The notes beneath the pieces were generated by a model. That model was given only the letters and a program-made list of their open reading frames with translations. It searched no databases and had not been told where the DNA came from. A stretch of DNA of 54,562 bases from an uncultured Gemmatimonadaceae bacterium (GTDB taxonomy: Bacteria > Gemmatimonadota > Gemmatimonadetes > Gemmatimonadales > Gemmatimonadaceae): positions 1 through 54,562 of the forward strand of contig CAYMQV010000003.1 in assembly GCA_964392395.1 (NCBI GenBank). The letters are read 5' to 3'. How positions within the stretch are numbered: position 1 is the stretch's first letter; each line of letters starts with the position of its first letter. Position numbers and translations under genes: made by a program. Below, in pieces: positions 1 to 54,562 of this stretch.

Positions 1-1584
1 CGCCTGATCCTCACCAGCTGTGCCCTACTCCCTGCGCTCCTCGGCGCCCAGGCCCGCGGTGACGCGCGCATCGAGGCGTTGAAGTCCGAACTGGCGCGCG
101 CCATCGATGGTCGCGCGAAACTCGCCCAGCAGATGGTCGACCAGGTCTTCTCGTTCGGTGAACTCGGCATGCAGGAGGTCGAGACGTCGAAATACCTGAC
201 CGGGGTGCTGGAACAGAATGGCTTCTCCGTCGAGCGCGGCGTGGCCGGGATGCCGACGGCGTGGGTTGCGAAGTGGGGCAGCGGGTCACCAGTGATTGCA
301 CTCGGTTCCGACATCGACGGCATTCCGCAGGCGAACCAGTTTCCGGGGACCGCAGGCCGCACGCCGATGGTGACCGGCGCGCCCGGGCATGGTGAGGGGC
401 ACAACAGCGGCGTGCCGCTCAACATCATCGCCGCGCTGGCGGTGAAGGACATCATGACGCGCGAGAAGATGTCGGGTACCATCGTGCTCTGGCCGGGTGT
501 GGCCGAGGAGCAGCTGGCGAGCAAGGCGTACCTGGTGCGGGCCGGTGTGTTCAAGAACGTCGATGCAAACCTGTTCGCACATGTCAGCGATGAATTCGGC
601 GTTTCGTGGGGCGACGAATCGGCACTGACGTTGATCTCGGCACAGTTCAAGTTCAGTGGCACGGCATCGCATGCGGCCGGCGCGCCATGGCGTGGACGGA
701 GCGCGCTCGACGCCGTGATGGCGATGGCGAATGCGTGGGAGTACCATCGCGAGCACATGGAGCTTGCAACACGCTCGCACTATGTCATTACCGATGGTGG
801 CGATCAGCCCAATGTGGTACCGGCCACCGCGTCGATCTGGTTCTTCTTTCGCGAGCGCGACGTGGAACGGGTGTCGAAGATGTTCGACGACGCGAAGGTG
901 ATCGCGCGCGCCTCGGCGGCGGCCACGTTCACGAAACTCGATACGGTACAGGTAATCGGATCCGCCTGGCGCCCACACTTCAACAAGCCGATTGCCACCG
1001 CCATGCACCGCAACGCGACGCGTGTCGGCATGCCCGCCTGGAGTGCGGATGATCAGGTGATGGCGAAGTCGGTGCAACGTCTGATGCAGCAGCCGGACAG
1101 CGGGTTGGTGACGAAGGTCGGTCCGCTGCGCTCGCCGGCGGACACGCCCACCGGCGGCACCGGCAGCGATGACATCGGCGACGTGACCTGGACCGTGCCG
1201 AGTGTGACGCTCTACTATCCGAGCAACATTCCAGGCACCCCGGGGCACAACTGGGTGGACGGCATTGCGATGGCGACGCCGATCGCGCACAAGGGCGTGG
1301 TGGCGGGCGCAAAGGTCCAGGCGATGACGCTGCTCGACCTGATGATGCAGCCGACGCTGATCCGCGACGCGAAGGACTATTTCGTCAACGTGCAGACGAA
1401 GGACATCAAGTACCGGCCACTGATGGCCGCGAGTGACCAGCCGGCGATCTGGCTGAATGCCGAGAAGATGGCGCGGTACCGTGAGCTGATGCGACCGTTC
1501 TACTACGATGCGACCAGGTTCGGGACGTATCTCGAGCAGCTCGGGATCAAGTATCCGGCGGTGGCGCCGGGGGTGGTGCCATGA
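1..1584 (+). CDS. M20-family amidohydrolase/peptidase (AbgB-like), 5' end probably outside the window
   Basis: The ORF track gives 79..1584 (TTG start), but the frame stays open to base 1 and encodes a signal-like LILTSCALLPALLGAQA. The body has M20-like strings (ALGSDIDGIPQANQ, GAPGHGEGHNSG). Its stop overlaps the next start (ATGA at 1581-1584). Confidence 0.85.
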   Translation, partial: RLILTSCALLPALLGAQARGDARIEALKSELARAIDGRAKLAQQMVDQVFSFGELGMQEVETSKYLTGVLEQNGFSVERGVAGMPTAWVAKWGSGSPVIALGSDIDGIPQANQFPGTAGRTPMVTGAPGHGEGHNSGVPLNIIAALAVKDIMTREKMSGTIVLWPGVAEEQLASKAYLVRAGVFKNVDANLFAHVSDEFGVSWGDESALTLISAQFKFSGTASHAAGAPWRGRSALDAVMAMANAWEYHREHMELATRSHYVITDGGDQPNVVPATASIWFFFRERDVERVSKMFDDAKVIARASAAATFTKLDTVQVIGSAWRPHFNKPIATAMHRNATRVGMPAWSADDQVMAKSVQRLMQQPDSGLVTKVGPLRSPADTPTGGTGSDDIGDVTWTVPSVTLYYPSNIPGTPGHNWVDGIAMATPIAHKGVVAGAKVQAMTLLDLMMQPTLIRDAKDYFVNVQTKDIKYRPLMAASDQPAIWLNAEKMARYRELMRPFYYDATRFGTYLEQLGIKYPAVAPGVVP

Positions 1585-2213
1585 TGCCCGCACGGGTTAT
1601 CAGGGCGCTCGGTGGGACACTGCTGTTGGCAGTGACGGTGATGCTCGGTGGGTGTGGTAAAGCGCCGGAAGTGGCGTCGGAGAGCGTGCTGGCCGAGGCG
1701 CGCAAGCAGCTGGCGGCGCGCGGGAAGGAGGACCAGTCGATACGCGAAGGATTTGGTGAGGGCGGTGAGGTCGACACCGCGCAGGGTCGGCGCATGAATC
1801 AGGTGGACTCGGCGAACACGAACTGGCTCAAGGCGTACGTTGCGCGCTGGCAGTGGCCGACGGTGGCGCAGGTGGGGAAGGAAAACGTGGAGAGTGCGTT
1901 CCTGATCGTGCAGCATGCCGACGGTGACACGGCGTTCATGCGCGCGATGCTGCCGGCTGTCATGCAGGCGGCACGGAACGGCGACCTCGACCTGCAGGCC
2001 GTGGCGCTGCTCGCTGACCGCGTCGAAGTGCAGGCGGGACACAAACAGCGGTATGGCACGCAGATGACGATGCGTGATGGCAAGGTCGTGCTCGACCCCA
2101 TTGACGACTCGGCCAATGTGGACACACGGCGCGCAGAGATGGGGCTGAAGCCGGTGGCAGAGTACATCCGGATGATAGAATCCGCCATGAAGTTGCCGCC
2201 GCCGCAACCGTAG
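1581..2213 (+). CDS. lipoprotein of unknown function (resembles DUF6624-type proteins)
   Basis: Signal plus lipobox (LLLAVTVMLGGC). The C-terminal half carries LIVQHAD...LLADRV...QRYGTQ...RRAEMGL, recognised from memory as DUF6624-like and not searched. ATGA overlap with the upstream gene suggests translational coupling. Confidence 0.7.
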   Translation: MMPARVIRALGGTLLLAVTVMLGGCGKAPEVASESVLAEARKQLAARGKEDQSIREGFGEGGEVDTAQGRRMNQVDSANTNWLKAYVARWQWPTVAQVGKENVESAFLIVQHADGDTAFMRAMLPAVMQAARNGDLDLQAVALLADRVEVQAGHKQRYGTQMTMRDGKVVLDPIDDSANVDTRRAEMGLKPVAEYIRMIESAMKLPPPQP

Positions 2214-2425
2214 AGAGGGCGATTGATGCGTCAGCGCGGCGACGGACGCCGCGGGGCTGCAGAAGGCCAACGGTGCTGTCTGAAGGCCGAAGTTCGGCAC
2301 GAGCACCACCGGACGCCCCATCCCGCGGAGATCGGTGAGGAGCTGCCGTTCGGAGACGGGGTCACGCGTCGGTGCTGACTCGAGCTCGACGACGACGGCA
2401 GCCTCGACCAGGACGACACGCCCCG

Positions 2426-3226
2426 TCAGATCTGCGAGTACGCCGTCGGCACCAGAAACCGGCTCGTGATCTTCGACACCGTGTCCGCATACTGCGGATC
2501 CGCGAAGAGCCGCTTCCAGGTCGGGTGCGCCAGAAACCGCTCAAAGTTCGCCTTGTGCGTTTCGCGGTCGGGACTGCAGAGCAGGTACGACAGCTGCGGC
2601 AGGTCGCGACCGACCAGGGCCTGACCGTAGTACACCGGTGAAAGTTGCACCTCCTTCATCACGTCGATCTCACCCGCGTTGAACATCGCGACCTTCTTCA
2701 GCGCCTTCAATTCGGAGAAGCTCTCGTAGATGCGCAGCTCGAACACGCGCGCCTTCTTGGCGCGTGTCAGCGCCGGGACTTCAAGGCGCGGCATGCCGGC
2801 AAACGCGATATGCACCCAGCTGTCGACACGGTCGAACGCTGGATTTTCCTTCGTCGGCCCGCTCAGATAGTCGGCGCCGGCGGCGAGAACGGCCGCATCG
2901 GCATTGATCGAGGCATTTACCGTACTCACCGACGCCAGTGACGGATGCGAGATCAGCACCCACACCGCTGGACCGTCCGCTGCTTCGGGCTCCGTGAACA
3001 CACCGACTGCGCCAATGGCCCGGCGGTTGAGCGCAGGAATCAACGCCTTCTCCAGGTACCCATCCAGCAGCGTGTGCGGCGCGCCTGGCTTCAACCGATA
3101 GGATCGCAGCTCGATGTAAACACGCGCGTCTCGTACCGACTCGGCTTCCGCCTCAGTGCCGGGGAGCGCGACGGCGGCCGCAGCCAGGGCGGCGGACGTC
3201 AGGAAGGATCGGCGATCGAGCGTCAT
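2426..3226 (-). CDS. NIPSNAP-family protein with twin-arginine signal
   Basis: The ORF track gives 2426..3523, but the first 99 codons are Arg-rich junk. The internal ATG at 3226 (cat at 3224-3226 on +) gives MTLDRRSFLTSAALAAAAVALPG. Two NIPSNAP-like halves are present (YIELRSYRLKPG..., VFELRIYESFSELKALKK...). Confidence 0.8.
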   Translation of the reverse strand: MTLDRRSFLTSAALAAAAVALPGTEAEAESVRDARVYIELRSYRLKPGAPHTLLDGYLEKALIPALNRRAIGAVGVFTEPEAADGPAVWVLISHPSLASVSTVNASINADAAVLAAGADYLSGPTKENPAFDRVDSWVHIAFAGMPRLEVPALTRAKKARVFELRIYESFSELKALKKVAMFNAGEIDVMKEVQLSPVYYGQALVGRDLPQLSYLLCSPDRETHKANFERFLAHPTWKRLFADPQYADTVSKITSRFLVPTAYSQI

Positions 3227-3495
3227 GAGACCTGGCAGTGTGTGAGTGAATGAACGGGGCAGTCGTGGCAAAGAAACACAACGAGGGCACTGAAGTGCCG
3301 TCAGATGCGCCCGCACGAGAATCTCTCTGCGCTGTCGCCATGACAGTAGTACGGGATGCGTGTGCCGTGCAGTAGTCGGCGATGACGCAAATCCGTATGG
3401 TTGTGGCACCCGCCGCTGGCGTACGCGCAGACTGATGGCGACGTTTCTCGCGTTCGCCCTGTCACCACCTCGCCTCCGTCCTGCCCGGTGTCCAC

Positions 3496-4737
3496 ATGTC
3501 GGTCTCTCGTCGTAGCCTGGCACATCGCGTTGCCCTCGTCGTCGTCGCGACGACCCTCAGCACCCACGCACTCCTGGCGCAATCCAAGCCGCGCGAAAAC
3601 GACCTCAAGCTCCCTATCGGGGGTACGCCTGGCCGGCTCGATGCGATCACCGACGTGGCCGGTGTCGAGGTCGGCCACAGCACTATCATCTCGGGTAGTG
3701 GTCCGCTGGTGGTCGGCAAGGGCCCGGTTCGCACCGGTGTCACCATCGTGCACCCGCGTGGCAAGGACAATGCGGATCCGGTGTTCGCGTCGTGGTTCAC
3801 GCTCAACGGCAACGGCGAGATGACCGGCACCACCTGGATTCAGGAGAGCGGCTATCTCGAAGGCCCCATCGGCATCACGAACACGCACAGCGTCGGCGTC
3901 GTGCGCGATGCGATTATCCGATGGGAAGTGGGGCGCAAGAACGTGCTGCAGCCCTGGTGGCTGCCGGTGGTGGCCGAGACGTACGACGGCGGCCTGAACG
4001 ACATCAATGGTTTTCACGTGAAGACTGAACATGTCTTCGCAGCCCTCGACAGCGCGCGTGGCGGTCCGGTGCCTGAGGGCGTCGTCGGCGGCGGCACCGG
4101 AATGCGCTGCCTTGGTTTCAAGGGCGGCATCGGGACGGCGTCGCGTGTCCTGACGACGACGAAGGGAGACTACACCGTCGGTGTACTGGTGCAGTGCAAC
4201 TTCGGATCGCGCGCCGACCTGCGCATCGCCGGCGCGCCGGTGGGCGAGGAGATCACCGATCTATCGCCCTGCATCGCGAACGATCGCCCGTTGCCTCAGG
4301 AAGTGGGCTTGGTTCGCCGCTGCAGCGCGCCCGCGCGGCCCGGTGATGCCGACGCGGCCGAGCAGGGATCGATCATCGTCGTGGTCGCGACCGATGCACC
4401 GCTGATGCCGCACCAGCTCAAGCGTCTGGCAACACGCGTGTCACTCGGTATCGGCCGACAGGGTGGATTCGGCGGCAATGGCTCGGGCGACATTTTCGTC
4501 GCGTTCAGCACCGCGAATCCGAAGACATGGAGCAGTGACACCGTGTCCACGGTGCGCCTGATGTCGAACGACGCGATCTCGCCGCTGTTCAAGGCCACGG
4601 CGCAGGCTACCGAAGCGGCGATCACGAATGCCATGCTGGCGGCCGAAACGACGACGGGTGCGAATGATCTCCGGATTCATGCGTTGCCGGTGGATCGGAT
4701 GCTGGCGGCGTTGCGGAAGTATGGGCGGATGCCGTAG
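3496..4737 (+). CDS. P1/S58-family aminopeptidase (DmpA/BapA-like)
   Basis: Signal-like N-terminus. DAITDVAGVEVGH, GVTIVHP, LNGNGEMTGT and GITNTHSVG are typical of DmpA-type Ntn peptidases. Confidence 0.85.
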   Translation: MSVSRRSLAHRVALVVVATTLSTHALLAQSKPRENDLKLPIGGTPGRLDAITDVAGVEVGHSTIISGSGPLVVGKGPVRTGVTIVHPRGKDNADPVFASWFTLNGNGEMTGTTWIQESGYLEGPIGITNTHSVGVVRDAIIRWEVGRKNVLQPWWLPVVAETYDGGLNDINGFHVKTEHVFAALDSARGGPVPEGVVGGGTGMRCLGFKGGIGTASRVLTTTKGDYTVGVLVQCNFGSRADLRIAGAPVGEEITDLSPCIANDRPLPQEVGLVRRCSAPARPGDADAAEQGSIIVVVATDAPLMPHQLKRLATRVSLGIGRQGGFGGNGSGDIFVAFSTANPKTWSSDTVSTVRLMSNDAISPLFKATAQATEAAITNAMLAAETTTGANDLRIHALPVDRMLAALRKYGRMP

Positions 4738-4782
4738 TTCGACATCCAGCAGGCTTGCCTGCCTGCGTGGCACGTCGCGCAG

Positions 4783-5193
4783 CTACGTCAGACTCAGTGC
4801 GCGCGGCGAATGCCCTGTCCATCGACGAAACGCGCGATGAAACGCGCTCGGCTCGGAAAATCCCACCAGCCACGCCACCTTGGCAACGGTGGCGTTCGGC
4901 TCTGGCAGATGTCGCACGGCCAGCTCGTGCCGAGCATCATCCAGCAGCACTTGAAACGTCGTGCCTTCCGCCGCCAGACCGCGCTGCAGGTTCCGGGCAC
5001 GCATCGCCAGCGCACTGGCAACCATCGTGATCGTCGGCGCTTCGCCCTTGAGCTGGGTAACGAGCTCCTGATTCACACGGCCAACAAGTGAAGCGCGATT
5101 GTCCAACGCTGCCAGTGTCGCCGTGGCATGTTGATCGAAGGTGGTGAGCTCAGTCACACACGCCACACGTGATCCCGCTGGCGCCCTGATCAT
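4783..5193 (-). CDS. AraC-family HTH protein, short form (DNA-binding module only)
   Basis: The C-terminal 85 aa is a complete AraC dual-HTH module (VASALAMRARNLQRGLAAEGTTF...VAWLVGFSEPSAFHRAFRRWTGHSP). Only about 50 aa precede it, whereas relatives of this subtype usually carry a roughly 200-aa sensing domain. It is probably an N-terminally truncated relic. Confidence 0.6.
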   Translation of the reverse strand: MIRAPAGSRVACVTELTTFDQHATATLAALDNRASLVGRVNQELVTQLKGEAPTITMVASALAMRARNLQRGLAAEGTTFQVLLDDARHELAVRHLPEPNATVAKVAWLVGFSEPSAFHRAFRRWTGHSPRALSLT

Positions 5194-5709
5194 CGACGAG
5201 TCTGCGCAGCTGTCAGATGCCTATGACTTCCAGCGCTTCGATGTTGCGAACGCACAGGCCGGTATCAGCGGCTCAGTGATCTCGAGTCAGCGCGGACGGC
5301 ACCTCGAGTACACGCTCAATGACAATGGGCGCGTTTCAATTTCGTCCGAGGATGTCGAGGATCCCGTGGTCACCGGGCCGTCGGTGCATGGCTTCATCCG
5401 CCAGCATTGGGATGAGTTTACCACACGCGGCATGATCCAGGCGCGCATGATCGTGCTCAAGCGGAAGTCGAGCTATGGCTTCGATCTCCGGATGAAGAGC
5501 CAGGCCAACGGTCAGACGACGTTCAGTTCCAGGCCGAGCAGTGCGCTGCTGCGCCTGGCATCAAGCCACTGTATGTCCTGTTCGCGAACTCGGACCGCGG
5601 CCTCGGCCGGTACGAAGGACGTCTGCCGCCAATGCAGACGGTCGGCAGCAAACTGAACGATCTCGATGCGCGAGTAGAGTACCGGATGGTGTCACCGGTA
5701 TATCGGTGA
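5141..5709 (+). pseudogene. hypothetical protein gene with an apparent single-base frameshift near 5558-5560
   Basis: The ORF from 5141 (GTG) reads plausibly to ...GQTTFSSRPSSALLRLA and then degenerates. The adjacent frame continues from about 5560 as IKPLYVLFANSDRGLGRYEGRLPPMQTVGSKLNDLDARVEYRMVSPVYR and stops at 5707-5709. No family was recognised. Confidence 0.5.
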
Positions 5710-5783
5710 GCCTTACCCGCGGCCGTCGCCTGCAGCCGGCCAGCGGCGTCACCGTCGCTGGCCGGCCTGGTAACAAACGCCGC

Positions 5784-6524
5784 TTACGGCGCGAGCGAAT
5801 ACGCGCGGTCGAACGGAAAGCTCGTGAACATCCCGTTGAACAACTGCCATGACTGGTTGTTGTCCGGGACGCCGTCACGCCAGCCCCAGAACACCGCAAA
5901 CGATGGCGAGAGCGCCTGAATGCCGATCCAGTACTTGGTGTTGGCCGCCGCGGGGAAGGCCGTCGTGAGTGTGGCCGAGTAGCTGTAGTAGGGCCAGGTG
6001 GTATTGGCCGCAGTGCCGCAGGTCAATCCCGGCACGTTCTTGTCGAGGGTCTGGTTCGCCTGCGCCAGTGTGAACGTCTGCGATTGCAGCGGTGCAGCCA
6101 CATTCGGCCGCCCTGCATTGTCGGCGTAGAACGTGATCGTGAACCCAGTCGCCGTCGGTGCCGGTGCGGCGGCACCCGGCGTCTGCACGCAATAAATGCC
6201 TTGCCAGCCAACCTTGGTGATGTTGGACGAGCCGGTGAAGATGAAGTCGTCGGTGACCAATGCCGGCAATGAACCATTGGCATAGATCTGCGAGGTTCTG
6301 GCTTCGATGATCGTGCCGTTCGAGGCCGGCACCAGCGAAGAACGCGACGTCGTCCTGGGGACGCTCGACTCCGTCGGGGCCTTCTTCTTCGAGCAGCCGA
6401 CGATGACGAGCGTCAAGACGACGATGGAGAGCACCCGGACCGGGCTGCGGTGGCGAGTTCGGATGATTCGCAGCGCGGGAGCGGCACGGGCAGCCGACGA
6501 AGCGCAATCTACGGCGTGTGGCAT
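5784..6524 (-). CDS. lipoprotein, unknown function
   Basis: Lipobox in VLSIVVLTLVIVGCS. The start is the ATG at 6524 or the upstream 6572 given by the ORF track. The mature part is Thr/Ala/Gly-rich and beta-sandwich-like, with no family recognised. Confidence 0.7.
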   Translation of the reverse strand: MPHAVDCASSAARAAPALRIIRTRHRSPVRVLSIVVLTLVIVGCSKKKAPTESSVPRTTSRSSLVPASNGTIIEARTSQIYANGSLPALVTDDFIFTGSSNITKVGWQGIYCVQTPGAAAPAPTATGFTITFYADNAGRPNVAAPLQSQTFTLAQANQTLDKNVPGLTCGTAANTTWPYYSYSATLTTAFPAAANTKYWIGIQALSPSFAVFWGWRDGVPDNNQSWQLFNGMFTSFPFDRAYSLAP

Positions 6525-6763
6525 GATGTCCTCGGAGAGAAATGGCACGGGAGGTCCGAACGGGTGCTGCACCCGTTCATCCCACCACGCGTGGAATCCC
6601 CCCGAAATGGCTCACGCCAGTGAGCACACCGCTGTCACCGTACTCATCTGCCCTCTGAATGCGCGTTCGCCTCGTCGGCCTTGATCGCGCGCTGCGACGA
6701 GTCACGTCACACCGCGGTCTGACTACGTGGCAAGTAGCGCGTCGCCAGCGGCAGGCATGTGGC

Positions 6764-8449
6764 TCACCTGACCACCGGCAGCACCAGCCGGCACCCGTCA
6801 CCCGCGAACTGAATCCGCTGCGCGCCGGTCGCCGGTACACGCTCGAAGCTCGGCGCGTCAGCGCCCGCGACCGACAATCGCAGCCGCCACCCCGGCGGCA
6901 GCTCGAAGGCCACCGGCCGGATACGCACCGTTGCGAGTCCGGCCCTGATGCGCTGCACGCCTTCCGTCAGCAGCCGCACACGCTGCGACCGATCGACTGA
7001 CTCGACATACACGTGCAATGCCGCTTCCGGTGCGTCGAGTGTCACCTCACAGACGAACTCCGACGCGCCGAAGACGGACAATGGCGAGTCGAGTGCCGCT
7101 GATTGCCACGAGATCACGCCGCGGGTGTCGGCGCGATCAGGCGCATCCACCGGCCGCGCGAGCCCGGTCGTCCAGCGCGTGTTCTTTCCGGTGGATGCCG
7201 CAAAGTCAACCGTGAGCGCCCGCGGCGCGCCCGCTGCAGGTGCACTCGCGAGTCGCTCCCCGACGAGATGCAGTGTCCTCGGCGTGGTCGTCGGCCACTC
7301 CTCAGCCGACTGCCACTCCTCGGCGCCAGCGACGTACCACGAATTGCGCGGCGCCGGTGCCGCAGTGCGCTCCATCAGATGTCGGCGAAAGAACGACACC
7401 ACGACATCGAGATCGACCATCGCCCGTTCACTTTCTTCGCTCCGAAGTGGACTCGCATTGCTCGTGCCCTCATGCGCCCACGGACCAATGACCGCTTCAC
7501 GCACCGGCATGTGCTGCTGTGCACGAAACACTGCGTCAGCGGTGGCGCCATCCCACCAGCTGCCCCACATCCCGACGACCGCAGTCGTTGCGGCCAGCGT
7601 TGCGACATGCCCGGATGGGGAAAGCGAATCGGACGGCGGACCGTCGATGCCAAAACGATCACTCCCACTGCGCACCGCAGACACGCGTCCCGCAACCTCA
7701 GTCGGCGGGCGCCGCTGCTGCAGCGCCTGCAGTGCAGCACCCTTCTCGTCGTCATCAGTGGGGTGCACGCCGCGGATACCGAATCGGGCCAGACGCGGGA
7801 AAATTTCGGGCAGCTTTCCATGATCGAGTGCATCGACCGACCGGCTCCACGAATCGACGAAACCCACGTTGCGCACATTGCCTGGCGCAATGATCTCGTC
7901 GACCAGATTCCACTCCAGCTCCCGTGCGAGAATGGCACGCAGCGCCGGCCGGCCAGCGGTTGCCGTCAGCAGCGCCGTCGTGCCTTCGTACGACACGCCT
8001 GTCGCGCCAACCGCACCGTTGGACCAGCGCTGCGCCACGATCCAGTCGATGATCGGTCCCATGTCGCGCACTTCCCCCTGCGACCATGGCCAGGGCCACG
8101 TCCCGGCCGACGCACCGGTGCCACGAACGTCGGTCACCACCACGCCGAAGCCCGCCAACACCAGCTTCTCGACGATCGCCTCTCGAGGACCCATCGGTAC
8201 CACGTTTTTCCGCTTGCCGCCGCGCAGGCTGAAGCTGCGCCAGTAGCGGGTCTGGATCAGGACCACCGGCACCCCGCTGTCGGGCAACACCAGCGGCAGG
8301 ATCACGTCGGCCGCGATTTCGACGCTGTCTGCGGCGCGAATTCGGGGGTGCGTCACCACCGCCGGTACGGAATGGCAGGCGGAGAACAGCAGGGCAATCG
8401 CGAGCGCGAAGGCCGTGTGAGGATGCCGGGAAAGGAGCGGGGTTTTCAT
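6764..8449 (-). CDS. CocE/NonD-family (S15) alpha/beta hydrolase
   Basis: Lipoprotein-like N-terminus (LLFSAC). VVVTDVRGTGASAGTW and the nucleophile elbow GATGVSYEG are typical of CocE/NonD Xaa-Pro dipeptidyl-peptidase-like hydrolases. Confidence 0.85.
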   Translation of the reverse strand: MKTPLLSRHPHTAFALAIALLFSACHSVPAVVTHPRIRAADSVEIAADVILPLVLPDSGVPVVLIQTRYWRSFSLRGGKRKNVVPMGPREAIVEKLVLAGFGVVVTDVRGTGASAGTWPWPWSQGEVRDMGPIIDWIVAQRWSNGAVGATGVSYEGTTALLTATAGRPALRAILARELEWNLVDEIIAPGNVRNVGFVDSWSRSVDALDHGKLPEIFPRLARFGIRGVHPTDDDEKGAALQALQQRRPPTEVAGRVSAVRSGSDRFGIDGPPSDSLSPSGHVATLAATTAVVGMWGSWWDGATADAVFRAQQHMPVREAVIGPWAHEGTSNASPLRSEESERAMVDLDVVVSFFRRHLMERTAAPAPRNSWYVAGAEEWQSAEEWPTTTPRTLHLVGERLASAPAAGAPRALTVDFAASTGKNTRWTTGLARPVDAPDRADTRGVISWQSAALDSPLSVFGASEFVCEVTLDAPEAALHVYVESVDRSQRVRLLTEGVQRIRAGLATVRIRPVAFELPPGWRLRLSVAGADAPSFERVPATGAQRIQFAGDGCRLVLPVVR

Positions 8450-8460
8450 ATGACGTATAA

Positions 8461-8498
8461 AATATAGGACTTTACATATAGATAGATGATCCTATATT
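8461..8498. promoter_or_regulatory. inverted repeat AATATAGGA-N20-TCCTATATT in the AT-rich divergent intergenic region (candidate PadR operator)
   Basis: Perfect 9-bp arms at 8461-8469 and 8490-8498. They lie in the 87-bp AT-rich gap between the divergent S15 hydrolase (start 8449) and the PadR gene (start 8537). Confidence 0.35.
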
Positions 8499-8536
8499 CA
8501 CTCATTCGTGAATCATGCGCAACCCCCCTCCTCGGG

Positions 8537-9172
8537 ATGACGATGTCGCTCCGGTATGCAATTCTCGGGTTTCTGACCATCAGGCCGTTCAGCGGCTACG
8601 ACATCAAGCGCTATTTCGACAACTCGGTACGGCATTTCTGGAGTGCCGACCAGGCCGCGATCTATCGGACTCTGGCGGACCTCGAGACCGACCATCTGGT
8701 CGGACACGAGCGGGTCGAGCAACAGACTCGACCAGACCGGAAGCTCTACCACATCACTCCCGCCGGGGTCGCTGAGCTCGACGCCTGGTTGGTGTTGCCC
8801 GCCGCCTCGGTCGTCCGCCGCGAGCCGCTGCTGCTGAAGCTCTTCTTCACCAATCGACTGGGCGGCGAGGGGCTGGGAGCAGTCGTCGATTCCGAACTCG
8901 GTGCGGTTGAAGCGCAGCTCGCGGTGTTCAAGTCGATCCTCGCGTCAATCGAGCATGACAGGGCCGAAGCACTGCAGCAGCTGGGTGATGGCGCGGCGGC
9001 GAATGCGTATCGCGAGGTGCTCGTTGGCCCACTGATCACGCTCACCAATGGCGTGCGGCTCGGTGTTGCGTCTCGGGACTGGCTGCGTGGGCTGAAGCAG
9101 GCGCACGAGCAGGACGCACTGACCGACACGGCGATGCTGGCGGAGTTGCATCGATACGTGGACGCGCTTTAG
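8537..9172 (+). CDS. PadR-family transcriptional regulator
   Basis: From the internal ATG at 8537: MTMSLRYAILGFLTIRPFSGYDIKRYF...WSADQAAIYRTLADLE...KLYHITPAGVAEL, a PadR winged-helix N-terminus followed by a C-terminal dimerisation-type domain. Confidence 0.85.
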   Translation: MTMSLRYAILGFLTIRPFSGYDIKRYFDNSVRHFWSADQAAIYRTLADLETDHLVGHERVEQQTRPDRKLYHITPAGVAELDAWLVLPAASVVRREPLLLKLFFTNRLGGEGLGAVVDSELGAVEAQLAVFKSILASIEHDRAEALQQLGDGAAANAYREVLVGPLITLTNGVRLGVASRDWLRGLKQAHEQDALTDTAMLAELHRYVDAL

Positions 9173-9205
9173 GGTCGCGCCGCGCGAAGACCCGTGCGCG
9201 AGGTG

Positions 9206-9838
9206 TCAGCGTGCAACGGCAAACTCCGGCGGGTGCCGCAGATGGAGCGCATCCCGGACGCCTGCGAGAGTCGCGCTGATCGCCTGCTCCGGGCGATACG
9301 GCTCGGGCAGCATCTTTCGCACCAGCACGCCGCTCATGCCGTGGACCGCACTCCACGCAATCAGCGGAGCCTCGTGTCGCCGTGACGCATGCAGCTCACC
9401 CGTCTCCACCAGCGCATCCAGCGCAGCGTTGAGCACCTCCCACGCTGACGGATCATCGGCGCATGACGGGGCCGCGCCGGCGGTCATGAACGCGGTGTCG
9501 AACAACTGCGGTTCACTCTCGGCAAACTCGATATAAGCGCGACCGATGGCGTGGAGGCGCCTGATCGCGCCGATGCCGGCGTCATCCGGATCCTCCACGA
9601 CGGCTTCGGCCGCGCTCAGCATCGCGTTCGCCAACGTCTCGCGGGCGGAGCGCGACACTTCGGCGCTGAGATGCGCCATGTCGGGGAAGTGGCGGTAGAC
9701 GGCCGAGGGCGACACCCCGGATGCGGCGGCCAACTCGCGCAGCTGCAGGGCAGCCGGTCCGCCCACCCTGGCGGCGCGCAGGCCGGCCTGAAGGAGGGCG
9801 GTGTGGAGGTTTCCGTGGTGGTAGCGGTGGACGGGCAT
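9206..9838 (-). CDS. TetR/AcrR-family transcriptional regulator
   Basis: HHGNLHTALLQAGLRAA...LQLRELAAASGVSPSAVYRHFPDMAHL is a TetR HTH. The ATG at 9838 is preferred over the TTG at 9844. Confidence 0.85.
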   Translation of the reverse strand: MPVHRYHHGNLHTALLQAGLRAARVGGPAALQLRELAAASGVSPSAVYRHFPDMAHLSAEVSRSARETLANAMLSAAEAVVEDPDDAGIGAIRRLHAIGRAYIEFAESEPQLFDTAFMTAGAAPSCADDPSAWEVLNAALDALVETGELHASRRHEAPLIAWSAVHGMSGVLVRKMLPEPYRPEQAISATLAGVRDALHLRHPPEFAVAR

Positions 9839-9847
9839 GCCCAAATG

Positions 9848-9879
9848 TTGACAATGATCACATAAAATGCAATTATGTG
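9848..9879 (+). promoter_or_regulatory. TTGACA -35-like hexamer plus palindrome CACATAA-N7-TTATGTG (candidate TetR operator/promoter)
   Basis: TTGACA lies at 9848-9853 and AATTAT follows 17 bp downstream at 9871-9876. The palindrome arms are at 9859-9865 and 9873-9879. The site sits between the divergent TetR gene and the DUF2141/SDR genes. Confidence 0.35.
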
Positions 9880-9938
9880 TTCAGTGTTCACATCTTCTGC
9901 CGCCTCGCTGGCGGTTCCTCACTGCAACCGAGACGGCA

Positions 9939-10451
9939 ATGCCGATTCGACTCCGAGCGCTGACCGCGCCCCTGTTCCCACTGATCCTGCTGGCGGGCAT
10001 CAGTCCGCTCCACGCGCCCGGCACGTCTGGGCCGCAGCACACCGTGGCGAAGGGCCGAGCCGGAGCGCCGGCGACGTTGCCGACCGACCTCACCCTGACG
10101 GTGATCGTCACAGGGGCAGACAAACCTGGCGGGCAAATCGGCGCCGCGCTCTACGCGTCGGCGGAAGGCTTTCCGAACAAGCAGGACAAGGCAGCACAAA
10201 CGTCCGTTCGCCAGCGATCCGCGCCTGTCGACAGCTTCGTATTCAAGGGGCTGACCGCGGGCCGTTATGCGGTGTCCGTCTTTCACGACCAGAACAGCAA
10301 CACGAAACTCGACGCCAACCTCTTCGGCATGCCGAAGGAGCCGTGGGGCACAACCGGCACGGTGCGGCCGCGTATGCGCGCTCCACGATTCGAAGAAGCC
10401 GTGATCAACGTGACGACGGATACCCGGGTGGAAATCCGGGTGGAGCGCTGA
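9939..10451 (+). CDS. DUF2141-like secreted protein
   Basis: The internal ATG at 9939 gives the signal peptide MPIRLRALTAPLFPLILLAG. GQIGAALYASAEGFP, FHDQNSNTKLDANLFGMPKEPWG are typical of DUF2141. Confidence 0.8.
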   Translation: MPIRLRALTAPLFPLILLAGISPLHAPGTSGPQHTVAKGRAGAPATLPTDLTLTVIVTGADKPGGQIGAALYASAEGFPNKQDKAAQTSVRQRSAPVDSFVFKGLTAGRYAVSVFHDQNSNTKLDANLFGMPKEPWGTTGTVRPRMRAPRFEEAVINVTTDTRVEIRVER

Positions 10452-10455
10452 CGCC

Positions 10456-11421
10456 ATGGCACTCCACACGATACTCGGCGCGAATGGCGCGGTCGGACGC
10501 GAGCTGTCACGGGCGCTCGCAGAGACTGGGCACAGGTTGCGGCAGGTCAGCCGGCAGCCACGGAAGGAGACGGCAAGTGACGAAGTGGTCGTCGCCGATC
10601 TCCTCGATCCGACGAGCACCGCCGCTGCGCTCAGCGGCAGCGATGTGGCCTACCTGGTCGCCGGCATCGGATACTCGACCGAGGTGTGGCAGGCGCAATG
10701 GCCGCGCATCATGGCCAACGTCATCGACGCCTGCGCCCGCAGCAACATCTCGCTGGTGTTCTTCGACAATGTCTACGCGTACGGCGAAGTAAAGGGACCG
10801 ATGACGGAAGACACACCGTTCAATCCCTGCAGTCGGAAGGGCGAAGTTCGCGCGAGCATTGCCACCATGCTGCTCGACGCGATTCGCGCCCGCGAGGTCA
10901 ATGCAATGATCGTCCGAGCGGCCGACTTCTACCATCCGCAATTCGCTGGTGCAACGACCAGCATGCTGAATGCGATCATCTTCGATCGCCTGCGCGCATC
11001 GAAGACGCCGCAGTGGCTTGGCAACCCGGATGTACCGCACAGCTTCAGCTACACGCCGGACATCGGATGTTCGCTGGCAATGCTTGGCACGAATCCCGAC
11101 TCGTTCGGGCAGACCTGGCACGCACTGACGACGGCCGAAACGCACACGGGGCGCGAACTGGTTCGTCTGGCATGCGAGCTTGCCGGCAGACCGAGCAAAC
11201 TCCAGAACGCGCCGCGCTGGATGATCCGGGCACTCGGCCTCTTTCAGCCGCTGATGCGCGAGCAGGTGGAATTGATGTATCAGTTTGAGCGGCCATATGT
11301 GTTCAGCAGCGCCAAATTACAGAAGGCGTTCGACGTCCGGGCGACGACGTATCGGGATGCGTTCCGGCAGGTGTGGGCGCCGGCGGAAGCGAGAGCAGCG
11401 GGAAACTCTTCGGCGTCCTGA
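10456..11421 (+). CDS. NAD(P)-binding SDR / epimerase-dehydratase family protein
   Basis: N-terminal Rossmann motif ILGANGAVGRELSRAL. The gene is 4 nt downstream of the DUF2141 gene, so it is probably co-transcribed. Confidence 0.8.
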   Translation: MALHTILGANGAVGRELSRALAETGHRLRQVSRQPRKETASDEVVVADLLDPTSTAAALSGSDVAYLVAGIGYSTEVWQAQWPRIMANVIDACARSNISLVFFDNVYAYGEVKGPMTEDTPFNPCSRKGEVRASIATMLLDAIRAREVNAMIVRAADFYHPQFAGATTSMLNAIIFDRLRASKTPQWLGNPDVPHSFSYTPDIGCSLAMLGTNPDSFGQTWHALTTAETHTGRELVRLACELAGRPSKLQNAPRWMIRALGLFQPLMREQVELMYQFERPYVFSSAKLQKAFDVRATTYRDAFRQVWAPAEARAAGNSSAS

Positions 11422-11655
11422 TCGGCGACACCGCGAGATCGACGTCGAGCAGTGGTCAGTAGCGGTGATCCGCCGTAGGAAACTCGACGGTCATGATCTG
11501 CTCGATGCTCGAGACGTCCGCAATAAGACTCGCTCCGACAGGGCGATCGGCTCAGACTTGCTGTTGTTACAGAGGGGGCAGAGTCTGAAAGAAGCCACTC
11601 GAGACAGTTTCGGCGGCTATTACGGCTAGTTTCAGACGGTAGCGCCGTCTATAGT

Positions 11656-12837
11656 ATGACAATGCCAGCGCTAATCCCGCCCCTACCACCCATCAGACGG
11701 CTCAGCCCCCCACCGACGGGAAGCACCTTCCTCTTCGGCCCACGGGGCACCGGGAAGTCGACCTACGCCCAGCAGTGCTTCCCCGACGCCCTCCTGCTGG
11801 ACCTGCGCTCGGGACCCGTAGCTCGCATGCTGGCGGCCGAACCGGAGCGCCTGCACCAGTCGCTCGACGCCGTCGCAGTCGATCGGTGGGTGGTGATCGA
11901 TGAGGTGCAGCGCGTGCCGGCGATCCTCGACGCCGTGCACCAACGCATGGACCGTGAGCCGGCACGTCGCTTTCTCCTCTCCGGATCCAGCGCGCGTTCG
12001 TTGCACCGCTCCGGTGTCAATCTGCTCGGCGGACGCGCGGGGCGACGCATCATGTCGCCCTTTCTCGCGGCCGAGCTCGGCCCCGCGTTCTCGCTGCCCG
12101 TCGCCCAGCGGATCGGAATGTTGCCGGTGATCTGGACCGCCGACAGCGCGCAACAGGCGCTGGCAGACTACGCGGCGGTGGCGGTCTTCGACGAAGTGCG
12201 CGCCGAGGCCCGTGTGCGGCAGATCGACGGATTTGCGCGCGCGCTCGAGCAACTGGCCCTGTCGCACGGGAGCGTGATCAGTCCCACCGCCATTGCCCAA
12301 CTCGCGTCAGTGAAAAAAAGCACGGTCATCGACTGGATCGACGTGCTCGAGTCGATGTTTCTGATTGCGCGAGTCCCGGTGTTCGGCGCGCGACCTTCGC
12401 GCCGCGCGCTGGCGGCACAGCCCAAGCTGTATTTCGCCGACACGGGAATTGCCGCGGCCTTTCGGCCAACGGACAGCGCGCGGGTCGCCCCGGACGCGAT
12501 CGGTGCGGCCCGCGAAGGGCTGGTCTATCAGCACCTGGCGGCGTGGTGCGAAGGGCACCGGGATGCTCGCCTGTCCACGTGGCGCACCACTGGTGGCGTG
12601 GAGGTGGATTTTGTCGTGGAAACCTCCACCGGTCTGGCCGCGGTCGAGGTCAAGAGCGGTCATACGCTGCGTCCAGCCGATCGCCGCGGGCTGCTGGCGT
12701 TTCACGACGAATTCCCCGAGGCGCGATTGGTGGCGCTGACTGACGTGCCGACGAAGCAGCAGCAGGGGCCGATCACCATAGTCCCGCTCGCCGAGTTCCT
12801 GCTCGGCATCGTGCCGGGCGCGCCGCTCCCCGCGTGA
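11656..12837 (+). CDS. AAA-type ATPase with DUF4143-like C-terminal domain
   Basis: Walker A FGPRGTGKST and Walker B-like WVVIDEVQ. The C-terminal half (YQHLAAW..., VDFVVE...AVEVKSG) resembles the DUF4143 restriction-endonuclease-like module. Confidence 0.8.
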   Translation: MTMPALIPPLPPIRRLSPPPTGSTFLFGPRGTGKSTYAQQCFPDALLLDLRSGPVARMLAAEPERLHQSLDAVAVDRWVVIDEVQRVPAILDAVHQRMDREPARRFLLSGSSARSLHRSGVNLLGGRAGRRIMSPFLAAELGPAFSLPVAQRIGMLPVIWTADSAQQALADYAAVAVFDEVRAEARVRQIDGFARALEQLALSHGSVISPTAIAQLASVKKSTVIDWIDVLESMFLIARVPVFGARPSRRALAAQPKLYFADTGIAAAFRPTDSARVAPDAIGAAREGLVYQHLAAWCEGHRDARLSTWRTTGGVEVDFVVETSTGLAAVEVKSGHTLRPADRRGLLAFHDEFPEARLVALTDVPTKQQQGPITIVPLAEFLLGIVPGAPLPA

Positions 12838-12997
12838 CACGGCGTCGTGCTCACACGGCCGTCGGTCACCATCTGCAGCTGGAGATCGCGTGCGCGAGAT
12901 CGTTGACCGGCTGTCCTGCGCGCTGTCTCTCGGACAAGGTGCCATGGATCTATTTGGCAGCCACCCATAGATGCCCGGGTGACTCCCTCTGTGTTAC

Positions 12998-13237
12998 ATG
13001 CGGCGCGTCGACGTCGCGAGCGCCGAGGCGATCTACGCCGAAATGCAGTGGCGCTCCCGTACCGATGACGTCTCGCAGATGACGCTCGCTGTCGTGGCCG
13101 ACGCCATCGCACTTGCCTTCGAGTCGGTGCCGCGGAGCGACTTCACCCTGCTCTGCTGGACACGCCGCGCGTCGACGAGAGAGGCCTTTCGGCCGCACCC
13201 GCGCTACGCGGAGTTGCTGCGGGCGATGGGAGTGTAA
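12998..13237 (+). CDS. small ORF, possibly the C-terminal relic of a larger gene
   Basis: 79 codons with high third-position GC, ending ...RPHPRYAELLRAMGV. This resembles the C-terminal tails of TPR/kinase-type proteins. An in-frame stop lies 5 codons upstream of the ATG. Confidence 0.3.
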   Translation: MRRVDVASAEAIYAEMQWRSRTDDVSQMTLAVVADAIALAFESVPRSDFTLLCWTRRASTREAFRPHPRYAELLRAMGV

Positions 13238-13410
13238 CTGCACGCGATGTCGCCGTGTGGTCGCTATCCGCCGTCCGAGGGGGATCTCCAACGGTGCACA
13301 TCGTGCAATTGCTGGCTGCCGAGGCCGCCCCTGATCCGGAATCGTACGCTGCAAACAGGTCGCTCACTTCCGCCGGTCGTATGTGGCATCGTGCGAGGCA
13401 AGACGATGGT

Positions 13411-13575
13411 ACCGTTCAAAATCGCTGACCCCATGAAGGACCGAGCCCATGAACGGTTCAAAGTCTCTGACCCCATGAACGACCGACCCCATGAACGACC
13501 CCATGAACGGTTGACCCCATGAACGGTTTAAAGTCTCTGACCCCATGAAGGACGATCCCATGAAGGACCCATGAA
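13411..13575 (+). repeat. array of nine CCCATGAA cores (extended GACCCCATGAASGAC) with a nested ~70-bp duplication
   Basis: Cores start at 13430, 13446, 13472, 13488, 13500, 13516, 13542, 13557 and 13568. A longer unit ACNGTTYAAARTCKCTGACCCCATGAASGAC occurs 3 times (from 13411, 13453 and 13523). Confidence 0.9.
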
Positions 13576-13584
13576 GACCCCGGG

Positions 13585-13776
13585 TTAACTCTCCGCTGTC
13601 CCGATGTTCGTGCGTACCACTCCCGCATTTCGCCTGAGCCACGCCAGCTTGGCCCGCTTCATCGGCGACTTCCGGAACGCCGCACTGAACGTCACTTGGT
13701 TCAACGCCAGAATATCCGTCGCCAGCGTCGCCGCGTCCTTCCCCGGAATGAACTCCCGCACCTTGAAGGGTGACCG
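13585..13776 (-). pseudogene. queG: C-terminal remnant of epoxyqueuosine reductase
   Basis: The minus-strand frame reads FKVREFIPGKDAATLATDILALNQVTFSAAFRKSPMKRAKLAWLRRNAGVVRTNIGTAES-stop. This matches the conserved QueG C-terminus (F-x-x-x-F-R-x-SP-x-KRAK...RNA-x-V). An in-frame TGA sits immediately upstream at 13777-13779, so about 60 of roughly 350+ codons remain. Confidence 0.6.
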
Positions 13777-13952
13777 TCAGCCAACTCCTGCGACAACTTC
13801 ACCTTCCACTGATGCCGTTGTCCGATAGTTCCTGCGCCGGCGAGCACATAAGTCTCTGCGCCGACAGGACATACGCACGGCTGCCGTCGCGCTGTGACGC
13901 GCTCGCCTGACGCGCCAGGCCGCCCCCGTGCCCACTGACGTATCTTTCCAAG

Positions 13953-14303
13953 GTGGACATCACCCCAACGCCAGATGAGTTGCGCACGCTCGCCGCTCCC
14001 TCGTGCCCCCTGACGACGCCGCAGGAGCCCCTGCTCCCGTGGCCACCGAGCGCGCTGACAGCAGACGACTGGACGCGGATTTACGGGGAAGAGTTCGCCG
14101 ACTGGATGCGCTTGACCCCCGCGGAGCGGTTCCGGCAGTCCTGCGATCTGTGGCAGACTTTCTTCGCCCTCGGAGGGCGCCTCGATGACGACGGTATTCC
14201 CGCTGCCGATCCAAACCGTGTTATCGACGACGAAGCAACATGGCGTCCGCGCGCTGTTGATGGGCGGTCAAGCCTGCATCGTGCACGGCGCCTCGGAGTT
14301 TAG
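13953..14303 (+). CDS. small conserved hypothetical protein (116 aa)
   Basis: High GC3 up to about 14185. The motif TPAERFRQSCDLWQTFFALGG followed by an acidic/Pro tail ending DGRSSLHRARRLGV resembles a small-protein family I recall but cannot name. The last 119 nt overlap the next ORF out of frame. Confidence 0.55.
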   Translation: MDITPTPDELRTLAAPSCPLTTPQEPLLPWPPSALTADDWTRIYGEEFADWMRLTPAERFRQSCDLWQTFFALGGRLDDDGIPAADPNRVIDDEATWRPRAVDGRSSLHRARRLGV

Positions 14304-14994
14304 CCGAGACGTCGATCTCGCGATCCTCGCATCGCCTGAGAACTTCGAGCGACTCGGCGCTGCCCTTCGCGATCTGCAGGCGACGGTCATTGCGGTCCCT
14401 CCGTTTGCACCCGAGTATCTCGCGAGGGGGCATGCCGTCCACTTTCGGTGCGGAGCGGCAGGAAACATGCGACTCGACGTGATGTCCGTCATGCGTGGCG
14501 TCCCGGATTTTGACACGTGCTGGTCGCGGCGAATGATTGCGCCGCTCACCGGCGTCGGTGACGTGGATGTCCTTGGCCTTGAGGATCTGGTCAACGCGAA
14601 GAAGACGCGGCGCGACAAGGACTGGCCAATGATTCGTCGCCTCGTCGACGTGCACTACAGCACCTTCGCTGACAAGCCAACTGACGCCCGGCGCACCTTC
14701 TGGCTCCGGGAACTGCGTACACCGGACGCCTTAATCGACTGTGTGCGCCGAGACCCTCTGGCTGCGGTCGCCGCCGCGCCAGGACGTGAGGTGATTGCCG
14801 CTGCCATCACGGCTGCCGAAAACCCGCGCCAGACCGTGAGCCTGCACGCCACGCTTGCGGCCGAAGAGGACCGTGAGCGTGCGGCGGACGAGGCGTACTG
14901 GCGACCGCTCCTCAACGACCTCGAGGCGATGCGCCGCGCCGCGCATCGCCCGCCTTCCACGCGTCCGGCAGAGGACGACGGCCCAGCCATGTGA
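14185..14994 (+). CDS. nucleotidyltransferase-fold (Pol-beta superfamily-like) protein
   Basis: N-terminal LLMGGQACIVHGASEFSRDVDLAIL matches the GG-x(n)-[ST]-x-D-[VI]-D minimal nucleotidyltransferase signature. GC3 is about 80 percent by hand count in the overlap region, which supports this frame. Confidence 0.65.
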   Translation: MTTVFPLPIQTVLSTTKQHGVRALLMGGQACIVHGASEFSRDVDLAILASPENFERLGAALRDLQATVIAVPPFAPEYLARGHAVHFRCGAAGNMRLDVMSVMRGVPDFDTCWSRRMIAPLTGVGDVDVLGLEDLVNAKKTRRDKDWPMIRRLVDVHYSTFADKPTDARRTFWLRELRTPDALIDCVRRDPLAAVAAAPGREVIAAAITAAENPRQTVSLHATLAAEEDRERAADEAYWRPLLNDLEAMRRAAHRPPSTRPAEDDGPAM

Positions 14995-15435
14995 GATGCA
15001 TCCTGGCATGTCGACGACAGGGTGGACGCGTTCTCGGTGCGCAGCCTCATCACGGGAGCGCTGAACGCGGAGGTATCCAACACGCCCGAGCACCGCACCA
15101 CGGTGCGTCGTGCGGCAGTGCGTGCTGACCTGCGCCAATGGGGCGATGTGGGCGGTTGCGCTCTGCATCCTCCTCCTCGGGAGGGTTCGCGCGGCGTAGC
15201 GACTTTCGAGCAGCCCGCGCAAAGACTGTGGGGGCAACTCACGCAAAGACTTCCGGACAACGGCAGACGGACACACGCTCTGACTGGCCTGACCCCGCAT
15301 ATTGCCGCCCGCGCTGACGCACTCCATCTTGACACGGTCCCGACCCGCAGGTATCACACCCCTGAAGGAGCACGCAGTGGACGAACTCTCCGATCCAGCC
15401 GTCAAGCTCACACGGCCGATGCACGGGAGGCCGGC

Positions 15436-15948
15436 ATGACATGGTCGCCTCCCGCCATCAAGCCGATCAGCCACGAGGGTGTAGCGGCCGCGTTACAGAA
15501 AGCGCATCGCTACCGCCTGCTCAACGACTCTGTGGCAGCGGAGAGTATCTGTCTTGATGTACTCAGTGTCGAGCCGGACAACGTCGAGGCGCTCGTGATG
15601 CACGTGCTGGCGATCACAGATCAATTCAGCACCGCGCAGGCTGCGGATCGCGCGCGCGCCCGGATCGCAGTTGCGCGTCTCACCGATCCGTATCAGAGCG
15701 CGTACTACAACGGCGTCATCTGCGAGCGGTGGGCCAATGCGATGCTGCACCGCGGGGCACCAGAATCGGCCGAGATGGCGTACGACTCGATCGAGAAGGC
15801 GCTGGCGTTTTACGGCAGCGCCGAGGGTGTGCGTACGCCCGAGAACGACGAGGTGATTCTCCGCTGGAACACCTGCGTGCGCATGCTGCAGCGTGATCCA
15901 CAGCTTCGGCCGCGCGAGGCGGAGGCGTGGGAGCCGAGTCTGGAGTAG
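15436..15948 (+). CDS. helical (TPR-like) hypothetical protein
   Basis: The ORF track starts at 15022, but the upstream part is Arg-rich. The ATG at 15436 gives MTWSPPAIKPISHEGVAAALQKAHRYRLLND..., an all-helical 170-aa protein. Confidence 0.6.
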   Translation: MTWSPPAIKPISHEGVAAALQKAHRYRLLNDSVAAESICLDVLSVEPDNVEALVMHVLAITDQFSTAQAADRARARIAVARLTDPYQSAYYNGVICERWANAMLHRGAPESAEMAYDSIEKALAFYGSAEGVRTPENDEVILRWNTCVRMLQRDPQLRPREAEAWEPSLE

Positions 15949-15993
15949 GGTAGAAGCGGAGACTCCGGCAGTCGATTCCTCGCCGTCGACGCA

Positions 15994-17742
15994 CTACCGC
16001 GTTGGCGCTCCGCGCTTCTGTCCGTCCCACCCCGCACCGTACACGGCCCGACCAGGCGTGGCCCCCGTGTGCTGGTTGTTCCGCCACACAGCCGTACCGT
16101 TGACGAACACATCGCGAACGCCCACCGACAGCTGATGCGGCTTCTCGAACGTCGCCTTGTCGATCACCGTCGCGGGATCGAAGATCACGATGTCAGCAAA
16201 ACTTCCTTCCTTGAGCAGTCCGCGATCGCGCAGACCCAGGATTTGCGCGGTGGACCAGGTCATCTTCCGGACCGCATCCTCCAGCGGAAAGAGTCGTTCA
16301 TCCCGCGCGTACTTGCCGAGCACGCGCGTGAACGTGCCGTACGACCGTGGGTGCACCAGCGCGGTGGTGGTATCGGGGTCGGTGCCGCCGGCATCGCTGC
16401 CGATCACTACCCATGGCCGCGCCATCATCGCCGACACGTTCGCGTCAGACATGCCGAAGGTCACCTTGCCAAGTTTGTTCTTCTCGCCGACGATGAGTGC
16501 GATGGTGGCATCGACCCAGTCCATTTTGAGCGCCGCGGCGATCTCGTTCAATCGCTTGCCTTCGAACTGTTTCCAATCAGGCGTCTTGAAGCCTGCGATC
16601 TGATACGCGTTGGGCTGATTGTCCTGGCAGAGACTCGGTGCGCCGGGTGCAAGATCGGTCATCTCACGGCGGATCCGCGCGCGCAGTGCGGCATCCTGAA
16701 GTCGCTCGATCAGCTTGCCATCGGCGTGCACCCAACCCGGAATACACGCTGAAAGACTGTTGCCCGAGGCGGGATACGAGTACATCGTCGCCTTTACATC
16801 CTGGCCGGCGGCGCGTGCGGAATCGACCTTCGCGATCGCCGGTGCGGCGAGTGGCCAGTTGCGCTGCCCTGCGGCCTTGAAGTGGTAGATCACTACCGGC
16901 ACGCCTCCATCCTTGCCGATCCGGATCGCCTCGTCCATCGCACCCAGCAGACCGCCTTCCTCTCCGCGAATGTGAGTGATGTACGAGCCGTGCAGGGGCG
17001 CCATCACCTTGGCGATTTCGATCAACTCATCGGTGTTGGCGTAGCTACCCGGCGGATAGATGAGCGCACTGGAAATGCCGAAGGCGCCGCCACGCATCGC
17101 ATTCCGCACCACCGAGCGCATCGTGTCGAGTTGTGCCGCCGACGCCGTTCCTTCCACGCGCCCCATGGCGTACCCGCGCACCGTGGTAGCCCCGAGGTAG
17201 CTCCCGGCGTTGACGGAGATGCCGTGCTGCTCCATCGCCGCCAGCCACTGGCCGAAGCCATGCTCACCCCGGAACGTGGTCACGCGCGCCAGCATCAGCG
17301 CGTCGTCAGGGTCGCCGCCAGCGAAGAGTGAATCGACATTGGTGTTCGACGGCGCCGGCGTAGTTGCCTCGCCGAGGATCTCCGTCGTGACGCCCTGCGA
17401 CACCTTGCCGATCACACGACCGTCGGCGAAGAGCAGCGCATTCCACGAATGCGACTGAATATCGATGAAGCCGGGTGAGACGACCAATCCGCCCGCATCG
17501 ATCTTCTCCTTCGTCGCGGCACCGCTGAGCGCACCACTCGGCGCGATGGTGGCGATCCGGTCACCTCGCACGCCGATGTCTCCGTAGTAGTACGGGTTCC
17601 CGGTGCCGTCGATGATCCGGCCGTTGGTGATGACGAGATCGTAGCCCGACGCGTCGGGCGCGGCCTTGGCGCACGCGGTGGCGGTCAGCAGGCAGGCGGA
17701 CGCAAGGCGCGCGAGCCTGGTCCGAGCGAGGCGGTGTGGCAT
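15994..17742 (-). CDS. D-aminoacylase / N-acyl-D-amino-acid deacylase family amidohydrolase
   Basis: Signal/lipoprotein-like N-terminus. YDLVITNGRIIDGTGNPYYYGDIGVRGDRIA and SPGFIDIQSHS (metal-binding HxH region) are typical of the family. Confidence 0.9.
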   Translation of the reverse strand: MPHRLARTRLARLASACLLTATACAKAAPDASGYDLVITNGRIIDGTGNPYYYGDIGVRGDRIATIAPSGALSGAATKEKIDAGGLVVSPGFIDIQSHSWNALLFADGRVIGKVSQGVTTEILGEATTPAPSNTNVDSLFAGGDPDDALMLARVTTFRGEHGFGQWLAAMEQHGISVNAGSYLGATTVRGYAMGRVEGTASAAQLDTMRSVVRNAMRGGAFGISSALIYPPGSYANTDELIEIAKVMAPLHGSYITHIRGEEGGLLGAMDEAIRIGKDGGVPVVIYHFKAAGQRNWPLAAPAIAKVDSARAAGQDVKATMYSYPASGNSLSACIPGWVHADGKLIERLQDAALRARIRREMTDLAPGAPSLCQDNQPNAYQIAGFKTPDWKQFEGKRLNEIAAALKMDWVDATIALIVGEKNKLGKVTFGMSDANVSAMMARPWVVIGSDAGGTDPDTTTALVHPRSYGTFTRVLGKYARDERLFPLEDAVRKMTWSTAQILGLRDRGLLKEGSFADIVIFDPATVIDKATFEKPHQLSVGVRDVFVNGTAVWRNNQHTGATPGRAVYGAGWDGQKRGAPTR

Positions 17743-18081
17743 TGGGGCACCAGGGCGGGTGGTCCGGTGTGCTGCTGGGGCATTCTTTAGGTCAGTTTAG
17801 TCGCGGCGCACGGCTCGGTGAATGGCTGAAGAGGTTGTGGCGATCATCCGAATGTGCGGAGCAGGCGGTGTTTCGTGGCTTCGTGGGAGTCACGGGTGCC
17901 GCCTCTCGGTCCTTGTACTCCCTGACATCGCCTCGCCGGGACTATTTCGACTGGTGGGGCATGCTCGCCTCGCGAGGCAACGACCAGCCGGTTCGCAGAC
18001 GGACCGACCGCCTGACTGCGATTCCGATTGCTGGACTGCGTAGCTGTCGAACTGTCGAACTGCCTGAGTACCTGACTGCCT

Positions 18082-18268
18082 AACCAACTGCTTGACACAG
18101 AGGCGCAGAGGCGCAGAGGCACAGAGAACAACAAGATCGGAGGGGTTTTGAACCAAGCAGTTTCCATCAAGTTCGTTTCTCTGCGTCTCTGCGCCTCTGT
18201 GTCTCTGTGTGAAGCTGTTAGTTCGCTGGTTCGTTCGCTGGTTCGTTCGCTGGTCAGTTCGCTGTCGC
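18082..18268. repeat. composite hairpin element, copy 1: imperfect long inverted repeat plus 12-bp x4 tandem array
   Basis: The left arm is 18082-18128 (AACCAACTGCTTGA + CACAGAGGCGCAGAGGCGCAGAGGCACAGAGAA). A 48-nt loop follows. The right arm is 18177-18223 (TTCTCTGCGTCTCTGCGCCTCTGTGTCTCTGTGTG + AAGCTGTTAGTT). Then GTTCGCTGGTTC repeats 4 times (18221-18268, last two units degenerate). The element lies just 3' of the GxxExxY gene. Confidence 0.85.
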
Positions 18269-18364
18269 GAATACTTCGCAGTTCCATGTGGTGTGCAGTT
18301 GCTGCTAGTGTCATCAAGACGCGGTGCTCTTGCCACGCGCGCTGGTCGCTGCGTTTCACTCACA

Positions 18365-18808
18365 CTACGACTCCGCTTCGATTCGGGACGTCAGTATGAT
18401 GGTCCGTCGTTGCAAGGGTTCCTGGTCGTTACTGATGCGGCGGAGGCCCGCCTTCAAGGTTGGTGCACCGAAGTTGATCAGCAGGCCGACGGGCAAGTCC
18501 AACAGGCGGAGATAGGTCAACACCTGCTGCGCGGAGACAGGATCGAGTCTCGCGACGGACTTCACGTCGACCACGACACTGTCCTCGACGAGCAGATCGA
18601 GACGGAACCCGCGGCCGAAGTCAACGCCGTCGTATTCGAGCGATACTCGAACCTGTCGTCGCACTCGAAAGCCGCGACGACGCAACAGCATCATCAGCAG
18701 CCGTTCGTAGATGACCTCGAGGAGACCAGGCCCGACCTCGCGGTGGATAGTGAGCGCGGAATCCACGATCGCTCCCGTAATGCGCAGAAGTTCCTGACGA
18801 TCCCGCAT
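18365..18808 (-). CDS. GxxExxY protein (PD-(D/E)XK-like small protein family)
   Basis: It contains the eponymous GLLEVIY motif and RLDLLVEDSVVVDVKS...LLINFG, typical of the TIGRFAMs GxxExxY family. Confidence 0.85.
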   Translation of the reverse strand: MRDRQELLRITGAIVDSALTIHREVGPGLLEVIYERLLMMLLRRRGFRVRRQVRVSLEYDGVDFGRGFRLDLLVEDSVVVDVKSVARLDPVSAQQVLTYLRLLDLPVGLLINFGAPTLKAGLRRISNDQEPLQRRTIILTSRIEAES

Positions 18809-18978
18809 TCCCCCTCCCCCGGTTGGAGAGAATACACATGAGCAATCAGGCCAACGGCAGCGTTGCGCCTCCGCACCACCCCCGTTGACCTGTCAGCCAT
18901 CATGCGAACACAGGACGCCTCAGGCAAACCAAAAACACTCGCAATCATCATTTTCGCGCACGCGATGTACCTTCGGGG

Positions 18979-20484
18979 ATGCCCACCCAGACGACGCCCG
19001 AGCCCGGACTCGCACTCCAGATGCGAGGGATTAGGAAGGCGTTCCCCGGTGTGCAGGCGCTGGCCGGAGTGGACCTGGATGTCCGCCGAGGCGAGGTGCA
19101 TGTGCTCCTCGGCGAAAACGGCGCGGGAAAGTCCACGCTGATGAAGATTCTCAGCGGTGCGCTGCCACGCGATGCGGGGACGATCGAGATCGACGGACGC
19201 GCGGCGGCGTTGGCCAGTCCCCGCGAGGCACGCGGCGCGCGGATTGCGATCATCCATCAGGAACTGGCGCTGGTCCCCGAAATGACGGTGGCCGAAAACA
19301 TCTTCCTCGGCCGGGCGCCGACGCGATTCGGCTTCCTCGATCAGCCGGCGATGGTCCGCGACGCCACCACGTTCCTGTCGCGACTGGGAGCGAACATCGA
19401 TCCGAACCTGCTCGTCGCATCGCTCAGCATCGCGCAACAGCAGTTGGTGGAGATCGCGCGGGCGCTCTCGCTCGACGCGCGTATTCTGATCATGGACGAA
19501 CCCACGTCGGCCCTGACGGAACGCGAATCAGCGCGCCTCTTCGCGACGATCAGTGGTCTCACGGCGCGGGGTACGGCGATTGTCTACATCTCGCATCGTC
19601 TCGACGAAATCTTTGCGATCGGAGACTGGATCACCGTGCTGCGTGATGGGCGCAACGTGGCGACGCAGGAGGTGCGGCAGGCCGACCGGCGCGCGCTGGT
19701 GCGGTTGATGGCCAATCGCGACGTCGATGAGCTCATGCCGCCAATGGAACGCACGACCGGAACGCCACGATTGCGCGTCGAAGGGCTGTCACATGGCAAC
19801 AGGCTGCACGACGTCAGCTTCAATGTGCGTTCAGGTGAGATCGTGGGATTCGCAGGTCTGCTCGGCGCCGGCCGAACCGAGATCGCGCGCGCGGTGTTCG
19901 GGCTCGAGCCATTTGATCATGGTACGGTGTACGTCGACGAGCTGCCGGTCGATATCCGCTCTCCTCAGGATGCCATCGCGGCCGGCATCGGGTTCGTGAC
20001 CGAAGATCGCAAGCGTGAAGGGCTGGTGCTCAGCCGCTCCGTGCGCGACAATGTGGCGCTGCCGATTCTCAGACGTCTGGCGCGGCTCGGGATCGTGCAT
20101 CGAAAGGCGGAGACGGCGATCGCCCAGTCATCAGTGCGTGATCTCGGTATTCGCACGCCGTCGGTCAGCCAGCTGGCGCAGAACCTGAGCGGCGGCAATC
20201 AGCAGAAGATCGTGCTGGCCAAATGGCTCGCGACTGGGGCGCGCATCCTCTTTCTCGATGAACCGACACGCGGCATCGATGTCGGTTCCAAGCAGGAGAT
20301 CTACGCGCTGATCAACGAATTGGCGGCTTCCGGTGTCGCGATCGTGCTGATGTCTTCGGACTTGCCAGAGGTACTCGGCCTGTCGGACCGCGTGCTCGTC
20401 ATGCGCGAGGGGCGGATCACGGGGGAGTTCACCCGCGCCGAGGCCAGCGCTGAACGGGTGATGGCCTGCGCGGTGGGCATCTGA
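18979..20484 (+). CDS. sugar ABC transporter ATP-binding protein (RbsA-like, duplicated ABC domains)
   Basis: Two Walker A / signature sets are present (GENGAGKST; LSGGNQQK). Confidence 0.9.
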   Translation: MPTQTTPEPGLALQMRGIRKAFPGVQALAGVDLDVRRGEVHVLLGENGAGKSTLMKILSGALPRDAGTIEIDGRAAALASPREARGARIAIIHQELALVPEMTVAENIFLGRAPTRFGFLDQPAMVRDATTFLSRLGANIDPNLLVASLSIAQQQLVEIARALSLDARILIMDEPTSALTERESARLFATISGLTARGTAIVYISHRLDEIFAIGDWITVLRDGRNVATQEVRQADRRALVRLMANRDVDELMPPMERTTGTPRLRVEGLSHGNRLHDVSFNVRSGEIVGFAGLLGAGRTEIARAVFGLEPFDHGTVYVDELPVDIRSPQDAIAAGIGFVTEDRKREGLVLSRSVRDNVALPILRRLARLGIVHRKAETAIAQSSVRDLGIRTPSVSQLAQNLSGGNQQKIVLAKWLATGARILFLDEPTRGIDVGSKQEIYALINELAASGVAIVLMSSDLPEVLGLSDRVLVMREGRITGEFTRAEASAERVMACAVGI

Positions 20485-20488
20485 ACGC

Positions 20489-21454
20489 ATGATTTCATCG
20501 TCCACACTGCGCCGGATCGTCAGGGGCCGGGAGTCGGGCACCACGTTTGGCCTGCTCGTGCTCTGCGTCGGACTCTGGATTGCCACGCCGTACTTCGCGA
20601 CGGCAGCCAACCTCTCCAATGTGGCCGAACAGAGCGCAGTCATTGGCGTGATTGCGATCGGCATGACCTTCGTGATTCTCACCGGCGGAATTGATTTGTC
20701 GGTCGGATCGCTGGTAGCGCTGGTGAGCGTGGTGATTGGCTCCGCGTTGCAGCGCGGCGTACCAGTATTCGCTGCGGTCGCCATTGGGCTGCTGGCCGGT
20801 GTTGTGTCTGGTGCGCTGAACGGCCTGATGATCACACGAGGTCCGCTGCCGCCGTTCATTGCCACGCTCGGCATGATGAGTGTCGCGCGCGGTGCGGCCC
20901 TGCTGCTGTCGGACGGCCGGCCGATCTCGGGCTTTCCGGATGGATTACGGGCGTTGGCGACGGGTGAGGTATTTGGTGTGCCGGCGCCGGTGGTGATGAT
21001 GCTCACGCTCTATCTGCTCGCGTATCTGGTGCTCACGCGGACTGTATTCGGGCGATACATGTATGCCATCGGTGGCAACGAAGAAGCGACGGTGCTGGCC
21101 GGCGTGAATGTCCGGCGCTGGAAGACGGTGGTGTACGCCATCAGTGGCCTCTCGGCCGGTGTCTGCGCCGTGTTGCTGGTGGCACGACTCAACTCTGCCC
21201 AACCGATCGCCGGCATCGGCTATGAGCTGGATGCGATCGCCGCGGTCGTGATCGGTGGCACGAGCCTGCTCGGCGGGTCTGGCTCAGTGATCGGCACACT
21301 GATCGGTGCCCTGATCATGAGCGTGCTGCGCAATGGGCTCAACCTGCTGGGCGTCTCGTCGTATCTTCAGCAGGTGGCGATCGGCGTCGTGATCATCGCC
21401 GCGGTCCTGATCGACATGGCACTCCGCCGACGGGTTCAACGCTCTTCCCGATAG
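20489..21454 (+). CDS. sugar ABC transporter permease (RbsC-like)
   Basis: Polytopic membrane protein of the ribose/xylose-type permease family (ITGGIDLSVGS motif), 4 nt after the ATPase gene. Confidence 0.9.
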   Translation: MISSSTLRRIVRGRESGTTFGLLVLCVGLWIATPYFATAANLSNVAEQSAVIGVIAIGMTFVILTGGIDLSVGSLVALVSVVIGSALQRGVPVFAAVAIGLLAGVVSGALNGLMITRGPLPPFIATLGMMSVARGAALLLSDGRPISGFPDGLRALATGEVFGVPAPVVMMLTLYLLAYLVLTRTVFGRYMYAIGGNEEATVLAGVNVRRWKTVVYAISGLSAGVCAVLLVARLNSAQPIAGIGYELDAIAAVVIGGTSLLGGSGSVIGTLIGALIMSVLRNGLNLLGVSSYLQQVAIGVVIIAAVLIDMALRRRVQRSSR

Positions 21455-21459
21455 ATCGC

Positions 21460-22392
21460 ATGCGCGCAACACTGTCCGTCCGTCGATTTCTGGTGCTGAC
21501 TTCCGCGCTGCTCATTGCCGGCTGCAACCGCGGCCCCGACGCCACCGCGAGGCCCACGGTCGCCCTGGTGGTGAAGACGCTCAACAATCAGTTCTTCGTC
21601 GACATGGAGGCGGGGGCGAAAGCTGCGGCCGACAGTCTCGGACTCGAACTCATCGTACAGGCGCCGGAGCGGGAGATCGATGTCGAGCGACAGATGCAGA
21701 TCATCGAGAACCTGATTCAGCGCAAGGTGAGGGTGCTGATGCTGGTGCCCAACGGGTCGAAGGAGATCGTACCGGCGGTGGTGAAGGCGAATGTGGCCAG
21801 GATTCCTGTGGTGGTGGTTGATTCACGGGTGGATGACGGCACGCTGAAGGCGGCGGGAGGGACCGTCGCGACGTTCATCGGCTCGGACAACGAAGATGGC
21901 GGGCGAATGGCCGGCGCCTATCTCATCGAGCGACTTGGGCGCACAGCGAGGGTCGCGATACTCGAAGGTGTGCCAGGCCACGAAACCGCCGACGCACGGC
22001 TGCGCGGATTTCGCAAGGCGCTAGCCGGATCACCGGCGATGCAGATCGTGGCGTCGCAGCCGGCGAACATGGAGCGCGATCAGGCGTTCAACGTCACACA
22101 GAACATTCTGCAGGCGCATCCCGACATCACGGCGCTGTTTGCCTGTAATGATGTGATGGCGCTGGGTGCACTGGAGGCGATCGCCGCGGCGGGGAAGGGT
22201 ACCGCCATCAGTGTGGTTGGCTTTGACGCGCAGGATGATGCGCGGAAAGCGATAACGGAGAGACGCATGGCGGCGACCATCGCGCAGAATCCGCGCGAGA
22301 TGGGGCGACTGGCCGTGCTCACGGCGCATCGGCTGATCCATGGCGAGTCCGTTCCCGCAGAGCAGCCGGTTGCGATCAGTCTGATTCGGTGA
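21460..22392 (+). CDS. periplasmic sugar-binding lipoprotein (RbsB-like)
   Basis: Lipobox LLIAGC. VALVVKTLNNQFFVDMEAGAK and IPVVVVDSRV are typical of ribose-type binding proteins. Confidence 0.9.
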   Translation: MRATLSVRRFLVLTSALLIAGCNRGPDATARPTVALVVKTLNNQFFVDMEAGAKAAADSLGLELIVQAPEREIDVERQMQIIENLIQRKVRVLMLVPNGSKEIVPAVVKANVARIPVVVVDSRVDDGTLKAAGGTVATFIGSDNEDGGRMAGAYLIERLGRTARVAILEGVPGHETADARLRGFRKALAGSPAMQIVASQPANMERDQAFNVTQNILQAHPDITALFACNDVMALGALEAIAAAGKGTAISVVGFDAQDDARKAITERRMAATIAQNPREMGRLAVLTAHRLIHGESVPAEQPVAISLIR

Positions 22393-22460
22393 CACATGGT
22401 CAGCAGTCGCTCTGCTGACACTGGTTGGAGAACAGGATCGCGCCGCGACGAGTAGCCACA

Positions 22461-22900
22461 CTCATCGCAAAGTGAGAATCAAACAGCATCACAAAGCGAT
22501 GAGTAAACGTCGCGCTTGGCGGAGTGAGAAACCAACAGCGTCAGACAGCGATGAGTAATGATGCGCTTGGCGAAGTGAGAAACTAACAGCGTCAGACAGA
22601 GGCGCAGAGGCGCAGAGATGCAGATGTGAGCAGCTGAGTCGAGTGTGGAAGCGACTGTTTTTGTGGGTGTCTGGTCGAGATTCGTAACTGAAGCGCCCGT
22701 CGTTGCATATGAAAGGTCTGTTTCCAACGCCGTTGCTGTTGCTGTTACCAAATAGTTCTGCCCGACCGCTGTAGAAGTCGTCCCCCTCTGTGTCTCTGTG
22801 TCTCTGCGTGAAGCTGTTAGTTGGCGTTGCCCTTGCCGTTGCTCTTGCCCTTGCCGTTGCTCTTGCCCTTGCCGTTGCTGTTGCTGTTGCTGTTGCTGTC
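22461..22900. repeat. composite hairpin element, copy 2: ~51-bp x3 tandem, long inverted repeat with ~167-nt loop, 18-bp x4 tandem array
   Basis: Tandem units run about 22461-22613, with period 51-52 bp (AGTGAGAA at 22471, 22523 and 22574). The left arm is 22581-22617 (AACTAACAGCGTCAGACAGAGGCGCAGAGGCGCAGAG). The right arm is 22785-22822 (CCTCTGTGTCTCTGTGTCTCTGCGTGAAGCTGTTAGTT). 18-bp units occupy 22829-22900 (GCCCTTGCCGTTGCTCTT x2, then two variants). It has the same orientation as copy 1. Confidence 0.85.
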
Positions 22901-23064
22901 GCCGCCCAAACGATTCGCCCAACGAACACGTTCGATGCGATAGCCGCGATGCCTCCGCGCGAAACCCGCCCAACCGCCGTCCCAACGTACTGAACCCGAC
23001 CCAATCAAGGGCTTGACCGATGCACCAGATGATCCGTTCGTCGTCTCACGAAGAGACTCCGCTG

Positions 23065-23925
23065 ATGTCGCGCATCGTCGCTGGTACGTGGCGGATGGAC
23101 GACTGGCGCTGGACGCCGCAGGAACGGCTGCGCTGGATCGAACAGTGCATCGAGATGGACGTCACCACATTCGATCACGCTGACATTTACGGCGGCTACA
23201 CAGTCGAGCAGCTCTTCGGTGAGGCACTGGCGCTCGCTCCAGCGCTCCGTGCGAAGATGCAGCTGGTGGGCAAATGCGGCATCTGCCTCACCACGGAGAA
23301 TCGGCCGGCCCACCGCGTCAAGCACTACGACACATCGTCGGAACACATCATTCGCAGCGCGGAAAATTCGCTGCGGATGCTGGGCACCGATCACCTCGAG
23401 CTGTTGCTCATTCACCGGCCCGATGCGCTGATGGATGCCGATGAGGTGGCCGCGGCATTCACGCACCTCCAGCTGATGGGCAAGGTGCAGCACTTCGGTG
23501 TCTCGAACTTCACGCCGGCACAGTTCGACCTGCTCCAGAGTCGATTCCCGCTGGTCACGAATCAGGTCGAATTGCATCCATTGCATCTTTCGCCGTTGCA
23601 TGATGGTACGCTCGATCAGTGCCAACAGCGTCGAATTCAGCCGATGATCTGGTCGCCGTTGGCGGGTGGCCTGGTGATGACGAGTCAAGACGGCGCAGCG
23701 AGCCTAGTACGTGGTGTGCTCGAATCCATCGGAGCGCGACATGGCGTCAGTGCTGCGACGATCGCGTTCGCGTGGCTGCTGCGGCATCCGAGCCGGCCAA
23801 TTCCGGTGGCCGGGTCGCGACGGATTGACGCGATGCGTGAGGCAGTCGCGGCGCTCGACGTGACACTCGACGCGCAGGAGTGGACTGAGATCTGGGCGGC
23901 GGGGAGCGGGCATGAGGTGCCGTGA
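23065..23925 (+). CDS. aldo/keto reductase family oxidoreductase
   Basis: MSRIVAGTWRM...FDHADIYGGYTVEQLFGEAL...LLIHRPD is typical of AKRs. The ATG at 23065 is preferred over 23020. Confidence 0.85.
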   Translation: MSRIVAGTWRMDDWRWTPQERLRWIEQCIEMDVTTFDHADIYGGYTVEQLFGEALALAPALRAKMQLVGKCGICLTTENRPAHRVKHYDTSSEHIIRSAENSLRMLGTDHLELLLIHRPDALMDADEVAAAFTHLQLMGKVQHFGVSNFTPAQFDLLQSRFPLVTNQVELHPLHLSPLHDGTLDQCQQRRIQPMIWSPLAGGLVMTSQDGAASLVRGVLESIGARHGVSAATIAFAWLLRHPSRPIPVAGSRRIDAMREAVAALDVTLDAQEWTEIWAAGSGHEVP

Positions 23926-24036
23926 GCTACGCTGTTTCGGCACGATCTTCTTTCCCGGCATCGCGTAGGTATCGCGAGGCGTGGCAAAGCCGCCTCGCGA
24001 CAAAAGACGCGCGAGTGCCACGAGACGTCGGCGACC

Positions 24037-24846
24037 CTACACCAGGATATCCCGCTCGCCACGCAGCCATCGGATCAAGTCGTAAACGTCAAAGCCAAGA
24101 CACACAGCCACCATCGCCGCGAACAGGATGCCAAAGCCAAACCCCGCCGCGGTCCGGTCCAGCAGGCCCGCATGCATCACCAGCCACACCAGCATTGGCG
24201 TCAACGGCACCAGATGGGCAATGCCCATGTGACGGGTCAGACCGCCCGCATGGCCCGCGAAACCAAGAAGGAGCGGCCCGCTGGCGACATAACCGATCAG
24301 GACGACCCTCGCCGCATCCCATGCCATGAAGGCGGGTGCGGCCAGAAAGACCGCGTTCAAGGCGAAAAGCCAGAGCTTCACCCACAGCGGCAGCGAGAGC
24401 CACGACTGGCCAATCCGCTGCCACTGCCCTCGCGAGGTCTGGCCAGAGCGTGCGAGGCCGAGGAGGAAAAGCTGTGTGGCACCGATCCCTGCGACGAAGA
24501 CCGCGACCCCCCCGGCTAGCGCGATCCCCTCTGTCGACGTGATCCAGATCCCGGCGGCGATCAGGGCAAGCGAAGCCAGCCACCAGACGAAATCCCCAAA
24601 CGCGAACCACAGAACCTCGGCCCGACGAGGGCGCTTGCGCAGCGACGCCAGCGCCAGATGTGCGCCGTTCAACAGCAAAGCGATGCCGATCCAGAAAACC
24701 ACCATCGGCGGAACCGCGCCGAGACTGGCCGCAACCATGCCCGGACGTGCGACAAACAGTCCACCGAAACCCAGGCAACTGGTCGCGTTCAGGCGTAGGG
24801 CAACGGCAAGGCTGGTCATGCAGGTCTCCGTTGATGTAAACTTCAT
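24037..24846 (-). CDS. polytopic integral membrane protein, unknown function
   Basis: About 8 hydrophobic segments, no family recognised. It is divergent from the MarR gene with only a 24-bp gap. An alternative start lies at 24819. Confidence 0.7.
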   Translation of the reverse strand: MKFTSTETCMTSLAVALRLNATSCLGFGGLFVARPGMVAASLGAVPPMVVFWIGIALLLNGAHLALASLRKRPRRAEVLWFAFGDFVWWLASLALIAAGIWITSTEGIALAGGVAVFVAGIGATQLFLLGLARSGQTSRGQWQRIGQSWLSLPLWVKLWLFALNAVFLAAPAFMAWDAARVVLIGYVASGPLLLGFAGHAGGLTRHMGIAHLVPLTPMLVWLVMHAGLLDRTAAGFGFGILFAAMVAVCLGFDVYDLIRWLRGERDILV

Positions 24847-24877
24847 TGACGATATTGGAGCTGCTGAATAATGTCAA
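24846..24877. promoter_or_regulatory. imperfect inverted repeat TTGACGATATTG / GAATAATGTCAA spanning both divergent start codons (candidate MarR operator)
   Basis: The arms are 24846-24857 and 24866-24877, with 9 of 12 positions complementary. The TTGAC/GTCAA cores overlap the ATG of the membrane-protein gene (24846, minus) and the ATG of the MarR gene (24871). Confidence 0.3.
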
Positions 24878-25341
24878 CCAAGTTTACGACAAAGCCTTCG
24901 GCCGACGCCGTGCCCGAAGCGCTCACCGTCCTGCTCGAGGCGGCTTCCCGATCGGTGCTGCGCAGCCTGACCGCGCGGCTGCGTGGCTGCGGCTACGCCA
25001 TGGTCACCGATCCACACCTGGTCCTGTTCGGCAACCTCGATTGCGGTGCCACCCATGCCGCGCAGATCGCTCAGCGGATGCAGGTGTCGCGGCAAGCCGT
25101 CTCGAAAACCCTGCGCGAGTTGCAGGAGTTGGGCTTTGTCCGGCTCGAGGACGACCCGGAGCGGCGGAACCAGAAACTCGTCATCATGACCGACCGGGGC
25201 ATGGCCCTCGCGCTGGATGCGCGGCAAGAACTTCACGCCATCGAGTCCGCATTGGCGCAGGAGATCGGTCCTGGCGCGATGGCCGCCCTGCGTGGCGCGC
25301 TGGAGCAACGCTGGGGAACGGGTTCGAGCCGCGCCTCGTGA
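24871..25341 (+). CDS. MarR-family transcriptional regulator
   Basis: The winged-helix core AAQIAQRMQVSRQAVSKTLRELQELGFVRLEDDPERRNQKLVIMTDRG is typical of MarR. Confidence 0.85.
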   Translation: MSTKFTTKPSADAVPEALTVLLEAASRSVLRSLTARLRGCGYAMVTDPHLVLFGNLDCGATHAAQIAQRMQVSRQAVSKTLRELQELGFVRLEDDPERRNQKLVIMTDRGMALALDARQELHAIESALAQEIGPGAMAALRGALEQRWGTGSSRAS

Positions 25342-25395
25342 CAGGCCGATGCCCACGCGATTCGGTGCCGAGGACGGTCCGCGGGGCACACCGAC

Positions 25396-25938
25396 TTGCG
25401 CCAATGCGTGGCGACCGGGGGCGTGGGACCGGCAGGGGGCGTGCCAGGACGCGGTTGCGGTCTGACGTTTCGGAGCGGCTACACCAACTTCATCACGACC
25501 GGCTGCGCGAACCTGGATTCGGAGGAGCCGTGTGCTGCGCGCGGAACGAATGGTGTGCAGACGGCCGCGAACATCGGCAAGTCATTGCAGATCCGAGGCA
25601 CGTTCGGAGCAAAACCCGCCAACACGATCGTCGCCTGGTCTGGCGTGCTCTGGTCACCGAAGCCGCAGATGTTCGTCGCCGGCGATGCGTCCGCGTCGAA
25701 GGAGTTCCGCTTCTGGGTGCGCGGCGACAGTGGCACCTATCAGTTCATGGTCTACGTCCAGCGCAAGGGCAACACGCCGACGATCAAGTCATTCGGCGTG
25801 GATGGGACGTGGCGCGAGATCGTCCTGCCGTGGAGCGAGTTCGGCACCGATGCGCACGACCTGCTGGCGGTGATCATTGCTACGGGCCCGAAAGAAGGGC
25901 CGTTCACCGTCCAGTTGGACGGCATCAGGTTGCGGTAG
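25396..25938 (+). CDS. CIA30-like / carbohydrate-binding-like beta-sandwich protein, possibly N-terminally truncated
   Basis: The C-terminal 120 aa (FRFWVRGDSGTYQFMVY...WREIVLPWSEFGTD...FTVQLDGIRL) resembles CIA30-type domains. The only available start is a TTG and there is no signal peptide, so integrity is uncertain. Confidence 0.5.
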   Translation: MRQCVATGGVGPAGGVPGRGCGLTFRSGYTNFITTGCANLDSEEPCAARGTNGVQTAANIGKSLQIRGTFGAKPANTIVAWSGVLWSPKPQMFVAGDASASKEFRFWVRGDSGTYQFMVYVQRKGNTPTIKSFGVDGTWREIVLPWSEFGTDAHDLLAVIIATGPKEGPFTVQLDGIRLR

Positions 25939-26340
25939 GGACGCTCAGATGGTGGAGGTAGGGCTGCGCGGGGCGCGCGTGGGGCGAAGGTAGACTTCCT
26001 GGCCGGTGGTGCCGGCAGCACGGACGGCCAGGTCGGCCGAACCTGGCAGAAAGAGGCAAATCGGACATTCACCACCATACGGTCGCTTCAACACGGACCG
26101 GGCTCTGGAGAGTGCACTGTCAGGTGTGCCGTCGGGACAGGACTTTCTGGATGAGAATTACAATCGAGGGGCCGAATCCGCCGCTCAATCCATGTTCTTC
26201 ATCCTCGCGCTGGCGACATCATGTGCGGATTGTCCCGATGGGTACGCACCGTGGCGTGCGGCCGCACCGGCGGGCGCCAGCTACGCCCAGTGCTTCATGG
26301 AGTCGAAATCTTTCGCCGCACTCACGAAGATGGTGGCGGG

Positions 26341-27516
26341 TCAGGGCACCGGCCAGCCGTCGGTCCACGTATTCGCCATGCGCAGCCAGCCACCGTACCG
26401 ATTGAGCGCGCTGGCGACGTGGCACGAGTTGTACTGAACCAGGAAGTTACCGTTGCCCACGCCGCCCCGACCCGGATACGTCTGCGGCAGGTAGGGAAAC
26501 GTCGACAGCGGCACGATCTTCACGTTCAGGCCGGTGATCAGCGAACCCTTCACACGGGTCGCGGCACCGCTCAGCGTGATCTCGCCGCCGACGAGCACTA
26601 CCCCATCCCAGGTGATGTTCGTGAGGCTGGCGTTTCCGGTCACGATCAGGATTCCGCGACCGGCGAAGTTGTCGCCATTGGTGATGTTACCGGTGACGCG
26701 GACCACCGGCCAGTTGGTATACGATGCGGGGAACGCGCCGGTGCTCGGCGAGACCGTGCGGTTGATCGTGAAGTCTGGTTGAAGAACCGAACCGTCCAGC
26801 ACCCCTTCCCAATCCACGCGCACCTGGGTGTTAGCCGTACCGGCGGTCTCGCCAAATCCGGACGGACCGAGGTACGAAGGGGCATTGTCGGGCGAGCCAT
26901 CGATGTAGTTGTTCGCGCTCGGGCTGTTGCTGCCCGGCGTGTACATGCCGTTCGGCACACCCAGGCCGGGGATCGTGGCGCTCGCTCCGCATTCGTCCAC
27001 ACCGGATACACCGCCCGACGTACCGTTCTTGTCCAGGCCGTTCAACGCCACGAATGCGGCATCCACATCCAGGTTCGAGATCTGGCGCTGTACCACTTGT
27101 GACAGCGTGCGAGTGGCCGCCGGTGTGGTGGTGCTGGTACGCCGCCCGTTCACCGTGCCGACGGAGCGCAACACGAACGTGGCCGAGTTGCCGGAGACGG
27201 CGCTGCGCACGCGATCGAGGGTCACCACTGCCGTGCCGTTCCCGATCGTATAGGTGGCCGTGTTGGGCAGGGTCGCTGGTGTCGACGTGGTGACGATCAG
27301 ATATCGCTCGAGCCCGGCATAGGCCACGTTCCAGGCATCAGCCTGCGCGCGCATGTTGGTGGTCGTCGAGTACTCGCTGCTGGACCGCGCGAAGCCAGCC
27401 GCGGCACCGAGAGACATGACCACGATCAGGATCAGAACGAGCACCATCGCCATGCCGCGACGCGCCTGGAGTCGCGGAGTCGAATGCTCGGGACGTGCCA
27501 TCGCTGCTTGGCGCAT
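26341..27516 (-). CDS. PilX-like pilus assembly protein (N-terminal PilX-type hydrophobic segment, large beta-rich C-terminal domain)
   Basis: RRGMAMVLVLILIVVMSLGAAAGF lacks Glu5, as in PilX/GspK-type proteins. The C-terminus has GRGILIVTGNASL...GVVLVGGEITLSG repeats seen in PilX-family proteins. The start shares TGATG with the upstream stop. Confidence 0.7.
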   Translation of the reverse strand: MRQAAMARPEHSTPRLQARRGMAMVLVLILIVVMSLGAAAGFARSSSEYSTTTNMRAQADAWNVAYAGLERYLIVTTSTPATLPNTATYTIGNGTAVVTLDRVRSAVSGNSATFVLRSVGTVNGRRTSTTTPAATRTLSQVVQRQISNLDVDAAFVALNGLDKNGTSGGVSGVDECGASATIPGLGVPNGMYTPGSNSPSANNYIDGSPDNAPSYLGPSGFGETAGTANTQVRVDWEGVLDGSVLQPDFTINRTVSPSTGAFPASYTNWPVVRVTGNITNGDNFAGRGILIVTGNASLTNITWDGVVLVGGEITLSGAATRVKGSLITGLNVKIVPLSTFPYLPQTYPGRGGVGNGNFLVQYNSCHVASALNRYGGWLRMANTWTDGWPVP

Positions 27517-28406
27517 CAGTCGGGCCTGTTCAGGAAAATGATCGACGTCAGTACGCGGAACTGTTCGGCCCGGGATGCTCCGCGCGCCGTGCCGACGCTC
27601 TCGCCGGTCAGGCGAAGCTCGACGCCGCGCAGATTGGCCAGTGACGTGGGGGCTGTGTCCGAGACCGCGCGCACGTTGTTGATGAAGAAGCCGAACCGGG
27701 AGCTGGCTTCCAGCGGCGCCGCCAGCTCATCCGACTGCGTCACGACTCCGAAATTATCCAACTGGCGCCGCCACAACGCCGTGCGCCCAGGCAGGACGGC
27801 TGACGCCGCAATCTCATATCGAACACGTCGCCAGAGCACCACCGGTGTCCCAGGCGGAATCGCAGTCGGGACGCTGATGCCGGACATCGCGAGTACCGCA
27901 CTTCCGGAGATCAGCGTCATACTCGCTGGCGCCAGCGTACACACCGTCGAGGCGCCGGCTACCGGACCGATCGTACTGTTGACGTATCCGTACTCGCCAC
28001 TCGACTGCAGGGCGGCAAATCCGTTGTAGCCGAGGCTCGTTGTCGCAATCGTGGTGTCGGCGGGCAGCATCGCGGCCGTGACCAAACCCGGGTTGCCAGT
28101 CGTCGACGAACAGGCGATCCCCATTCGAAACGGGACGCGGATCGTCAGGCTGGTTGCAGTTGCCGCCTCAACACCACTACCCGCAGACACCATGCGCAGT
28201 TCGGATGTGGCCAGATTCATCCCGGCCCGCGCCGTGCCTCGCGCTTCGCGCCCGGACTCGATACGATCAATGAATCGGCCGCTGCTGATCATGGTGCGGA
28301 CGAGCGCCGCGCCGAGCACGGACGTCACCAGCATTCCAATCATCATCTCGATGATCGTAAAGCCGGGGCGACGCGACGAGATGCGTGCACATGGCGCGGC
28401 CGACAT
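27516..28406 (-). CDS. PilW-like minor (pseudo)pilin with prepilin-type N-terminal methylation motif
   Basis: The ORF track extends to 28877 through Arg-rich junk. The ATG at 28406 gives MSAAPCARISSRRPGFTIIEMMIGMLVTSVLGAALV, with the class III signal G|FTIIE. Confidence 0.75.
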   Translation of the reverse strand: MSAAPCARISSRRPGFTIIEMMIGMLVTSVLGAALVRTMISSGRFIDRIESGREARGTARAGMNLATSELRMVSAGSGVEAATATSLTIRVPFRMGIACSSTTGNPGLVTAAMLPADTTIATTSLGYNGFAALQSSGEYGYVNSTIGPVAGASTVCTLAPASMTLISGSAVLAMSGISVPTAIPPGTPVVLWRRVRYEIAASAVLPGRTALWRRQLDNFGVVTQSDELAAPLEASSRFGFFINNVRAVSDTAPTSLANLRGVELRLTGESVGTARGASRAEQFRVLTSIIFLNRPD

Positions 28407-28837
28407 CACGGCGTTCCCGCGAGATCGAGCGCGCCGACGTTCGCCGCCCGGACGACCGTGAGGCTTTCGGCGCGGAAGGGGGCATTCGTCACGCTTGCAG
28501 CGCGGTCGCTGGTGGCGGGCGTCCCGACCGGCGCGACTACCACCGCGACGCGCTGCTCGCGGCTGCTGAGGTTCGTGACGCGAGTGCAGCGTTGGAAATT
28601 CCAGGGCGCCACGGTCAGCGTATCGCACGCCACGCCCGGGACGGTTGCCGCTGCCGGGACCGCTGTGGCACGCGTGTACTCCGACAGCATCATCGATACC
28701 TGCTGCGTCGATCCCGCCGCCAGGCTGCCGCGCGCGCTGCCCATCATCGCCAGTTTTGCGATGCCCACCGCCGAGACGCCGAAGACGGAAACCGCGACGA
28801 GGATTTCGATGATCGAGATTCCATTGCGAATTTTCAT
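28406..28837 (-). CDS. PilV-like minor (pseudo)pilin
   Basis: The ATG at 28837 gives MKIRNGISIIEILVAVSVFGVSAVG, a prepilin motif with Glu5. The protein is 143 aa. Confidence 0.7.
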   Translation of the reverse strand: MKIRNGISIIEILVAVSVFGVSAVGIAKLAMMGSARGSLAAGSTQQVSMMLSEYTRATAVPAAATVPGVACDTLTVAPWNFQRCTRVTNLSSREQRVAVVVAPVGTPATSDRAASVTNAPFRAESLTVVRAANVGALDLAGTP

Positions 28838-29292
28838 CAGTTGATCCGGACGAGCCCCGACCGCAATGCGACGACACGCTTGACGGACGAACCCTGGGTG
28901 AGTGAAATCGAGAAGCCCTGTGTCGCCAGGCCCGCCGGGCCGATCACGACGGGGAGTGAACTGTTGCTCGGCGACCAGACCATCGATCCGACTTCGAAGC
29001 CGGAGTTGCGGTTGAAGATGCGCTCGAAACGCACGACCCCCGTCGCCTGATCGGTGAGCCGGCACCGCAGTGCCACGGCGTCACACGCGAAGAGCATCGG
29101 CCGGCGCGCCCGGGCCGCCAGAGAGAAACCGGTCTCGATGTCCGCCGCCATGACCGATGCGGCGCCCTTGACCGTCTGGCCCGAGACGGACCGGGCCAGC
29201 GTGGGCGCCGCGACAGCTGCCAGAATGCCGACCATCATCATGACGATCAGCATCTCGATCATTGTGAAACCACGACGGAGCGAAGGGGACAT
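28837..29292 (-). CDS. FimT/GspH-like minor (pseudo)pilin
   Basis: MSPSLRRGFTMIEMLIVMMMVGILAAVAAP. GAGAGG lies 3 nt upstream of the ATG at 29292. An upstream GTG at 29316 is an alternative start. Confidence 0.75.
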   Translation of the reverse strand: MSPSLRRGFTMIEMLIVMMMVGILAAVAAPTLARSVSGQTVKGAASVMAADIETGFSLAARARRPMLFACDAVALRCRLTDQATGVVRFERIFNRNSGFEVGSMVWSPSNSSLPVVIGPAGLATQGFSISLTQGSSVKRVVALRSGLVRIN

Positions 29293-29946
29293 CAGCCTCT
29301 CGAGGGGAGGGAACACCCTGCAGGCGAATTTCCTTGAAACGGGTAACGCGAAACGGGGTCACTCGGCGCGTCAGGTGTTTATTGTCCGCGTCGTGAGGCG
29401 CCGGACCGCGCCCCAGCGGCCGAGGTGGGTCGGGATCTGGTCGAGCACCGACAAATGTGGAATCGATACACGGTTGACCTCACGTTACGATCGTGCGCGC
29501 GGCCAGACTCGCCGGTAGTCGCTTGCGGACTGACTCGGCTCAGCAGCGGACGGACGACGTCACGGTGACACGGCAACTCCGCCGCGCGGCCCGCTGTGCG
29601 CAGGTCCTCGGGCTGGTTCCACGTCTATCAGGCCAGGCCAGACGTTTTCATATCACGCGCGACCAGAGGCGGGGCAGGCCGCACGATGGGCTGACGTCAA
29701 CCCGTGCTGCTGCCAGCGTCGGATTTGCCAGTCGATTGTGAAGCGTTTCGACGTAGAACTGGGGAGCCAGTTTCGCATGACCGCCAGCGCGATGGAAGCA
29801 CGCCATGGGTCAGCGACATCGCCGAATAGATGGTCACCGTGCGGCCGGCTATCTGATTCGCTGCAGCAGAGGTTTGCGTCAGAAGACCCCAGGAAGAAGT
29901 CGGTGCTCGAGCCCTGCCTGGCGCCGAGTGATGGGGGCCTCTGCCG

Positions 29947-30651
29947 TTACCTCGGCGCGTTGACCATGACCGTCGGAGCACTCCGGATCGTGAGTGGTTC
30001 CCAGATCATCTCGTATCCTGTAGGCGTCCGCTCCAGGCGCCCAACGCGCATGCCCGTATTGTTCGCATCGTTCGGCTCGCCCGCCGCGAGGATTCGCGCC
30101 GTGACAGTGAAGGACTTCCCAAGCTCGAGGCTGACAGTCGTCTGCCCGCTGCGTGTGAGGACGCGACTCTGGACATATGTGCGCTCTCCGGGCCCGATAC
30201 TTCCGAGGATCTTGCTGGGCGCAATGCGGAACGTGCCCGACGCGACGGCCGAACGGGTGCTGCCCCCGCTCGATGAACGCGGGACAACGCTCACCCCACC
30301 TGATGGACGCCCCGCTCGCGCGGGTGTCGAGGGGCCAACAATGTCCCGGAGCGTAAAGGAGTATTCCACCGTGCCGCTCGACGACCACCGCACATTCCCC
30401 TGATTGGTCAAAGTGACCCCCACCTCCAGAAAATCCGTCTGCAGGTTCTGATTATCTACGAGCCTGTGGCCCGGATCGGATACCTCCATATGGCCTCGGG
30501 ACAACCCCATTTGCTCGATGACCAGATCGGGGCCCTCGATCACCCTGGTTGCGACCGGCGCCGTCTGGCGAATCGGTCTGGCCTGTGCCCGCACCATGGG
30601 AGCCATGCAGACAATTACAGTGGCAGCAGCGACGATGCGGATTGACGGCAT
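29947..30651 (-). CDS. secreted CARDB-like protein, paralog A
   Basis: The ATG at 30651 gives the signal MPSIRIVAAATVIVCMAPMVRAQA. TLTNQGNVRW, GSIGPGERTY and AAGEPNDANN match the CARDB pattern (TNxG ... PGE ... E/D-x-NN). It is clearly paralogous to 35698..36390. Confidence 0.7.
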   Translation of the reverse strand: MPSIRIVAAATVIVCMAPMVRAQARPIRQTAPVATRVIEGPDLVIEQMGLSRGHMEVSDPGHRLVDNQNLQTDFLEVGVTLTNQGNVRWSSSGTVEYSFTLRDIVGPSTPARAGRPSGGVSVVPRSSSGGSTRSAVASGTFRIAPSKILGSIGPGERTYVQSRVLTRSGQTTVSLELGKSFTVTARILAAGEPNDANNTGMRVGRLERTPTGYEMIWEPLTIRSAPTVMVNAPR

Positions 30652-30838
30652 GCGGCGACTCCGACGAAAGAGGGGGCCTGCGCGCGCGTCCGACCGACTG
30701 GAGTCGGCATCGACCGCAAACACTTTACAAGCGTGCCGCCAAGTCCGGAGCTCCGCCAGTGGCCGGAGACGGAGTATCTGGTGACCTCAGCCTCGGCCGA
30801 ACCGACGGCGCAGGTCGATCCGCTGTCGTCTCTCGGGG

Positions 30839-30872
30839 TAGGAATCTCGATCCGGATGCGATAGGAATCTCG
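30839..30872 (+). promoter_or_regulatory. direct repeat TAGGAATCTCG x2 (23-bp phasing) upstream of 30935 gene
   Basis: Perfect 11-mers at 30839-30849 and 30862-30872. They lie 63-96 nt upstream of the ATG at 30935, in the divergent region shared with paralog A. Confidence 0.3.
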
Positions 30873-30934
30873 TGTGCTGGCGCGCGCCACCGTGCGCCCC
30901 GGTCGTGGCGCGGCTTTAGCGAAGGGAGATCGCG

Positions 30935-31372
30935 ATGCAACGGAGTCGCTGGCAGTCGAGGCGCATTCTGATGGCCGTCGGGTTACTCGGCCTGGTCGCC
31001 GCGGACGTTGCGGCGCAGAGCCCCGCGCCGCCGCCAGCCTCCGCTACGGTTGACTCGGCGCACCCGGGACATCAACCCGACCTTCGCGTTCGACTCATCG
31101 ATCGGCGCACGCGCGCTCCGCTCCGTCGGCGTACCGTGACGGTGTACAGCGACAACGGACTGCGTTGCCTTCGCCCACCCTGTGCCGCCAACGGCGAGCA
31201 GTGGGAAGGACGTACTGACTCGACTGGTGTGGCGGTCCTGCCGGGCCGGTTGCGGCAGGAGTCGATGCATCTCTGGGCCAATGGCTACTCGGCGCGCATC
31301 GATCTCCTCGCCAGCGCCGTGCGCCGCACCGCCAACTCGTGGGTGGTGGCGCTGCGGCGCGATCGCCAGTGA
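30935..31372 (+). CDS. small secreted protein, carboxypeptidase-regulatory-like beta-sandwich (tentative)
   Basis: Signal peptide ILMAVGLLGLVAADVAAQ. DLRVRLIDRRTRAPLRRRTVTVYSDNG...GRTDSTGVAVLPG resembles CarboxypepD_reg-type domains. Confidence 0.6.
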   Translation: MQRSRWQSRRILMAVGLLGLVAADVAAQSPAPPPASATVDSAHPGHQPDLRVRLIDRRTRAPLRRRTVTVYSDNGLRCLRPPCAANGEQWEGRTDSTGVAVLPGRLRQESMHLWANGYSARIDLLASAVRRTANSWVVALRRDRQ

Positions 31373-31673
31373 TGGGACCGCGCCCTGCCTGGCCGTCGAC
31401 TGAAGGACGCGGGCTCGACGACGCAGCGGCTTCGGAACGTCCTTGCCCCGATCCGCGTACCGCCGGTGCCCCGTCCGGGCAGACCGTCCGCCGGGTTCAA
31501 CGATGGCATGCCAGCCTGCGTGCGTCGAACGCGCGGCAGACGTGAGTCATGCGGTTGCCGAGGTCAGCGATTCGCTGCGGTAGTCGGACATGATCCGCCT
31601 GTCGCGTGTGCTCCGCATGTCGCGCTCTCCTTCGTCAGTGTGGATCAACGGCCGTGCACCGCATGCATTCAGC

Positions 31674-34600
31674 TTACAGTTTGGAGCAGATGCCGCCACC
31701 ACCGTACGCTCCAAGCACCGCGTCGCCCTTGCTGATCCAGTCGGCGACCTGCTCGGCGGTCCTGGCGCCGACGCCTTTCAGCACCGGCCCGACCGCGCCG
31801 GTGGCCAAGGAGCAGGGCAGTTCGCCGAGGCTGCCGATATCGCCCGGTTGTGCCTCGAGGGTGGCGAGGGTGAGCGTTGCCGCGTGCAGCTTGCTGAGCT
31901 TGGTCTGTTCCACGGAGAGCCAGGCGCCGAAACCGTAGCTGCCACCGAGCATCGAGGCTGCGACGCCGATGTTGTTCAGAATGGTCGACGCGCGTTGGAA
32001 CACGGCATTGATCTCCTCCACTTCTCCGCCGCCGCTGCCATCCGGGAGCACGCCGATCAGCGTGCCGTTCTTCGGCGTGACGGCCCAGAATGCGGCCACC
32101 GACGCATCGGCCGCGACGAGGCGCGCACGTGCCCGCCAGACCGGTGCATCGGCGATGCGCGCGAGCGGCGCCAACTGATCCGCGTCAAGATCACGCAAGA
32201 CGGTGGCGACCGCGCGACCCGGCGGAACGAGCACGAGCTGTTTGCCCGCGAGCAGCGCCGCCGTGGACGTGGAGAAGCCCACCTGTTCGATCAGCGCCAG
32301 ACGCGCGGTGCGCTCGAGAGTACGACGCGTATCCGCGCCGCCGTCCGCACCGATGGTGGACACGCGCAGCATCGGGAGCACATCGACGCGACGGAGCCCG
32401 GGTTTGCCGGGTCGGCGTCGCGCGGTGAGCAGCACCGCCGACAGCCCGTCGGCGAAGGTGCAGCTGTTGCCATCGTTGGGGCGATGCCACTGCGGCTGAT
32501 AGGCGAAGCATTCAGCGGCAACGGCATACGGTGCCTTCGCGAGCGCGGCAGCGGTAGCGCGGTCGTCCTTCGCGGCAATGGCGCGCAGGATCGGCTCTTG
32601 CGCGAGCATGCCGGAGAAGACGTCATCGAGCCAGGCAGCGGCGGTTGGCGGACCGCCCTCGAATGCCAGCACGGCCGTGCCGAAGAGCGCCGCCTCCACC
32701 TCATCGGGCGCGCCTTCGGCGAGCGTGCGCAGGTGCACCTCGCCTCCCGACTCCACGCTCACATAGAGCCCGGCGAGGGCATCGGGGCGCACGCGTGCGG
32801 TGGCAGCCGGCACGGTGTAGGACGCGGTGGCCTCCACGCTCCGCCCGGCGATCGTGACCCGCACGGCTCGGGTGGACGGCCCATCGACCGTTGCGAGATA
32901 GCGCAGTTGATGCGCAGCATCCGCCCGCTCGCCAAGGAGCCGACGCACGGCAGCCACGGCGGCGTCCGGCGTCGTGGCGCTCGTGGACACGCCACCCGAG
33001 GCATCGGCGAGGGCCGCAAGTGTTGCCTTCTCCGCCGCGCCAATGCCGACCAGCACGGAGGGCGGCCCGGAGGCAATGCGGGCCAGCCACTCCGGGCGCG
33101 GTTGATCGCTGGCCTTGCCGTCGGTGATGAGGACGACGACCGTAGGGTCCGCTGCCGTCCGCGCGTCAGACAACGACTGCCACAGGCCAGACTCGAACGA
33201 CCTCGGCAGATGTGTGCGCGCGGCCTCCTCGATGGCATCAGCGTCGGTCAGCCACGGCTCCGCCTTGGGACGCTCACCGATGGCACGCACCCGCAGCCGG
33301 AGGCCAGGGACGTCCGCGAGCAGCGCGTCTGCCAGCGACCGGATGACGCGGAGCGCGCCGCCGCCGCGGAAGTCGGCGGGCAAGCTCGCGGAGCCATCCA
33401 GCAGAAGCAGAACGCGCGGCGCGCGTCGATTACGGAGGAGCAGTGCTGCGACCGCTGCGCCCTCTTCCTGACAAACGAAGGCCGAGGCCGGCAGCCCCTC
33501 GATTGCGACGCCGGCGGCATCGCGCGCGGTGACGTCGAGCAGCACCGAAGGAAAAGCGGTCCCGCGGGCGGTGACCGTCAATGAGGCCACCCGCGCGAGC
33601 AGCGCCGGGTTCGGCGTCGCCTCTGCCAGTGGTTCTTCATTCAGTCGCACCGCGCCATTCGCATCGAGGTCGATGAGGTCGCCTTGCAGCGTGATGGCGC
33701 GGCCGGTGCGGGTCTGGCGTGCCCGCTCGACATCGGTGAATGCTGCACCGCGCAACGCGATCAGCGGCAGGACGGTGCGCACCTGATCGATCCGCATGCG
33801 GAGCAGCTCGGCGGCGGCCACCGGAGGCGGAAAGCCGAGTATGATCTGCCGTCCGGCGAGTTCCGCGGCCGTCCACGCGGCACTCACCAACTCGATGCGC
33901 CCGTCCGGTGCTGAGGAGCGCGATGCGAGAAGCGCGATGCGCACGGTGGGGGTAGCCAGCGGCGCCGCCGCGGTCGAGGGCGGCCCCAGAAGGATATCGG
34001 CGTTGAAGTCGGCGCCAGGCAGGTTCGGATTGGCGAATTGCACACCCGCGCGCGTTCGCACGCGAACGAGCGGGAGCTCGATGGAGCGGCGCCCGACACG
34101 TTGCACGGGCGCCGTCAGAAGATCGCCGAGCAGGTCGGCCAGCTGCGTGGCGAGCGCAGCGGCTGCACGGTCATCCGGATCGAGCGGCGGCAGGCGCGAT
34201 GGCTCCGCGCCGCCACGCGCCGCTGCCGCCAGTACGGCGTCGTCCGCGGGCCGCAGCCTCGGCGCGAAGTCGGCCGGCACGTGCCCTCTCAGCAGCGTGA
34301 ACGGATCGTCGTCGGGAAGCGCGACGCGGCCGGCAACCACCTCGGCGTCGAACCCGGCAGCGCGATACAACTGCGTCAGCAGTTCGGCCTTCTCGCGCGG
34401 TGTTCCAGCGCCGCACCGAAGCGCGGCGCGCGTGCCCCAGCGCATGGCCCGCACGGGCGCCGCAAAACCGTCGGCGTCGTCCGGCAAGGTGCGGATCCGA
34501 TCGCGCACGAACCGATGGAGGCCCGGCGCGTCTTTCTGCGCAACGAGGGCACGGGCCACGAACTCCAGATGATCGGGCGAACGGCGGACAGACTCACGAA

Positions 34601-34733
34601 GTCGGCGCAGCGCTTCGAAGGGATCGGTGATCGCCGCGATAGGCGCGTCAGAAGCAGAGCTTCGACAGCCCAGAACGCCGAGGGCGACGCCGAGCGCGGT
34701 GGCCTGCAGCAAATCGCGGCGCGAGAGTGACAT
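31674..34733 (-). CDS. large Tat-exported lipoprotein with transglutaminase-like segment and von Willebrand factor A domain
   Basis: MSLSRRDLLQATALGVALGVLGC carries both a Tat motif and a lipobox. Residues ~95-135 (ALRCGAGTPREKAELLTQLYRAAGFDAEVVAG) look like a transglutaminase core. The vWA region is residues ~438-600, with the MIDAS-type DGSAS at nt 33384-33398 and VVVLITDGKASD. About 400 C-terminal aa are unassigned. Confidence 0.8.
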   Translation of the reverse strand: MSLSRRDLLQATALGVALGVLGCRSSASDAPIAAITDPFEALRRLRESVRRSPDHLEFVARALVAQKDAPGLHRFVRDRIRTLPDDADGFAAPVRAMRWGTRAALRCGAGTPREKAELLTQLYRAAGFDAEVVAGRVALPDDDPFTLLRGHVPADFAPRLRPADDAVLAAAARGGAEPSRLPPLDPDDRAAAALATQLADLLGDLLTAPVQRVGRRSIELPLVRVRTRAGVQFANPNLPGADFNADILLGPPSTAAAPLATPTVRIALLASRSSAPDGRIELVSAAWTAAELAGRQIILGFPPPVAAAELLRMRIDQVRTVLPLIALRGAAFTDVERARQTRTGRAITLQGDLIDLDANGAVRLNEEPLAEATPNPALLARVASLTVTARGTAFPSVLLDVTARDAAGVAIEGLPASAFVCQEEGAAVAALLLRNRRAPRVLLLLDGSASLPADFRGGGALRVIRSLADALLADVPGLRLRVRAIGERPKAEPWLTDADAIEEAARTHLPRSFESGLWQSLSDARTAADPTVVVLITDGKASDQPRPEWLARIASGPPSVLVGIGAAEKATLAALADASGGVSTSATTPDAAVAAVRRLLGERADAAHQLRYLATVDGPSTRAVRVTIAGRSVEATASYTVPAATARVRPDALAGLYVSVESGGEVHLRTLAEGAPDEVEAALFGTAVLAFEGGPPTAAAWLDDVFSGMLAQEPILRAIAAKDDRATAAALAKAPYAVAAECFAYQPQWHRPNDGNSCTFADGLSAVLLTARRRPGKPGLRRVDVLPMLRVSTIGADGGADTRRTLERTARLALIEQVGFSTSTAALLAGKQLVLVPPGRAVATVLRDLDADQLAPLARIADAPVWRARARLVAADASVAAFWAVTPKNGTLIGVLPDGSGGGEVEEINAVFQRASTILNNIGVAASMLGGSYGFGAWLSVEQTKLSKLHAATLTLATLEAQPGDIGSLGELPCSLATGAVGPVLKGVGARTAEQVADWISKGDAVLGAYGGGGICSKL

Positions 34734-34748
34734 CGTGATGGCGAGCGC

Positions 34749-35369
34749 TCAGAGCCTGGTTGCCATGACGCGACTGCATTCGAACGTGCCGCGCACCGTC
34801 CAGAATTTGCGGGTCCTGTCCGTGTACGGACCGATGATGAACGAGCCACTCCGTTCATCCGGGTTGATCGTCACGGAGGCCGCACCGCCCGCGGTGTTTA
34901 TGGTCTGATCCCACATGCGCTTGCCTTTTCCTTCTGGGCGGAAGAGCCACGACTTTGCTTCGGTTTTCGGACCCAGAGGGAAGTGCTGCGGATAGGTTCC
35001 GGCACCCGCGTACCGGACACTCCGGTCCCATGGGTAGCCGCCGACCTGCAGGCTCAACGACACGCCGGGGTCGCTGAAGTTGGGGCCATCGGGGCCGATG
35101 GTGGCGTCGAACGCCAGCGTGTAGGTCCCAATCCGTTTGTTCTGCAGGCAGCCAACGAGGCGTATGGGAGCAGCGACCCTGCGGCCGCGAAGCGCCATTT
35201 GCGCCGGCGCGAGGGCCGGAAAGCCGCCGGCGCTGCGTGACAGCTGGTAGGAGGAGGAGACGCGGCCACCGGCCAGGATCTCGTACGTAAGCTTGATTGT
35301 GCCGGAGTCGGCCTGTGCACGGGCGACGCTGGGCAACAGCACGAGCAGGACAAAACCGAACGGGCGCAT
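34749..35369 (-). CDS. secreted protein of unknown function (206 aa)
   Basis: The ATG at 35369 gives the signal MRPFGFVLLVLLPSVARAQA. The gene ends 15 nt upstream of the vWA lipoprotein start, so the two are probably co-transcribed. Confidence 0.7.
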   Translation of the reverse strand: MRPFGFVLLVLLPSVARAQADSGTIKLTYEILAGGRVSSSYQLSRSAGGFPALAPAQMALRGRRVAAPIRLVGCLQNKRIGTYTLAFDATIGPDGPNFSDPGVSLSLQVGGYPWDRSVRYAGAGTYPQHFPLGPKTEAKSWLFRPEGKGKRMWDQTINTAGGAASVTINPDERSGSFIIGPYTDRTRKFWTVRGTFECSRVMATRL

Positions 35370-35618
35370 GGTCACCTCGGAGCAGCGGGAACGAGCACGA
35401 ACCGGAAGGATCGCGGATCGGGAGAGCAGGTGGAACGGCACCGTGTGGCCGGGCGAATATACTGCGCCCGCCGCGCTCCTGGTCAAAGAAAGCGTTGGGC
35501 CGGCTGGCGTCGGGAGGACGGCGCCGAGGGGCAGATAATGTGGCGCGCAGGAGAACCAGTCGTGTCAGCGTTGGAGCTCTGTCTTGTCAGGGCCTCCACC
35601 GCGCTTAGTGTAGAAGTC

Positions 35619-35643
35619 AACGCCGTGCGCGAAACGCCGTGCG
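35619..35643 (+). promoter_or_regulatory. direct repeat AACGCCGTGCG x2 (14-bp phasing) upstream of paralog B
   Basis: Perfect 11-mers at 35619-35629 and 35633-35643. They lie 55-79 nt upstream of the ATG at 35698, in the 328-bp divergent region. Confidence 0.25.
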
Positions 35644-35697
35644 TCACTGCCGTCCACTGGCACACCGAACGTGATTCCCCATCCGAGGCGAACACCA

Positions 35698-36390
35698 ATG
35701 TCTTCGTTGCGCAGTGCTCTTTTCCTGATCCTGAGCGCCGGTACCCTCTCCGCCCAGGCCGCCGCCCCGATTCGTCCCACCACTGCGCAGGCAGGCGCGG
35801 TGCTGGTGGCAGGGAGCGATCTGGTGGTCGACTCGATCGACCTGAGCATGCCCCGCGCGCTTGGCTCCGGTGTGGAGGCGGAGGGTAACCAGATCAACGC
35901 CCGCGGGTTGTTTGTGGTGGCGAGAGTGACCAATCGAGGACGTGAGCGGTGGGCATCTCGCGGCGAGGTCGGCTTCAGCCTGTCGGCAGGAAGGGAGGAA
36001 GACGCTGCAGGTCGGACGCGACGTCGCGGAGGTGTGAGTGAGGTTCCGGGCTCTCCCGGAATCTTCGGAACTGTGATGGCGCCATTCGGACCGTTCAGTG
36101 CGCGGGCAACGATTTCAGGGAGCATTGCGCCGGGCGAGTCGAAGATGATCACGGCCATGGTCGGAAACCGCAACGATCAGAGCCGGCTGATCTTCGAACG
36201 CGACAAGTATTACACCGTGATTTCAACGATCCGCGCGAGTGGGGACGTCGACGAATCGAACAATCGGAGCGTCCGCGTCGGCCGCATCGACGCGAATCGT
36301 CGCGGTACCCTGCTGGTCAATTGGGAGCCGATCGCGTATCGCAGCACGTCGGGCGGAACGGTGCAGGTGAACGCACCGCCGAGGCCGTGA
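35698..36390 (+). CDS. secreted CARDB-like protein, paralog B
   Basis: The ATG at 35698 gives the signal MSSLRSALFLILSAGTLSAQA. ARVTNRGRERW, GSIAPGESKM, ASGDVDESNN and a C-terminal VRVGRIDANRRGTLLVNWEPIAYRS...VQVNAPP align block by block with paralog A. Confidence 0.7.
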   Translation: MSSLRSALFLILSAGTLSAQAAAPIRPTTAQAGAVLVAGSDLVVDSIDLSMPRALGSGVEAEGNQINARGLFVVARVTNRGRERWASRGEVGFSLSAGREEDAAGRTRRRGGVSEVPGSPGIFGTVMAPFGPFSARATISGSIAPGESKMITAMVGNRNDQSRLIFERDKYYTVISTIRASGDVDESNNRSVRVGRIDANRRGTLLVNWEPIAYRSTSGGTVQVNAPPRP

Positions 36391-36495
36391 GGGCCGGCAC
36401 GCGGGGGGTGACGGATATCGATCGTCGCCCCGTCGCGTGACATTGGAACGCGTTGTTCCACGACCGGGCGGGGTGCAGGCGCGATCGGGCACGTC

Positions 36496-36555
36496 ACCAC
36501 CCGTACCGTACACGGGCACGGGTACGGTACGGGTACGGGCACGTGTACGGGTGGT
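36496..36555. terminator. GTAC-rich hairpin between convergent genes (candidate bidirectional terminator)
   Basis: ACCACCCGTAC (36496-36506) pairs with GTACGGGTGGT (36545-36555). An inner CGTACACG/CGTGTACG pairing and GGGTAC/GGTAC tandem units lie in between. No U-tract is present. Confidence 0.35.
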
Positions 36556-37178
36556 CACAGTTGTTCGAGTGCCTTTCTCGCAATCTTCGTGAGCCGACCA
36601 ACGCTCTCCTCGACGCGGTCGCCCGCCGAGGATTCGCCAATCGTGAGCCACTGCCTCGGTGCATGCTTCACGTTGACGGCGATGGACGACCGCTGCGCGC
36701 TGCCGAGGTTCACCCAGTAGGCGGCATCACCAAGGCCGGCAATGTCGACGGGCGTTGCGTTCAGCCCGAGAGCCGCGACCCCCTTCTTCATCTGCTCGAC
36801 GGTTGCGTGCGCCGCGTCATTCGGCGCGGTGACCACCGTCAGGTTGATGGTCATCATGTCACGCATCGTGGTACCCGACGTATAGGTACACGATGTCACG
36901 GCGTTGGTCTTTGCGGTGCCGGGCCGATTGTGCGGCACCGGTCCGCTGGTATCGACGACGAACGTGCGCGGCGCGAAGACCTCGGCAAGATCGGCAGGCG
37001 AGATCATTTTGCACGCATCGGCGGTCGCACCCGTGCTGCGTGCGAGTGCGTCCGTGTTGCCACTGGCGGCGACGGTCGCCGACGGCGGGGCGTCCGCGCC
37101 TGATTTTTCAACCGTTCCGCCTCCGCAGGCCGCCAGAAGGGCTGTCGAGAGGGTGAGTGCCGAGTGACGTCGAGTCAT
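36555..37178 (-). CDS. lipoprotein, unknown function
   Basis: Lipobox LLAACGGG. It is a 207-aa exported protein with no family recognised. Confidence 0.7.
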   Translation of the reverse strand: MTRRHSALTLSTALLAACGGGTVEKSGADAPPSATVAASGNTDALARSTGATADACKMISPADLAEVFAPRTFVVDTSGPVPHNRPGTAKTNAVTSCTYTSGTTMRDMMTINLTVVTAPNDAAHATVEQMKKGVAALGLNATPVDIAGLGDAAYWVNLGSAQRSSIAVNVKHAPRQWLTIGESSAGDRVEESVGRLTKIARKALEQL

Positions 37179-37535
37179 TGAACAGTCTCCGTTGGTGTCG
37201 GTTGACGGACATGCGTCGTGACAACGCTGGCTTTCAGAAAAGGTGACGACAATCCGGGGTGCCGCAAGACGTTCGGCGGCGGCCCGTCCCCATCTTGCCA
37301 GCGCCGGATTGCTCTCAGACGGCCGGTGCGTCAGCCGGATGGCTGCATTGAAGCGGTGGATGGCCTCCGCGCTTTCGTGCAGACACGCATCGTGCGACCA
37401 CGATGCACGCGCTCACCATCCGGCGACTGGTCGCATACCGGGACGCCAGCTATAACGGAGCGTATCGACCTGGATCTGCACAAGGCGCAAAAGTCTGTCG
37501 GCGAGCAACGCCACGACCGGCACGGCGAGGAACAC

Positions 37536-37778
37536 GGCGGCATGTGGTAGCTCAATCGCGAAAGCGCACTCCCCTTGCCGGTTGATGCGTTCTGCACGCC
37601 GGAGATTGGTGGCCACAACACTGTCGTCTTGCCAACACACGATCTGGTCGTCACACGATTGGGGCACGTCGATGGCGCCGCCGGTGGTGGAGCGGCGCTG
37701 CAACGCGCGATGGCACTCCTGACGGACGAGATTCCGCAACAGCATCCGTTCTCGCCACTGCCGCGCCCCAGGCGTTGA
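37536..37778 (+). pseudogene. C-terminal remnant of a beta-lactamase-fold serine hydrolase with an in-frame TAG
   Basis: A single frame reads GGMW-TAG(37548-37550)-LNRESALPLPVDAFCTPEIGGHNTVVLPTHDLVVTRLGH.... This matches the typical family C-terminus (YG-x-WW...G-x-GG-x-x-x-x-x-P...LVVV-x-LG). The SxxK N-terminal part is absent. Confidence 0.5.
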
Positions 37779-37826
37779 TGCCGCACCTGCTCGGCTGAAT
37801 CCTTTGGGCGCTGCGCATGTGACACA

Positions 37827-39194
37827 TTGACTCGAGCGTGCCTGAGCACCTCGGGCAGTTGCGAGGGGTTTCCGTGTGAAACCCATTGGACCTCCGATCG
37901 ATTCACCGTGATCTCATTCGGCACGCGCAGCATCCTCCTGCTGGTTGGCACGGTCCACGGGCTGGTACTGGCGGCGCTGCTGCTGCGCACGAAGGACAAT
38001 CGTGTGGCCAACCGGCTGCTGGCGCTGTTGCTGTTGCTGGTCGCGATGCGCGTCGTCCCGTACATCATCGGTTTTGCAGGCTTCTACGACGTGTACCCAT
38101 GGTTGTCGTACATGCCGTACGAGTGGTCGCTGGCCTACGGTGCGGTGATCTGGCTGTACGCGCGCGTGATCTGCACCGGCGCGCTGCCGGCGCGATGGCA
38201 CTGGCACCTCGTTCCCGGTGCGATGCAAGGTGCCTACTACTGCGTGATGTTCGTGCAGCCGCTGTCCTCTAAGAATCACTGGAACGAGACCATTCACGAC
38301 CCGCGGATCGTGCCGGTCGAAACGGCGTTGTCGCTGCTGGCGATGTGCGTGTACATCGCCTTGGCGTGGCGCGAGTACACACGCTATCAACGCTGGCTCG
38401 ACTCGGATCTGTCGAATCGCGAAGAGTTCAGGCTGACGTGGTTGCGACTGTTTCTGCTGGCGCTCGGCGCGACGCTGGTGTTGTGGACCGGCACGGTGCT
38501 GTTCGAGACGCTCGTCAGGCAGTTGAACTACTTCGACCGCTTTCCGCTCTACCTCTGGTTCTCGCTGCTGATCTATGGACTCGGCGCTGGCGGACTGAGG
38601 AGCGCGAATCTGGCGTATCCCAAGCCGCCGGCGTGGGGCTGGTTCGAGGCGGGCGAACGGCCGGCGGAGCAGACGCTTAAGGTCGAGGTCGCTGACGAGG
38701 CGAACGCGGCTGAACTTCTTCCTGAAGGCCTCATGAACGTTCAGGCCGTGCCCGGCGCCCCGGTGTGGTTCATCGGAGTGGACAGCGTTGCTGATGTCGA
38801 AGTCGACTCAAAAGCAGAGGCCGCTCGTCAGCCGGACTGGGTCGAAATGGGTACTCGTTGGAGCGAACTGGTCAGGGCGTCAGGCTGGTGGCGAAACCCT
38901 GACCTGACCGCCCCGCTACTCGCCAGACACCTGAACACCAACGGCACCTATCTCTCTCGGGCCCTCAACGAAGGGCTCGGCCAGAACTTCAACGAGTTCG
39001 TCAATCGACTCCGCGTCGAGGCGGTGCAGGCCGAATTGGCTCGGCCCGAGTTCAGCCGCGATGTTCTGGCGGTCGCCCTGGACGCTGGCTTCAACTCGAA
39101 AGCGTCGTTCAACCGCGTCTTCAAGCGCCTCACAGGCACCACCCCGACCGACTTTCGCCGCCAAAAAGGCCTCGGGACGTCTCAACTTCAGTAG
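37827..39194 (+). CDS. membrane-anchored AraC-family transcriptional regulator
   Basis: The N-terminal ~230 aa has about 6-7 hydrophobic helices. The C-terminus LLARHLNTNGTYLSRALNEGLGQNFNEFVNRLRVE...AGFNSKASFNRVFKRLTGTTPTDFRR is an AraC dual HTH. The start is uncertain (TTG 37827 or GTG 37908). Confidence 0.8.
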   Translation: MTRACLSTSGSCEGFPCETHWTSDRFTVISFGTRSILLLVGTVHGLVLAALLLRTKDNRVANRLLALLLLLVAMRVVPYIIGFAGFYDVYPWLSYMPYEWSLAYGAVIWLYARVICTGALPARWHWHLVPGAMQGAYYCVMFVQPLSSKNHWNETIHDPRIVPVETALSLLAMCVYIALAWREYTRYQRWLDSDLSNREEFRLTWLRLFLLALGATLVLWTGTVLFETLVRQLNYFDRFPLYLWFSLLIYGLGAGGLRSANLAYPKPPAWGWFEAGERPAEQTLKVEVADEANAAELLPEGLMNVQAVPGAPVWFIGVDSVADVEVDSKAEAARQPDWVEMGTRWSELVRASGWWRNPDLTAPLLARHLNTNGTYLSRALNEGLGQNFNEFVNRLRVEAVQAELARPEFSRDVLAVALDAGFNSKASFNRVFKRLTGTTPTDFRRQKGLGTSQLQ

Positions 39195-39277
39195 TTGCGT
39201 GCGGTTCGCCGGATCTGCGACGCACCGGGCGCTGGAAAACACGACTCTGCCCTTGTCACTCTCACAGGAGCACTACC

Positions 39278-41254
39278 GTGTTGTCGTCCCGCTCGATCCT
39301 CATGCTGAAAATCACCGCAATCGCCGCGCTGGCCGTTTCGGTCACGGTCACCGCCGCACCAGCCCAGCCCACGCCCATCGTCTACGCGGCGAGGCAGCTC
39401 ACCCCGACACAGGTGTCTGCCGATGTCGAGCTGATGCGGCAGGCGCTGGAACAGGTGCACGCTGGCTACGACCGCTATGTGCCGCGCCGCGTCATGGACA
39501 CCGCCTTCGCCCGGCTCGGTCGCCGAGCCGCCACCCCGATGACCGACCTCGAACTGTACCGTGAGGTCGCCCTGCTGCTGGCCCGGATCCGCTGCAATCA
39601 CACCAAGGCCGAGTACCCGGCCGCGCTGGAGTCCTTTCGGACGAAGACGGCGACACACCTGCCGGTCCGGGTGCGGGTGTTCGACAAGCGGATGTTTGTC
39701 GACACCAGCGCCGGCAACGCCATCGCACACGGTACCGAAATCGTGAGCATCAACGGCAAGGCGACCAAGGACATCGTCGAGAGGCTGTCCCGCTTCGCCG
39801 CGATCGACGGGTTCACCGACTTTGCACGCGCCGCCTTGCTGGAGCGCCACGATGATCTGATGGGCTCGGATCTCGACCACTACTGGCCGGTGGAATTCGG
39901 GTTTGCGAGTGACTGGACATTCGAACTCACGGATGCTGCCGGCGCAACGCGCACGACGACGTTGGCCCCCATTTCGTTTGCTGCGTGGAGCGCGCTCAGC
40001 GGCGATGGGAAGAACATCGACTTCCGGACCGGAACGACGCTGGCGATCGTGAACGATACGACAGCACGGTTCACCATCCGAAGTTTCGCCAACTATCGCA
40101 GGCCGATCAGCGCCGACTCGCTCTACGCCTCGACCTTCGCTCAGCTCCGGCGCCGCGGCGTGAAGCACCTGATCCTCGATCTACGCGACAACGGCGGCGG
40201 CTCCGATGATGCATCGAATGGGCTGGTGAAGTATCTCATCGACCGCCCGCTGCAGCCCACCAAGGCCGTGCGTCGTCGCACGATCCTGATCGACTCCACG
40301 CTCAGTACCGCCCTTGACACCTGGGGCAATCGCACCGCGATCTTCGCACCGGCAGAATCACTGTTCACCAGGCGTGCTGACGGATGGTTTGCAGAGCGCA
40401 GCGCAGTCGGGGTGATCCAACCCTCGCGTGATGCATTCACCGGTCGCGTCTCGGTCCTGGTGGGTCGTCACAACGGATCGGGCGCGACCATGCTGCTGGC
40501 GGTGCTGCAGGAGATGGGCGTACGCACGGGCAAGCTGCGCCTGGTCGGCGAGGAAACCGGCGGTAGTGCCGCAGGGCCAACCGCGGGCCAGATTCTGTCT
40601 CTGAAGCTACCGAACAGCGGGATGCGCGTGCGAATCCCGCTCGAGCGCAGCGACGTGAACGTCAGCAACCCGCTCTTCGGCATGGGTGCATTCCCGGATG
40701 TCGATGGTACGCAGACGATCGGTGACTTTCGTGCCCGCATCGATCGCGCACTCGTGACTGCCCGTACCACACCGTGGACGCCTGTGCGGTCGCCACTCGC
40801 ACCGACGGTCGGCCTGATGCAGGGCGAGTTGGAGTACCGCGACTACTCCGACAGCAGTCATCGTACCATTCCCTCGTGGTCGCACATGTCACCCATCGGC
40901 ACCACTGGTGCCTTTCGCCAGCGCACGGTCTATGACGATGGTCCCGGAAACACGATCTACACCACCGACGTGCTGCACATCGTTGGGAACCGGTGGATGG
41001 AAGGCGACGGCGCCGAATCGGGTGAAACGGGCACGCCAGAATCCACCTTCCGCATTACGTCGCGCCGCCGAACGGCAACGGGTCAGCAACTAGTGCTTCT
41101 GGGCAAGGGAATGGACGACAACAAGACCGTCGATTTCCGCTTCACGGTGACGCTGGGCGACACGATCTTCAATCGCGTGAAGGAGTTCCGGCTGCCGGGC
41201 CAGGAGTACGTGTGGCGTCACGAGTATCGCTATCGGCGAGTGGCGGTGAAGTGA
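39278..41254 (+). CDS. S41-family peptidase with an extra ~170-aa C-terminal domain
   Basis: Signal peptide present. LILDLRDNGGGSDD and HNGSGATMLLAVLQE are typical of tail-specific-protease-like S41 peptidases. The start is GTG 39278 or ATG 39302. Confidence 0.85.
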   Translation: MLSSRSILMLKITAIAALAVSVTVTAAPAQPTPIVYAARQLTPTQVSADVELMRQALEQVHAGYDRYVPRRVMDTAFARLGRRAATPMTDLELYREVALLLARIRCNHTKAEYPAALESFRTKTATHLPVRVRVFDKRMFVDTSAGNAIAHGTEIVSINGKATKDIVERLSRFAAIDGFTDFARAALLERHDDLMGSDLDHYWPVEFGFASDWTFELTDAAGATRTTTLAPISFAAWSALSGDGKNIDFRTGTTLAIVNDTTARFTIRSFANYRRPISADSLYASTFAQLRRRGVKHLILDLRDNGGGSDDASNGLVKYLIDRPLQPTKAVRRRTILIDSTLSTALDTWGNRTAIFAPAESLFTRRADGWFAERSAVGVIQPSRDAFTGRVSVLVGRHNGSGATMLLAVLQEMGVRTGKLRLVGEETGGSAAGPTAGQILSLKLPNSGMRVRIPLERSDVNVSNPLFGMGAFPDVDGTQTIGDFRARIDRALVTARTTPWTPVRSPLAPTVGLMQGELEYRDYSDSSHRTIPSWSHMSPIGTTGAFRQRTVYDDGPGNTIYTTDVLHIVGNRWMEGDGAESGETGTPESTFRITSRRRTATGQQLVLLGKGMDDNKTVDFRFTVTLGDTIFNRVKEFRLPGQEYVWRHEYRYRRVAVK

Positions 41255-41516
41255 CTCGTGGCGCGCGATGCGTGGCCATCAGCGCGCGGCGGATGCAAGC
41301 CAACCGCGCGTTTCCACCATTCGTCACAGCAGTCCTGCCATTCACTGCATCACCGGCGCGCGATCAGGTGGCGCGAGGTTAACCTCGGCCGGCAGGCTCC
41401 GGAGCAGTCGGAAGCGACCCCCAGTGGCCGTGACGCCGACCGCACACCGGGACCTCCGTTGCCCCGGCACCGCAGATGCGGTTGCCGAATCGTGGGACAC
41501 CCTGATTGGAGTTGGT

Positions 41517-42353
41517 ATGCTTCTGCGCACGACCCTGCTCGTCATGCTGCTGCCCGCCGCACCGCTCGTTGCGCAGACCTGCGAAGCGACGTTTGCGAAG
41601 AATGGAAACCCGATCACCGGCCTCAAGTTCACGGCAACGCAGAGTGTGGCCGAGTTGTCGACGCCGGATGCGATCAATCAGCTGCGCGGTATCGTGCTCA
41701 CGCGCGGCTACGACGTGCTGGCGACCGAGCCGGTGGCGGGCAATCTGCTGCTGGAGAGTCCCCAGAACGCGAATCAACGCTCCTTCCCGCTCGTCGCACA
41801 GGCGACCACCGAGGCGCAGGTCACCACGGTGCAGCTTCGCGCGAACCTGAAGGGCGGCGTGCGCGCGAAACAGGAGGACGTACGCACCGAAATGTGTGGG
41901 ATTCTCGCTGAACTGAAGGGCGGTCGTGCCGGACTGGCGGCGGCCAGTCAGGGCAGGAGCGCCTCGGCCGCCGCTGCACCGCCAACCGTGCTGACGGCCC
42001 AGATGCTGGCTGACCGCGTCTCGAAGGAGCGCGACAGAAACGTCAACGAAATTCCGTTGCGCTACCCGGGTCGTTCCTTCACGCTGAGCGGCACGGTAGC
42101 GAGCGTGGACCGGGATGGTGACACGTATCGCGTGCAGTTCGACATCATGGCATGGGAACAGAAGGCGATCAGGCTCCCCGGCGAATCGCAGTTCAAGACC
42201 GACATCATCTGCGTGCTGGCGCCGGGTCAGTCGGTCTATGCACTGACGCTGAAGAAGCGGGCAAATGTGCGCCTGACGGGCACGTACGAAAACTATCGCG
42301 AGTCGCCGGTACCGTCGGTGATGTGGCTCGCAGGGTGCAAGCCGGAGAAGTAG
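41517..42353 (+). CDS. secreted protein, unknown function
   Basis: The internal ATG at 41517 gives the signal MLLRTTLLVMLLPAAPLVAQ. The upstream part of the track ORF is Arg-rich. Confidence 0.65.
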   Translation: MLLRTTLLVMLLPAAPLVAQTCEATFAKNGNPITGLKFTATQSVAELSTPDAINQLRGIVLTRGYDVLATEPVAGNLLLESPQNANQRSFPLVAQATTEAQVTTVQLRANLKGGVRAKQEDVRTEMCGILAELKGGRAGLAAASQGRSASAAAAPPTVLTAQMLADRVSKERDRNVNEIPLRYPGRSFTLSGTVASVDRDGDTYRVQFDIMAWEQKAIRLPGESQFKTDIICVLAPGQSVYALTLKKRANVRLTGTYENYRESPVPSVMWLAGCKPEK

Positions 42354-42651
42354 GCGACGGCGGAGTCGTGCGACCGACGTGAGGTGATGGACGCGACCAC
42401 ACCAGTCGAATTCACCACGGTACGAGACCACTCCATGACGATACTCATCCGAATGAGCATCAGTCACTCTCGCTCGACGCAACCCGAGGCCTCGTCAAAG
42501 CGTGGTGGCGTGGATATGATCCACGCTTCGCACTGTCGGCCAGATTGCAGGTAGAGATCTGAGCCGAACTGTCGTCAACCTGCTCCCCGCCTGGAGCGCG
42601 TCGGACCGATGAAGAAATCGAAGTTCTTCGAAGCATCGATCGGTCGCCACG

Positions 42652-42930
42652 CTACCGCCCACCGAGCCGCGCCAGCGTCACCGCCGCCATTGCCCGCGCG
42701 GCAACCAGCATCGCTGCTTCATCCGCCACATATTCCGCTGTGTACGGCATCCCGACCCAGCTCTTTGCAGGGTTGGCGACGCCGGGTCCGCCTGTCATCG
42801 AGAAGGACGACCGCAACCGGTCTTGTGCGGTGCGCTGTCGGGTGTCCGCCGACAGCCGGGCGACGAGCGGCAGGACATTTTGTAGGCGGGCGTCTGCGGC
42901 TGTTGGCGCTGCGGATGCCATGTCGGACAA
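42652..42930 (-). CDS. short hypothetical ORF (92 aa), weak
   Basis: It has better codon bias than the overlapping + ORF, but no motif was recognised. It may be a fragment. Confidence 0.25.
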   Translation of the reverse strand: MSDMASAAPTAADARLQNVLPLVARLSADTRQRTAQDRLRSSFSMTGGPGVANPAKSWVGMPYTAEYVADEAAMLVAARAMAAVTLARLGGR

Positions 42931-43053
42931 TGTGACTGTGGTTCCATTGCGGGCTCAGTGCCGTAATTGACATCAAAGTGTGCTGGTGCCTGCGCCCTGC
43001 CGTGCGGCAGGTGTCAGGCCGCCGTTGCACGGCCAATCTGAGTCGGAGACCCG

Positions 43054-43992
43054 ATGACGTACGCTCGCGCAGCATCCCTCCTCGCCACTTTCGCCCTCGT
43101 CGGCACCACGGTGCCAGCGCAGGCCCAGCCGCCAGGCGGCATGCGCATGCGGGGCATGATGGCTGGCGGCCGCGATTCGTCGACGATGGCCATGATGCGC
43201 CTCGTGCACGAGATGATGGTGAACCACGACAAGCTCCGTCGCACGGTGACCAACCTGCCCAACGGTGTCCGAACCGTCACCGAATCCGATGATCCGGCTC
43301 TGCGGCAGGTGCTGCGCGAACACGTCACGAGCACCAGTGAACTCATTCGGACGGCGCACGATCCGAAGATGCCGATGGAGACGCCGGCGTTGCGCGGCGT
43401 GCTGCGCAATGGCACCAACATCACCCGCCGCGTCGAGCAGACGAAAACCGGTGTGATCGTCACCGAGACCTCCGCCGACTCGGCCACGGTGGCGCTGGTG
43501 CAGCGGCACGCGGCCGAAGTGACGGATCTGGTGAATCGCGGCATGGCGGCGATGCACGAGGCGATGATGCAGAACGGCGGCATGACGCATGCCAACACCG
43601 ACAGTGCCTTCGCTGCCGTGCAGGCGCGCGGGCAGGTGGCCATGGGCGTGGATCAGTACACTTCCACCCACCAGTTCGACGTCCTACCCGACGGCGGTCG
43701 CATCGAGCTCCAGCGCAACGTGGACGATCCTGCCGGTATCGCCACCATCCGCGCGCACCTGCAGGACATTGCGAAGGCGTTTGGCAGCGGGGACTTCAGC
43801 ACCCCCGCATTCGTGCATATGCAGACGGTGCCAGGCGCACCGGTCCTGGCAGCCAGGCGGCGCCTGATCACGTACGCATTCACACCTCTCCCCCGCGGCG
43901 GGGCGTTGCGGATCACCACCACCGATCCGGAGGCGCTCGCTGCCGTGGCCCAGTTCATGGCCTTCCAGCAAATCGATCACCGAACGCATTGA
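43054..43992 (+). CDS. secreted Met/His-rich protein, unknown function
   Basis: A signal peptide is followed by GGMRMRGMMAGGRDSSTMAMMRLVHEMMVNHD, and later AAMHEAMMQNGGMTHAN. Confidence 0.7.
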   Translation: MTYARAASLLATFALVGTTVPAQAQPPGGMRMRGMMAGGRDSSTMAMMRLVHEMMVNHDKLRRTVTNLPNGVRTVTESDDPALRQVLREHVTSTSELIRTAHDPKMPMETPALRGVLRNGTNITRRVEQTKTGVIVTETSADSATVALVQRHAAEVTDLVNRGMAAMHEAMMQNGGMTHANTDSAFAAVQARGQVAMGVDQYTSTHQFDVLPDGGRIELQRNVDDPAGIATIRAHLQDIAKAFGSGDFSTPAFVHMQTVPGAPVLAARRRLITYAFTPLPRGGALRITTTDPEALAAVAQFMAFQQIDHRTH

Positions 43993-44144
43993 CGGTGCTG
44001 GTGGCTGACTGCCGCGTGTCGACACACGATACACGCGGTCGGCATTGAAACTTCAAGCGGCGGTGCGCTTGCCGCCGCCGCCGAATTCGCGCTCGAGGGT
44101 ATAGCCGTCGCCGAGGGTGGCTTGGAGTTGGGTGCGGAGGTCGG

Positions 44145-44321
44145 TCACGAAGATACGGCACGCGTCGAACGCTGCTGAGGCGCAACAACGGCGCGCCGGA
44201 TCGCGCGATCGCGTTCACGCAAGCGCTCCAGAATTCGCAGTTTCCCGGCGATCGGTGCCGCCGTCATCGCAATGCGCGACGCCCGTTTTATGCGGAGCAC
44301 CTCGTCCATGGAAAACTTCAC
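44145..44321 (-). CDS. small helical protein downstream of the nucleotidyltransferase-like gene
   Basis: VKFSMDEVLRIKRASRIAMTAAPIAGKLRILERLRERDRAIRR... The GTG at 44321 overlaps the upstream stop (GTGA). An alternative ATG lies at 44309. It is embedded in a longer Arg-rich track ORF. Confidence 0.45.
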   Translation of the reverse strand: MKFSMDEVLRIKRASRIAMTAAPIAGKLRILERLRERDRAIRRAVVAPQQRSTRAVSS

Positions 44322-44838
44322 GGTTGATCCTCCATCAGCGCCACGAAGCGAGCCCACGTCGCCGTCAATCCGAAGCGCTCGGTCAGGGCGTCGAAGCGCA
44401 ATCGCTCGAGTGTCCCCGACGCCCGGAACTGCGATAACCGGATCTTGTCCTTCAGACGCCCTGTCTCGAGTGCGATCGCGGCCAGGTGTTCCTGCGACAC
44501 GACGGCGACCGCTTGTCCGTCGACGCTCATGCGCACCGCATGTACCAGCGCATCGTCGACGAGCGGTGTGGTGGCTGGGAGGAACGGTACGGGCCACTCC
44601 GCGATGACCAGATGCTCATTCTGTACCACGGCTCCACGCGTTGTGAAGTCGTCATAAATCGGGGCCAGCGATACCAGGAGCGACGCGGACTGATCGAAGA
44701 CTACGAAGACGTCCACGTCCTGGGTGGCGGCTGGCTCAATGTAAAACGTTGCGCCGACCGCCCCACCAACGGCATAGCGTGCGACAATGCCGTCCGCGAC
44801 CGCAGCCTCAACTCGGCGAAGATGTCAAGCAGTGCCAT
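44318..44838 (-). pseudogene. nucleotidyltransferase-fold gene with an apparent frameshift near 44806-44815
   Basis: The ATG at 44838 gives MALLDIFAEL... in one frame. The conserved ...AVADGIVARYAVGGAVGATFYIEPAATQDVDVFVVFDQ... continues in another frame, which is closed upstream by a TGA at 44825-44827. The only in-frame start (GTG 44716) lies after the GG...D-x-D motif. Confidence 0.55.
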
Positions 44839-45064
44839 CCGCGCCTCCGCTCACGAGCGCTTCCGATGATGCAGCCAGCGCTGCTGATCAATCAAGCCCG
44901 ACGTCTGCGGCAACAAGCGGGCTGCACGCGCCGACGCCACGCACGCGTCTTCCATCATGGGGTCAGAGTCCATGCTCAGGTGAGCGTGACCCGCAGCGGC
45001 TCGGAGGCTATCCTTGCTCCGAGCCTCCGTCGTTCGTTGCACCCATTTGCACAGCACACAGAGC

Positions 45065-46786
45065 ATGAGCAACCTGGCCCGTTCATCCACGCTGTTCAGC
45101 ATCGCCTGCTCGGCCCTCGTGGCCGCAGCCCCGCCCCGCCCCCTGCTCGCGCAGGAACTCGACGCGCCCACGCGCGTGCGCGTCGATTCGGTCTTCCGGC
45201 GATACGATCGCACCGACTCGCCCGGCTGCGCGATGCTCGTGCGCAGGGACGGACGCACCGCCTACGCCCGCGGCTACGGCATGGGCAGCCTGGAGCTCGG
45301 CGTCGCCATCTCGCCGCAGACGGTGATGGATATCGGCTCGACCTCCAAGCAGTTCACTGCCGCGGCGATCTGGCTGCTCGCGCAGGACGGCAAGCTCGGG
45401 CTCGACGACGAACTGCAGAAGCACCTCCCCGAACTGCCGCGCCTCGGTGCGCCCGTCACCATCCGCCACATTCTGCAGCACACGAGCGGCTGGCGGGACT
45501 ACAACGACCTGCTCGTGCTGGGCGGCGCGTCGGAGGAGGAAGCTACGACGGCGACTGACGCGATGGCGATCCTCGGAACGCAGAAGGCGGGCAACTTCGC
45601 TCCCGGCAGCTGGTGGACGTACAGCAACACGGGCTTCTTCCTCGCCAGTCAGATCGTCGAGCGCGTGAGCGGGATGTCGATGCGCCAATTCGTGAGCACG
45701 CGCATCTTCACGCCGCTCGGCATGACGCACAGTGACCTCTTCGACGATCACAACCGCATCTTCAGGAACAAGGTGCCGTCGTACGCGCCGTCGGACGGCG
45801 GCTGGCGCGTCGCCGTTGCCAACTGGGAGCAGACGGGCGACGGGGCGGTGCAGACCAGCGTCGAGGATCTGGCCCGATGGGACGAGAACTTCGATAACCC
45901 AACCGTCGGCGGCGGCGCGCTCGTCGATTCGCTGCAACAGCCTGGACACCTGAATGACGGTACGCCGTTCACGTACGCGTACGGTCTCATGGTGGATCGG
46001 TATCGCGGGCTTCGCCGAGTGCATCATGGCGGTGCGTGGGCTGGCTATCGCGCCATGTCGATGCGCTTCCCAGAGCAGCGCACGTCGGTGTACCTCACCT
46101 GCAACGCTGCGAATGCGAATACCATGACACTCGCTGAGGGTGTTGCGAGCGCCGTGCTCGGACCTGCGATGGGCATGACCACGGCCGAGCGCCTGAGGGA
46201 CAGCTTGCGCGCGCCATCGGTGACGACCATCCGGCCGTTCCATGGACTCTGGTTCGACGCCGCCGTGGGCGGGCTCACGCGGTTCATCGTGCGCGACTCC
46301 GTGCTGGTGAGCACGTCGGCCTTTGGTGGGCCTGAACGCCGGTGGATGCAGCTGCCTGACGGTCGCCTGATCGGCACGCCCGACAACGAAACGTCTCCTC
46401 GGTTGCGCTTCGAACCGGCGTCGGGGCAGATCGTGGTGGACAACGCTTCGGGCCCGCACGACCGGTTCACGAAGGTCGGCGAGATCGGCACGCTCAACTC
46501 CGCGAAGCTGGTGGAGTACGCGGGCCGATATGCGACGCCGGAACTGCCATCGGTGTGGACGGTCGTGGCGCGCGGTGATTCGCTCTTCCTCACCACGGTG
46601 TCGGGCACGCGCCACTCGCGCCAGACGCTCGAACCACTCTTTGCGGACGCGTTTCACGTGGATCGGCAGCCGCTGCGTTTTGTGCGCGACGCGCGTGGAC
46701 GGGTGATCGCAATCAGCGTGACGGGCCGCGGTGTGCGCGACCTGCGCTGGCTGCGGGTGCCACCGTCACGCGGGTTGCTCCCGTGA
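45065..46786 (+). CDS. beta-lactamase-fold serine hydrolase (S12-like) with C-terminal extension
   Basis: The signal peptide starts at the ATG at 45065. The SxxK motif lies in DIGSTSKQFTAAAIWLL. Confidence 0.85.
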   Translation: MSNLARSSTLFSIACSALVAAAPPRPLLAQELDAPTRVRVDSVFRRYDRTDSPGCAMLVRRDGRTAYARGYGMGSLELGVAISPQTVMDIGSTSKQFTAAAIWLLAQDGKLGLDDELQKHLPELPRLGAPVTIRHILQHTSGWRDYNDLLVLGGASEEEATTATDAMAILGTQKAGNFAPGSWWTYSNTGFFLASQIVERVSGMSMRQFVSTRIFTPLGMTHSDLFDDHNRIFRNKVPSYAPSDGGWRVAVANWEQTGDGAVQTSVEDLARWDENFDNPTVGGGALVDSLQQPGHLNDGTPFTYAYGLMVDRYRGLRRVHHGGAWAGYRAMSMRFPEQRTSVYLTCNAANANTMTLAEGVASAVLGPAMGMTTAERLRDSLRAPSVTTIRPFHGLWFDAAVGGLTRFIVRDSVLVSTSAFGGPERRWMQLPDGRLIGTPDNETSPRLRFEPASGQIVVDNASGPHDRFTKVGEIGTLNSAKLVEYAGRYATPELPSVWTVVARGDSLFLTTVSGTRHSRQTLEPLFADAFHVDRQPLRFVRDARGRVIAISVTGRGVRDLRWLRVPPSRGLLP

Positions 46787-46902
46787 GGTGTCCATTGGCG
46801 CTTCTTGCCACCATTTCACCCGGCACGGGCCGGGCAAACGCGCCGGACGCTCCCGGTCCCGTGGCGCGAGACTGGTGGCGCATGAGCTTCCCCACATAGC
46901 TC

Positions 46903-48213
46903 CTACTGCTTCACGCGTCGAGCATACGAGCGGAGCTCACCCCAATCGAACTCGAATCGGTCGCGCGATCCGTCCGCCGGCAGTCGAATGCGGAACGTGG
47001 CCGGATACTCCTCGGCCACGTACTCTCGCGGCCCGGCAGGGAGGAACCGCAGTGTGTCGATCAGGTCGATGTTCACCCGTAGCGCCTCGCCTTCGGGCGT
47101 CACGTCAAAGCGGAACAGCCCGTCTTCGAAGTGACCCGACAGGGGCGGAGCCGTTGCCGCCGCGCGCGCGGCGGGCGCATCTCCGATCAGCGCCGGCAAC
47201 AACTCGGTCAGCCAGACCAAGCCCTTGTTGGTCAGGATGACGACGCCGAGGTCCTCGTCTGGCACGAAGGCAATCATCGTACTGTGGCTGTCGACATTGC
47301 CGCCGTGCCATACCATCCTGTGCTTGCCGAACTCACGTGTCGAGAGGCCGAATCCGTATGGCACCTGCGTCCCGTCCGGGAGCTGACTCGGCCGCGCGAG
47401 GCGGGAGGCGCTGCCCTCGCGGGCGGCGAGGACAAGTCGGATCCAGCGCGCGAGCGGCACGGCACTGGCGCACAGTCCTCCGTCGCCGACGTACGCGGCG
47501 GCACTGGCGTCGAGTGGCGTCGGCTGTCCTTTGGCCGACACACCCGGTACGAACTGGTCAGGTCGCAAGCTGTGACACGGCACGATGCCCTCGATTCCGG
47601 CGGGACTCAACACCAGGTCGGCGAGCAGGCGGTCGAATCGCTGGCCTGTGACCCGCTCGGCGATGAGCGCCAGCGCCTTGTAATTGGTGTTGCTGTAGGA
47701 CCAGCGCGTTCCGGGTGGGAAACGCCGCGGCGCGGCCGCCGCCAGCGCGACGTAGGCCGCGATCGGCGTTCCCGGATCGCGGCCGAGCGGCCGATATCCT
47801 TCCAGCCAGAGAAAATCCTGCAGCCCCGAGGTCTGTGAGAGCAGGTGCGAGACGCGGAGGGCGGGCTCGTTGGCAAACCACTCGGGCAGGTACTCGCTTA
47901 CGCGCGCATCGAGCCGAACCTTGCCCGCGTTGGCGAGCGCCAGGATCGTGGCGGCGGTGAACTGCTTCGAGATCGAACCGAGCGGAAAGATCGTCGACGC
48001 ATCGGGCACTCGCCCGTTCGCTCCTGCCGAGCCGTACCCACGCTGCAGCATCACCGTGTCGCCACGGAGGATCGTGACGTGCGCCGCCGGGATGCCTTCC
48101 TTCGCCATGAACGCATGGACGGCAGCATCGACTCTGGCGACGTCGGTTTGGGCCGTCGCCGTCGGTGCAATGCAGAATCCCAGCAGGGTGGACAGGGCGA
48201 TCGCGGTTCTCAC
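46903..48213 (-). CDS. beta-lactamase-fold serine hydrolase (S12-like)
   Basis: GTG start with signal peptide. The SxxK motif lies in PLGSISKQFTAATILAL. Confidence 0.85.
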   Translation of the reverse strand: MRTAIALSTLLGFCIAPTATAQTDVARVDAAVHAFMAKEGIPAAHVTILRGDTVMLQRGYGSAGANGRVPDASTIFPLGSISKQFTAATILALANAGKVRLDARVSEYLPEWFANEPALRVSHLLSQTSGLQDFLWLEGYRPLGRDPGTPIAAYVALAAAAPRRFPPGTRWSYSNTNYKALALIAERVTGQRFDRLLADLVLSPAGIEGIVPCHSLRPDQFVPGVSAKGQPTPLDASAAAYVGDGGLCASAVPLARWIRLVLAAREGSASRLARPSQLPDGTQVPYGFGLSTREFGKHRMVWHGGNVDSHSTMIAFVPDEDLGVVILTNKGLVWLTELLPALIGDAPAARAAATAPPLSGHFEDGLFRFDVTPEGEALRVNIDLIDTLRFLPAGPREYVAEEYPATFRIRLPADGSRDRFEFDWGELRSYARRVKQ

Positions 48214-48692
48214 GCAGCCTCCATCAGGATCGCGGATACGAGTACGCTGCAGGGGGTGCCCGCACTGGTCGCGATAGTTGCGTCGTCGTCAGAGGACCCT
48301 GACTCGGGGTCGTGGAAGTATGCGGCGGGGTCTCCCAAGGCGCCAAGACGGGCGGGCCGGCGGAGGCGGTTCAGTTCTGGTCGGGAAGTTCAATTGGAAC
48401 CGGTCGAGCACACGTCGCGATCGCCGACGGTGCACACTGGCGGGCGGACGGTGTGACGTCGGCCACGCTGGCGTGCCTCGCGGGCCGTCCGGTTGGTAGT
48501 CCCGGCAGTGCCCCGGGACGAGGCGTTACGGGATTTCATGGAATTCGATGGCGGCGTCAGATGCGACGCCGCGGGTGCTCGGGTATGCCTCCGGTAGGTC
48601 GAGCCTCCTGGCCTGGCGCCTTGGCTGTCTGGACGAACGAACGGTCGGCACTTTGGTAGCAGGTCAACGTCATTCCCCAACCGAACTCCCGG

Positions 48693-49265
48693 ATGCCTTC
48701 GCGACTTCTGCTTCCCGCACTTGCCTTCTGCGTCGCGTCCGCGCTGCAGGCGCAGGTCACCGACACCACGACGCGTTCGGCGACGCCCAAGCTGCGTAAG
48801 ACGGTCGTGTCGATCAATCCATTCGCCGTGTTCGCCCTCTACTTCGCGGGCGACGTGGAAACCGTCGTCTCTCCCACGGCCAGCGTCGGCGCGGGCTTCA
48901 GCAACACCGGGATCGATGACTACAACAACTACAGCACGCTCGAGGTGAAGGCGCGGTACTATCCCTCGGAGAAGGCCCCGGAAGGGTTCTCCATCGCCGG
49001 TACGGCCGGAGTCGCCACGGCCAGCGGCGCGGACTGCAGCAACGGCTGCTTCATCGGGCCTGGCACCAGCCTGCCGACGACGCGCGCGACCCGCGGCACG
49101 GTCGGCACGGAGCTCAGCTACCAGTGGCTGCTCGGCCCGAAGCGGCGCTTCGTCACGGTGCTCGGACTCGGCGTGAAGCGGTTTCTCGGCCGCGAGGCTG
49201 TCTTTGATCCGCTGAGCGTCTCGGTCCTGCCCACGGCGCGCGTCAACATCGGCATCGCGTTCTGA
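48693..49265 (+). CDS. small outer-membrane beta-barrel protein (tentative)
   Basis: A signal peptide, an alternating hydrophobic pattern and a C-terminal ...VNIGIAF ending in Phe. Confidence 0.6.
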   Translation: MPSRLLLPALAFCVASALQAQVTDTTTRSATPKLRKTVVSINPFAVFALYFAGDVETVVSPTASVGAGFSNTGIDDYNNYSTLEVKARYYPSEKAPEGFSIAGTAGVATASGADCSNGCFIGPGTSLPTTRATRGTVGTELSYQWLLGPKRRFVTVLGLGVKRFLGREAVFDPLSVSVLPTARVNIGIAF

Positions 49266-49439
49266 GGTCCGGCTCCGGGATTGCGCGCGCTCGCTGGTGG
49301 CGACTTACCGTCATGATCTTCGACGAATTTCGCTCGACACTTCGGCGACAGCTACACTAGCTGAACACGATGTCGCTTCACTGCCGAAAAATCCGATGTA
49401 GCCCGTGGGGGCGTCCACGTCACTCTGCCGGGGTCGGAC

Positions 49440-52193
49440 ATGTCTGCGATGGGAAAGGAGCGCTGGAAGGCAATCGAACCGCTGTTGGATGAAGCGCTGG
49501 AGCTGGAGGGCGAGGAGCGCGTACAGTGGTTGGCGACGCTTCATGTGCGCGCGCCGGAGATGGCGAGTGATATCGAGGCGCTCTTGCGCGGCGATGCGAG
49601 TCGCGGCGGCGATTTCCTCGATGTCTCGTTACTTGCTGCCGCTGATCCGATCGTGCCGGGGCTCGTCGGTCAGGTGGTTGGCCCGTACACCCTTGTCGAG
49701 GCGATCGGCGATGGCGGCATGGGCTCCGTGTGGCGGGGGCGTCGCAGCGATGGCCGCTTCGATGGCGATGTCGCGATCAAGCTCCTGCATCTGTCGCTGG
49801 TGGGCCGCTCGGGCGAGATACGCTTCGCGCAGGAAGGACAGCTGCTCGCACGTCTGTCACATCCGAACATCGCGCGGATGCTCGACGCTGGCGTGACGCG
49901 AACGGGTCAGCCGTTCCTCGTACTCGAGTATATCAAGGGCGAGCGGATTGATCGGTTCGTCAACGCCAGACAGATGCCGCCGAGGGAGCGCATCACGCTC
50001 TTTCTTGACGTACTCGCCGCGGTGGCCAGTGCCCATGCGCAGCTCGTGCTGCACCGTGATCTCAAGCCTTCGAATATTCTCGTCGGCGATGATGGTACCG
50101 TCAAGCTGCTCGACTTTGGCATTGCGAAGCTCATGGGCGGTGGGCGAGAGCTCGCGGCCGAGTCAACGCTCACGCTCGATTTCGGCCAGGCATTCACGCC
50201 GGAGTTCGCCGCACCCGAGCAGCTGCGTGGCGAGCCGGTGTCGATGGCGACCGACGTCTACGCGCTCGGTATCGTACTGTACGTGATGCTCGGTGGGCGG
50301 CATCCGACCAGCGACGGTTGCACCACTGATGCCGAGCGACGGAATGCCACATTGACGCGCGAACCGCTGCGCCTCTCGCGGCGGATCAGCGTGATGACGG
50401 CGGACGCGCCGGAGGATGCCGTGCGGATTGCCGCCGAACGCAGTGGGTCGCTGGCGTGGCTCAAGGCACAGTATGCCGGCGATCTTGACAACATTCTGGC
50501 GAAAGCGCTGCAGAAAGACGCGCGCGATCGCTATCAGTCGGTGCAGGCGTTGGCCGACGATCTGCGCGCATACCTGACGGATCGCCCGGTCTCGGCGCAG
50601 GCAGAATCGCGCATCTACCGCGTGCGGAAGTTTGTCCGGCGCAATCGTGCGGCCGTAGTGGCAGCCGCGGCCGTCATCGTTGCCCTCGGTAGCGCAACGC
50701 TGATCACGACGATGCAGCTGTTCGAGGCGCGTCGCCAACGCGATGCGGCGGTGTTCGAGACGCGGTACGCGCAAGCCACCAATGAGTTCATGGGCGCACT
50801 CCTGACCGACTACGGGCCTGACGCGGCGCCCGTCTCCCTGCTTGGATTGCTGGACCGCGCACGCGATGTCGTCCTGACGCAAATGCAGACGGATCCACGT
50901 TTGCGCGGTCGTCTGATGGCGGAACTGGCAGATCAGTATACGCGCGCGAACGCTGGCGATGCCGCCGTAGCACTGATCATGAGTGCGGACTCCATCGCAC
51001 GGCGTATCGATGATCCCGAGCTGCGCGCGCTGGTCGCCTGCCGGATTGCCGGAAGTGCGGTGAACAGTCTGGACTCCGTCGTCGCGGTGCGTCGACTCCG
51101 TGACGGTGACGAGCAGCTTGCCCGGATGCGTGTGCCATCGGCTCGCGCGACAGCCCAATGTCTCATCGCGCGTTCGCTATTCACGCTCGCCATCGATCAC
51201 AAGAGCGCCCAGGCCGATACGTTGGCACACGCGGCGGCCGAGGTGCTCCGAGCTGATGGCATGCAAGACACACAGCTCTACCTGACCGCTCTCGAAGCAC
51301 TGACCGTGGCGCAATCGTTCGCAGGGCGCGATGCTGCGGCACTTGCAACGCGCAACGAAATCACCACCACACTCGTGCGGCAGGGGCGAGTCCAGAGTAC
51401 GGCGCTCCGCGTCTCGTACGAGGCAGAGTCGGAATTGCAGGTCACTCTTGGCAGCAATCTTGCCGAACTCGCCGCAACGCGTCGCGCCGTGGAGCTCGCT
51501 GGCGCCTCGCGTGCGGTTGGTGCGACCCCGCGGTATACGTTCCGCGCGCGCGGGCTCGCGCTCTCGAGAGGCGCGCAATACGACTCCGCGAACGTCTATC
51601 TGGAGCGATACATGCGCGCGGCCGACTCGATCGGGGACAATATCGCCCGACTCGATGCGCGCAACTTCATCGTGAAGAATCTTGCACAGCAGGGCCGTAC
51701 CGAATTGGCACGCCGCCGTATTGCAGAGATGCGAGCCATCGTTCCGTTGATCACGATGGCGAACATGCAATCGCGCGTCATCGTGGCGGATGCCCAACTC
51801 GCGGTCGCCGAGGGTCGGCCGGAGTCCGCGTTCGGCGCACTCGACTCGCTGGTCCGTGCGAAAGGATTTCCCGGGAAGGTCCGGATGCTCAATGCGACCA
51901 CCGTCGTGATGGAGCACGCGACTGTTTCGCTCGCAGCGCACCGATGGTCGCTGGCGGATACGTCGCTGGTGATCGTGGCGTCGAGCTACGGCACGACGAC
52001 GGAGGACCGACTGCACAATCTGAACTTCGGCGAGGCGATGCTCGGCCGGAGCCGGTCCGCCTTGGGGCTGGGCGACACGGCTTCAGCGCGCGTGCGACTG
52101 GACAGCGCGCTCGCGCCGCTCCGATTCGGATACGGCGATGCGCATCCCAGATCGCGCGAAGCAGTCGCGCTGCGGGATTCCTTGCGTCAGTAG
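49440..52193 (+). CDS. Ser/Thr protein kinase with transmembrane segment and TPR-like C-terminal region
   Basis: HRDLKPSNILV, DFGIAK and APE motifs are present. One TM helix lies after the kinase domain (AAVVAAAAVIVALGSATLI), followed by a long helical C-terminal region. Confidence 0.9.
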   Translation: MSAMGKERWKAIEPLLDEALELEGEERVQWLATLHVRAPEMASDIEALLRGDASRGGDFLDVSLLAAADPIVPGLVGQVVGPYTLVEAIGDGGMGSVWRGRRSDGRFDGDVAIKLLHLSLVGRSGEIRFAQEGQLLARLSHPNIARMLDAGVTRTGQPFLVLEYIKGERIDRFVNARQMPPRERITLFLDVLAAVASAHAQLVLHRDLKPSNILVGDDGTVKLLDFGIAKLMGGGRELAAESTLTLDFGQAFTPEFAAPEQLRGEPVSMATDVYALGIVLYVMLGGRHPTSDGCTTDAERRNATLTREPLRLSRRISVMTADAPEDAVRIAAERSGSLAWLKAQYAGDLDNILAKALQKDARDRYQSVQALADDLRAYLTDRPVSAQAESRIYRVRKFVRRNRAAVVAAAAVIVALGSATLITTMQLFEARRQRDAAVFETRYAQATNEFMGALLTDYGPDAAPVSLLGLLDRARDVVLTQMQTDPRLRGRLMAELADQYTRANAGDAAVALIMSADSIARRIDDPELRALVACRIAGSAVNSLDSVVAVRRLRDGDEQLARMRVPSARATAQCLIARSLFTLAIDHKSAQADTLAHAAAEVLRADGMQDTQLYLTALEALTVAQSFAGRDAAALATRNEITTTLVRQGRVQSTALRVSYEAESELQVTLGSNLAELAATRRAVELAGASRAVGATPRYTFRARGLALSRGAQYDSANVYLERYMRAADSIGDNIARLDARNFIVKNLAQQGRTELARRRIAEMRAIVPLITMANMQSRVIVADAQLAVAEGRPESAFGALDSLVRAKGFPGKVRMLNATTVVMEHATVSLAAHRWSLADTSLVIVASSYGTTTEDRLHNLNFGEAMLGRSRSALGLGDTASARVRLDSALAPLRFGYGDAHPRSREAVALRDSLRQ

Positions 52194-52337
52194 CCCTTTC
52201 AGTCCCGTGACTTTCGAGTGCCAGGCATACTGCAATGAGTAGCGCGACTGAACCAATCCGCGACTCGACGCAACCCAACGCAACTACGGCACAGAGCCTG
52301 GCTGCGGCGCACCGGAATCGGCGCCGTTGCGCGGGCG

Positions 52338-52376
52338 CGGGCTCCGGGAGCGGGCTCCGGGAGCGGGCTCCGGGAG
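52338..52376 (+). repeat. 13-bp tandem repeat CGGGCTCCGGGAG x3
   Basis: Three perfect units lie 145 nt downstream of the kinase stop. Neighbouring units can form short GGAGC/GCTCC stems. Confidence 0.9.
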
Positions 52377-52945
52377 CGGTCACTGACCTCACGTTGGTCG
52401 CGTCCCTCCGGAGTGTGATCACTGTCTGACGCCGAACACATCAACGCGGCTTTCGACCGTCTGGCCAACGCGATCTCGCGTCGCCCGTCGCCATGCCGCA
52501 ACTGTGAACCGACGTACGCATCATGGGGCCGTCACCGGCCGCGCCGCATCGACGCTGTTACTTCTCACGCGGCCGTGGCACGTCGATCGAGTCGGCCCAC
52601 GGCCCGAATCTCGGATCGGTGCGGAGGGGAGCGAGATAGGGATCGGTCTGCGCGAACACCAGGTCCGGCGTGCGTTCGCGCGGTTTCCGGCGTGCGTCGC
52701 GGCGACGACCTGGATGCTCCCACAACCCGGAGCCGAGGGCCACGCCGTGCTCAGCGCCGCAGCGGCAAGCAGCGGCAAGCAGCGGCGATGATTTCAGCGC
52801 ACGTGTCTGGACGCGAGACAATGCAATGATTGGCGACCTGGTTGCCGCCCGGCCGGAAGTGGTGGGCCGCGATGTCGGACGCGTCCGTCTTGAGGACAGC
52901 ACGCTCAGCGTCATCGTTGAGTCGCCGACCGACGACCGGGAGCCC

Positions 52946-53340
52946 TCGCTTTCACCTGATGACGGAAAGTGGCTCGCACAAACCTCCAACATCTCTGGTG
53001 CAAACGAAATCTGCGTGCGGCCATACACCGACAGTGGAGCGGCCGTACTGGTGTCGGCGCGCGCCGGCGTGGCGGCGCACTGCTCGGTCGACGGCAGTGA
53101 ACTCGTCTACCGGGCGGGCATGCGCTGATGGTGGTGTCAGTCCGCACACGGCCGGCATTTGCGGTGGTACGAGCACCGCAGGTGCTGTTCAGTGGACCGT
53201 ACGACTTCAGTCTGACGCGCAACTGGTCGCCGAGCCCGGATCGCAGCTTCATCATGGTGAAGGCCGATCCGACGATGGCGCGCCAGCTGCGCGTCGTCTT
53301 CAACTGGCTTGATGAGGTGAAGGCCATCGGTCAGAATTGA
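52946..53340 (+). pseudogene. C-terminal remnant of a TolB/PD40-repeat protein, frameshifted near 53120
   Basis: SLSPDDGKWLAQTSNISGANEICVRPY...CSVDGSELVYRAG lies in one frame. ...VSVRTRPAFAVVRAPQVLFSGPYDF...SPSPDRSFIMVKAD...LRVVFNWLDEVK lies in the next. This is the typical end of PD40 beta-propeller proteins, and no N-terminal part is present. Confidence 0.55.
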
Positions 53341-53424
53341 TGCGGGGACCTGTGTTGACGGTTCGCACACCAGGCGCCCGAACGTGATTGTGTCAGACGC
53401 GCCGGTAGTTGGCAGAGTCAGACG

Positions 53425-53730
53425 ATGGCGGCGCGCAGACGCCCGGGGATCTCGGCCGGGATGATCGAGCAGGTCTGGGAGCAGGTCTGGGAGCAGGTGT
53501 GGGAGCAGGTCTGGGAGCGGGTGTGGGAGCGGGTCGAGGCGGGCGATTCGTTCCTGGCGATTGGCCACGCCCTCGGGAAACCGGCGGGATTGATGTACAC
53601 GGTGTTCCGCACGCACGGCGGGATCGCGCCTCGGGTCGCACCGCGTCCTCCGCCGACGCCGAGTGAAACTCTGAACCCGCCTGCCCTTTCGCGAAAAAGG
53701 TCCCGCGCCGACCTTACAAAGTACGGATGA
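53425..53730 (+). mobile_element. IS30-family transposase N-terminal remnant (no catalytic domain, no ends identified)
   Basis: RRRPGISAGMIEQVW...ERVEAGDSFLAIGHALGKPAGLMYTVFRTHGGIAP matches the N-terminal HTH region of IS30-type transposases. The reading frame decays after about 75 aa and the DDE domain is absent. Confidence 0.55.
53467..53538 (+). repeat. in-frame 12-bp tandem repeat GAGCAGGTCTGG x6 (EQVW/ERVW)
   Basis: The units lie at 53467, 53479, 53491, 53503, 53515 and 53527, and the last two are degenerate. They sit inside the IS30-like remnant. Confidence 0.9.
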
Positions 53731-53811
53731 TTGGCCTGTCACGACCGGTGTTCCGCTTTGGCCTGCGATCAGCCTCGTGGGCTCGGCAGACTTCTTCACA
53801 AGGAGGGGAGG

Positions 53812-54501
53812 GTGGCGACGAAGCAGGCGAAGCAACCGAAGCGGACCAGAAACACTCGCCAGCCACTCACCCGTGCCCTGGTACTGCAGCGTGCGATGGC
53901 GCTGGCCGATGCAGAAGGCATCGACGCGCTCACGATGCGATCGCTCGCCGGAGAGCTCGGCATCGAGGCGATGTCGCTCTACCATCATGTGGCGAACAAG
54001 GAGCGGATCCTGGATGGGATGATCGACATCGTGTTCGACGAAATCGGACTCCCGGCAGCAGGGCTTTCGTGGAGCGCAGCGCTTCGGTGGCGCGCGATAT
54101 CTGCCCGTCGCGTCCTGATGCAACACCGCTGGGCGGTCGGCCTGATGGATTCGCGCACCTCGATGGGTGCCGCCACGATGCGACACCACGACACGATGAT
54201 CGGCGTGTTGCGCGCGGCCGGCTTCTCGATGAGCGAGGTCGCCAAAGTGAGCGCCGTGATGGACTCGTACGTCTTTGGGTTCGTGCTCCAGGAGAGGAGC
54301 CTGCCGGGATCCAGCGCCGAGGAGATCGAGGCGATGACGACGGCGATGCTGGCGCAGTTTCCGCCTGACCAGTATCCGAACCTTCGTGCGTTCGCGGTCG
54401 AACATGTGCTTCAACCGGGTTTCGCGTTCGGGAACGAGTTCGAGCGCGGGCTGGATGTCGTTCTGGACGGGCTGGTGGCGGAGAACGTGACACGGCGCTG
54501 A
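53812..54501 (+). CDS. TetR-family transcriptional regulator (TetR_C-type C-terminal domain)
   Basis: The GTG at 53812 is preceded by AGGAGGGGAG. LTRALVLQRAMALADAEGIDALTMRSLAGELGIEAMSLYHHVANKERIL is a TetR HTH. Confidence 0.85.
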   Translation: MATKQAKQPKRTRNTRQPLTRALVLQRAMALADAEGIDALTMRSLAGELGIEAMSLYHHVANKERILDGMIDIVFDEIGLPAAGLSWSAALRWRAISARRVLMQHRWAVGLMDSRTSMGAATMRHHDTMIGVLRAAGFSMSEVAKVSAVMDSYVFGFVLQERSLPGSSAEEIEAMTTAMLAQFPPDQYPNLRAFAVEHVLQPGFAFGNEFERGLDVVLDGLVAENVTRR

Positions 54502-54526
54502 CACTTTCCCTCTTGTCCGCCCGACC

Positions 54527-54562
54527 CTTACACTGTAAGATGCTTGTCTCTTACACTGTAAG
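54527..54562. promoter_or_regulatory. two copies of palindrome CTTACA-C-TGTAAG, 23 bp apart (candidate operator pair)
   Basis: Identical 13-mers at 54527-54539 and 54550-54562. They lie 26 nt downstream of the TetR stop, and the second touches the window edge. Confidence 0.35.

Follow-up and report, generated by a model that had tools for sequence, protein, structure and literature searches.

Two long hairpins flanking a GxxExxY gene and sugar-transport genes in a Gemmatimonadaceae genome are gene-less members of a genome-wide foldback-repeat family

RESULTS

The window, by which we mean the whole 54,562-nucleotide stretch of contig CAYMQV010000003.1 from an uncultured Gemmatimonadaceae bacterium, carries a GxxExxY (PDDEXK_3) gene of 147 amino acids (18365..18808, minus strand), which matches TIGR04256 with 124 bits (cut-off, 35 bits), and next to it, at 18979-22392, genes that by reading resemble rbsA, rbsC and rbsB. 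The GxxExxY protein retains the PD-(D/E)XK residues D71, D81 and K83, the corresponding columns (D71, D/E81, K83) being invariant among homologues, and the family model weakly matches the nuclease domains of Cas4, lambda exonuclease and AdnAB. The position of the gene beside rbsA is syntenic across the genus and the gene has long been inherited vertically; it is decayed in the related genome G004. The gene in the window is not significantly bracketed by arms of its own (z -0.6).

As the preliminary description had proposed, these genes lie between two long imperfect hairpins of the same polarity, copy 1 at 18082-18223 and copy 2 at 22581-22822 (plus strand), each consisting of an outer arm, three to four phased 8-nt units (CAGAGRYR), a loop, a mirror arm, a common 15-mer and a short tandem array. 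The arms were located by inverted-repeat search and by folding. In copy 1, the purine-rich left arm (18082..18128) comprises the outer arm AACCAACTGCTTGACA followed by about four phased 8-nt units, CAGAGGCG/CAGAGGCA, also detected as a period-8 tandem at 18098-18126; a 48-nt non-coding loop with a small inner stem (18129..18176), in which no similarity to GxxExxY genes was found, separates it from the pyrimidine-rich right arm (18177..18223), which ends in the 15-mer GTGAAGCTGTTAGTT. The two arms, of 47 nt each, are 85% complementary, and a 12-nt tandem array of four GTTAGTTCGCTG units (18217..18264) abuts the copy on its right. In copy 2, the left arm (22581..22617), made of the outer arm AACTAACAGCGTCAGA and CAGAGGCG units, and the right arm (22786..22822), again with the common 15-mer at its end, are 37 nt each and 81% complementary; the loop (22618..22785) is non-coding and 168 nt long, close to the 167 nt anticipated. 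To the left of copy 2, 2.5 copies of a 51-nt unit (22470..22599), identified by tandem-repeat search and as a repeat family, amount to the left outer arm and adjacent sequence triplicated in tandem, and a 6/18-nt array (TTGCCC/TTGCCG/TTGCTG; 22821..22899) abuts copy 2 on the right.

The two left arms share an identical string, ACAGAGGCGCAGAGGCGCAGAG, which had been described as a 21-mer and is in fact 22 nt long, and the right arms share the 17-mer CCTCTGTGTCTCTGTGT. The 15-mer occurs at 18209 and 22808 and, with up to three mismatches, has six matches versus 0.43 expected; the arm core CAGAGGCGCAGAG, with up to two mismatches, occurs 12 times in the window versus 3.0 expected, a count reached in 0 of 100 shuffles. 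Copy 1 folds with -86.7 kcal/mol on the plus strand (z -10.0) and -77 kcal/mol on the minus strand (z -8.6), and copy 2 with -105 kcal/mol (z -5.3), both strands being far better than shuffled sequences. The arm mismatches, previously said to be almost all transitions, are mostly so, since copy 1 has five transitions and two transversions. A T-run follows neither hairpin, and the suggested terminator role is thus not borne out in the sense of canonical intrinsic terminators.

Both hairpins are gene-less members of a family of about 60-75 foldback repeats, counted at about 77 loci in this fragmented metagenome-assembled genome of 459 contigs (59 CAAAG-type and 17 CAGAG-type), with 108 arms found versus 15 in the reversed/complemented control, so that the expectation of a dispersed structured element holds. 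The family architecture is a short tandem array, an outer arm (AACWGCNTNAC-R), three to seven phased 8-nt units (C-R-C-R-R-A-G-N), a loop of 40-170 nt and the mirror arm; (GTTGCY)n arrays, like the one at copy 2, flank one side of most members. Members lack a conserved GTAG or CGTC tag; their junction reads GACG, AACG, GACA or CACA. The loops of copies 1 and 2 are unrelated to each other, and that of copy 2 (C3_22597_22806, in a cluster of 11 members) is homologous to the loops of ten other family members in the genome, which form a subfamily with mostly CAAAG-type arms.

The family occurs, as had been supposed, with or without a GxxExxY cargo: in its full-length form a GxxExxY gene (PF13366, PD-(D/E)XK fold) fills the loop. 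The two GxxExxY paralogues of the genome are 42% identical, one lying beside a CAGAG hairpin and the other, on contig C298, inside a CAAAG hairpin (arms 3457-3503 and 3965-4010, gene 3543-3931). In gene-bearing copies the coding sequence runs at its ends up to or into the arms, leaving no room for a promoter, and the C-terminal tail SASPRLRVN, conserved among homologues, reads as a translated arm. No GxxExxY remnants were found in the loops of gene-less copies, which therefore are not simple deletion derivatives.

Family members occupy intergenic spacers, 20-200 nt past stop codons, and are over-represented between convergent genes (10 of 23 copies versus 21% expected; P = 0.012). Their arm mismatches comprise 47 sense G:U, 51 antisense and 68 transversions; this lack of mRNA-strand bias is more readily explained by a constraint on the DNA than by one on the RNA. 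For the loop family the covariation term came out slightly unfavourable (+1.12), and searches of Rfam gave no family match, only eukaryotic miRNA hairpins below threshold.

Copies are vertically inherited among close species, and gained, lost or half-deleted among more distant ones. Orthologous sites in sister species are filled, half-deleted or cleanly empty: locus C31:22969 is a clean empty site in G005, and C89:12680 is empty in both G019 and G005. The two hairpins of the window have independent histories, G019 having a copy-1-type hairpin and an empty copy-2 spacer, G004 only the right half of copy 2, and G017 and G006 different hairpins in that spacer; half-elements were seen in G004 and G019. 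The idea that the copies bracket GxxExxY and the rbs operon as a unit is thus not supported, nor do the two hairpins move the sugar-transport operon as a unit. The empty sites revealed neither a target-site duplication nor a common target. Between G000 and its closest relative, G004, an element-sized insert is common to every assessable site, so that spread, if it occurs, is slow. Copies change in sequence faster than their flanks; in the alignment of C31:22969 from these two genomes, judged by eye, the flanks show almost no differences, CAAAG units in the arms give way to CAGAG units and the loops can be aligned only poorly. In 10 contigs of near-identical strains (99.9% identical) both hairpins are unchanged and only the 12-nt array varies (three, four or nine units); within this array five public contigs are broken off.

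The gene and the repeat go together in many phyla. Within the genus, about 25 of 31 GxxExxY loci are bracketed by the same arm architecture, and in more than 10 phyla 62 of 71 loci are bracketed (z >= 6), with a period of 8 in 47 of these 62 and the T.RC-R-C.RRG junction in 42. Among 151 Gemmatimonadota genomes, all 14 that are arm-rich (at least eight arm hits; 13 genera) carry the gene, versus 55 of 151 overall, and none of the 96 gene-lacking genomes is arm-rich (P = 2.2e-7), a link that is partly circular because bracketing arms are also counted; among the seven genomes with a large gene-less surplus the association still has P = 6.6e-4. Gene-less populations were confined to genomes with the gene. 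Most species of the genus hold repeat populations, with species-specific unit flavours and 0 to about 155 arm hits per species; G001 has neither gene nor arms, G018 has two genes and one arm hit, and gene and arm numbers are uncorrelated within the genus (rho -0.07).

DISCUSSION

The co-occurrence of gene and repeat suggests that the hairpins are the gene-less partner repeats of a PD-(D/E)XK nuclease, in the manner of RAYT with REPINs or SsnA with NTS repeats; we give this reading, including the cutting and spread that it entails, about an even chance. The GxxExxY protein would be a nuclease recognising the phased units beside the T-N-R-C junction, probably in hairpin, cruciform or single-stranded form. 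Cutting at the units, with subsequent copying or repair that draws on other family members, could slowly spread the repeat and would also homogenise the arms within each copy and the copies within each genome. The gene in the window may be an old resident beside rbsA whose bracket has decayed, copy 1 a separate short element adjoining it and copy 2 an independent insertion after rbsB; if the very stable stem-loops affect transcripts of the rbs genes or of GxxExxY, this would be a side effect.

Several other explanations deserve consideration. The arms could act at the RNA level, as RNase III-type processing sites or 3'-end stabilisers on which the nuclease does not act, letting a promoter-less GxxExxY gene be expressed by host read-through, while gene-less copies would persist by stabilising or insulating host mRNA 3' ends, like REP/BIME elements. 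Very stable RNA stems on both strands, the location of copies shortly past stop codons and between convergent genes, the missing promoter room and the precedent of 23S rRNA intervening sequences, with genes in RNase III-cut stems, all speak for this. We nonetheless consider it unlikely, since sense-strand G:U pairs are not in excess over antisense (47 versus 51), the T-run and an Rfam family are absent, covariation is slightly unfavourable, and both the cross-phylum conservation of phased units and the lack of gene-less copies in gene-lacking genomes are left unexplained. The repeats could also be recognition sites of a sequence- and structure-specific nuclease useful to the host, acting on incoming or single-stranded DNA (e.g., in transformation, repair or defence) and kept for that use, with spread through ordinary recombination rather than the nuclease. 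Such logic has been described for GIY-YIG nucleases, where 42% of Ssn homologues are repeat-flanked on both sides and the gene is present in 81% of the genomes rich in repeats (PMC11893778); our GxxExxY statistics are similar, and the rbsA-adjacent gene is long vertically inherited. The range of arm numbers within one genus and the decay of the gene in G004, however, point to a dispensable passenger more than to a function that the host maintains, and we consider this version improbable. That GxxExxY is a homing-endonuclease-like invader of the loops of an independent hairpin family, the gene depending on the hairpin, would account for its precise placement and for gene-less loops devoid of gene traces, yet seems very improbable given that none of 96 gene-lacking genomes has a hairpin population and that gene-bearing copies keep one arm architecture across phyla, where an independent host repeat should differ by lineage.

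Two further readings are contradicted by the data and strike us as scarcely credible. Ordinary REP/REPIN elements that owe their movement to the RAYT of this genome (a Y1 HUH transposase) would have a similar shape, with two inverted modules and a spacer between genes, and the assembly does contain one PF01797 gene (C110:497-832, 46 bits); this RAYT is, however, flanked by a different repeat, AAGGACTCTGACCCCATGATCG, its contig lacks arms of 8-nt units, and the GTAG or CGTC tag is missing. The AAGGACTCTGACCCCATGATCG repeat forms a family of its own (41 exact 10-mer matches versus 2 in the control), which includes a window array at 13414-13580. As for a local duplication, or a composite unit whose direct copies could delete or duplicate the GxxExxY-rbs segment, the shared polarity, the 4.5-kb spacing and the identical strings of 22, 17 and 15 nt are outweighed by about 75 further loci, by unrelated loops (that of copy 2 recurring on other contigs) and by sister species with one site and not the other. 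Stretches of identity no longer than 22 nt are short substrates for homologous recombination, and the segment is unchanged where covered in the three strain contigs that reach the copy-2 spacer, one of which crosses it fully. The wider search showed both further copies and their association with GxxExxY genes elsewhere.

We found no published description of a GxxExxY nuclease paired with a repeat, and the favoured partner-repeat reading is best placed beside known systems. Intervening sequences with open reading frames occur in the 23S rRNA of Leptospira and Coxiella, encoding S23p/four-helix-bundle proteins. They likewise enclose, within the loop of a long stem, a small gene whose family is multi-copy and of unknown function, but they do so in rRNA helices, whereas GxxExxY copies lie between protein-coding genes and this genome has no four-helix-bundle (TIGR02436) gene. 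With insertion sequence-derived MITEs and foldback elements, the family shares terminal inverted arms, short gene-less copies that far outnumber gene-bearing ones, and sites filled or empty between related genomes; it differs in having no transposase, no target-site duplication seen and loops that are not deletion derivatives of the gene-bearing copy.

The resemblance to REPIN/RAYT systems (REPtrons; PMC3116915, PMC3733652, PMC8266576) extends to one or a few small nuclease-type genes flanked by inverted repeat copies, tens to hundreds of gene-less hairpins in intergenic spacers, mostly vertical inheritance with lineage-specific repeat sequence, and repeat populations only where the gene is present. 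The GxxExxY partner, in contrast, has a PD-(D/E)XK fold (PF13366) rather than the HUH Y1 fold of RAYT, its arms consist of three to seven phased 8-nt units and lack a conserved GTAG or CGTC tag, the gene takes up the loop of one hairpin, and the genome's own RAYT has another repeat. Compared with the GIY-YIG Ssn/NTS/SRM system (PMC11893778), the nuclease fold differs, long foldbacks with phased units and large loops stand in place of the short single hairpins of NTS, and cleavage, demonstrated for Ssn, is inferred for GxxExxY; common to both are a small nuclease gene framed on both sides by a dispersed hairpin repeat, repeat-rich genomes that carry the gene, and an association that extends across phyla.

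Structure of the two window hairpins

An inverted-repeat search recovered both hairpins at the positions given for them in the preliminary description, and the observation of two long hairpins is confirmed. The arms of copy 1 (18082-18128 and 18177-18223, 47 nt each) are 85% complementary and enclose a 48-nt loop, and those of copy 2 (22581-22617 and 22786-22822, 37 nt each) are 81% complementary on either side of a loop of 168 nt. The identical left-arm string that was reported for the two copies is present but is a 22-mer, not a 21-mer; on the right side the copies have in common a 17-mer and, as already described, the 15-mer GTGAAGCTGTTAGTT. The arms of both are runs of the 8-nt unit CAGAGGCG and its transition variants, with a period of 8, three to four units, and the junctions TTGACA/TCAGA and TGTGAA/CGTGAA, so that each copy combines inverted arms of at least three phased units with a junction of the T-N-R-C type. 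The short tandem array previously seen to the right of each copy is made of four 12-nt units at copy 1 and of 6/18-nt units at copy 2, whose left outer arm is also triplicated in units of 51 nt. Motif counts in the window far exceed those in shuffles, and folding of both strands, as had been suggested, gave structures much more stable than shuffled sequences (z between -5 and -10). The gene at 18365-18808 on the minus strand encodes a GxxExxY protein, and the next three genes are rbsA-, rbsC- and rbsB-like.

A dispersed family of phased-unit foldbacks

A scan of the whole assembly (459 contigs, with the window at C3:1-54562), in which at least three phased C-A-R-A-G units were required per arm, returned 108 arms, compared with 15 in reversed/complemented controls. 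These form 77 loci (59 of the CAAAG flavour, 17 CAGAG and 1 mixed) across the assembly, which bears out the proposal of a dispersed element and rules against a local pair or duplication as its sole explanation. The outermost 400 nt of the contigs hold 7% of the sequence but 16 of the 77 loci, which indicates that the repeats break the assembly and that the true number of loci is therefore probably above 77. Beyond the window on the same contig, a CAAAG-type arm at C3:65548-65576 lies 25 nt from the contig end, and the break here probably falls within one more family member.

Loops span 41-169 nt in 29 clean arm pairs and 463 nt in one more. The outer arm AACWGCNTNAC-R is found in all clean pairs and a one-sided tandem array of 6-7-nt units, (GGCAAC)n and its relatives, in most of them, so that the element has a polarity. 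One homologous subfamily is made up of eleven loops, that of copy 2 among them although most members are CAAAG-armed; in its consensus inner stems are plausible and covariation is weak. Searches of the loops with tblastn and blastn against either GxxExxY gene of the genome or the gene flanks gave no similarity and no gene remnants. An apparent cargo on contig C332, with arms 1.2 kb apart, resolved into a pair of independent hairpins with an ordinary gene between them. Within the genus, six arm matches spread over about 500 nt at G012:C26:11367-11871, the central four about 106 nt apart, form a tandem hairpin cluster reminiscent of BIME-type clustering. An inverted-repeat scan with strict seeds missed most copies because of the transitions in their arms and found mainly perfect palindromes of 39-55 nt exactly at contig starts (C254:1-118, C352:1-129, C106:1-158, C272:1-98 and C4:1-81), which are most likely assembly or library artefacts rather than biology.

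Pairing of the hairpins with GxxExxY genes

The association with GxxExxY genes extends beyond the window, as the preliminary description had anticipated. The genome has two such genes, 42% identical to each other; both window copies are gene-less, and a full-length gene-bearing copy is present on contig C298, where a CAAAG-type hairpin (left arm 3457-3503, right arm 3965-4010) holds the second gene (3543-3931) in its loop. Inverted arms built in this way bracket about 25 of the 31 GxxExxY loci examined in the genus, and in a sample of more than 10 phyla the same holds for 62 of 71 loci (z of at least 6), among them loci of Verrucomicrobiota, Planctomycetota, Chloroflexota, Sphingomonas isolates, Nostoc linckia, Geobacter and Bacteroidota. 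The typical cross-phylum arm reads TCAC-GCGGAGAC-GCGGAGAC-GCGGAG, or has CAAAG, CAGAG or CGAAG equivalents; a period of 8 is seen in 47 of the 62 bracketed loci and a T.RC-R-C.RRG junction in 42. We consider the family assignment and the partnership of gene and repeat to be well supported. A link to four-helix-bundle genes, which had also been raised, was not borne out, a search of this genome with the TIGR02436 profile giving no match. No description of the GxxExxY-hairpin association was found in the literature on GxxExxY, PDDEXK_3, intervening-sequence proteins or the arm sequences.

The relation of gene-less hairpins to the gene was assessed by comparing arm counts with gene counts in 151 Gemmatimonadota genomes, 55 of which carry the gene. 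All 14 arm-rich genomes (at least 8 arm matches), from 13 genera, are gene carriers, and none of the 96 gene-less genomes is arm-rich; the hypergeometric probability of this (P = 2.2e-7) ignores phylogeny and also counts bracketing arms, which makes it partly circular where matches are few. Since the bracketing arms were themselves counted, the test was repeated on the seven genomes whose arm matches lie far above what their genes explain, one of them with 132 matches and one gene, and again gave a link (P = 6.6e-4, phylogeny ignored). Within the genus, arm matches occur in 19 of 20 genomes, at least 6 of them in 18, and every genome has a unit flavour of its own; arms are absent from G001, which alone lacks the gene, and gene number and arm number show no correlation. 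Arm populations are also found in carriers from other phyla, with 66 matches in a Nostoc genome and 76 in a complete metagenomic chromosome.

Turnover between species and strains

The joined flanks of 16 elements of this assembly were searched in three relatives. In the closest of these (G004), each assessable site (about 11) contains an insert as long as an element, the three aligned ones showing a family hairpin. In the other two, G019 and G005, empty sites are seen: C31:22969 is cleanly empty in G005 and C89:12680 is empty in both, while C277 appears empty in G005 and C262 in G019; at C313, G005 lacks a full element, although a degenerate copy may be present in its poorly aligning spacer. 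The C14 and C64 elements appear occupied in all three relatives and C44 in G019 and G005, with no match in G004; C43 is occupied in G004 and G005. Borders are sharp in the alignments of filled with empty sites, and no target-site duplication is visible at C31:22969 or C89:12680, where flanks of 73-86% identity leave the exact borders uncertain. At C31:22969, an alignment of this genome with G004 inspected by eye has nearly identical flanks around arms that have both changed flavour and loops that align poorly; the repeats thus change more quickly than the sequence around them, and do so in concert.

On a shorter time scale little changes. Ten public contigs carry exactly the GxxExxY protein of the window, one of them matching the window at 99.9% identity along 11.5 kb, and in the comparison of strains proposed earlier both hairpins are unchanged in the contigs of near-identical strains, so that no movement is visible on that scale. 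Among these strains the only structural variation found is in the 12-nt array next to copy 1 (18217-18264), which has 3, 4 or 9 units in strains otherwise 99.9-100% identical; five public contigs end inside this array.

At least eight species have a GxxExxY gene in the same syntenic position immediately upstream of rbsA. It is bracketed in three relatives (G017, G014 and G003), whereas in the window genome, G019 and G005 the gene is without a significant bracket (z -0.6 at the window locus, L016) and is closely followed on its 3' side by a complete short hairpin. Upstream of the GxxExxY start, at 18861-18899, where the G017 and G014 orthologues have the pyrimidine arm, the window reads GCGTTGCGCCTCCGCACCACCCCCGTTGACCTGTCAGCC; this looks like a decayed arm that has lost significant complementarity to the sequence 3' of the gene. 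In G004, whose RbsA is 94% identical, the syntenic gene (L050, contig C5) is a decayed pseudogene with an internal deletion, and the region upstream of rbsA also contains another family hairpin and, on the opposite strand, an inserted ORF of about 140 aa. The spacer that holds copy 2, between rbsB and an aldo-keto reductase gene, is empty in G019 (95 nt), contains only the right half of the element in G004, and carries different hairpins of the family in G017 and G006. From these site states, copy 1 and copy 2 have separate histories. The suggestion that the copies bracket the GxxExxY-rbs operon and could act on it together accordingly finds no support, as the histories are separate in sister species and nothing suggests joint action; the window hairpins mark old, mostly static insertions, not a mobile rbs operon.

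Constraint on the arms

The preliminary description had also considered an RNA stabiliser or terminator. An intrinsic (Rho-independent) terminator was rejected, since neither hairpin has a terminator-like site or T-run, the tails reading GTTCGCTGG... and GGCGTTGCC.... The window hairpins have no match in Rfam 15 at gathering score, and below it only spurious matches to miRNA precursors of eukaryotes, which reach 24-36 bits where the cut-offs are 70-84. In gene-bearing loci, wobble-compatible arm mismatches number 47 in the sense and 51 in the antisense direction, with 68 transversions, and so show no strand bias. With this absence of wobble bias, T-run and Rfam match, and with the weak covariation of the loops, we lean toward a constraint on the arms at the DNA level, with which an effect on transcripts is compatible; convergent genes flank 10 of 23 copies, compared with 21% expected (P = 0.012).

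The GxxExxY protein and a possible mechanism

GxxExxY (PDDEXK_3) proteins are, to our knowledge, a large family of small bacterial proteins without known function. One homologue search gave at least 7,800 relatives, and in the alignment of homologues of the window protein (A1) the catalytic residues D71, D/E81 and K83 are kept together with the G-x-x-E-x-x-Y helix. No solved relative was found in the PDB by sequence at E <= 1. The AlphaFold model (mean pLDDT 83) gave weak matches in a fold search (best E 0.04), all of them to PD-(D/E)XK nucleases, namely Cas4 SSO0001, the AdnAB nuclease domain and lambda exonuclease. Many homologues of different phyla in A1 share a conserved C-terminal tail, PSASPRLRVNQ (SASPRLRVN), which we read as the probable translation of the right (pyrimidine) arm, TCTCCGCGTCTCCGCGTGAAC; gene callers would then run the ORF into the repeat.

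The occurrence of genes inside a conserved hairpin, together with gene-less copies only in gene carriers, points to a testable function for GxxExxY, that of a nuclease specific for sequence or structure whose substrate would be its own repeat. If this holds, the family would be a source of numerous nuclease and recognition-unit pairs already diversified in nature, as Ssn was. Judged from sequence and the predicted fold, such a mechanism could comprise three elements: (i) the GxxExxY nuclease would act on the phased arms; (ii) each nuclease lineage would recognise its own unit flavour; and (iii) cutting at the arms would cause the repeats to be copied slowly and homogenised in concert. In practical terms, the elements account for a share of contig breaks, spurious ORFs and odd SASPRLRVN protein tails.

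Comparison with known repeat systems

The preliminary description named REP- and MITE-like repeats as candidates, and the closest working analogues are REPIN/RAYT (PMC3116915, PMC3733652) and Ssn/NTS (PMC11893778). Descent as a MITE is contradicted by an interior that is not transposase-derived, by loops unlike the GxxExxY gene or its flanks, and by a partner that is not a known transposase. The REP palindrome has a conserved GTAG or CGTC tetranucleotide at its 5' end (PMC3733652); this tag is absent here, the junction varying between GACG, AACG, GACA and CACA among copies. Nor does the Y1 transposase expected of a REP/REPIN-RAYT system accompany the hairpins: the sole Y1 (RAYT/IS200-type, PF01797) gene of the assembly, at C110:497-832 on the minus strand, has inverted AAGGACTCTGACCCCATGATCG repeats on either side, and contig C110 has no arm of 8-nt units. 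We therefore reject an assignment of the hairpins to REP/RAYT. The transposase and its AAGGACTCTGACCCCATGATCG repeats look like a classical REPtron in their own right; a dense GACCCCATGAAC array in the window (13414-13580) is a member of the same AAGGACTCTGACCCCATGATCG repeat family and unrelated to the hairpins. The 10-mer GACCCCATGA occurs 41 times genome-wide, compared with 2 in the control.

Membership of Ssn/NTS fails on the nuclease fold, as the partner there is a GIY-YIG nuclease, whereas here it is a PF13366/TIGR04256 protein with fold matches to PD-(D/E)XK. This leads us to a tentative and, in its full form, rather doubtful proposal: that PF13366 proteins are the partners of phased-unit foldbacks across bacteria, that flavour-specific cutting lets these spread slowly, and that the two make up a third nuclease-repeat system, with a PD-(D/E)XK fold, beside REPIN/RAYT and Ssn/NTS.

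Follow-up and report, generated by a model that had tools for sequence, protein, structure and literature searches.

A widespread family of lipoproteins of about 1,000 residues with a VWA domain, and the exported-protein genes around one member in an uncultured Gemmatimonadaceae bacterium

Do five adjacent genes for exported proteins form one coherent cell-surface module for adhesion, capture or matrix cross-linking, as a first-pass annotation had proposed, or do they have separate histories? They lie at positions 29947 to 36390 of the window, by which we mean the whole analyzed stretch of 54,562 nucleotides (nt) of contig CAYMQV010000003.1 (GCA_964392395.1) from an uncultured Gemmatimonadaceae bacterium. 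The open reading frames of the five genes, termed A to E herein, were all found as called, and each product carries a signal peptide, read by eye from the hydrophobic core and subsequent AxA-type site that all five N termini have. Two features were added, a gene remnant and a lipoprotein gene just outside the interval first read (L numbers below denote loci of other genomes):

29947 to 30651, minus strand: gene A, 234-aa secreted protein, divergent paralog of E, Ig-like beta-sandwich family
30935 to 31372, plus strand: gene B, 145-aa protein with a signal peptide, orthologs in the closest relatives only
31368 to 31595, minus strand: remnant of a 445-aa gene that, where intact, directly follows C in relatives
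31674 to 34733, minus strand: gene C, 1,019-aa lipoprotein with a Tat signal, member of a large unnamed family
34749 to 35369, minus strand: gene D, 206-aa secreted protein, ending 15 nt upstream of C
35698 to 36390, plus strand: gene E, 230-aa secreted Ig-like beta-sandwich protein
36555 to 37178, minus strand: DUF3558-like lipoprotein, 207 aa, lipobox LLAAC

The 15 nt are counted from the stop codon of D to the ATG of C. The remnant was detected by tblastn with the L007 protein, of which residues 149 to 218 match the window at 43% identity; the gene following C is intact in L007 (445 aa) and L008 (452 aa), and the two products are 45% identical to each other. For every gene of the interval, dN/dS against orthologs is below 1.

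Domain architecture and spread of the large lipoprotein

The N terminus of C, MSLSRRDLLQATALGVALGVLGC, had been read as a twin-arginine motif combined with a lipobox, and both readings hold: TIGR01409 (TAT_signal_seq) matches at 19.7 bits (cutoff, 16.7), and the lipobox cysteine is present in the family consensus. No transmembrane helix was found in C, in which no 19-residue window has a hydropathy above 1.5. The AlphaFold2 model (pLDDT 79, pTM 0.79) and the alignments give the following regions:

aa 1 to 23 (nt 34665 to 34733): signal and lipobox
aa 38 to 215 (nt 34089 to 34622): helical and Cys-less transglutaminase-like domain, GAGTPREKA motif at aa 108 to 116
aa 217 to 435 (nt 33429 to 34085): beta-sandwich region
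aa 438 to 606 (nt 32916 to 33422): VWA domain with MIDAS
aa 608 to 692 (nt 32658 to 32912): second beta-sandwich
aa 698 to 906 (nt 32016 to 32642): alpha/beta domain with D784, E816 and DGSGGG at aa 898 to 903
aa 908 to 1019 (nt 31677 to 32012): helical tail ending in a conserved Cys, low confidence

C is a member of a large, widespread and uncharacterized family of lipoproteins of about 1,000 residues. A profile search returned 3,563 proteins at an E value of ≤1e-3 and 488 cluster representatives at ≤1e-30; nearly all of the best 150 matches listed are 950 to 1,100 aa long, and they are mostly matched over nearly their whole length. Relatives occur in at least 101 GTDB species, from phyla including Gemmatimonadota, Myxococcota, Chloroflexota, Actinomycetota, Bacteroidota, Planctomycetota and Acidobacteriota, and also in haloarchaea (Halobacteria). 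Most members have a twin-arginine and/or lipobox N terminus, and the order of domains is fixed: the helical and Cys-less transglutaminase-like domain, the sandwich, the VWA domain with its MIDAS, the second sandwich, the alpha/beta domain, which carries a DGSGGG loop and invariant acidic residues, and finally an amphipathic tail with a conserved cysteine at its end. Where C is intact, it is under purifying selection (dN/dS of 0.14 against L007).

The VWA domain, expected by the first-pass annotation at residues ∼438 to 600, is backed by Pfam, PDB profile and Foldseek matches, with DGSAS at aa 446 to 450 (nt 33384 to 33398) and ITDG at aa 536 to 539. Pfam VWA matches 24 of 26 close members, and the MIDAS residues D446, S450, S515 and D538 vary hardly or not at all in the whole family. 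Foldseek with the model recognized nothing beyond a VWA/ITIH-like and integrin-beta-like core, the best matches being ITIH1 (PDB 6fpy, E = 3e-6) and viral ITIH-like proteins. Like the ITIH or VIT-VWA proteins, C has a MIDAS-type VWA domain set between a central beta-sandwich and another sandwich, and it shares with ITIH-type proteins an extracytoplasmic location and a metal-dependent binding site (predicted in C). However, there is no VIT Pfam match in C, the TM-scores are low (0.14 and 0.22, mainly over the VWA domain), and the Cys-less transglutaminase-like domain, the alpha/beta domain with its tail and the Tat-lipoprotein anchor of C did not appear in these matches. Among bacterial VWA proteins, TIGR03436 (acidobact_VWFA) matches 30 of 47 family members and VWA_3 matches 11 of 26, although the C protein of the window itself falls short of the TIGR03436 model. 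Judged from its domain content, C is most likely an envelope-anchored, metal-dependent binding lipoprotein: it would be exported folded via Tat, then lipid anchored at Cys23, and may serve the cell envelope as a binding or scaffold protein whose activity, through the MIDAS of its VWA domain, depends on a metal ion.

The segment ALRCGAGTPREKAELL...VVAG (aa 104 to 135) had been suspected of being a degenerate transglutaminase core, and the comparisons agree. Pfam Transglut_core matches C below threshold (16.7 bits versus 23) and recurs in 18 of 26 close members, the best match being one of 2.6e-6 in a distant member; CEP76 peptidase-like matches were found in 7 members. These profile matches, weak as they are and below curated thresholds for C, are the points in favor of a reading in which C cross-links or processes matrix proteins as an active transglutaminase or cysteine protease. 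The position of the catalytic cysteine of transglutaminases is, however, Pro112 in C, within the GAGTPREKA motif, which is invariant in the 26 closer members and nearly invariant family-wide, and no Cys or His in the N-terminal domain is invariant in the C-family alignments. Because of this replacement and the lack of invariant Cys or His, the domain appears to be noncatalytic and cross-linking by C, part of the original proposal, is unlikely; an active enzyme of this kind we regard as very improbable. Of the transglutaminase-like proteins that lack the catalytic Cys, such as 3kd4 and the CEP76 peptidase-like domain, the putative protease 3kd4 also has a GTPxExAxLL motif, in a helix of the pattern GTPxExAxLLxxxLxxAGhxxEV that occupies the position of the catalytic helix of transglutaminases, but this match (E = 0.75) is not significant alone, and the remaining architecture of both 3kd4 and CEP76 is unrelated to that of C. 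The dead domain might serve C as a binding or structural module.

For the C-terminal 330 residues, in which the first-pass annotation had recognized no motif, sequence and Foldseek searches likewise returned no recognizable relative. Among 47 diverse members, E816 of the alpha/beta domain is invariant, and D784, G899 and G901 are kept in 90% or more; in addition, 144 of 165 members have a cysteine among their final 8 residues. D784 and E816 may be the mark of an enzyme. A distinctly unlikely alternative is that the alpha/beta domain is the functional core of C, be it an enzyme, a self-processing or an attachment domain, which the VWA and sandwich domains would merely target; a loose parallel would be the ITIH heavy chains, likewise built on a VWA core and including the best structural match of the core of C. 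Against this alternative, the low TM-scores to ITIH come mainly from the VWA domain, the alpha/beta domain has no PDB sequence relative and is covered by no family model, and the conserved Asp, Glu and Gly residues are perhaps purely structural.

No characterized family claims C. BatA/BatB (aerotolerance operon) and TgpA also have VWA or transglutaminase-like domains and are envelope associated, but they are membrane proteins, whereas C lacks both transmembrane helices and a transglutaminase triad. No Bat or TgpA model matches C, and no MoxR or DUF58 neighbor was found in the window or in the flavobacterial loci. Neither was a sortase or other partner gene found near C.

The small secreted proteins and the DUF3558-like lipoprotein

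The flanking genes A and E had been called paralogs transcribed away from the core. Their products align significantly (BLASTP, 35% identity over 241 columns, E = 7e-23), and by this alignment they are true paralogs, transcribed outward. Their assignment to CARDB was not supported. CARDB (PF07705) resembles A and E by eye in its predicted beta-sandwich and in the motif order DLVV...VTNxG...PGES...D-x-NN, but Pfam CARDB was found neither in A and E nor in any of 34 members of the E-like family, for the latter even at an E value of ≤10; A has no Pfam match at all, and the profile of the family found no CARDB chain in the PDB. With the AlphaFold2 core of E (pLDDT of ∼90), Foldseek returned generic Ig-like or E-set sandwiches, with better matches to the Ig-like domains of GH2/GH3 enzymes, ApaG and TMEM106B than to CARDB (3idu, only rank 19, E = 2.8e-3), and E-like proteins differ from CARDB by a disordered insert of ∼25 residues. 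The family comprises 34 clusters, all in Gemmatimonad-type contigs, a breadth taken from a word-indexed search alone.

The two paralogs differ in conservation. E has a dN/dS of 0.16 to 0.23; an intact ortholog of A was found in L100 only (95% amino acid identity, dN/dS of 0.58), and in L007 A is reduced to a remnant of 61 codons. The most recurrent neighbor of E-like genes is the lipoprotein gene at 36555 to 37178, which adjoins them in the window, L007, L008, L093, L096/97, L098 and L099 to L102, in at least six distinct contexts with both tandem and convergent orientations. This lipoprotein has a dN/dS of 0.12 to 0.21. Like its L030 homologs (24 to 25 bits) it has a lipobox and resembles DUF3558 (PF12079), but its score of 24.9 bits is under the cutoff of 34.1, and the resemblance adds no mechanism. 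A and E are probably secreted Ig-like beta-sandwich proteins whose regular partner is the DUF3558-like lipoprotein and not C.

B and D are likely to be young, lineage-specific secreted proteins. B, which the first-pass annotation had described as beta-sandwich-like, has no Pfam, NCBIfam or PDB match, and only L007 (78%) and L100 (99%) yielded orthologs of it, with a dN/dS of 0.18 to 0.31. D, which has no Pfam or PDB match, belongs to a family of 17 clusters at 52 to 92% identity and has a dN/dS of 0.33 to 0.64.

Neighborhood of the large lipoprotein across genomes

The proposal of a module implied that homologs of these genes stay together in other genomes. In 80 loci, BLASTP clustering and HMM searches found no neighbor of C that is kept across phyla; all-versus-all clustering returned generic families only, e.g., histidine kinases, at the sensitivity of BLASTP and HMMs on crude ORF calls, which partners conserved only in structure would escape; in flavobacteria, for instance, several small proteins with signal peptides likewise precede the C homologs. 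HMMs of the E-like and D families match loci of the Gemmatimonad subclade only, and C stands alone in L013 and in ∼70 loci of other phyla. Synteny also fails from the side of the small proteins, with D found without C in L090 and L093 and E-like genes, paired with the lipoprotein gene, without C in L093, L096 and L098. Nor is the bracket formed by an inverted pair of paralogs a conserved arrangement: E-like genes form a tandem pair on one side of C in L008, L002 has a single one on the other side, and the A of L007 is degraded as described above.

Within the subclade, 8 loci with a C of at least 60% identity were testable, and in 7 of them (the window, L007, L008, L002, L015, L014 and L016) an E-like gene lies within a few kilobases of C, in differing arrangements. 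Adjacency of D to C is confined to the window lineage and L007, and the 15-nt spacing is kept in three lineages (window, L007 and L100). In L028 and L030, a homolog of the lipoprotein lies directly upstream of, and on the same strand as, C homologs of 36% identity, which makes a lineage-specific coupling of the lipoprotein, the E-like protein and C conceivable. These associations, together with the export signals on all of the proteins, speak for a module limited to the lineage, in which the Gemmatimonadaceae lipoprotein, the E/A-type proteins, D and C would make up one envelope or surface complex, with C as an anchored VWA adhesin and the small proteins as accessory or ligand subunits. However, all of these loci come from one bacterial family, so that shared ancestry is confounded with function, and a comparison of profiles with profiles related no domain of C to the E-like family.

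The closest relatives also argue against such a complex. In L099 and L100, contigs ∼97% identical to the window, C is broken by a 991-nt deletion, with further deletions of 106 and 251 nt in L100, and is deleted and frameshifted in both, but A, B, D, E and the lipoprotein gene are intact, and E and the lipoprotein gene are under purifying selection. Together with the E-like/lipoprotein pairs and D genes that occur without C, the solitary C genes of other phyla and the decay of A in L007, this makes a lineage-limited complex rather unlikely. Of the coherent module first proposed, the cluster of exported proteins and the recurrence of an E-like gene near C stand, and the conserved partnership does not, the parts being separable. 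We consider it probable that the interval is a lineage-specific, fluid neighborhood of envelope and secreted-protein genes with no dedicated five-gene system, in which the genes around C, namely A, B, D, E and that of the lipoprotein, would be accessory, each being acquired, lost or left to decay on its own from one close strain to the next.

A pilus-tip adhesin analogous to PilY1 was also considered for C, from its VWA domain and an operon of minor pilins (pseudopilins) ∼0.6 kb beyond A. PilY1 proteins of some bacteria have an N-terminal VWA domain. The four prepilin-type genes at 26341 to 29316 share the strand of A and C; one of them matches N_methyl at 29.4 bits, and PilX_N matches weakly. 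The pilin block (∼25946 to 29934) is, however, missing as a whole from both L100 and L007, where the junctions match, and so represents an indel that has nothing to do with C. A search of 80 other loci, whose positive control worked, gave no prepilin motif within 7 kb of C, and C has no PilY1 or PilC domain match. The indel and the missing prepilin genes effectively refute this reading, which we hold to be extremely improbable.

Gene content of the exported-protein cluster

The first-pass annotation described five adjacent ORFs for exported proteins at 29947-36390. All five are located where it placed them, a signal-like start was found in 5/5, and the end of D is separated from the ATG of C by 15 nt, as reported there.

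ORFs of the cluster, each with a signal-like N-terminus
29947-30651, minus strand: A
30935-31372, plus strand: B
31674-34733, minus strand: C, the large 1019-aa protein
34749-35369, minus strand: D
35698-36390, plus strand: E

Codon-level dN/dS values against orthologs were 0.14 for C, 0.16 to 0.23 for E, 0.18 to 0.31 for B, 0.33 to 0.64 for D, and 0.58 for A; since these values are below 1, A to E are genes and not high-GC ORF artefacts. Long antisense ORFs within C, such as one of 664 aa at 31590-33584 (plus strand), appear to be artefacts of this kind. A, B, D, and E had no Pfam match, D and B had no sequence relatives in the PDB, and PADLOC defence models gave zero matches for six proteins at E≤0.01. 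No structured RNAs (Rfam) were found in the window, and a promoter/terminator scan yielded nothing informative.

The G+C content is 0.71 at 32001-34000, inside C, compared to ∼0.64 to 0.66 in the rest of the window. Beyond the cluster, genes for a membrane-associated AraC-family regulator (37827-39194, plus strand) and an S41 peptidase (39278-41254, plus strand) were observed; the AraC-family regulator region is syntenic in L007, a related locus, too.

Protein C: architecture, family, and relation to known systems

The N-terminus of C, MSLSRRDLLQATALGVALGVLGC, carries the Tat signal that had been proposed (TIGR01409 from NCBIfam, aa 3-30, 19.7 bits versus a cutoff of 16.7), and 90 of the 165 full-length family members have an RR motif. 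Its putative lipobox has a V-L-G-C23 pattern, with the GC lying within the subfamily consensus, and the pattern recurs in 92 of the 165 members. An AlphaFold2 model calculated on the family alignment was confident (pLDDT 79, pTM 0.79) and divides the protein as follows.

Regions of C in the AlphaFold2 model
aa 1-23: signal peptide
aa 38-215: helical and transglutaminase-like region
aa 217-435: beta-sandwich region
aa 438-606: VWA domain
aa 608-692: second sandwich
aa 698-906: alpha/beta domain
aa 908-1019: helical tail, low confidence

The predicted VWA domain is borne out by this model and by the presence of DGSAS (nt 33384-33398) and ITDG. The MIDAS consists of D446-G-S448-A-S450, S515, and D538 (in ITDG), with D446, S450, S515, and D538 invariant or nearly so across 47 diverse members. 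Pfam VWA (PF00092) matched 24 of 26 close members (best, 4.8e-8) and scored 19.5 bits on C itself, versus a cutoff of 23.8. Foldseek of the full-length model, a query in which the VWA domain dominates the matches, returned VWA and integrin I-like structures at E values of 3e-6 to 1e-4 and sees just the VWA-centred core of C (ITIH1, integrin beta, TFIIH p44, collagen VI, and viral ITIH-like proteins). ITIH1 and the viral ITIH-like proteins, the top matches, would relate C to the ITIH/VIT-VWA proteins; their TM-scores were low, and no VIT or ITI_HC_C Pfam match was found in the C family. TIGR03436 (acidobact_VWFA) matched 30 of 47 C-family members and not the window protein.

The first-pass annotation had also pointed to a degenerate transglutaminase core, which we locate in the segment ALRCGAGTPREKAELL...VVAG (aa 104-135). 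Support for it in the family is weak but recurrent: a Transglut_core (PF01841) match is seen in 18 of 26 close members, and the best distant member reaches 2.6e-6; C itself stays below the cutoff (16.7 versus 23 bits). CEP76 peptidase-like matches also occur in the family. The position of the catalytic Cys is taken in C by Pro112, inside GAGTPREKA, a motif that is invariant in the 26 closer members and nearly so family-wide, and family alignments showed no invariant Cys or His in aa 35-215, indicating that the transglutaminase-like domain is a pseudo-enzyme. An active transglutaminase behind the suggested matrix cross-linking is contradicted by the absence of the Cys-His-Asp triad from C. PDB entry 3kd4, a "putative protease," has the GTPxExAxLL motif in common with C in a weak match (E=0.75). 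Based on its domains, we infer that C is exported by Tat, anchored by a lipid, and acts as a binding or scaffold protein dependent on the MIDAS, and that its transglutaminase-like domain is noncatalytic.

The first-pass annotation did not recognize the combination as a described system, and C does fall outside the BatA/BatB and TgpA types: no 19-residue stretch exceeds 1.5 in hydrophobicity, and there are no AAA_3/MoxR or DUF58 neighbours. Its identity as TgpA or as an active transglutaminase was rejected because it has neither a Cys/His triad nor transmembrane segments. A Bat/MoxR-type operon at the flavobacterial homologs was likewise rejected, the neighbours there being a hybrid two-component regulator, a DUF4412 protein, and small lipoproteins.

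These distant flavobacterial homologs (Flavobacteriaceae; 22 to 25% identity; L089 1095-9971, L085, and L070) have kept the RR motif and the lipobox. Upstream, on the same strand, lie the genes for the hybrid two-component regulator and for four to six small signal-peptide/lipobox proteins, which include the DUF4412 protein in L089 and, in L070, proteins that by eye resemble hemopexin-repeat and CarboxypepD_reg-like proteins. In this lineage, the gene set may form an operon.

The C terminus, in which no motif had been recognized, indeed has no PDB relative over its last 330 residues in a profile search. Across 47 diverse members, it contains a nearly invariant D784, an invariant E816, and a DGSGGG loop, and 144 of 165 family members have a Cys within the final eight residues. 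The tail of the window protein has too little hydrophobicity for a membrane anchor, and by hhalign the N-terminal domain of C and its C-terminal domain showed no homology to each other.

A word-indexed search retrieved 27 relatives of C, a number that understates the family, as an exhaustive search with the profile of these relatives found 3,563 proteins at E≤1e-3 and, with the limit set at E≤1e-30, 488 cluster representatives (clusters at 50% identity; at least 488). Among the best 150 matches listed, nearly all have 950 to 1,100 residues, and most are aligned over almost the entire length. When one genome per species was scanned, relatives occurred in at least 101 species, with taxa including Gemmatimonadota, Myxococcota, Chloroflexota, Actinomycetota (Actinoplanes and Krasilnikovia), Planctomycetota, Acidobacteriota, Alphaproteobacteria, Bacteroidota (Flagellimonas, Aureibaculum, and Longimonas), and Halobacteria. 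Where the sources give a name, it is just "VWA domain-containing protein" or "hypothetical protein," and the annotation of a Haladaptatus plasmid homolog is merely a truncated "hypothetical protein." A literature search for a characterized lipoprotein combining Tat signal, VWA, and transglutaminase-like domains found nothing specific. C is thus an ordinary member of a large yet uncharacterized family.

A bolder reading, which we consider rather improbable, is that C represents a widespread class of envelope lipoproteins, exported by Tat and never described before, with members as far apart as Gemmatimonadota, Flavobacteriia, and haloarchaea. In this reading, their conserved C-terminal alpha/beta domain (E816, D784, DGSGGG, and the terminal Cys) might be a new catalytic or self-attaching module on a pseudo-transglutaminase/VWA binding platform, and in Gemmatimonadaceae C might also cooperate with a DUF3558-like lipoprotein and E-type sandwich proteins.

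The flanking paralogs A and E

A and E, proposed to be paralogs flanking C, are significantly similar (35% identity, E=7e-23). The E family comprises 34 clusters in a word-indexed search, and all its members have conserved GxDLV-D, VTNRGxERWA, PGSLAPGES, ERDKYYT, and NNRSxRVGR. The expected CARDB assignment found no profile support: none of the 34 family members matched CARDB (PF07705) at E≤10, A and E had no match at E≤1, and a search of the PDB with the E-family profile found no CARDB chain. The AlphaFold2 model of E shows an Ig-like beta-sandwich with a disordered insert, and Foldseek related it to generic E-set domains (Ig-like domains of GH2 and GH3 enzymes, ApaG, and TMEM106B), among many of which the CARDB structure 3idu ranked 19th as a weak match (E=2.8e-3; TM 0.26 and 0.46). 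Given this rank and the negative profile and PDB searches, "CARDB-like" describes a resemblance in motif order, and membership is not demonstrated. Among the domains of C, hhalign detected none that is homologous to the E-like family.

E-like domains also occur fused to an N-terminal Cys-rich domain, in a 330-aa protein of L016 (8753-9745, minus strand) and in the relative P0057. The same Cys-rich domain is found in neighbouring genes labelled DUF8200 by the source tables, a label that was not reproduced with the local Pfam copy.

Conservation and decay of the neighbourhood

According to the first-pass annotation, A to E form one coherent cell-surface module, which, if true, would be a new surface system. 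We compared the contexts of about 100 loci, with neighbours taken from crude ORF calls. Among loci with a C of at least 60% identity (P0011 was left out), an E-like gene lies close to C in the window, L007, L008, L002, L015, L014, and L016 and does not do so in L013. Its arrangement relative to C differs at each locus of this set: L008 has two tandem copies, with two other genes between them and C; L002 has a convergent copy downstream of C; and L015 has a divergent copy upstream. BLASTP clustering of neighbouring ORFs revealed no shared neighbour family across 80 C loci, and HMMs of the E and D families found no shared partner in the remaining ∼70 loci beyond the subclade. D homologs occur without C in L090 and L093, and E-like genes do so in L093, L096, and L098; B was found solely in the two closest relatives.

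In all contexts examined, the gene found most regularly beside E-like genes lies outside the proposed module.

36555-37178, minus strand: DUF3558-like lipoprotein gene, lipobox LLAAC

The E-like gene almost always adjoins this gene (window, L007, L008, L093, L096/97, L098, and L099 to L102), in both tandem and convergent orientations. A homolog of the lipoprotein gene is also located directly upstream of 36%-identical C genes in L028 and L030.

The genes also decay separately. L099 and L100 are metagenome contigs that match the window at ∼97% identity and share its gene order; in both, C has a common 991-nt deletion (window 33668-34658), and L100 has lost another 106 nt (33257-33362) and 251 nt (31536-31786) of it, with A, B, D, E, and the lipoprotein gene intact in both. 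C is a pseudogene in these near-identical strains (L099 1-1948; L100 3370-5205, equivalent to window 31536-34658). In L007, whose C shares 92% identity, all that remains of A is a 61-codon ORF (8773-8958, plus strand) in which its middle and C-terminal parts are fused, the RWASSGKVEYSFT segment being joined straight to the C-terminal WEPL...VMVNAPR segment. A gene for a secreted protein of 445 to 452 aa, without a Pfam match, directly follows C in L007 (6767-8104) and L008 (7134-8492), where it is intact; the window retains a remnant.

31368-31595, minus strand: fragment of ∼70 codons of the 445- to 452-aa gene

The independent decay of C, A, and this gene indicates that the components are gained and lost independently, a pattern at odds with an obligate complex. 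The conserved five-gene module is therefore not upheld, as its components do not co-occur across genomes with C, are found apart, and decay independently; at best, the genes are grouped loosely in function, in a lineage-specific way, around the pair of E-like and lipoprotein genes. The comparative data describe an accessory, decaying neighbourhood, leaving no new multigene system to catalogue, and the case illustrates that bracketing of a large gene by paralogs can arise from local gene turnover. The remaining value is descriptive: a well-populated, multiphylum family with a fixed six-part architecture and ∼330 residues without a known fold by sequence, which would make a sensible subject for structural genomics or for a Pfam entry. 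Cultured carriers (Flagellimonas, Longimonas halophila, Krasilnikovia, and Actinoplanes) would permit genetics.

Next to A lies a block of prepilin-type genes.

28837-29316, minus strand: prepilin-type (minor pilin/pseudopilin) gene
About 28406-28780, minus strand: prepilin-type gene
27516-28364, minus strand: prepilin-type gene
26341-27516, minus strand: prepilin-type gene

A PilY1-like role of C, which these minor-pilin genes beside A could suggest, was rejected. C had no Pfam match to the PilY1/PilC C-terminal domain, and no prepilin motifs were found near 80 other C-family loci. The ∼4-kb block (about 25946-29934), around which no convincing boundary repeats were detected, is present in the window; L100 and L007 both lack it, with matching junctions, and it is thus an indel.
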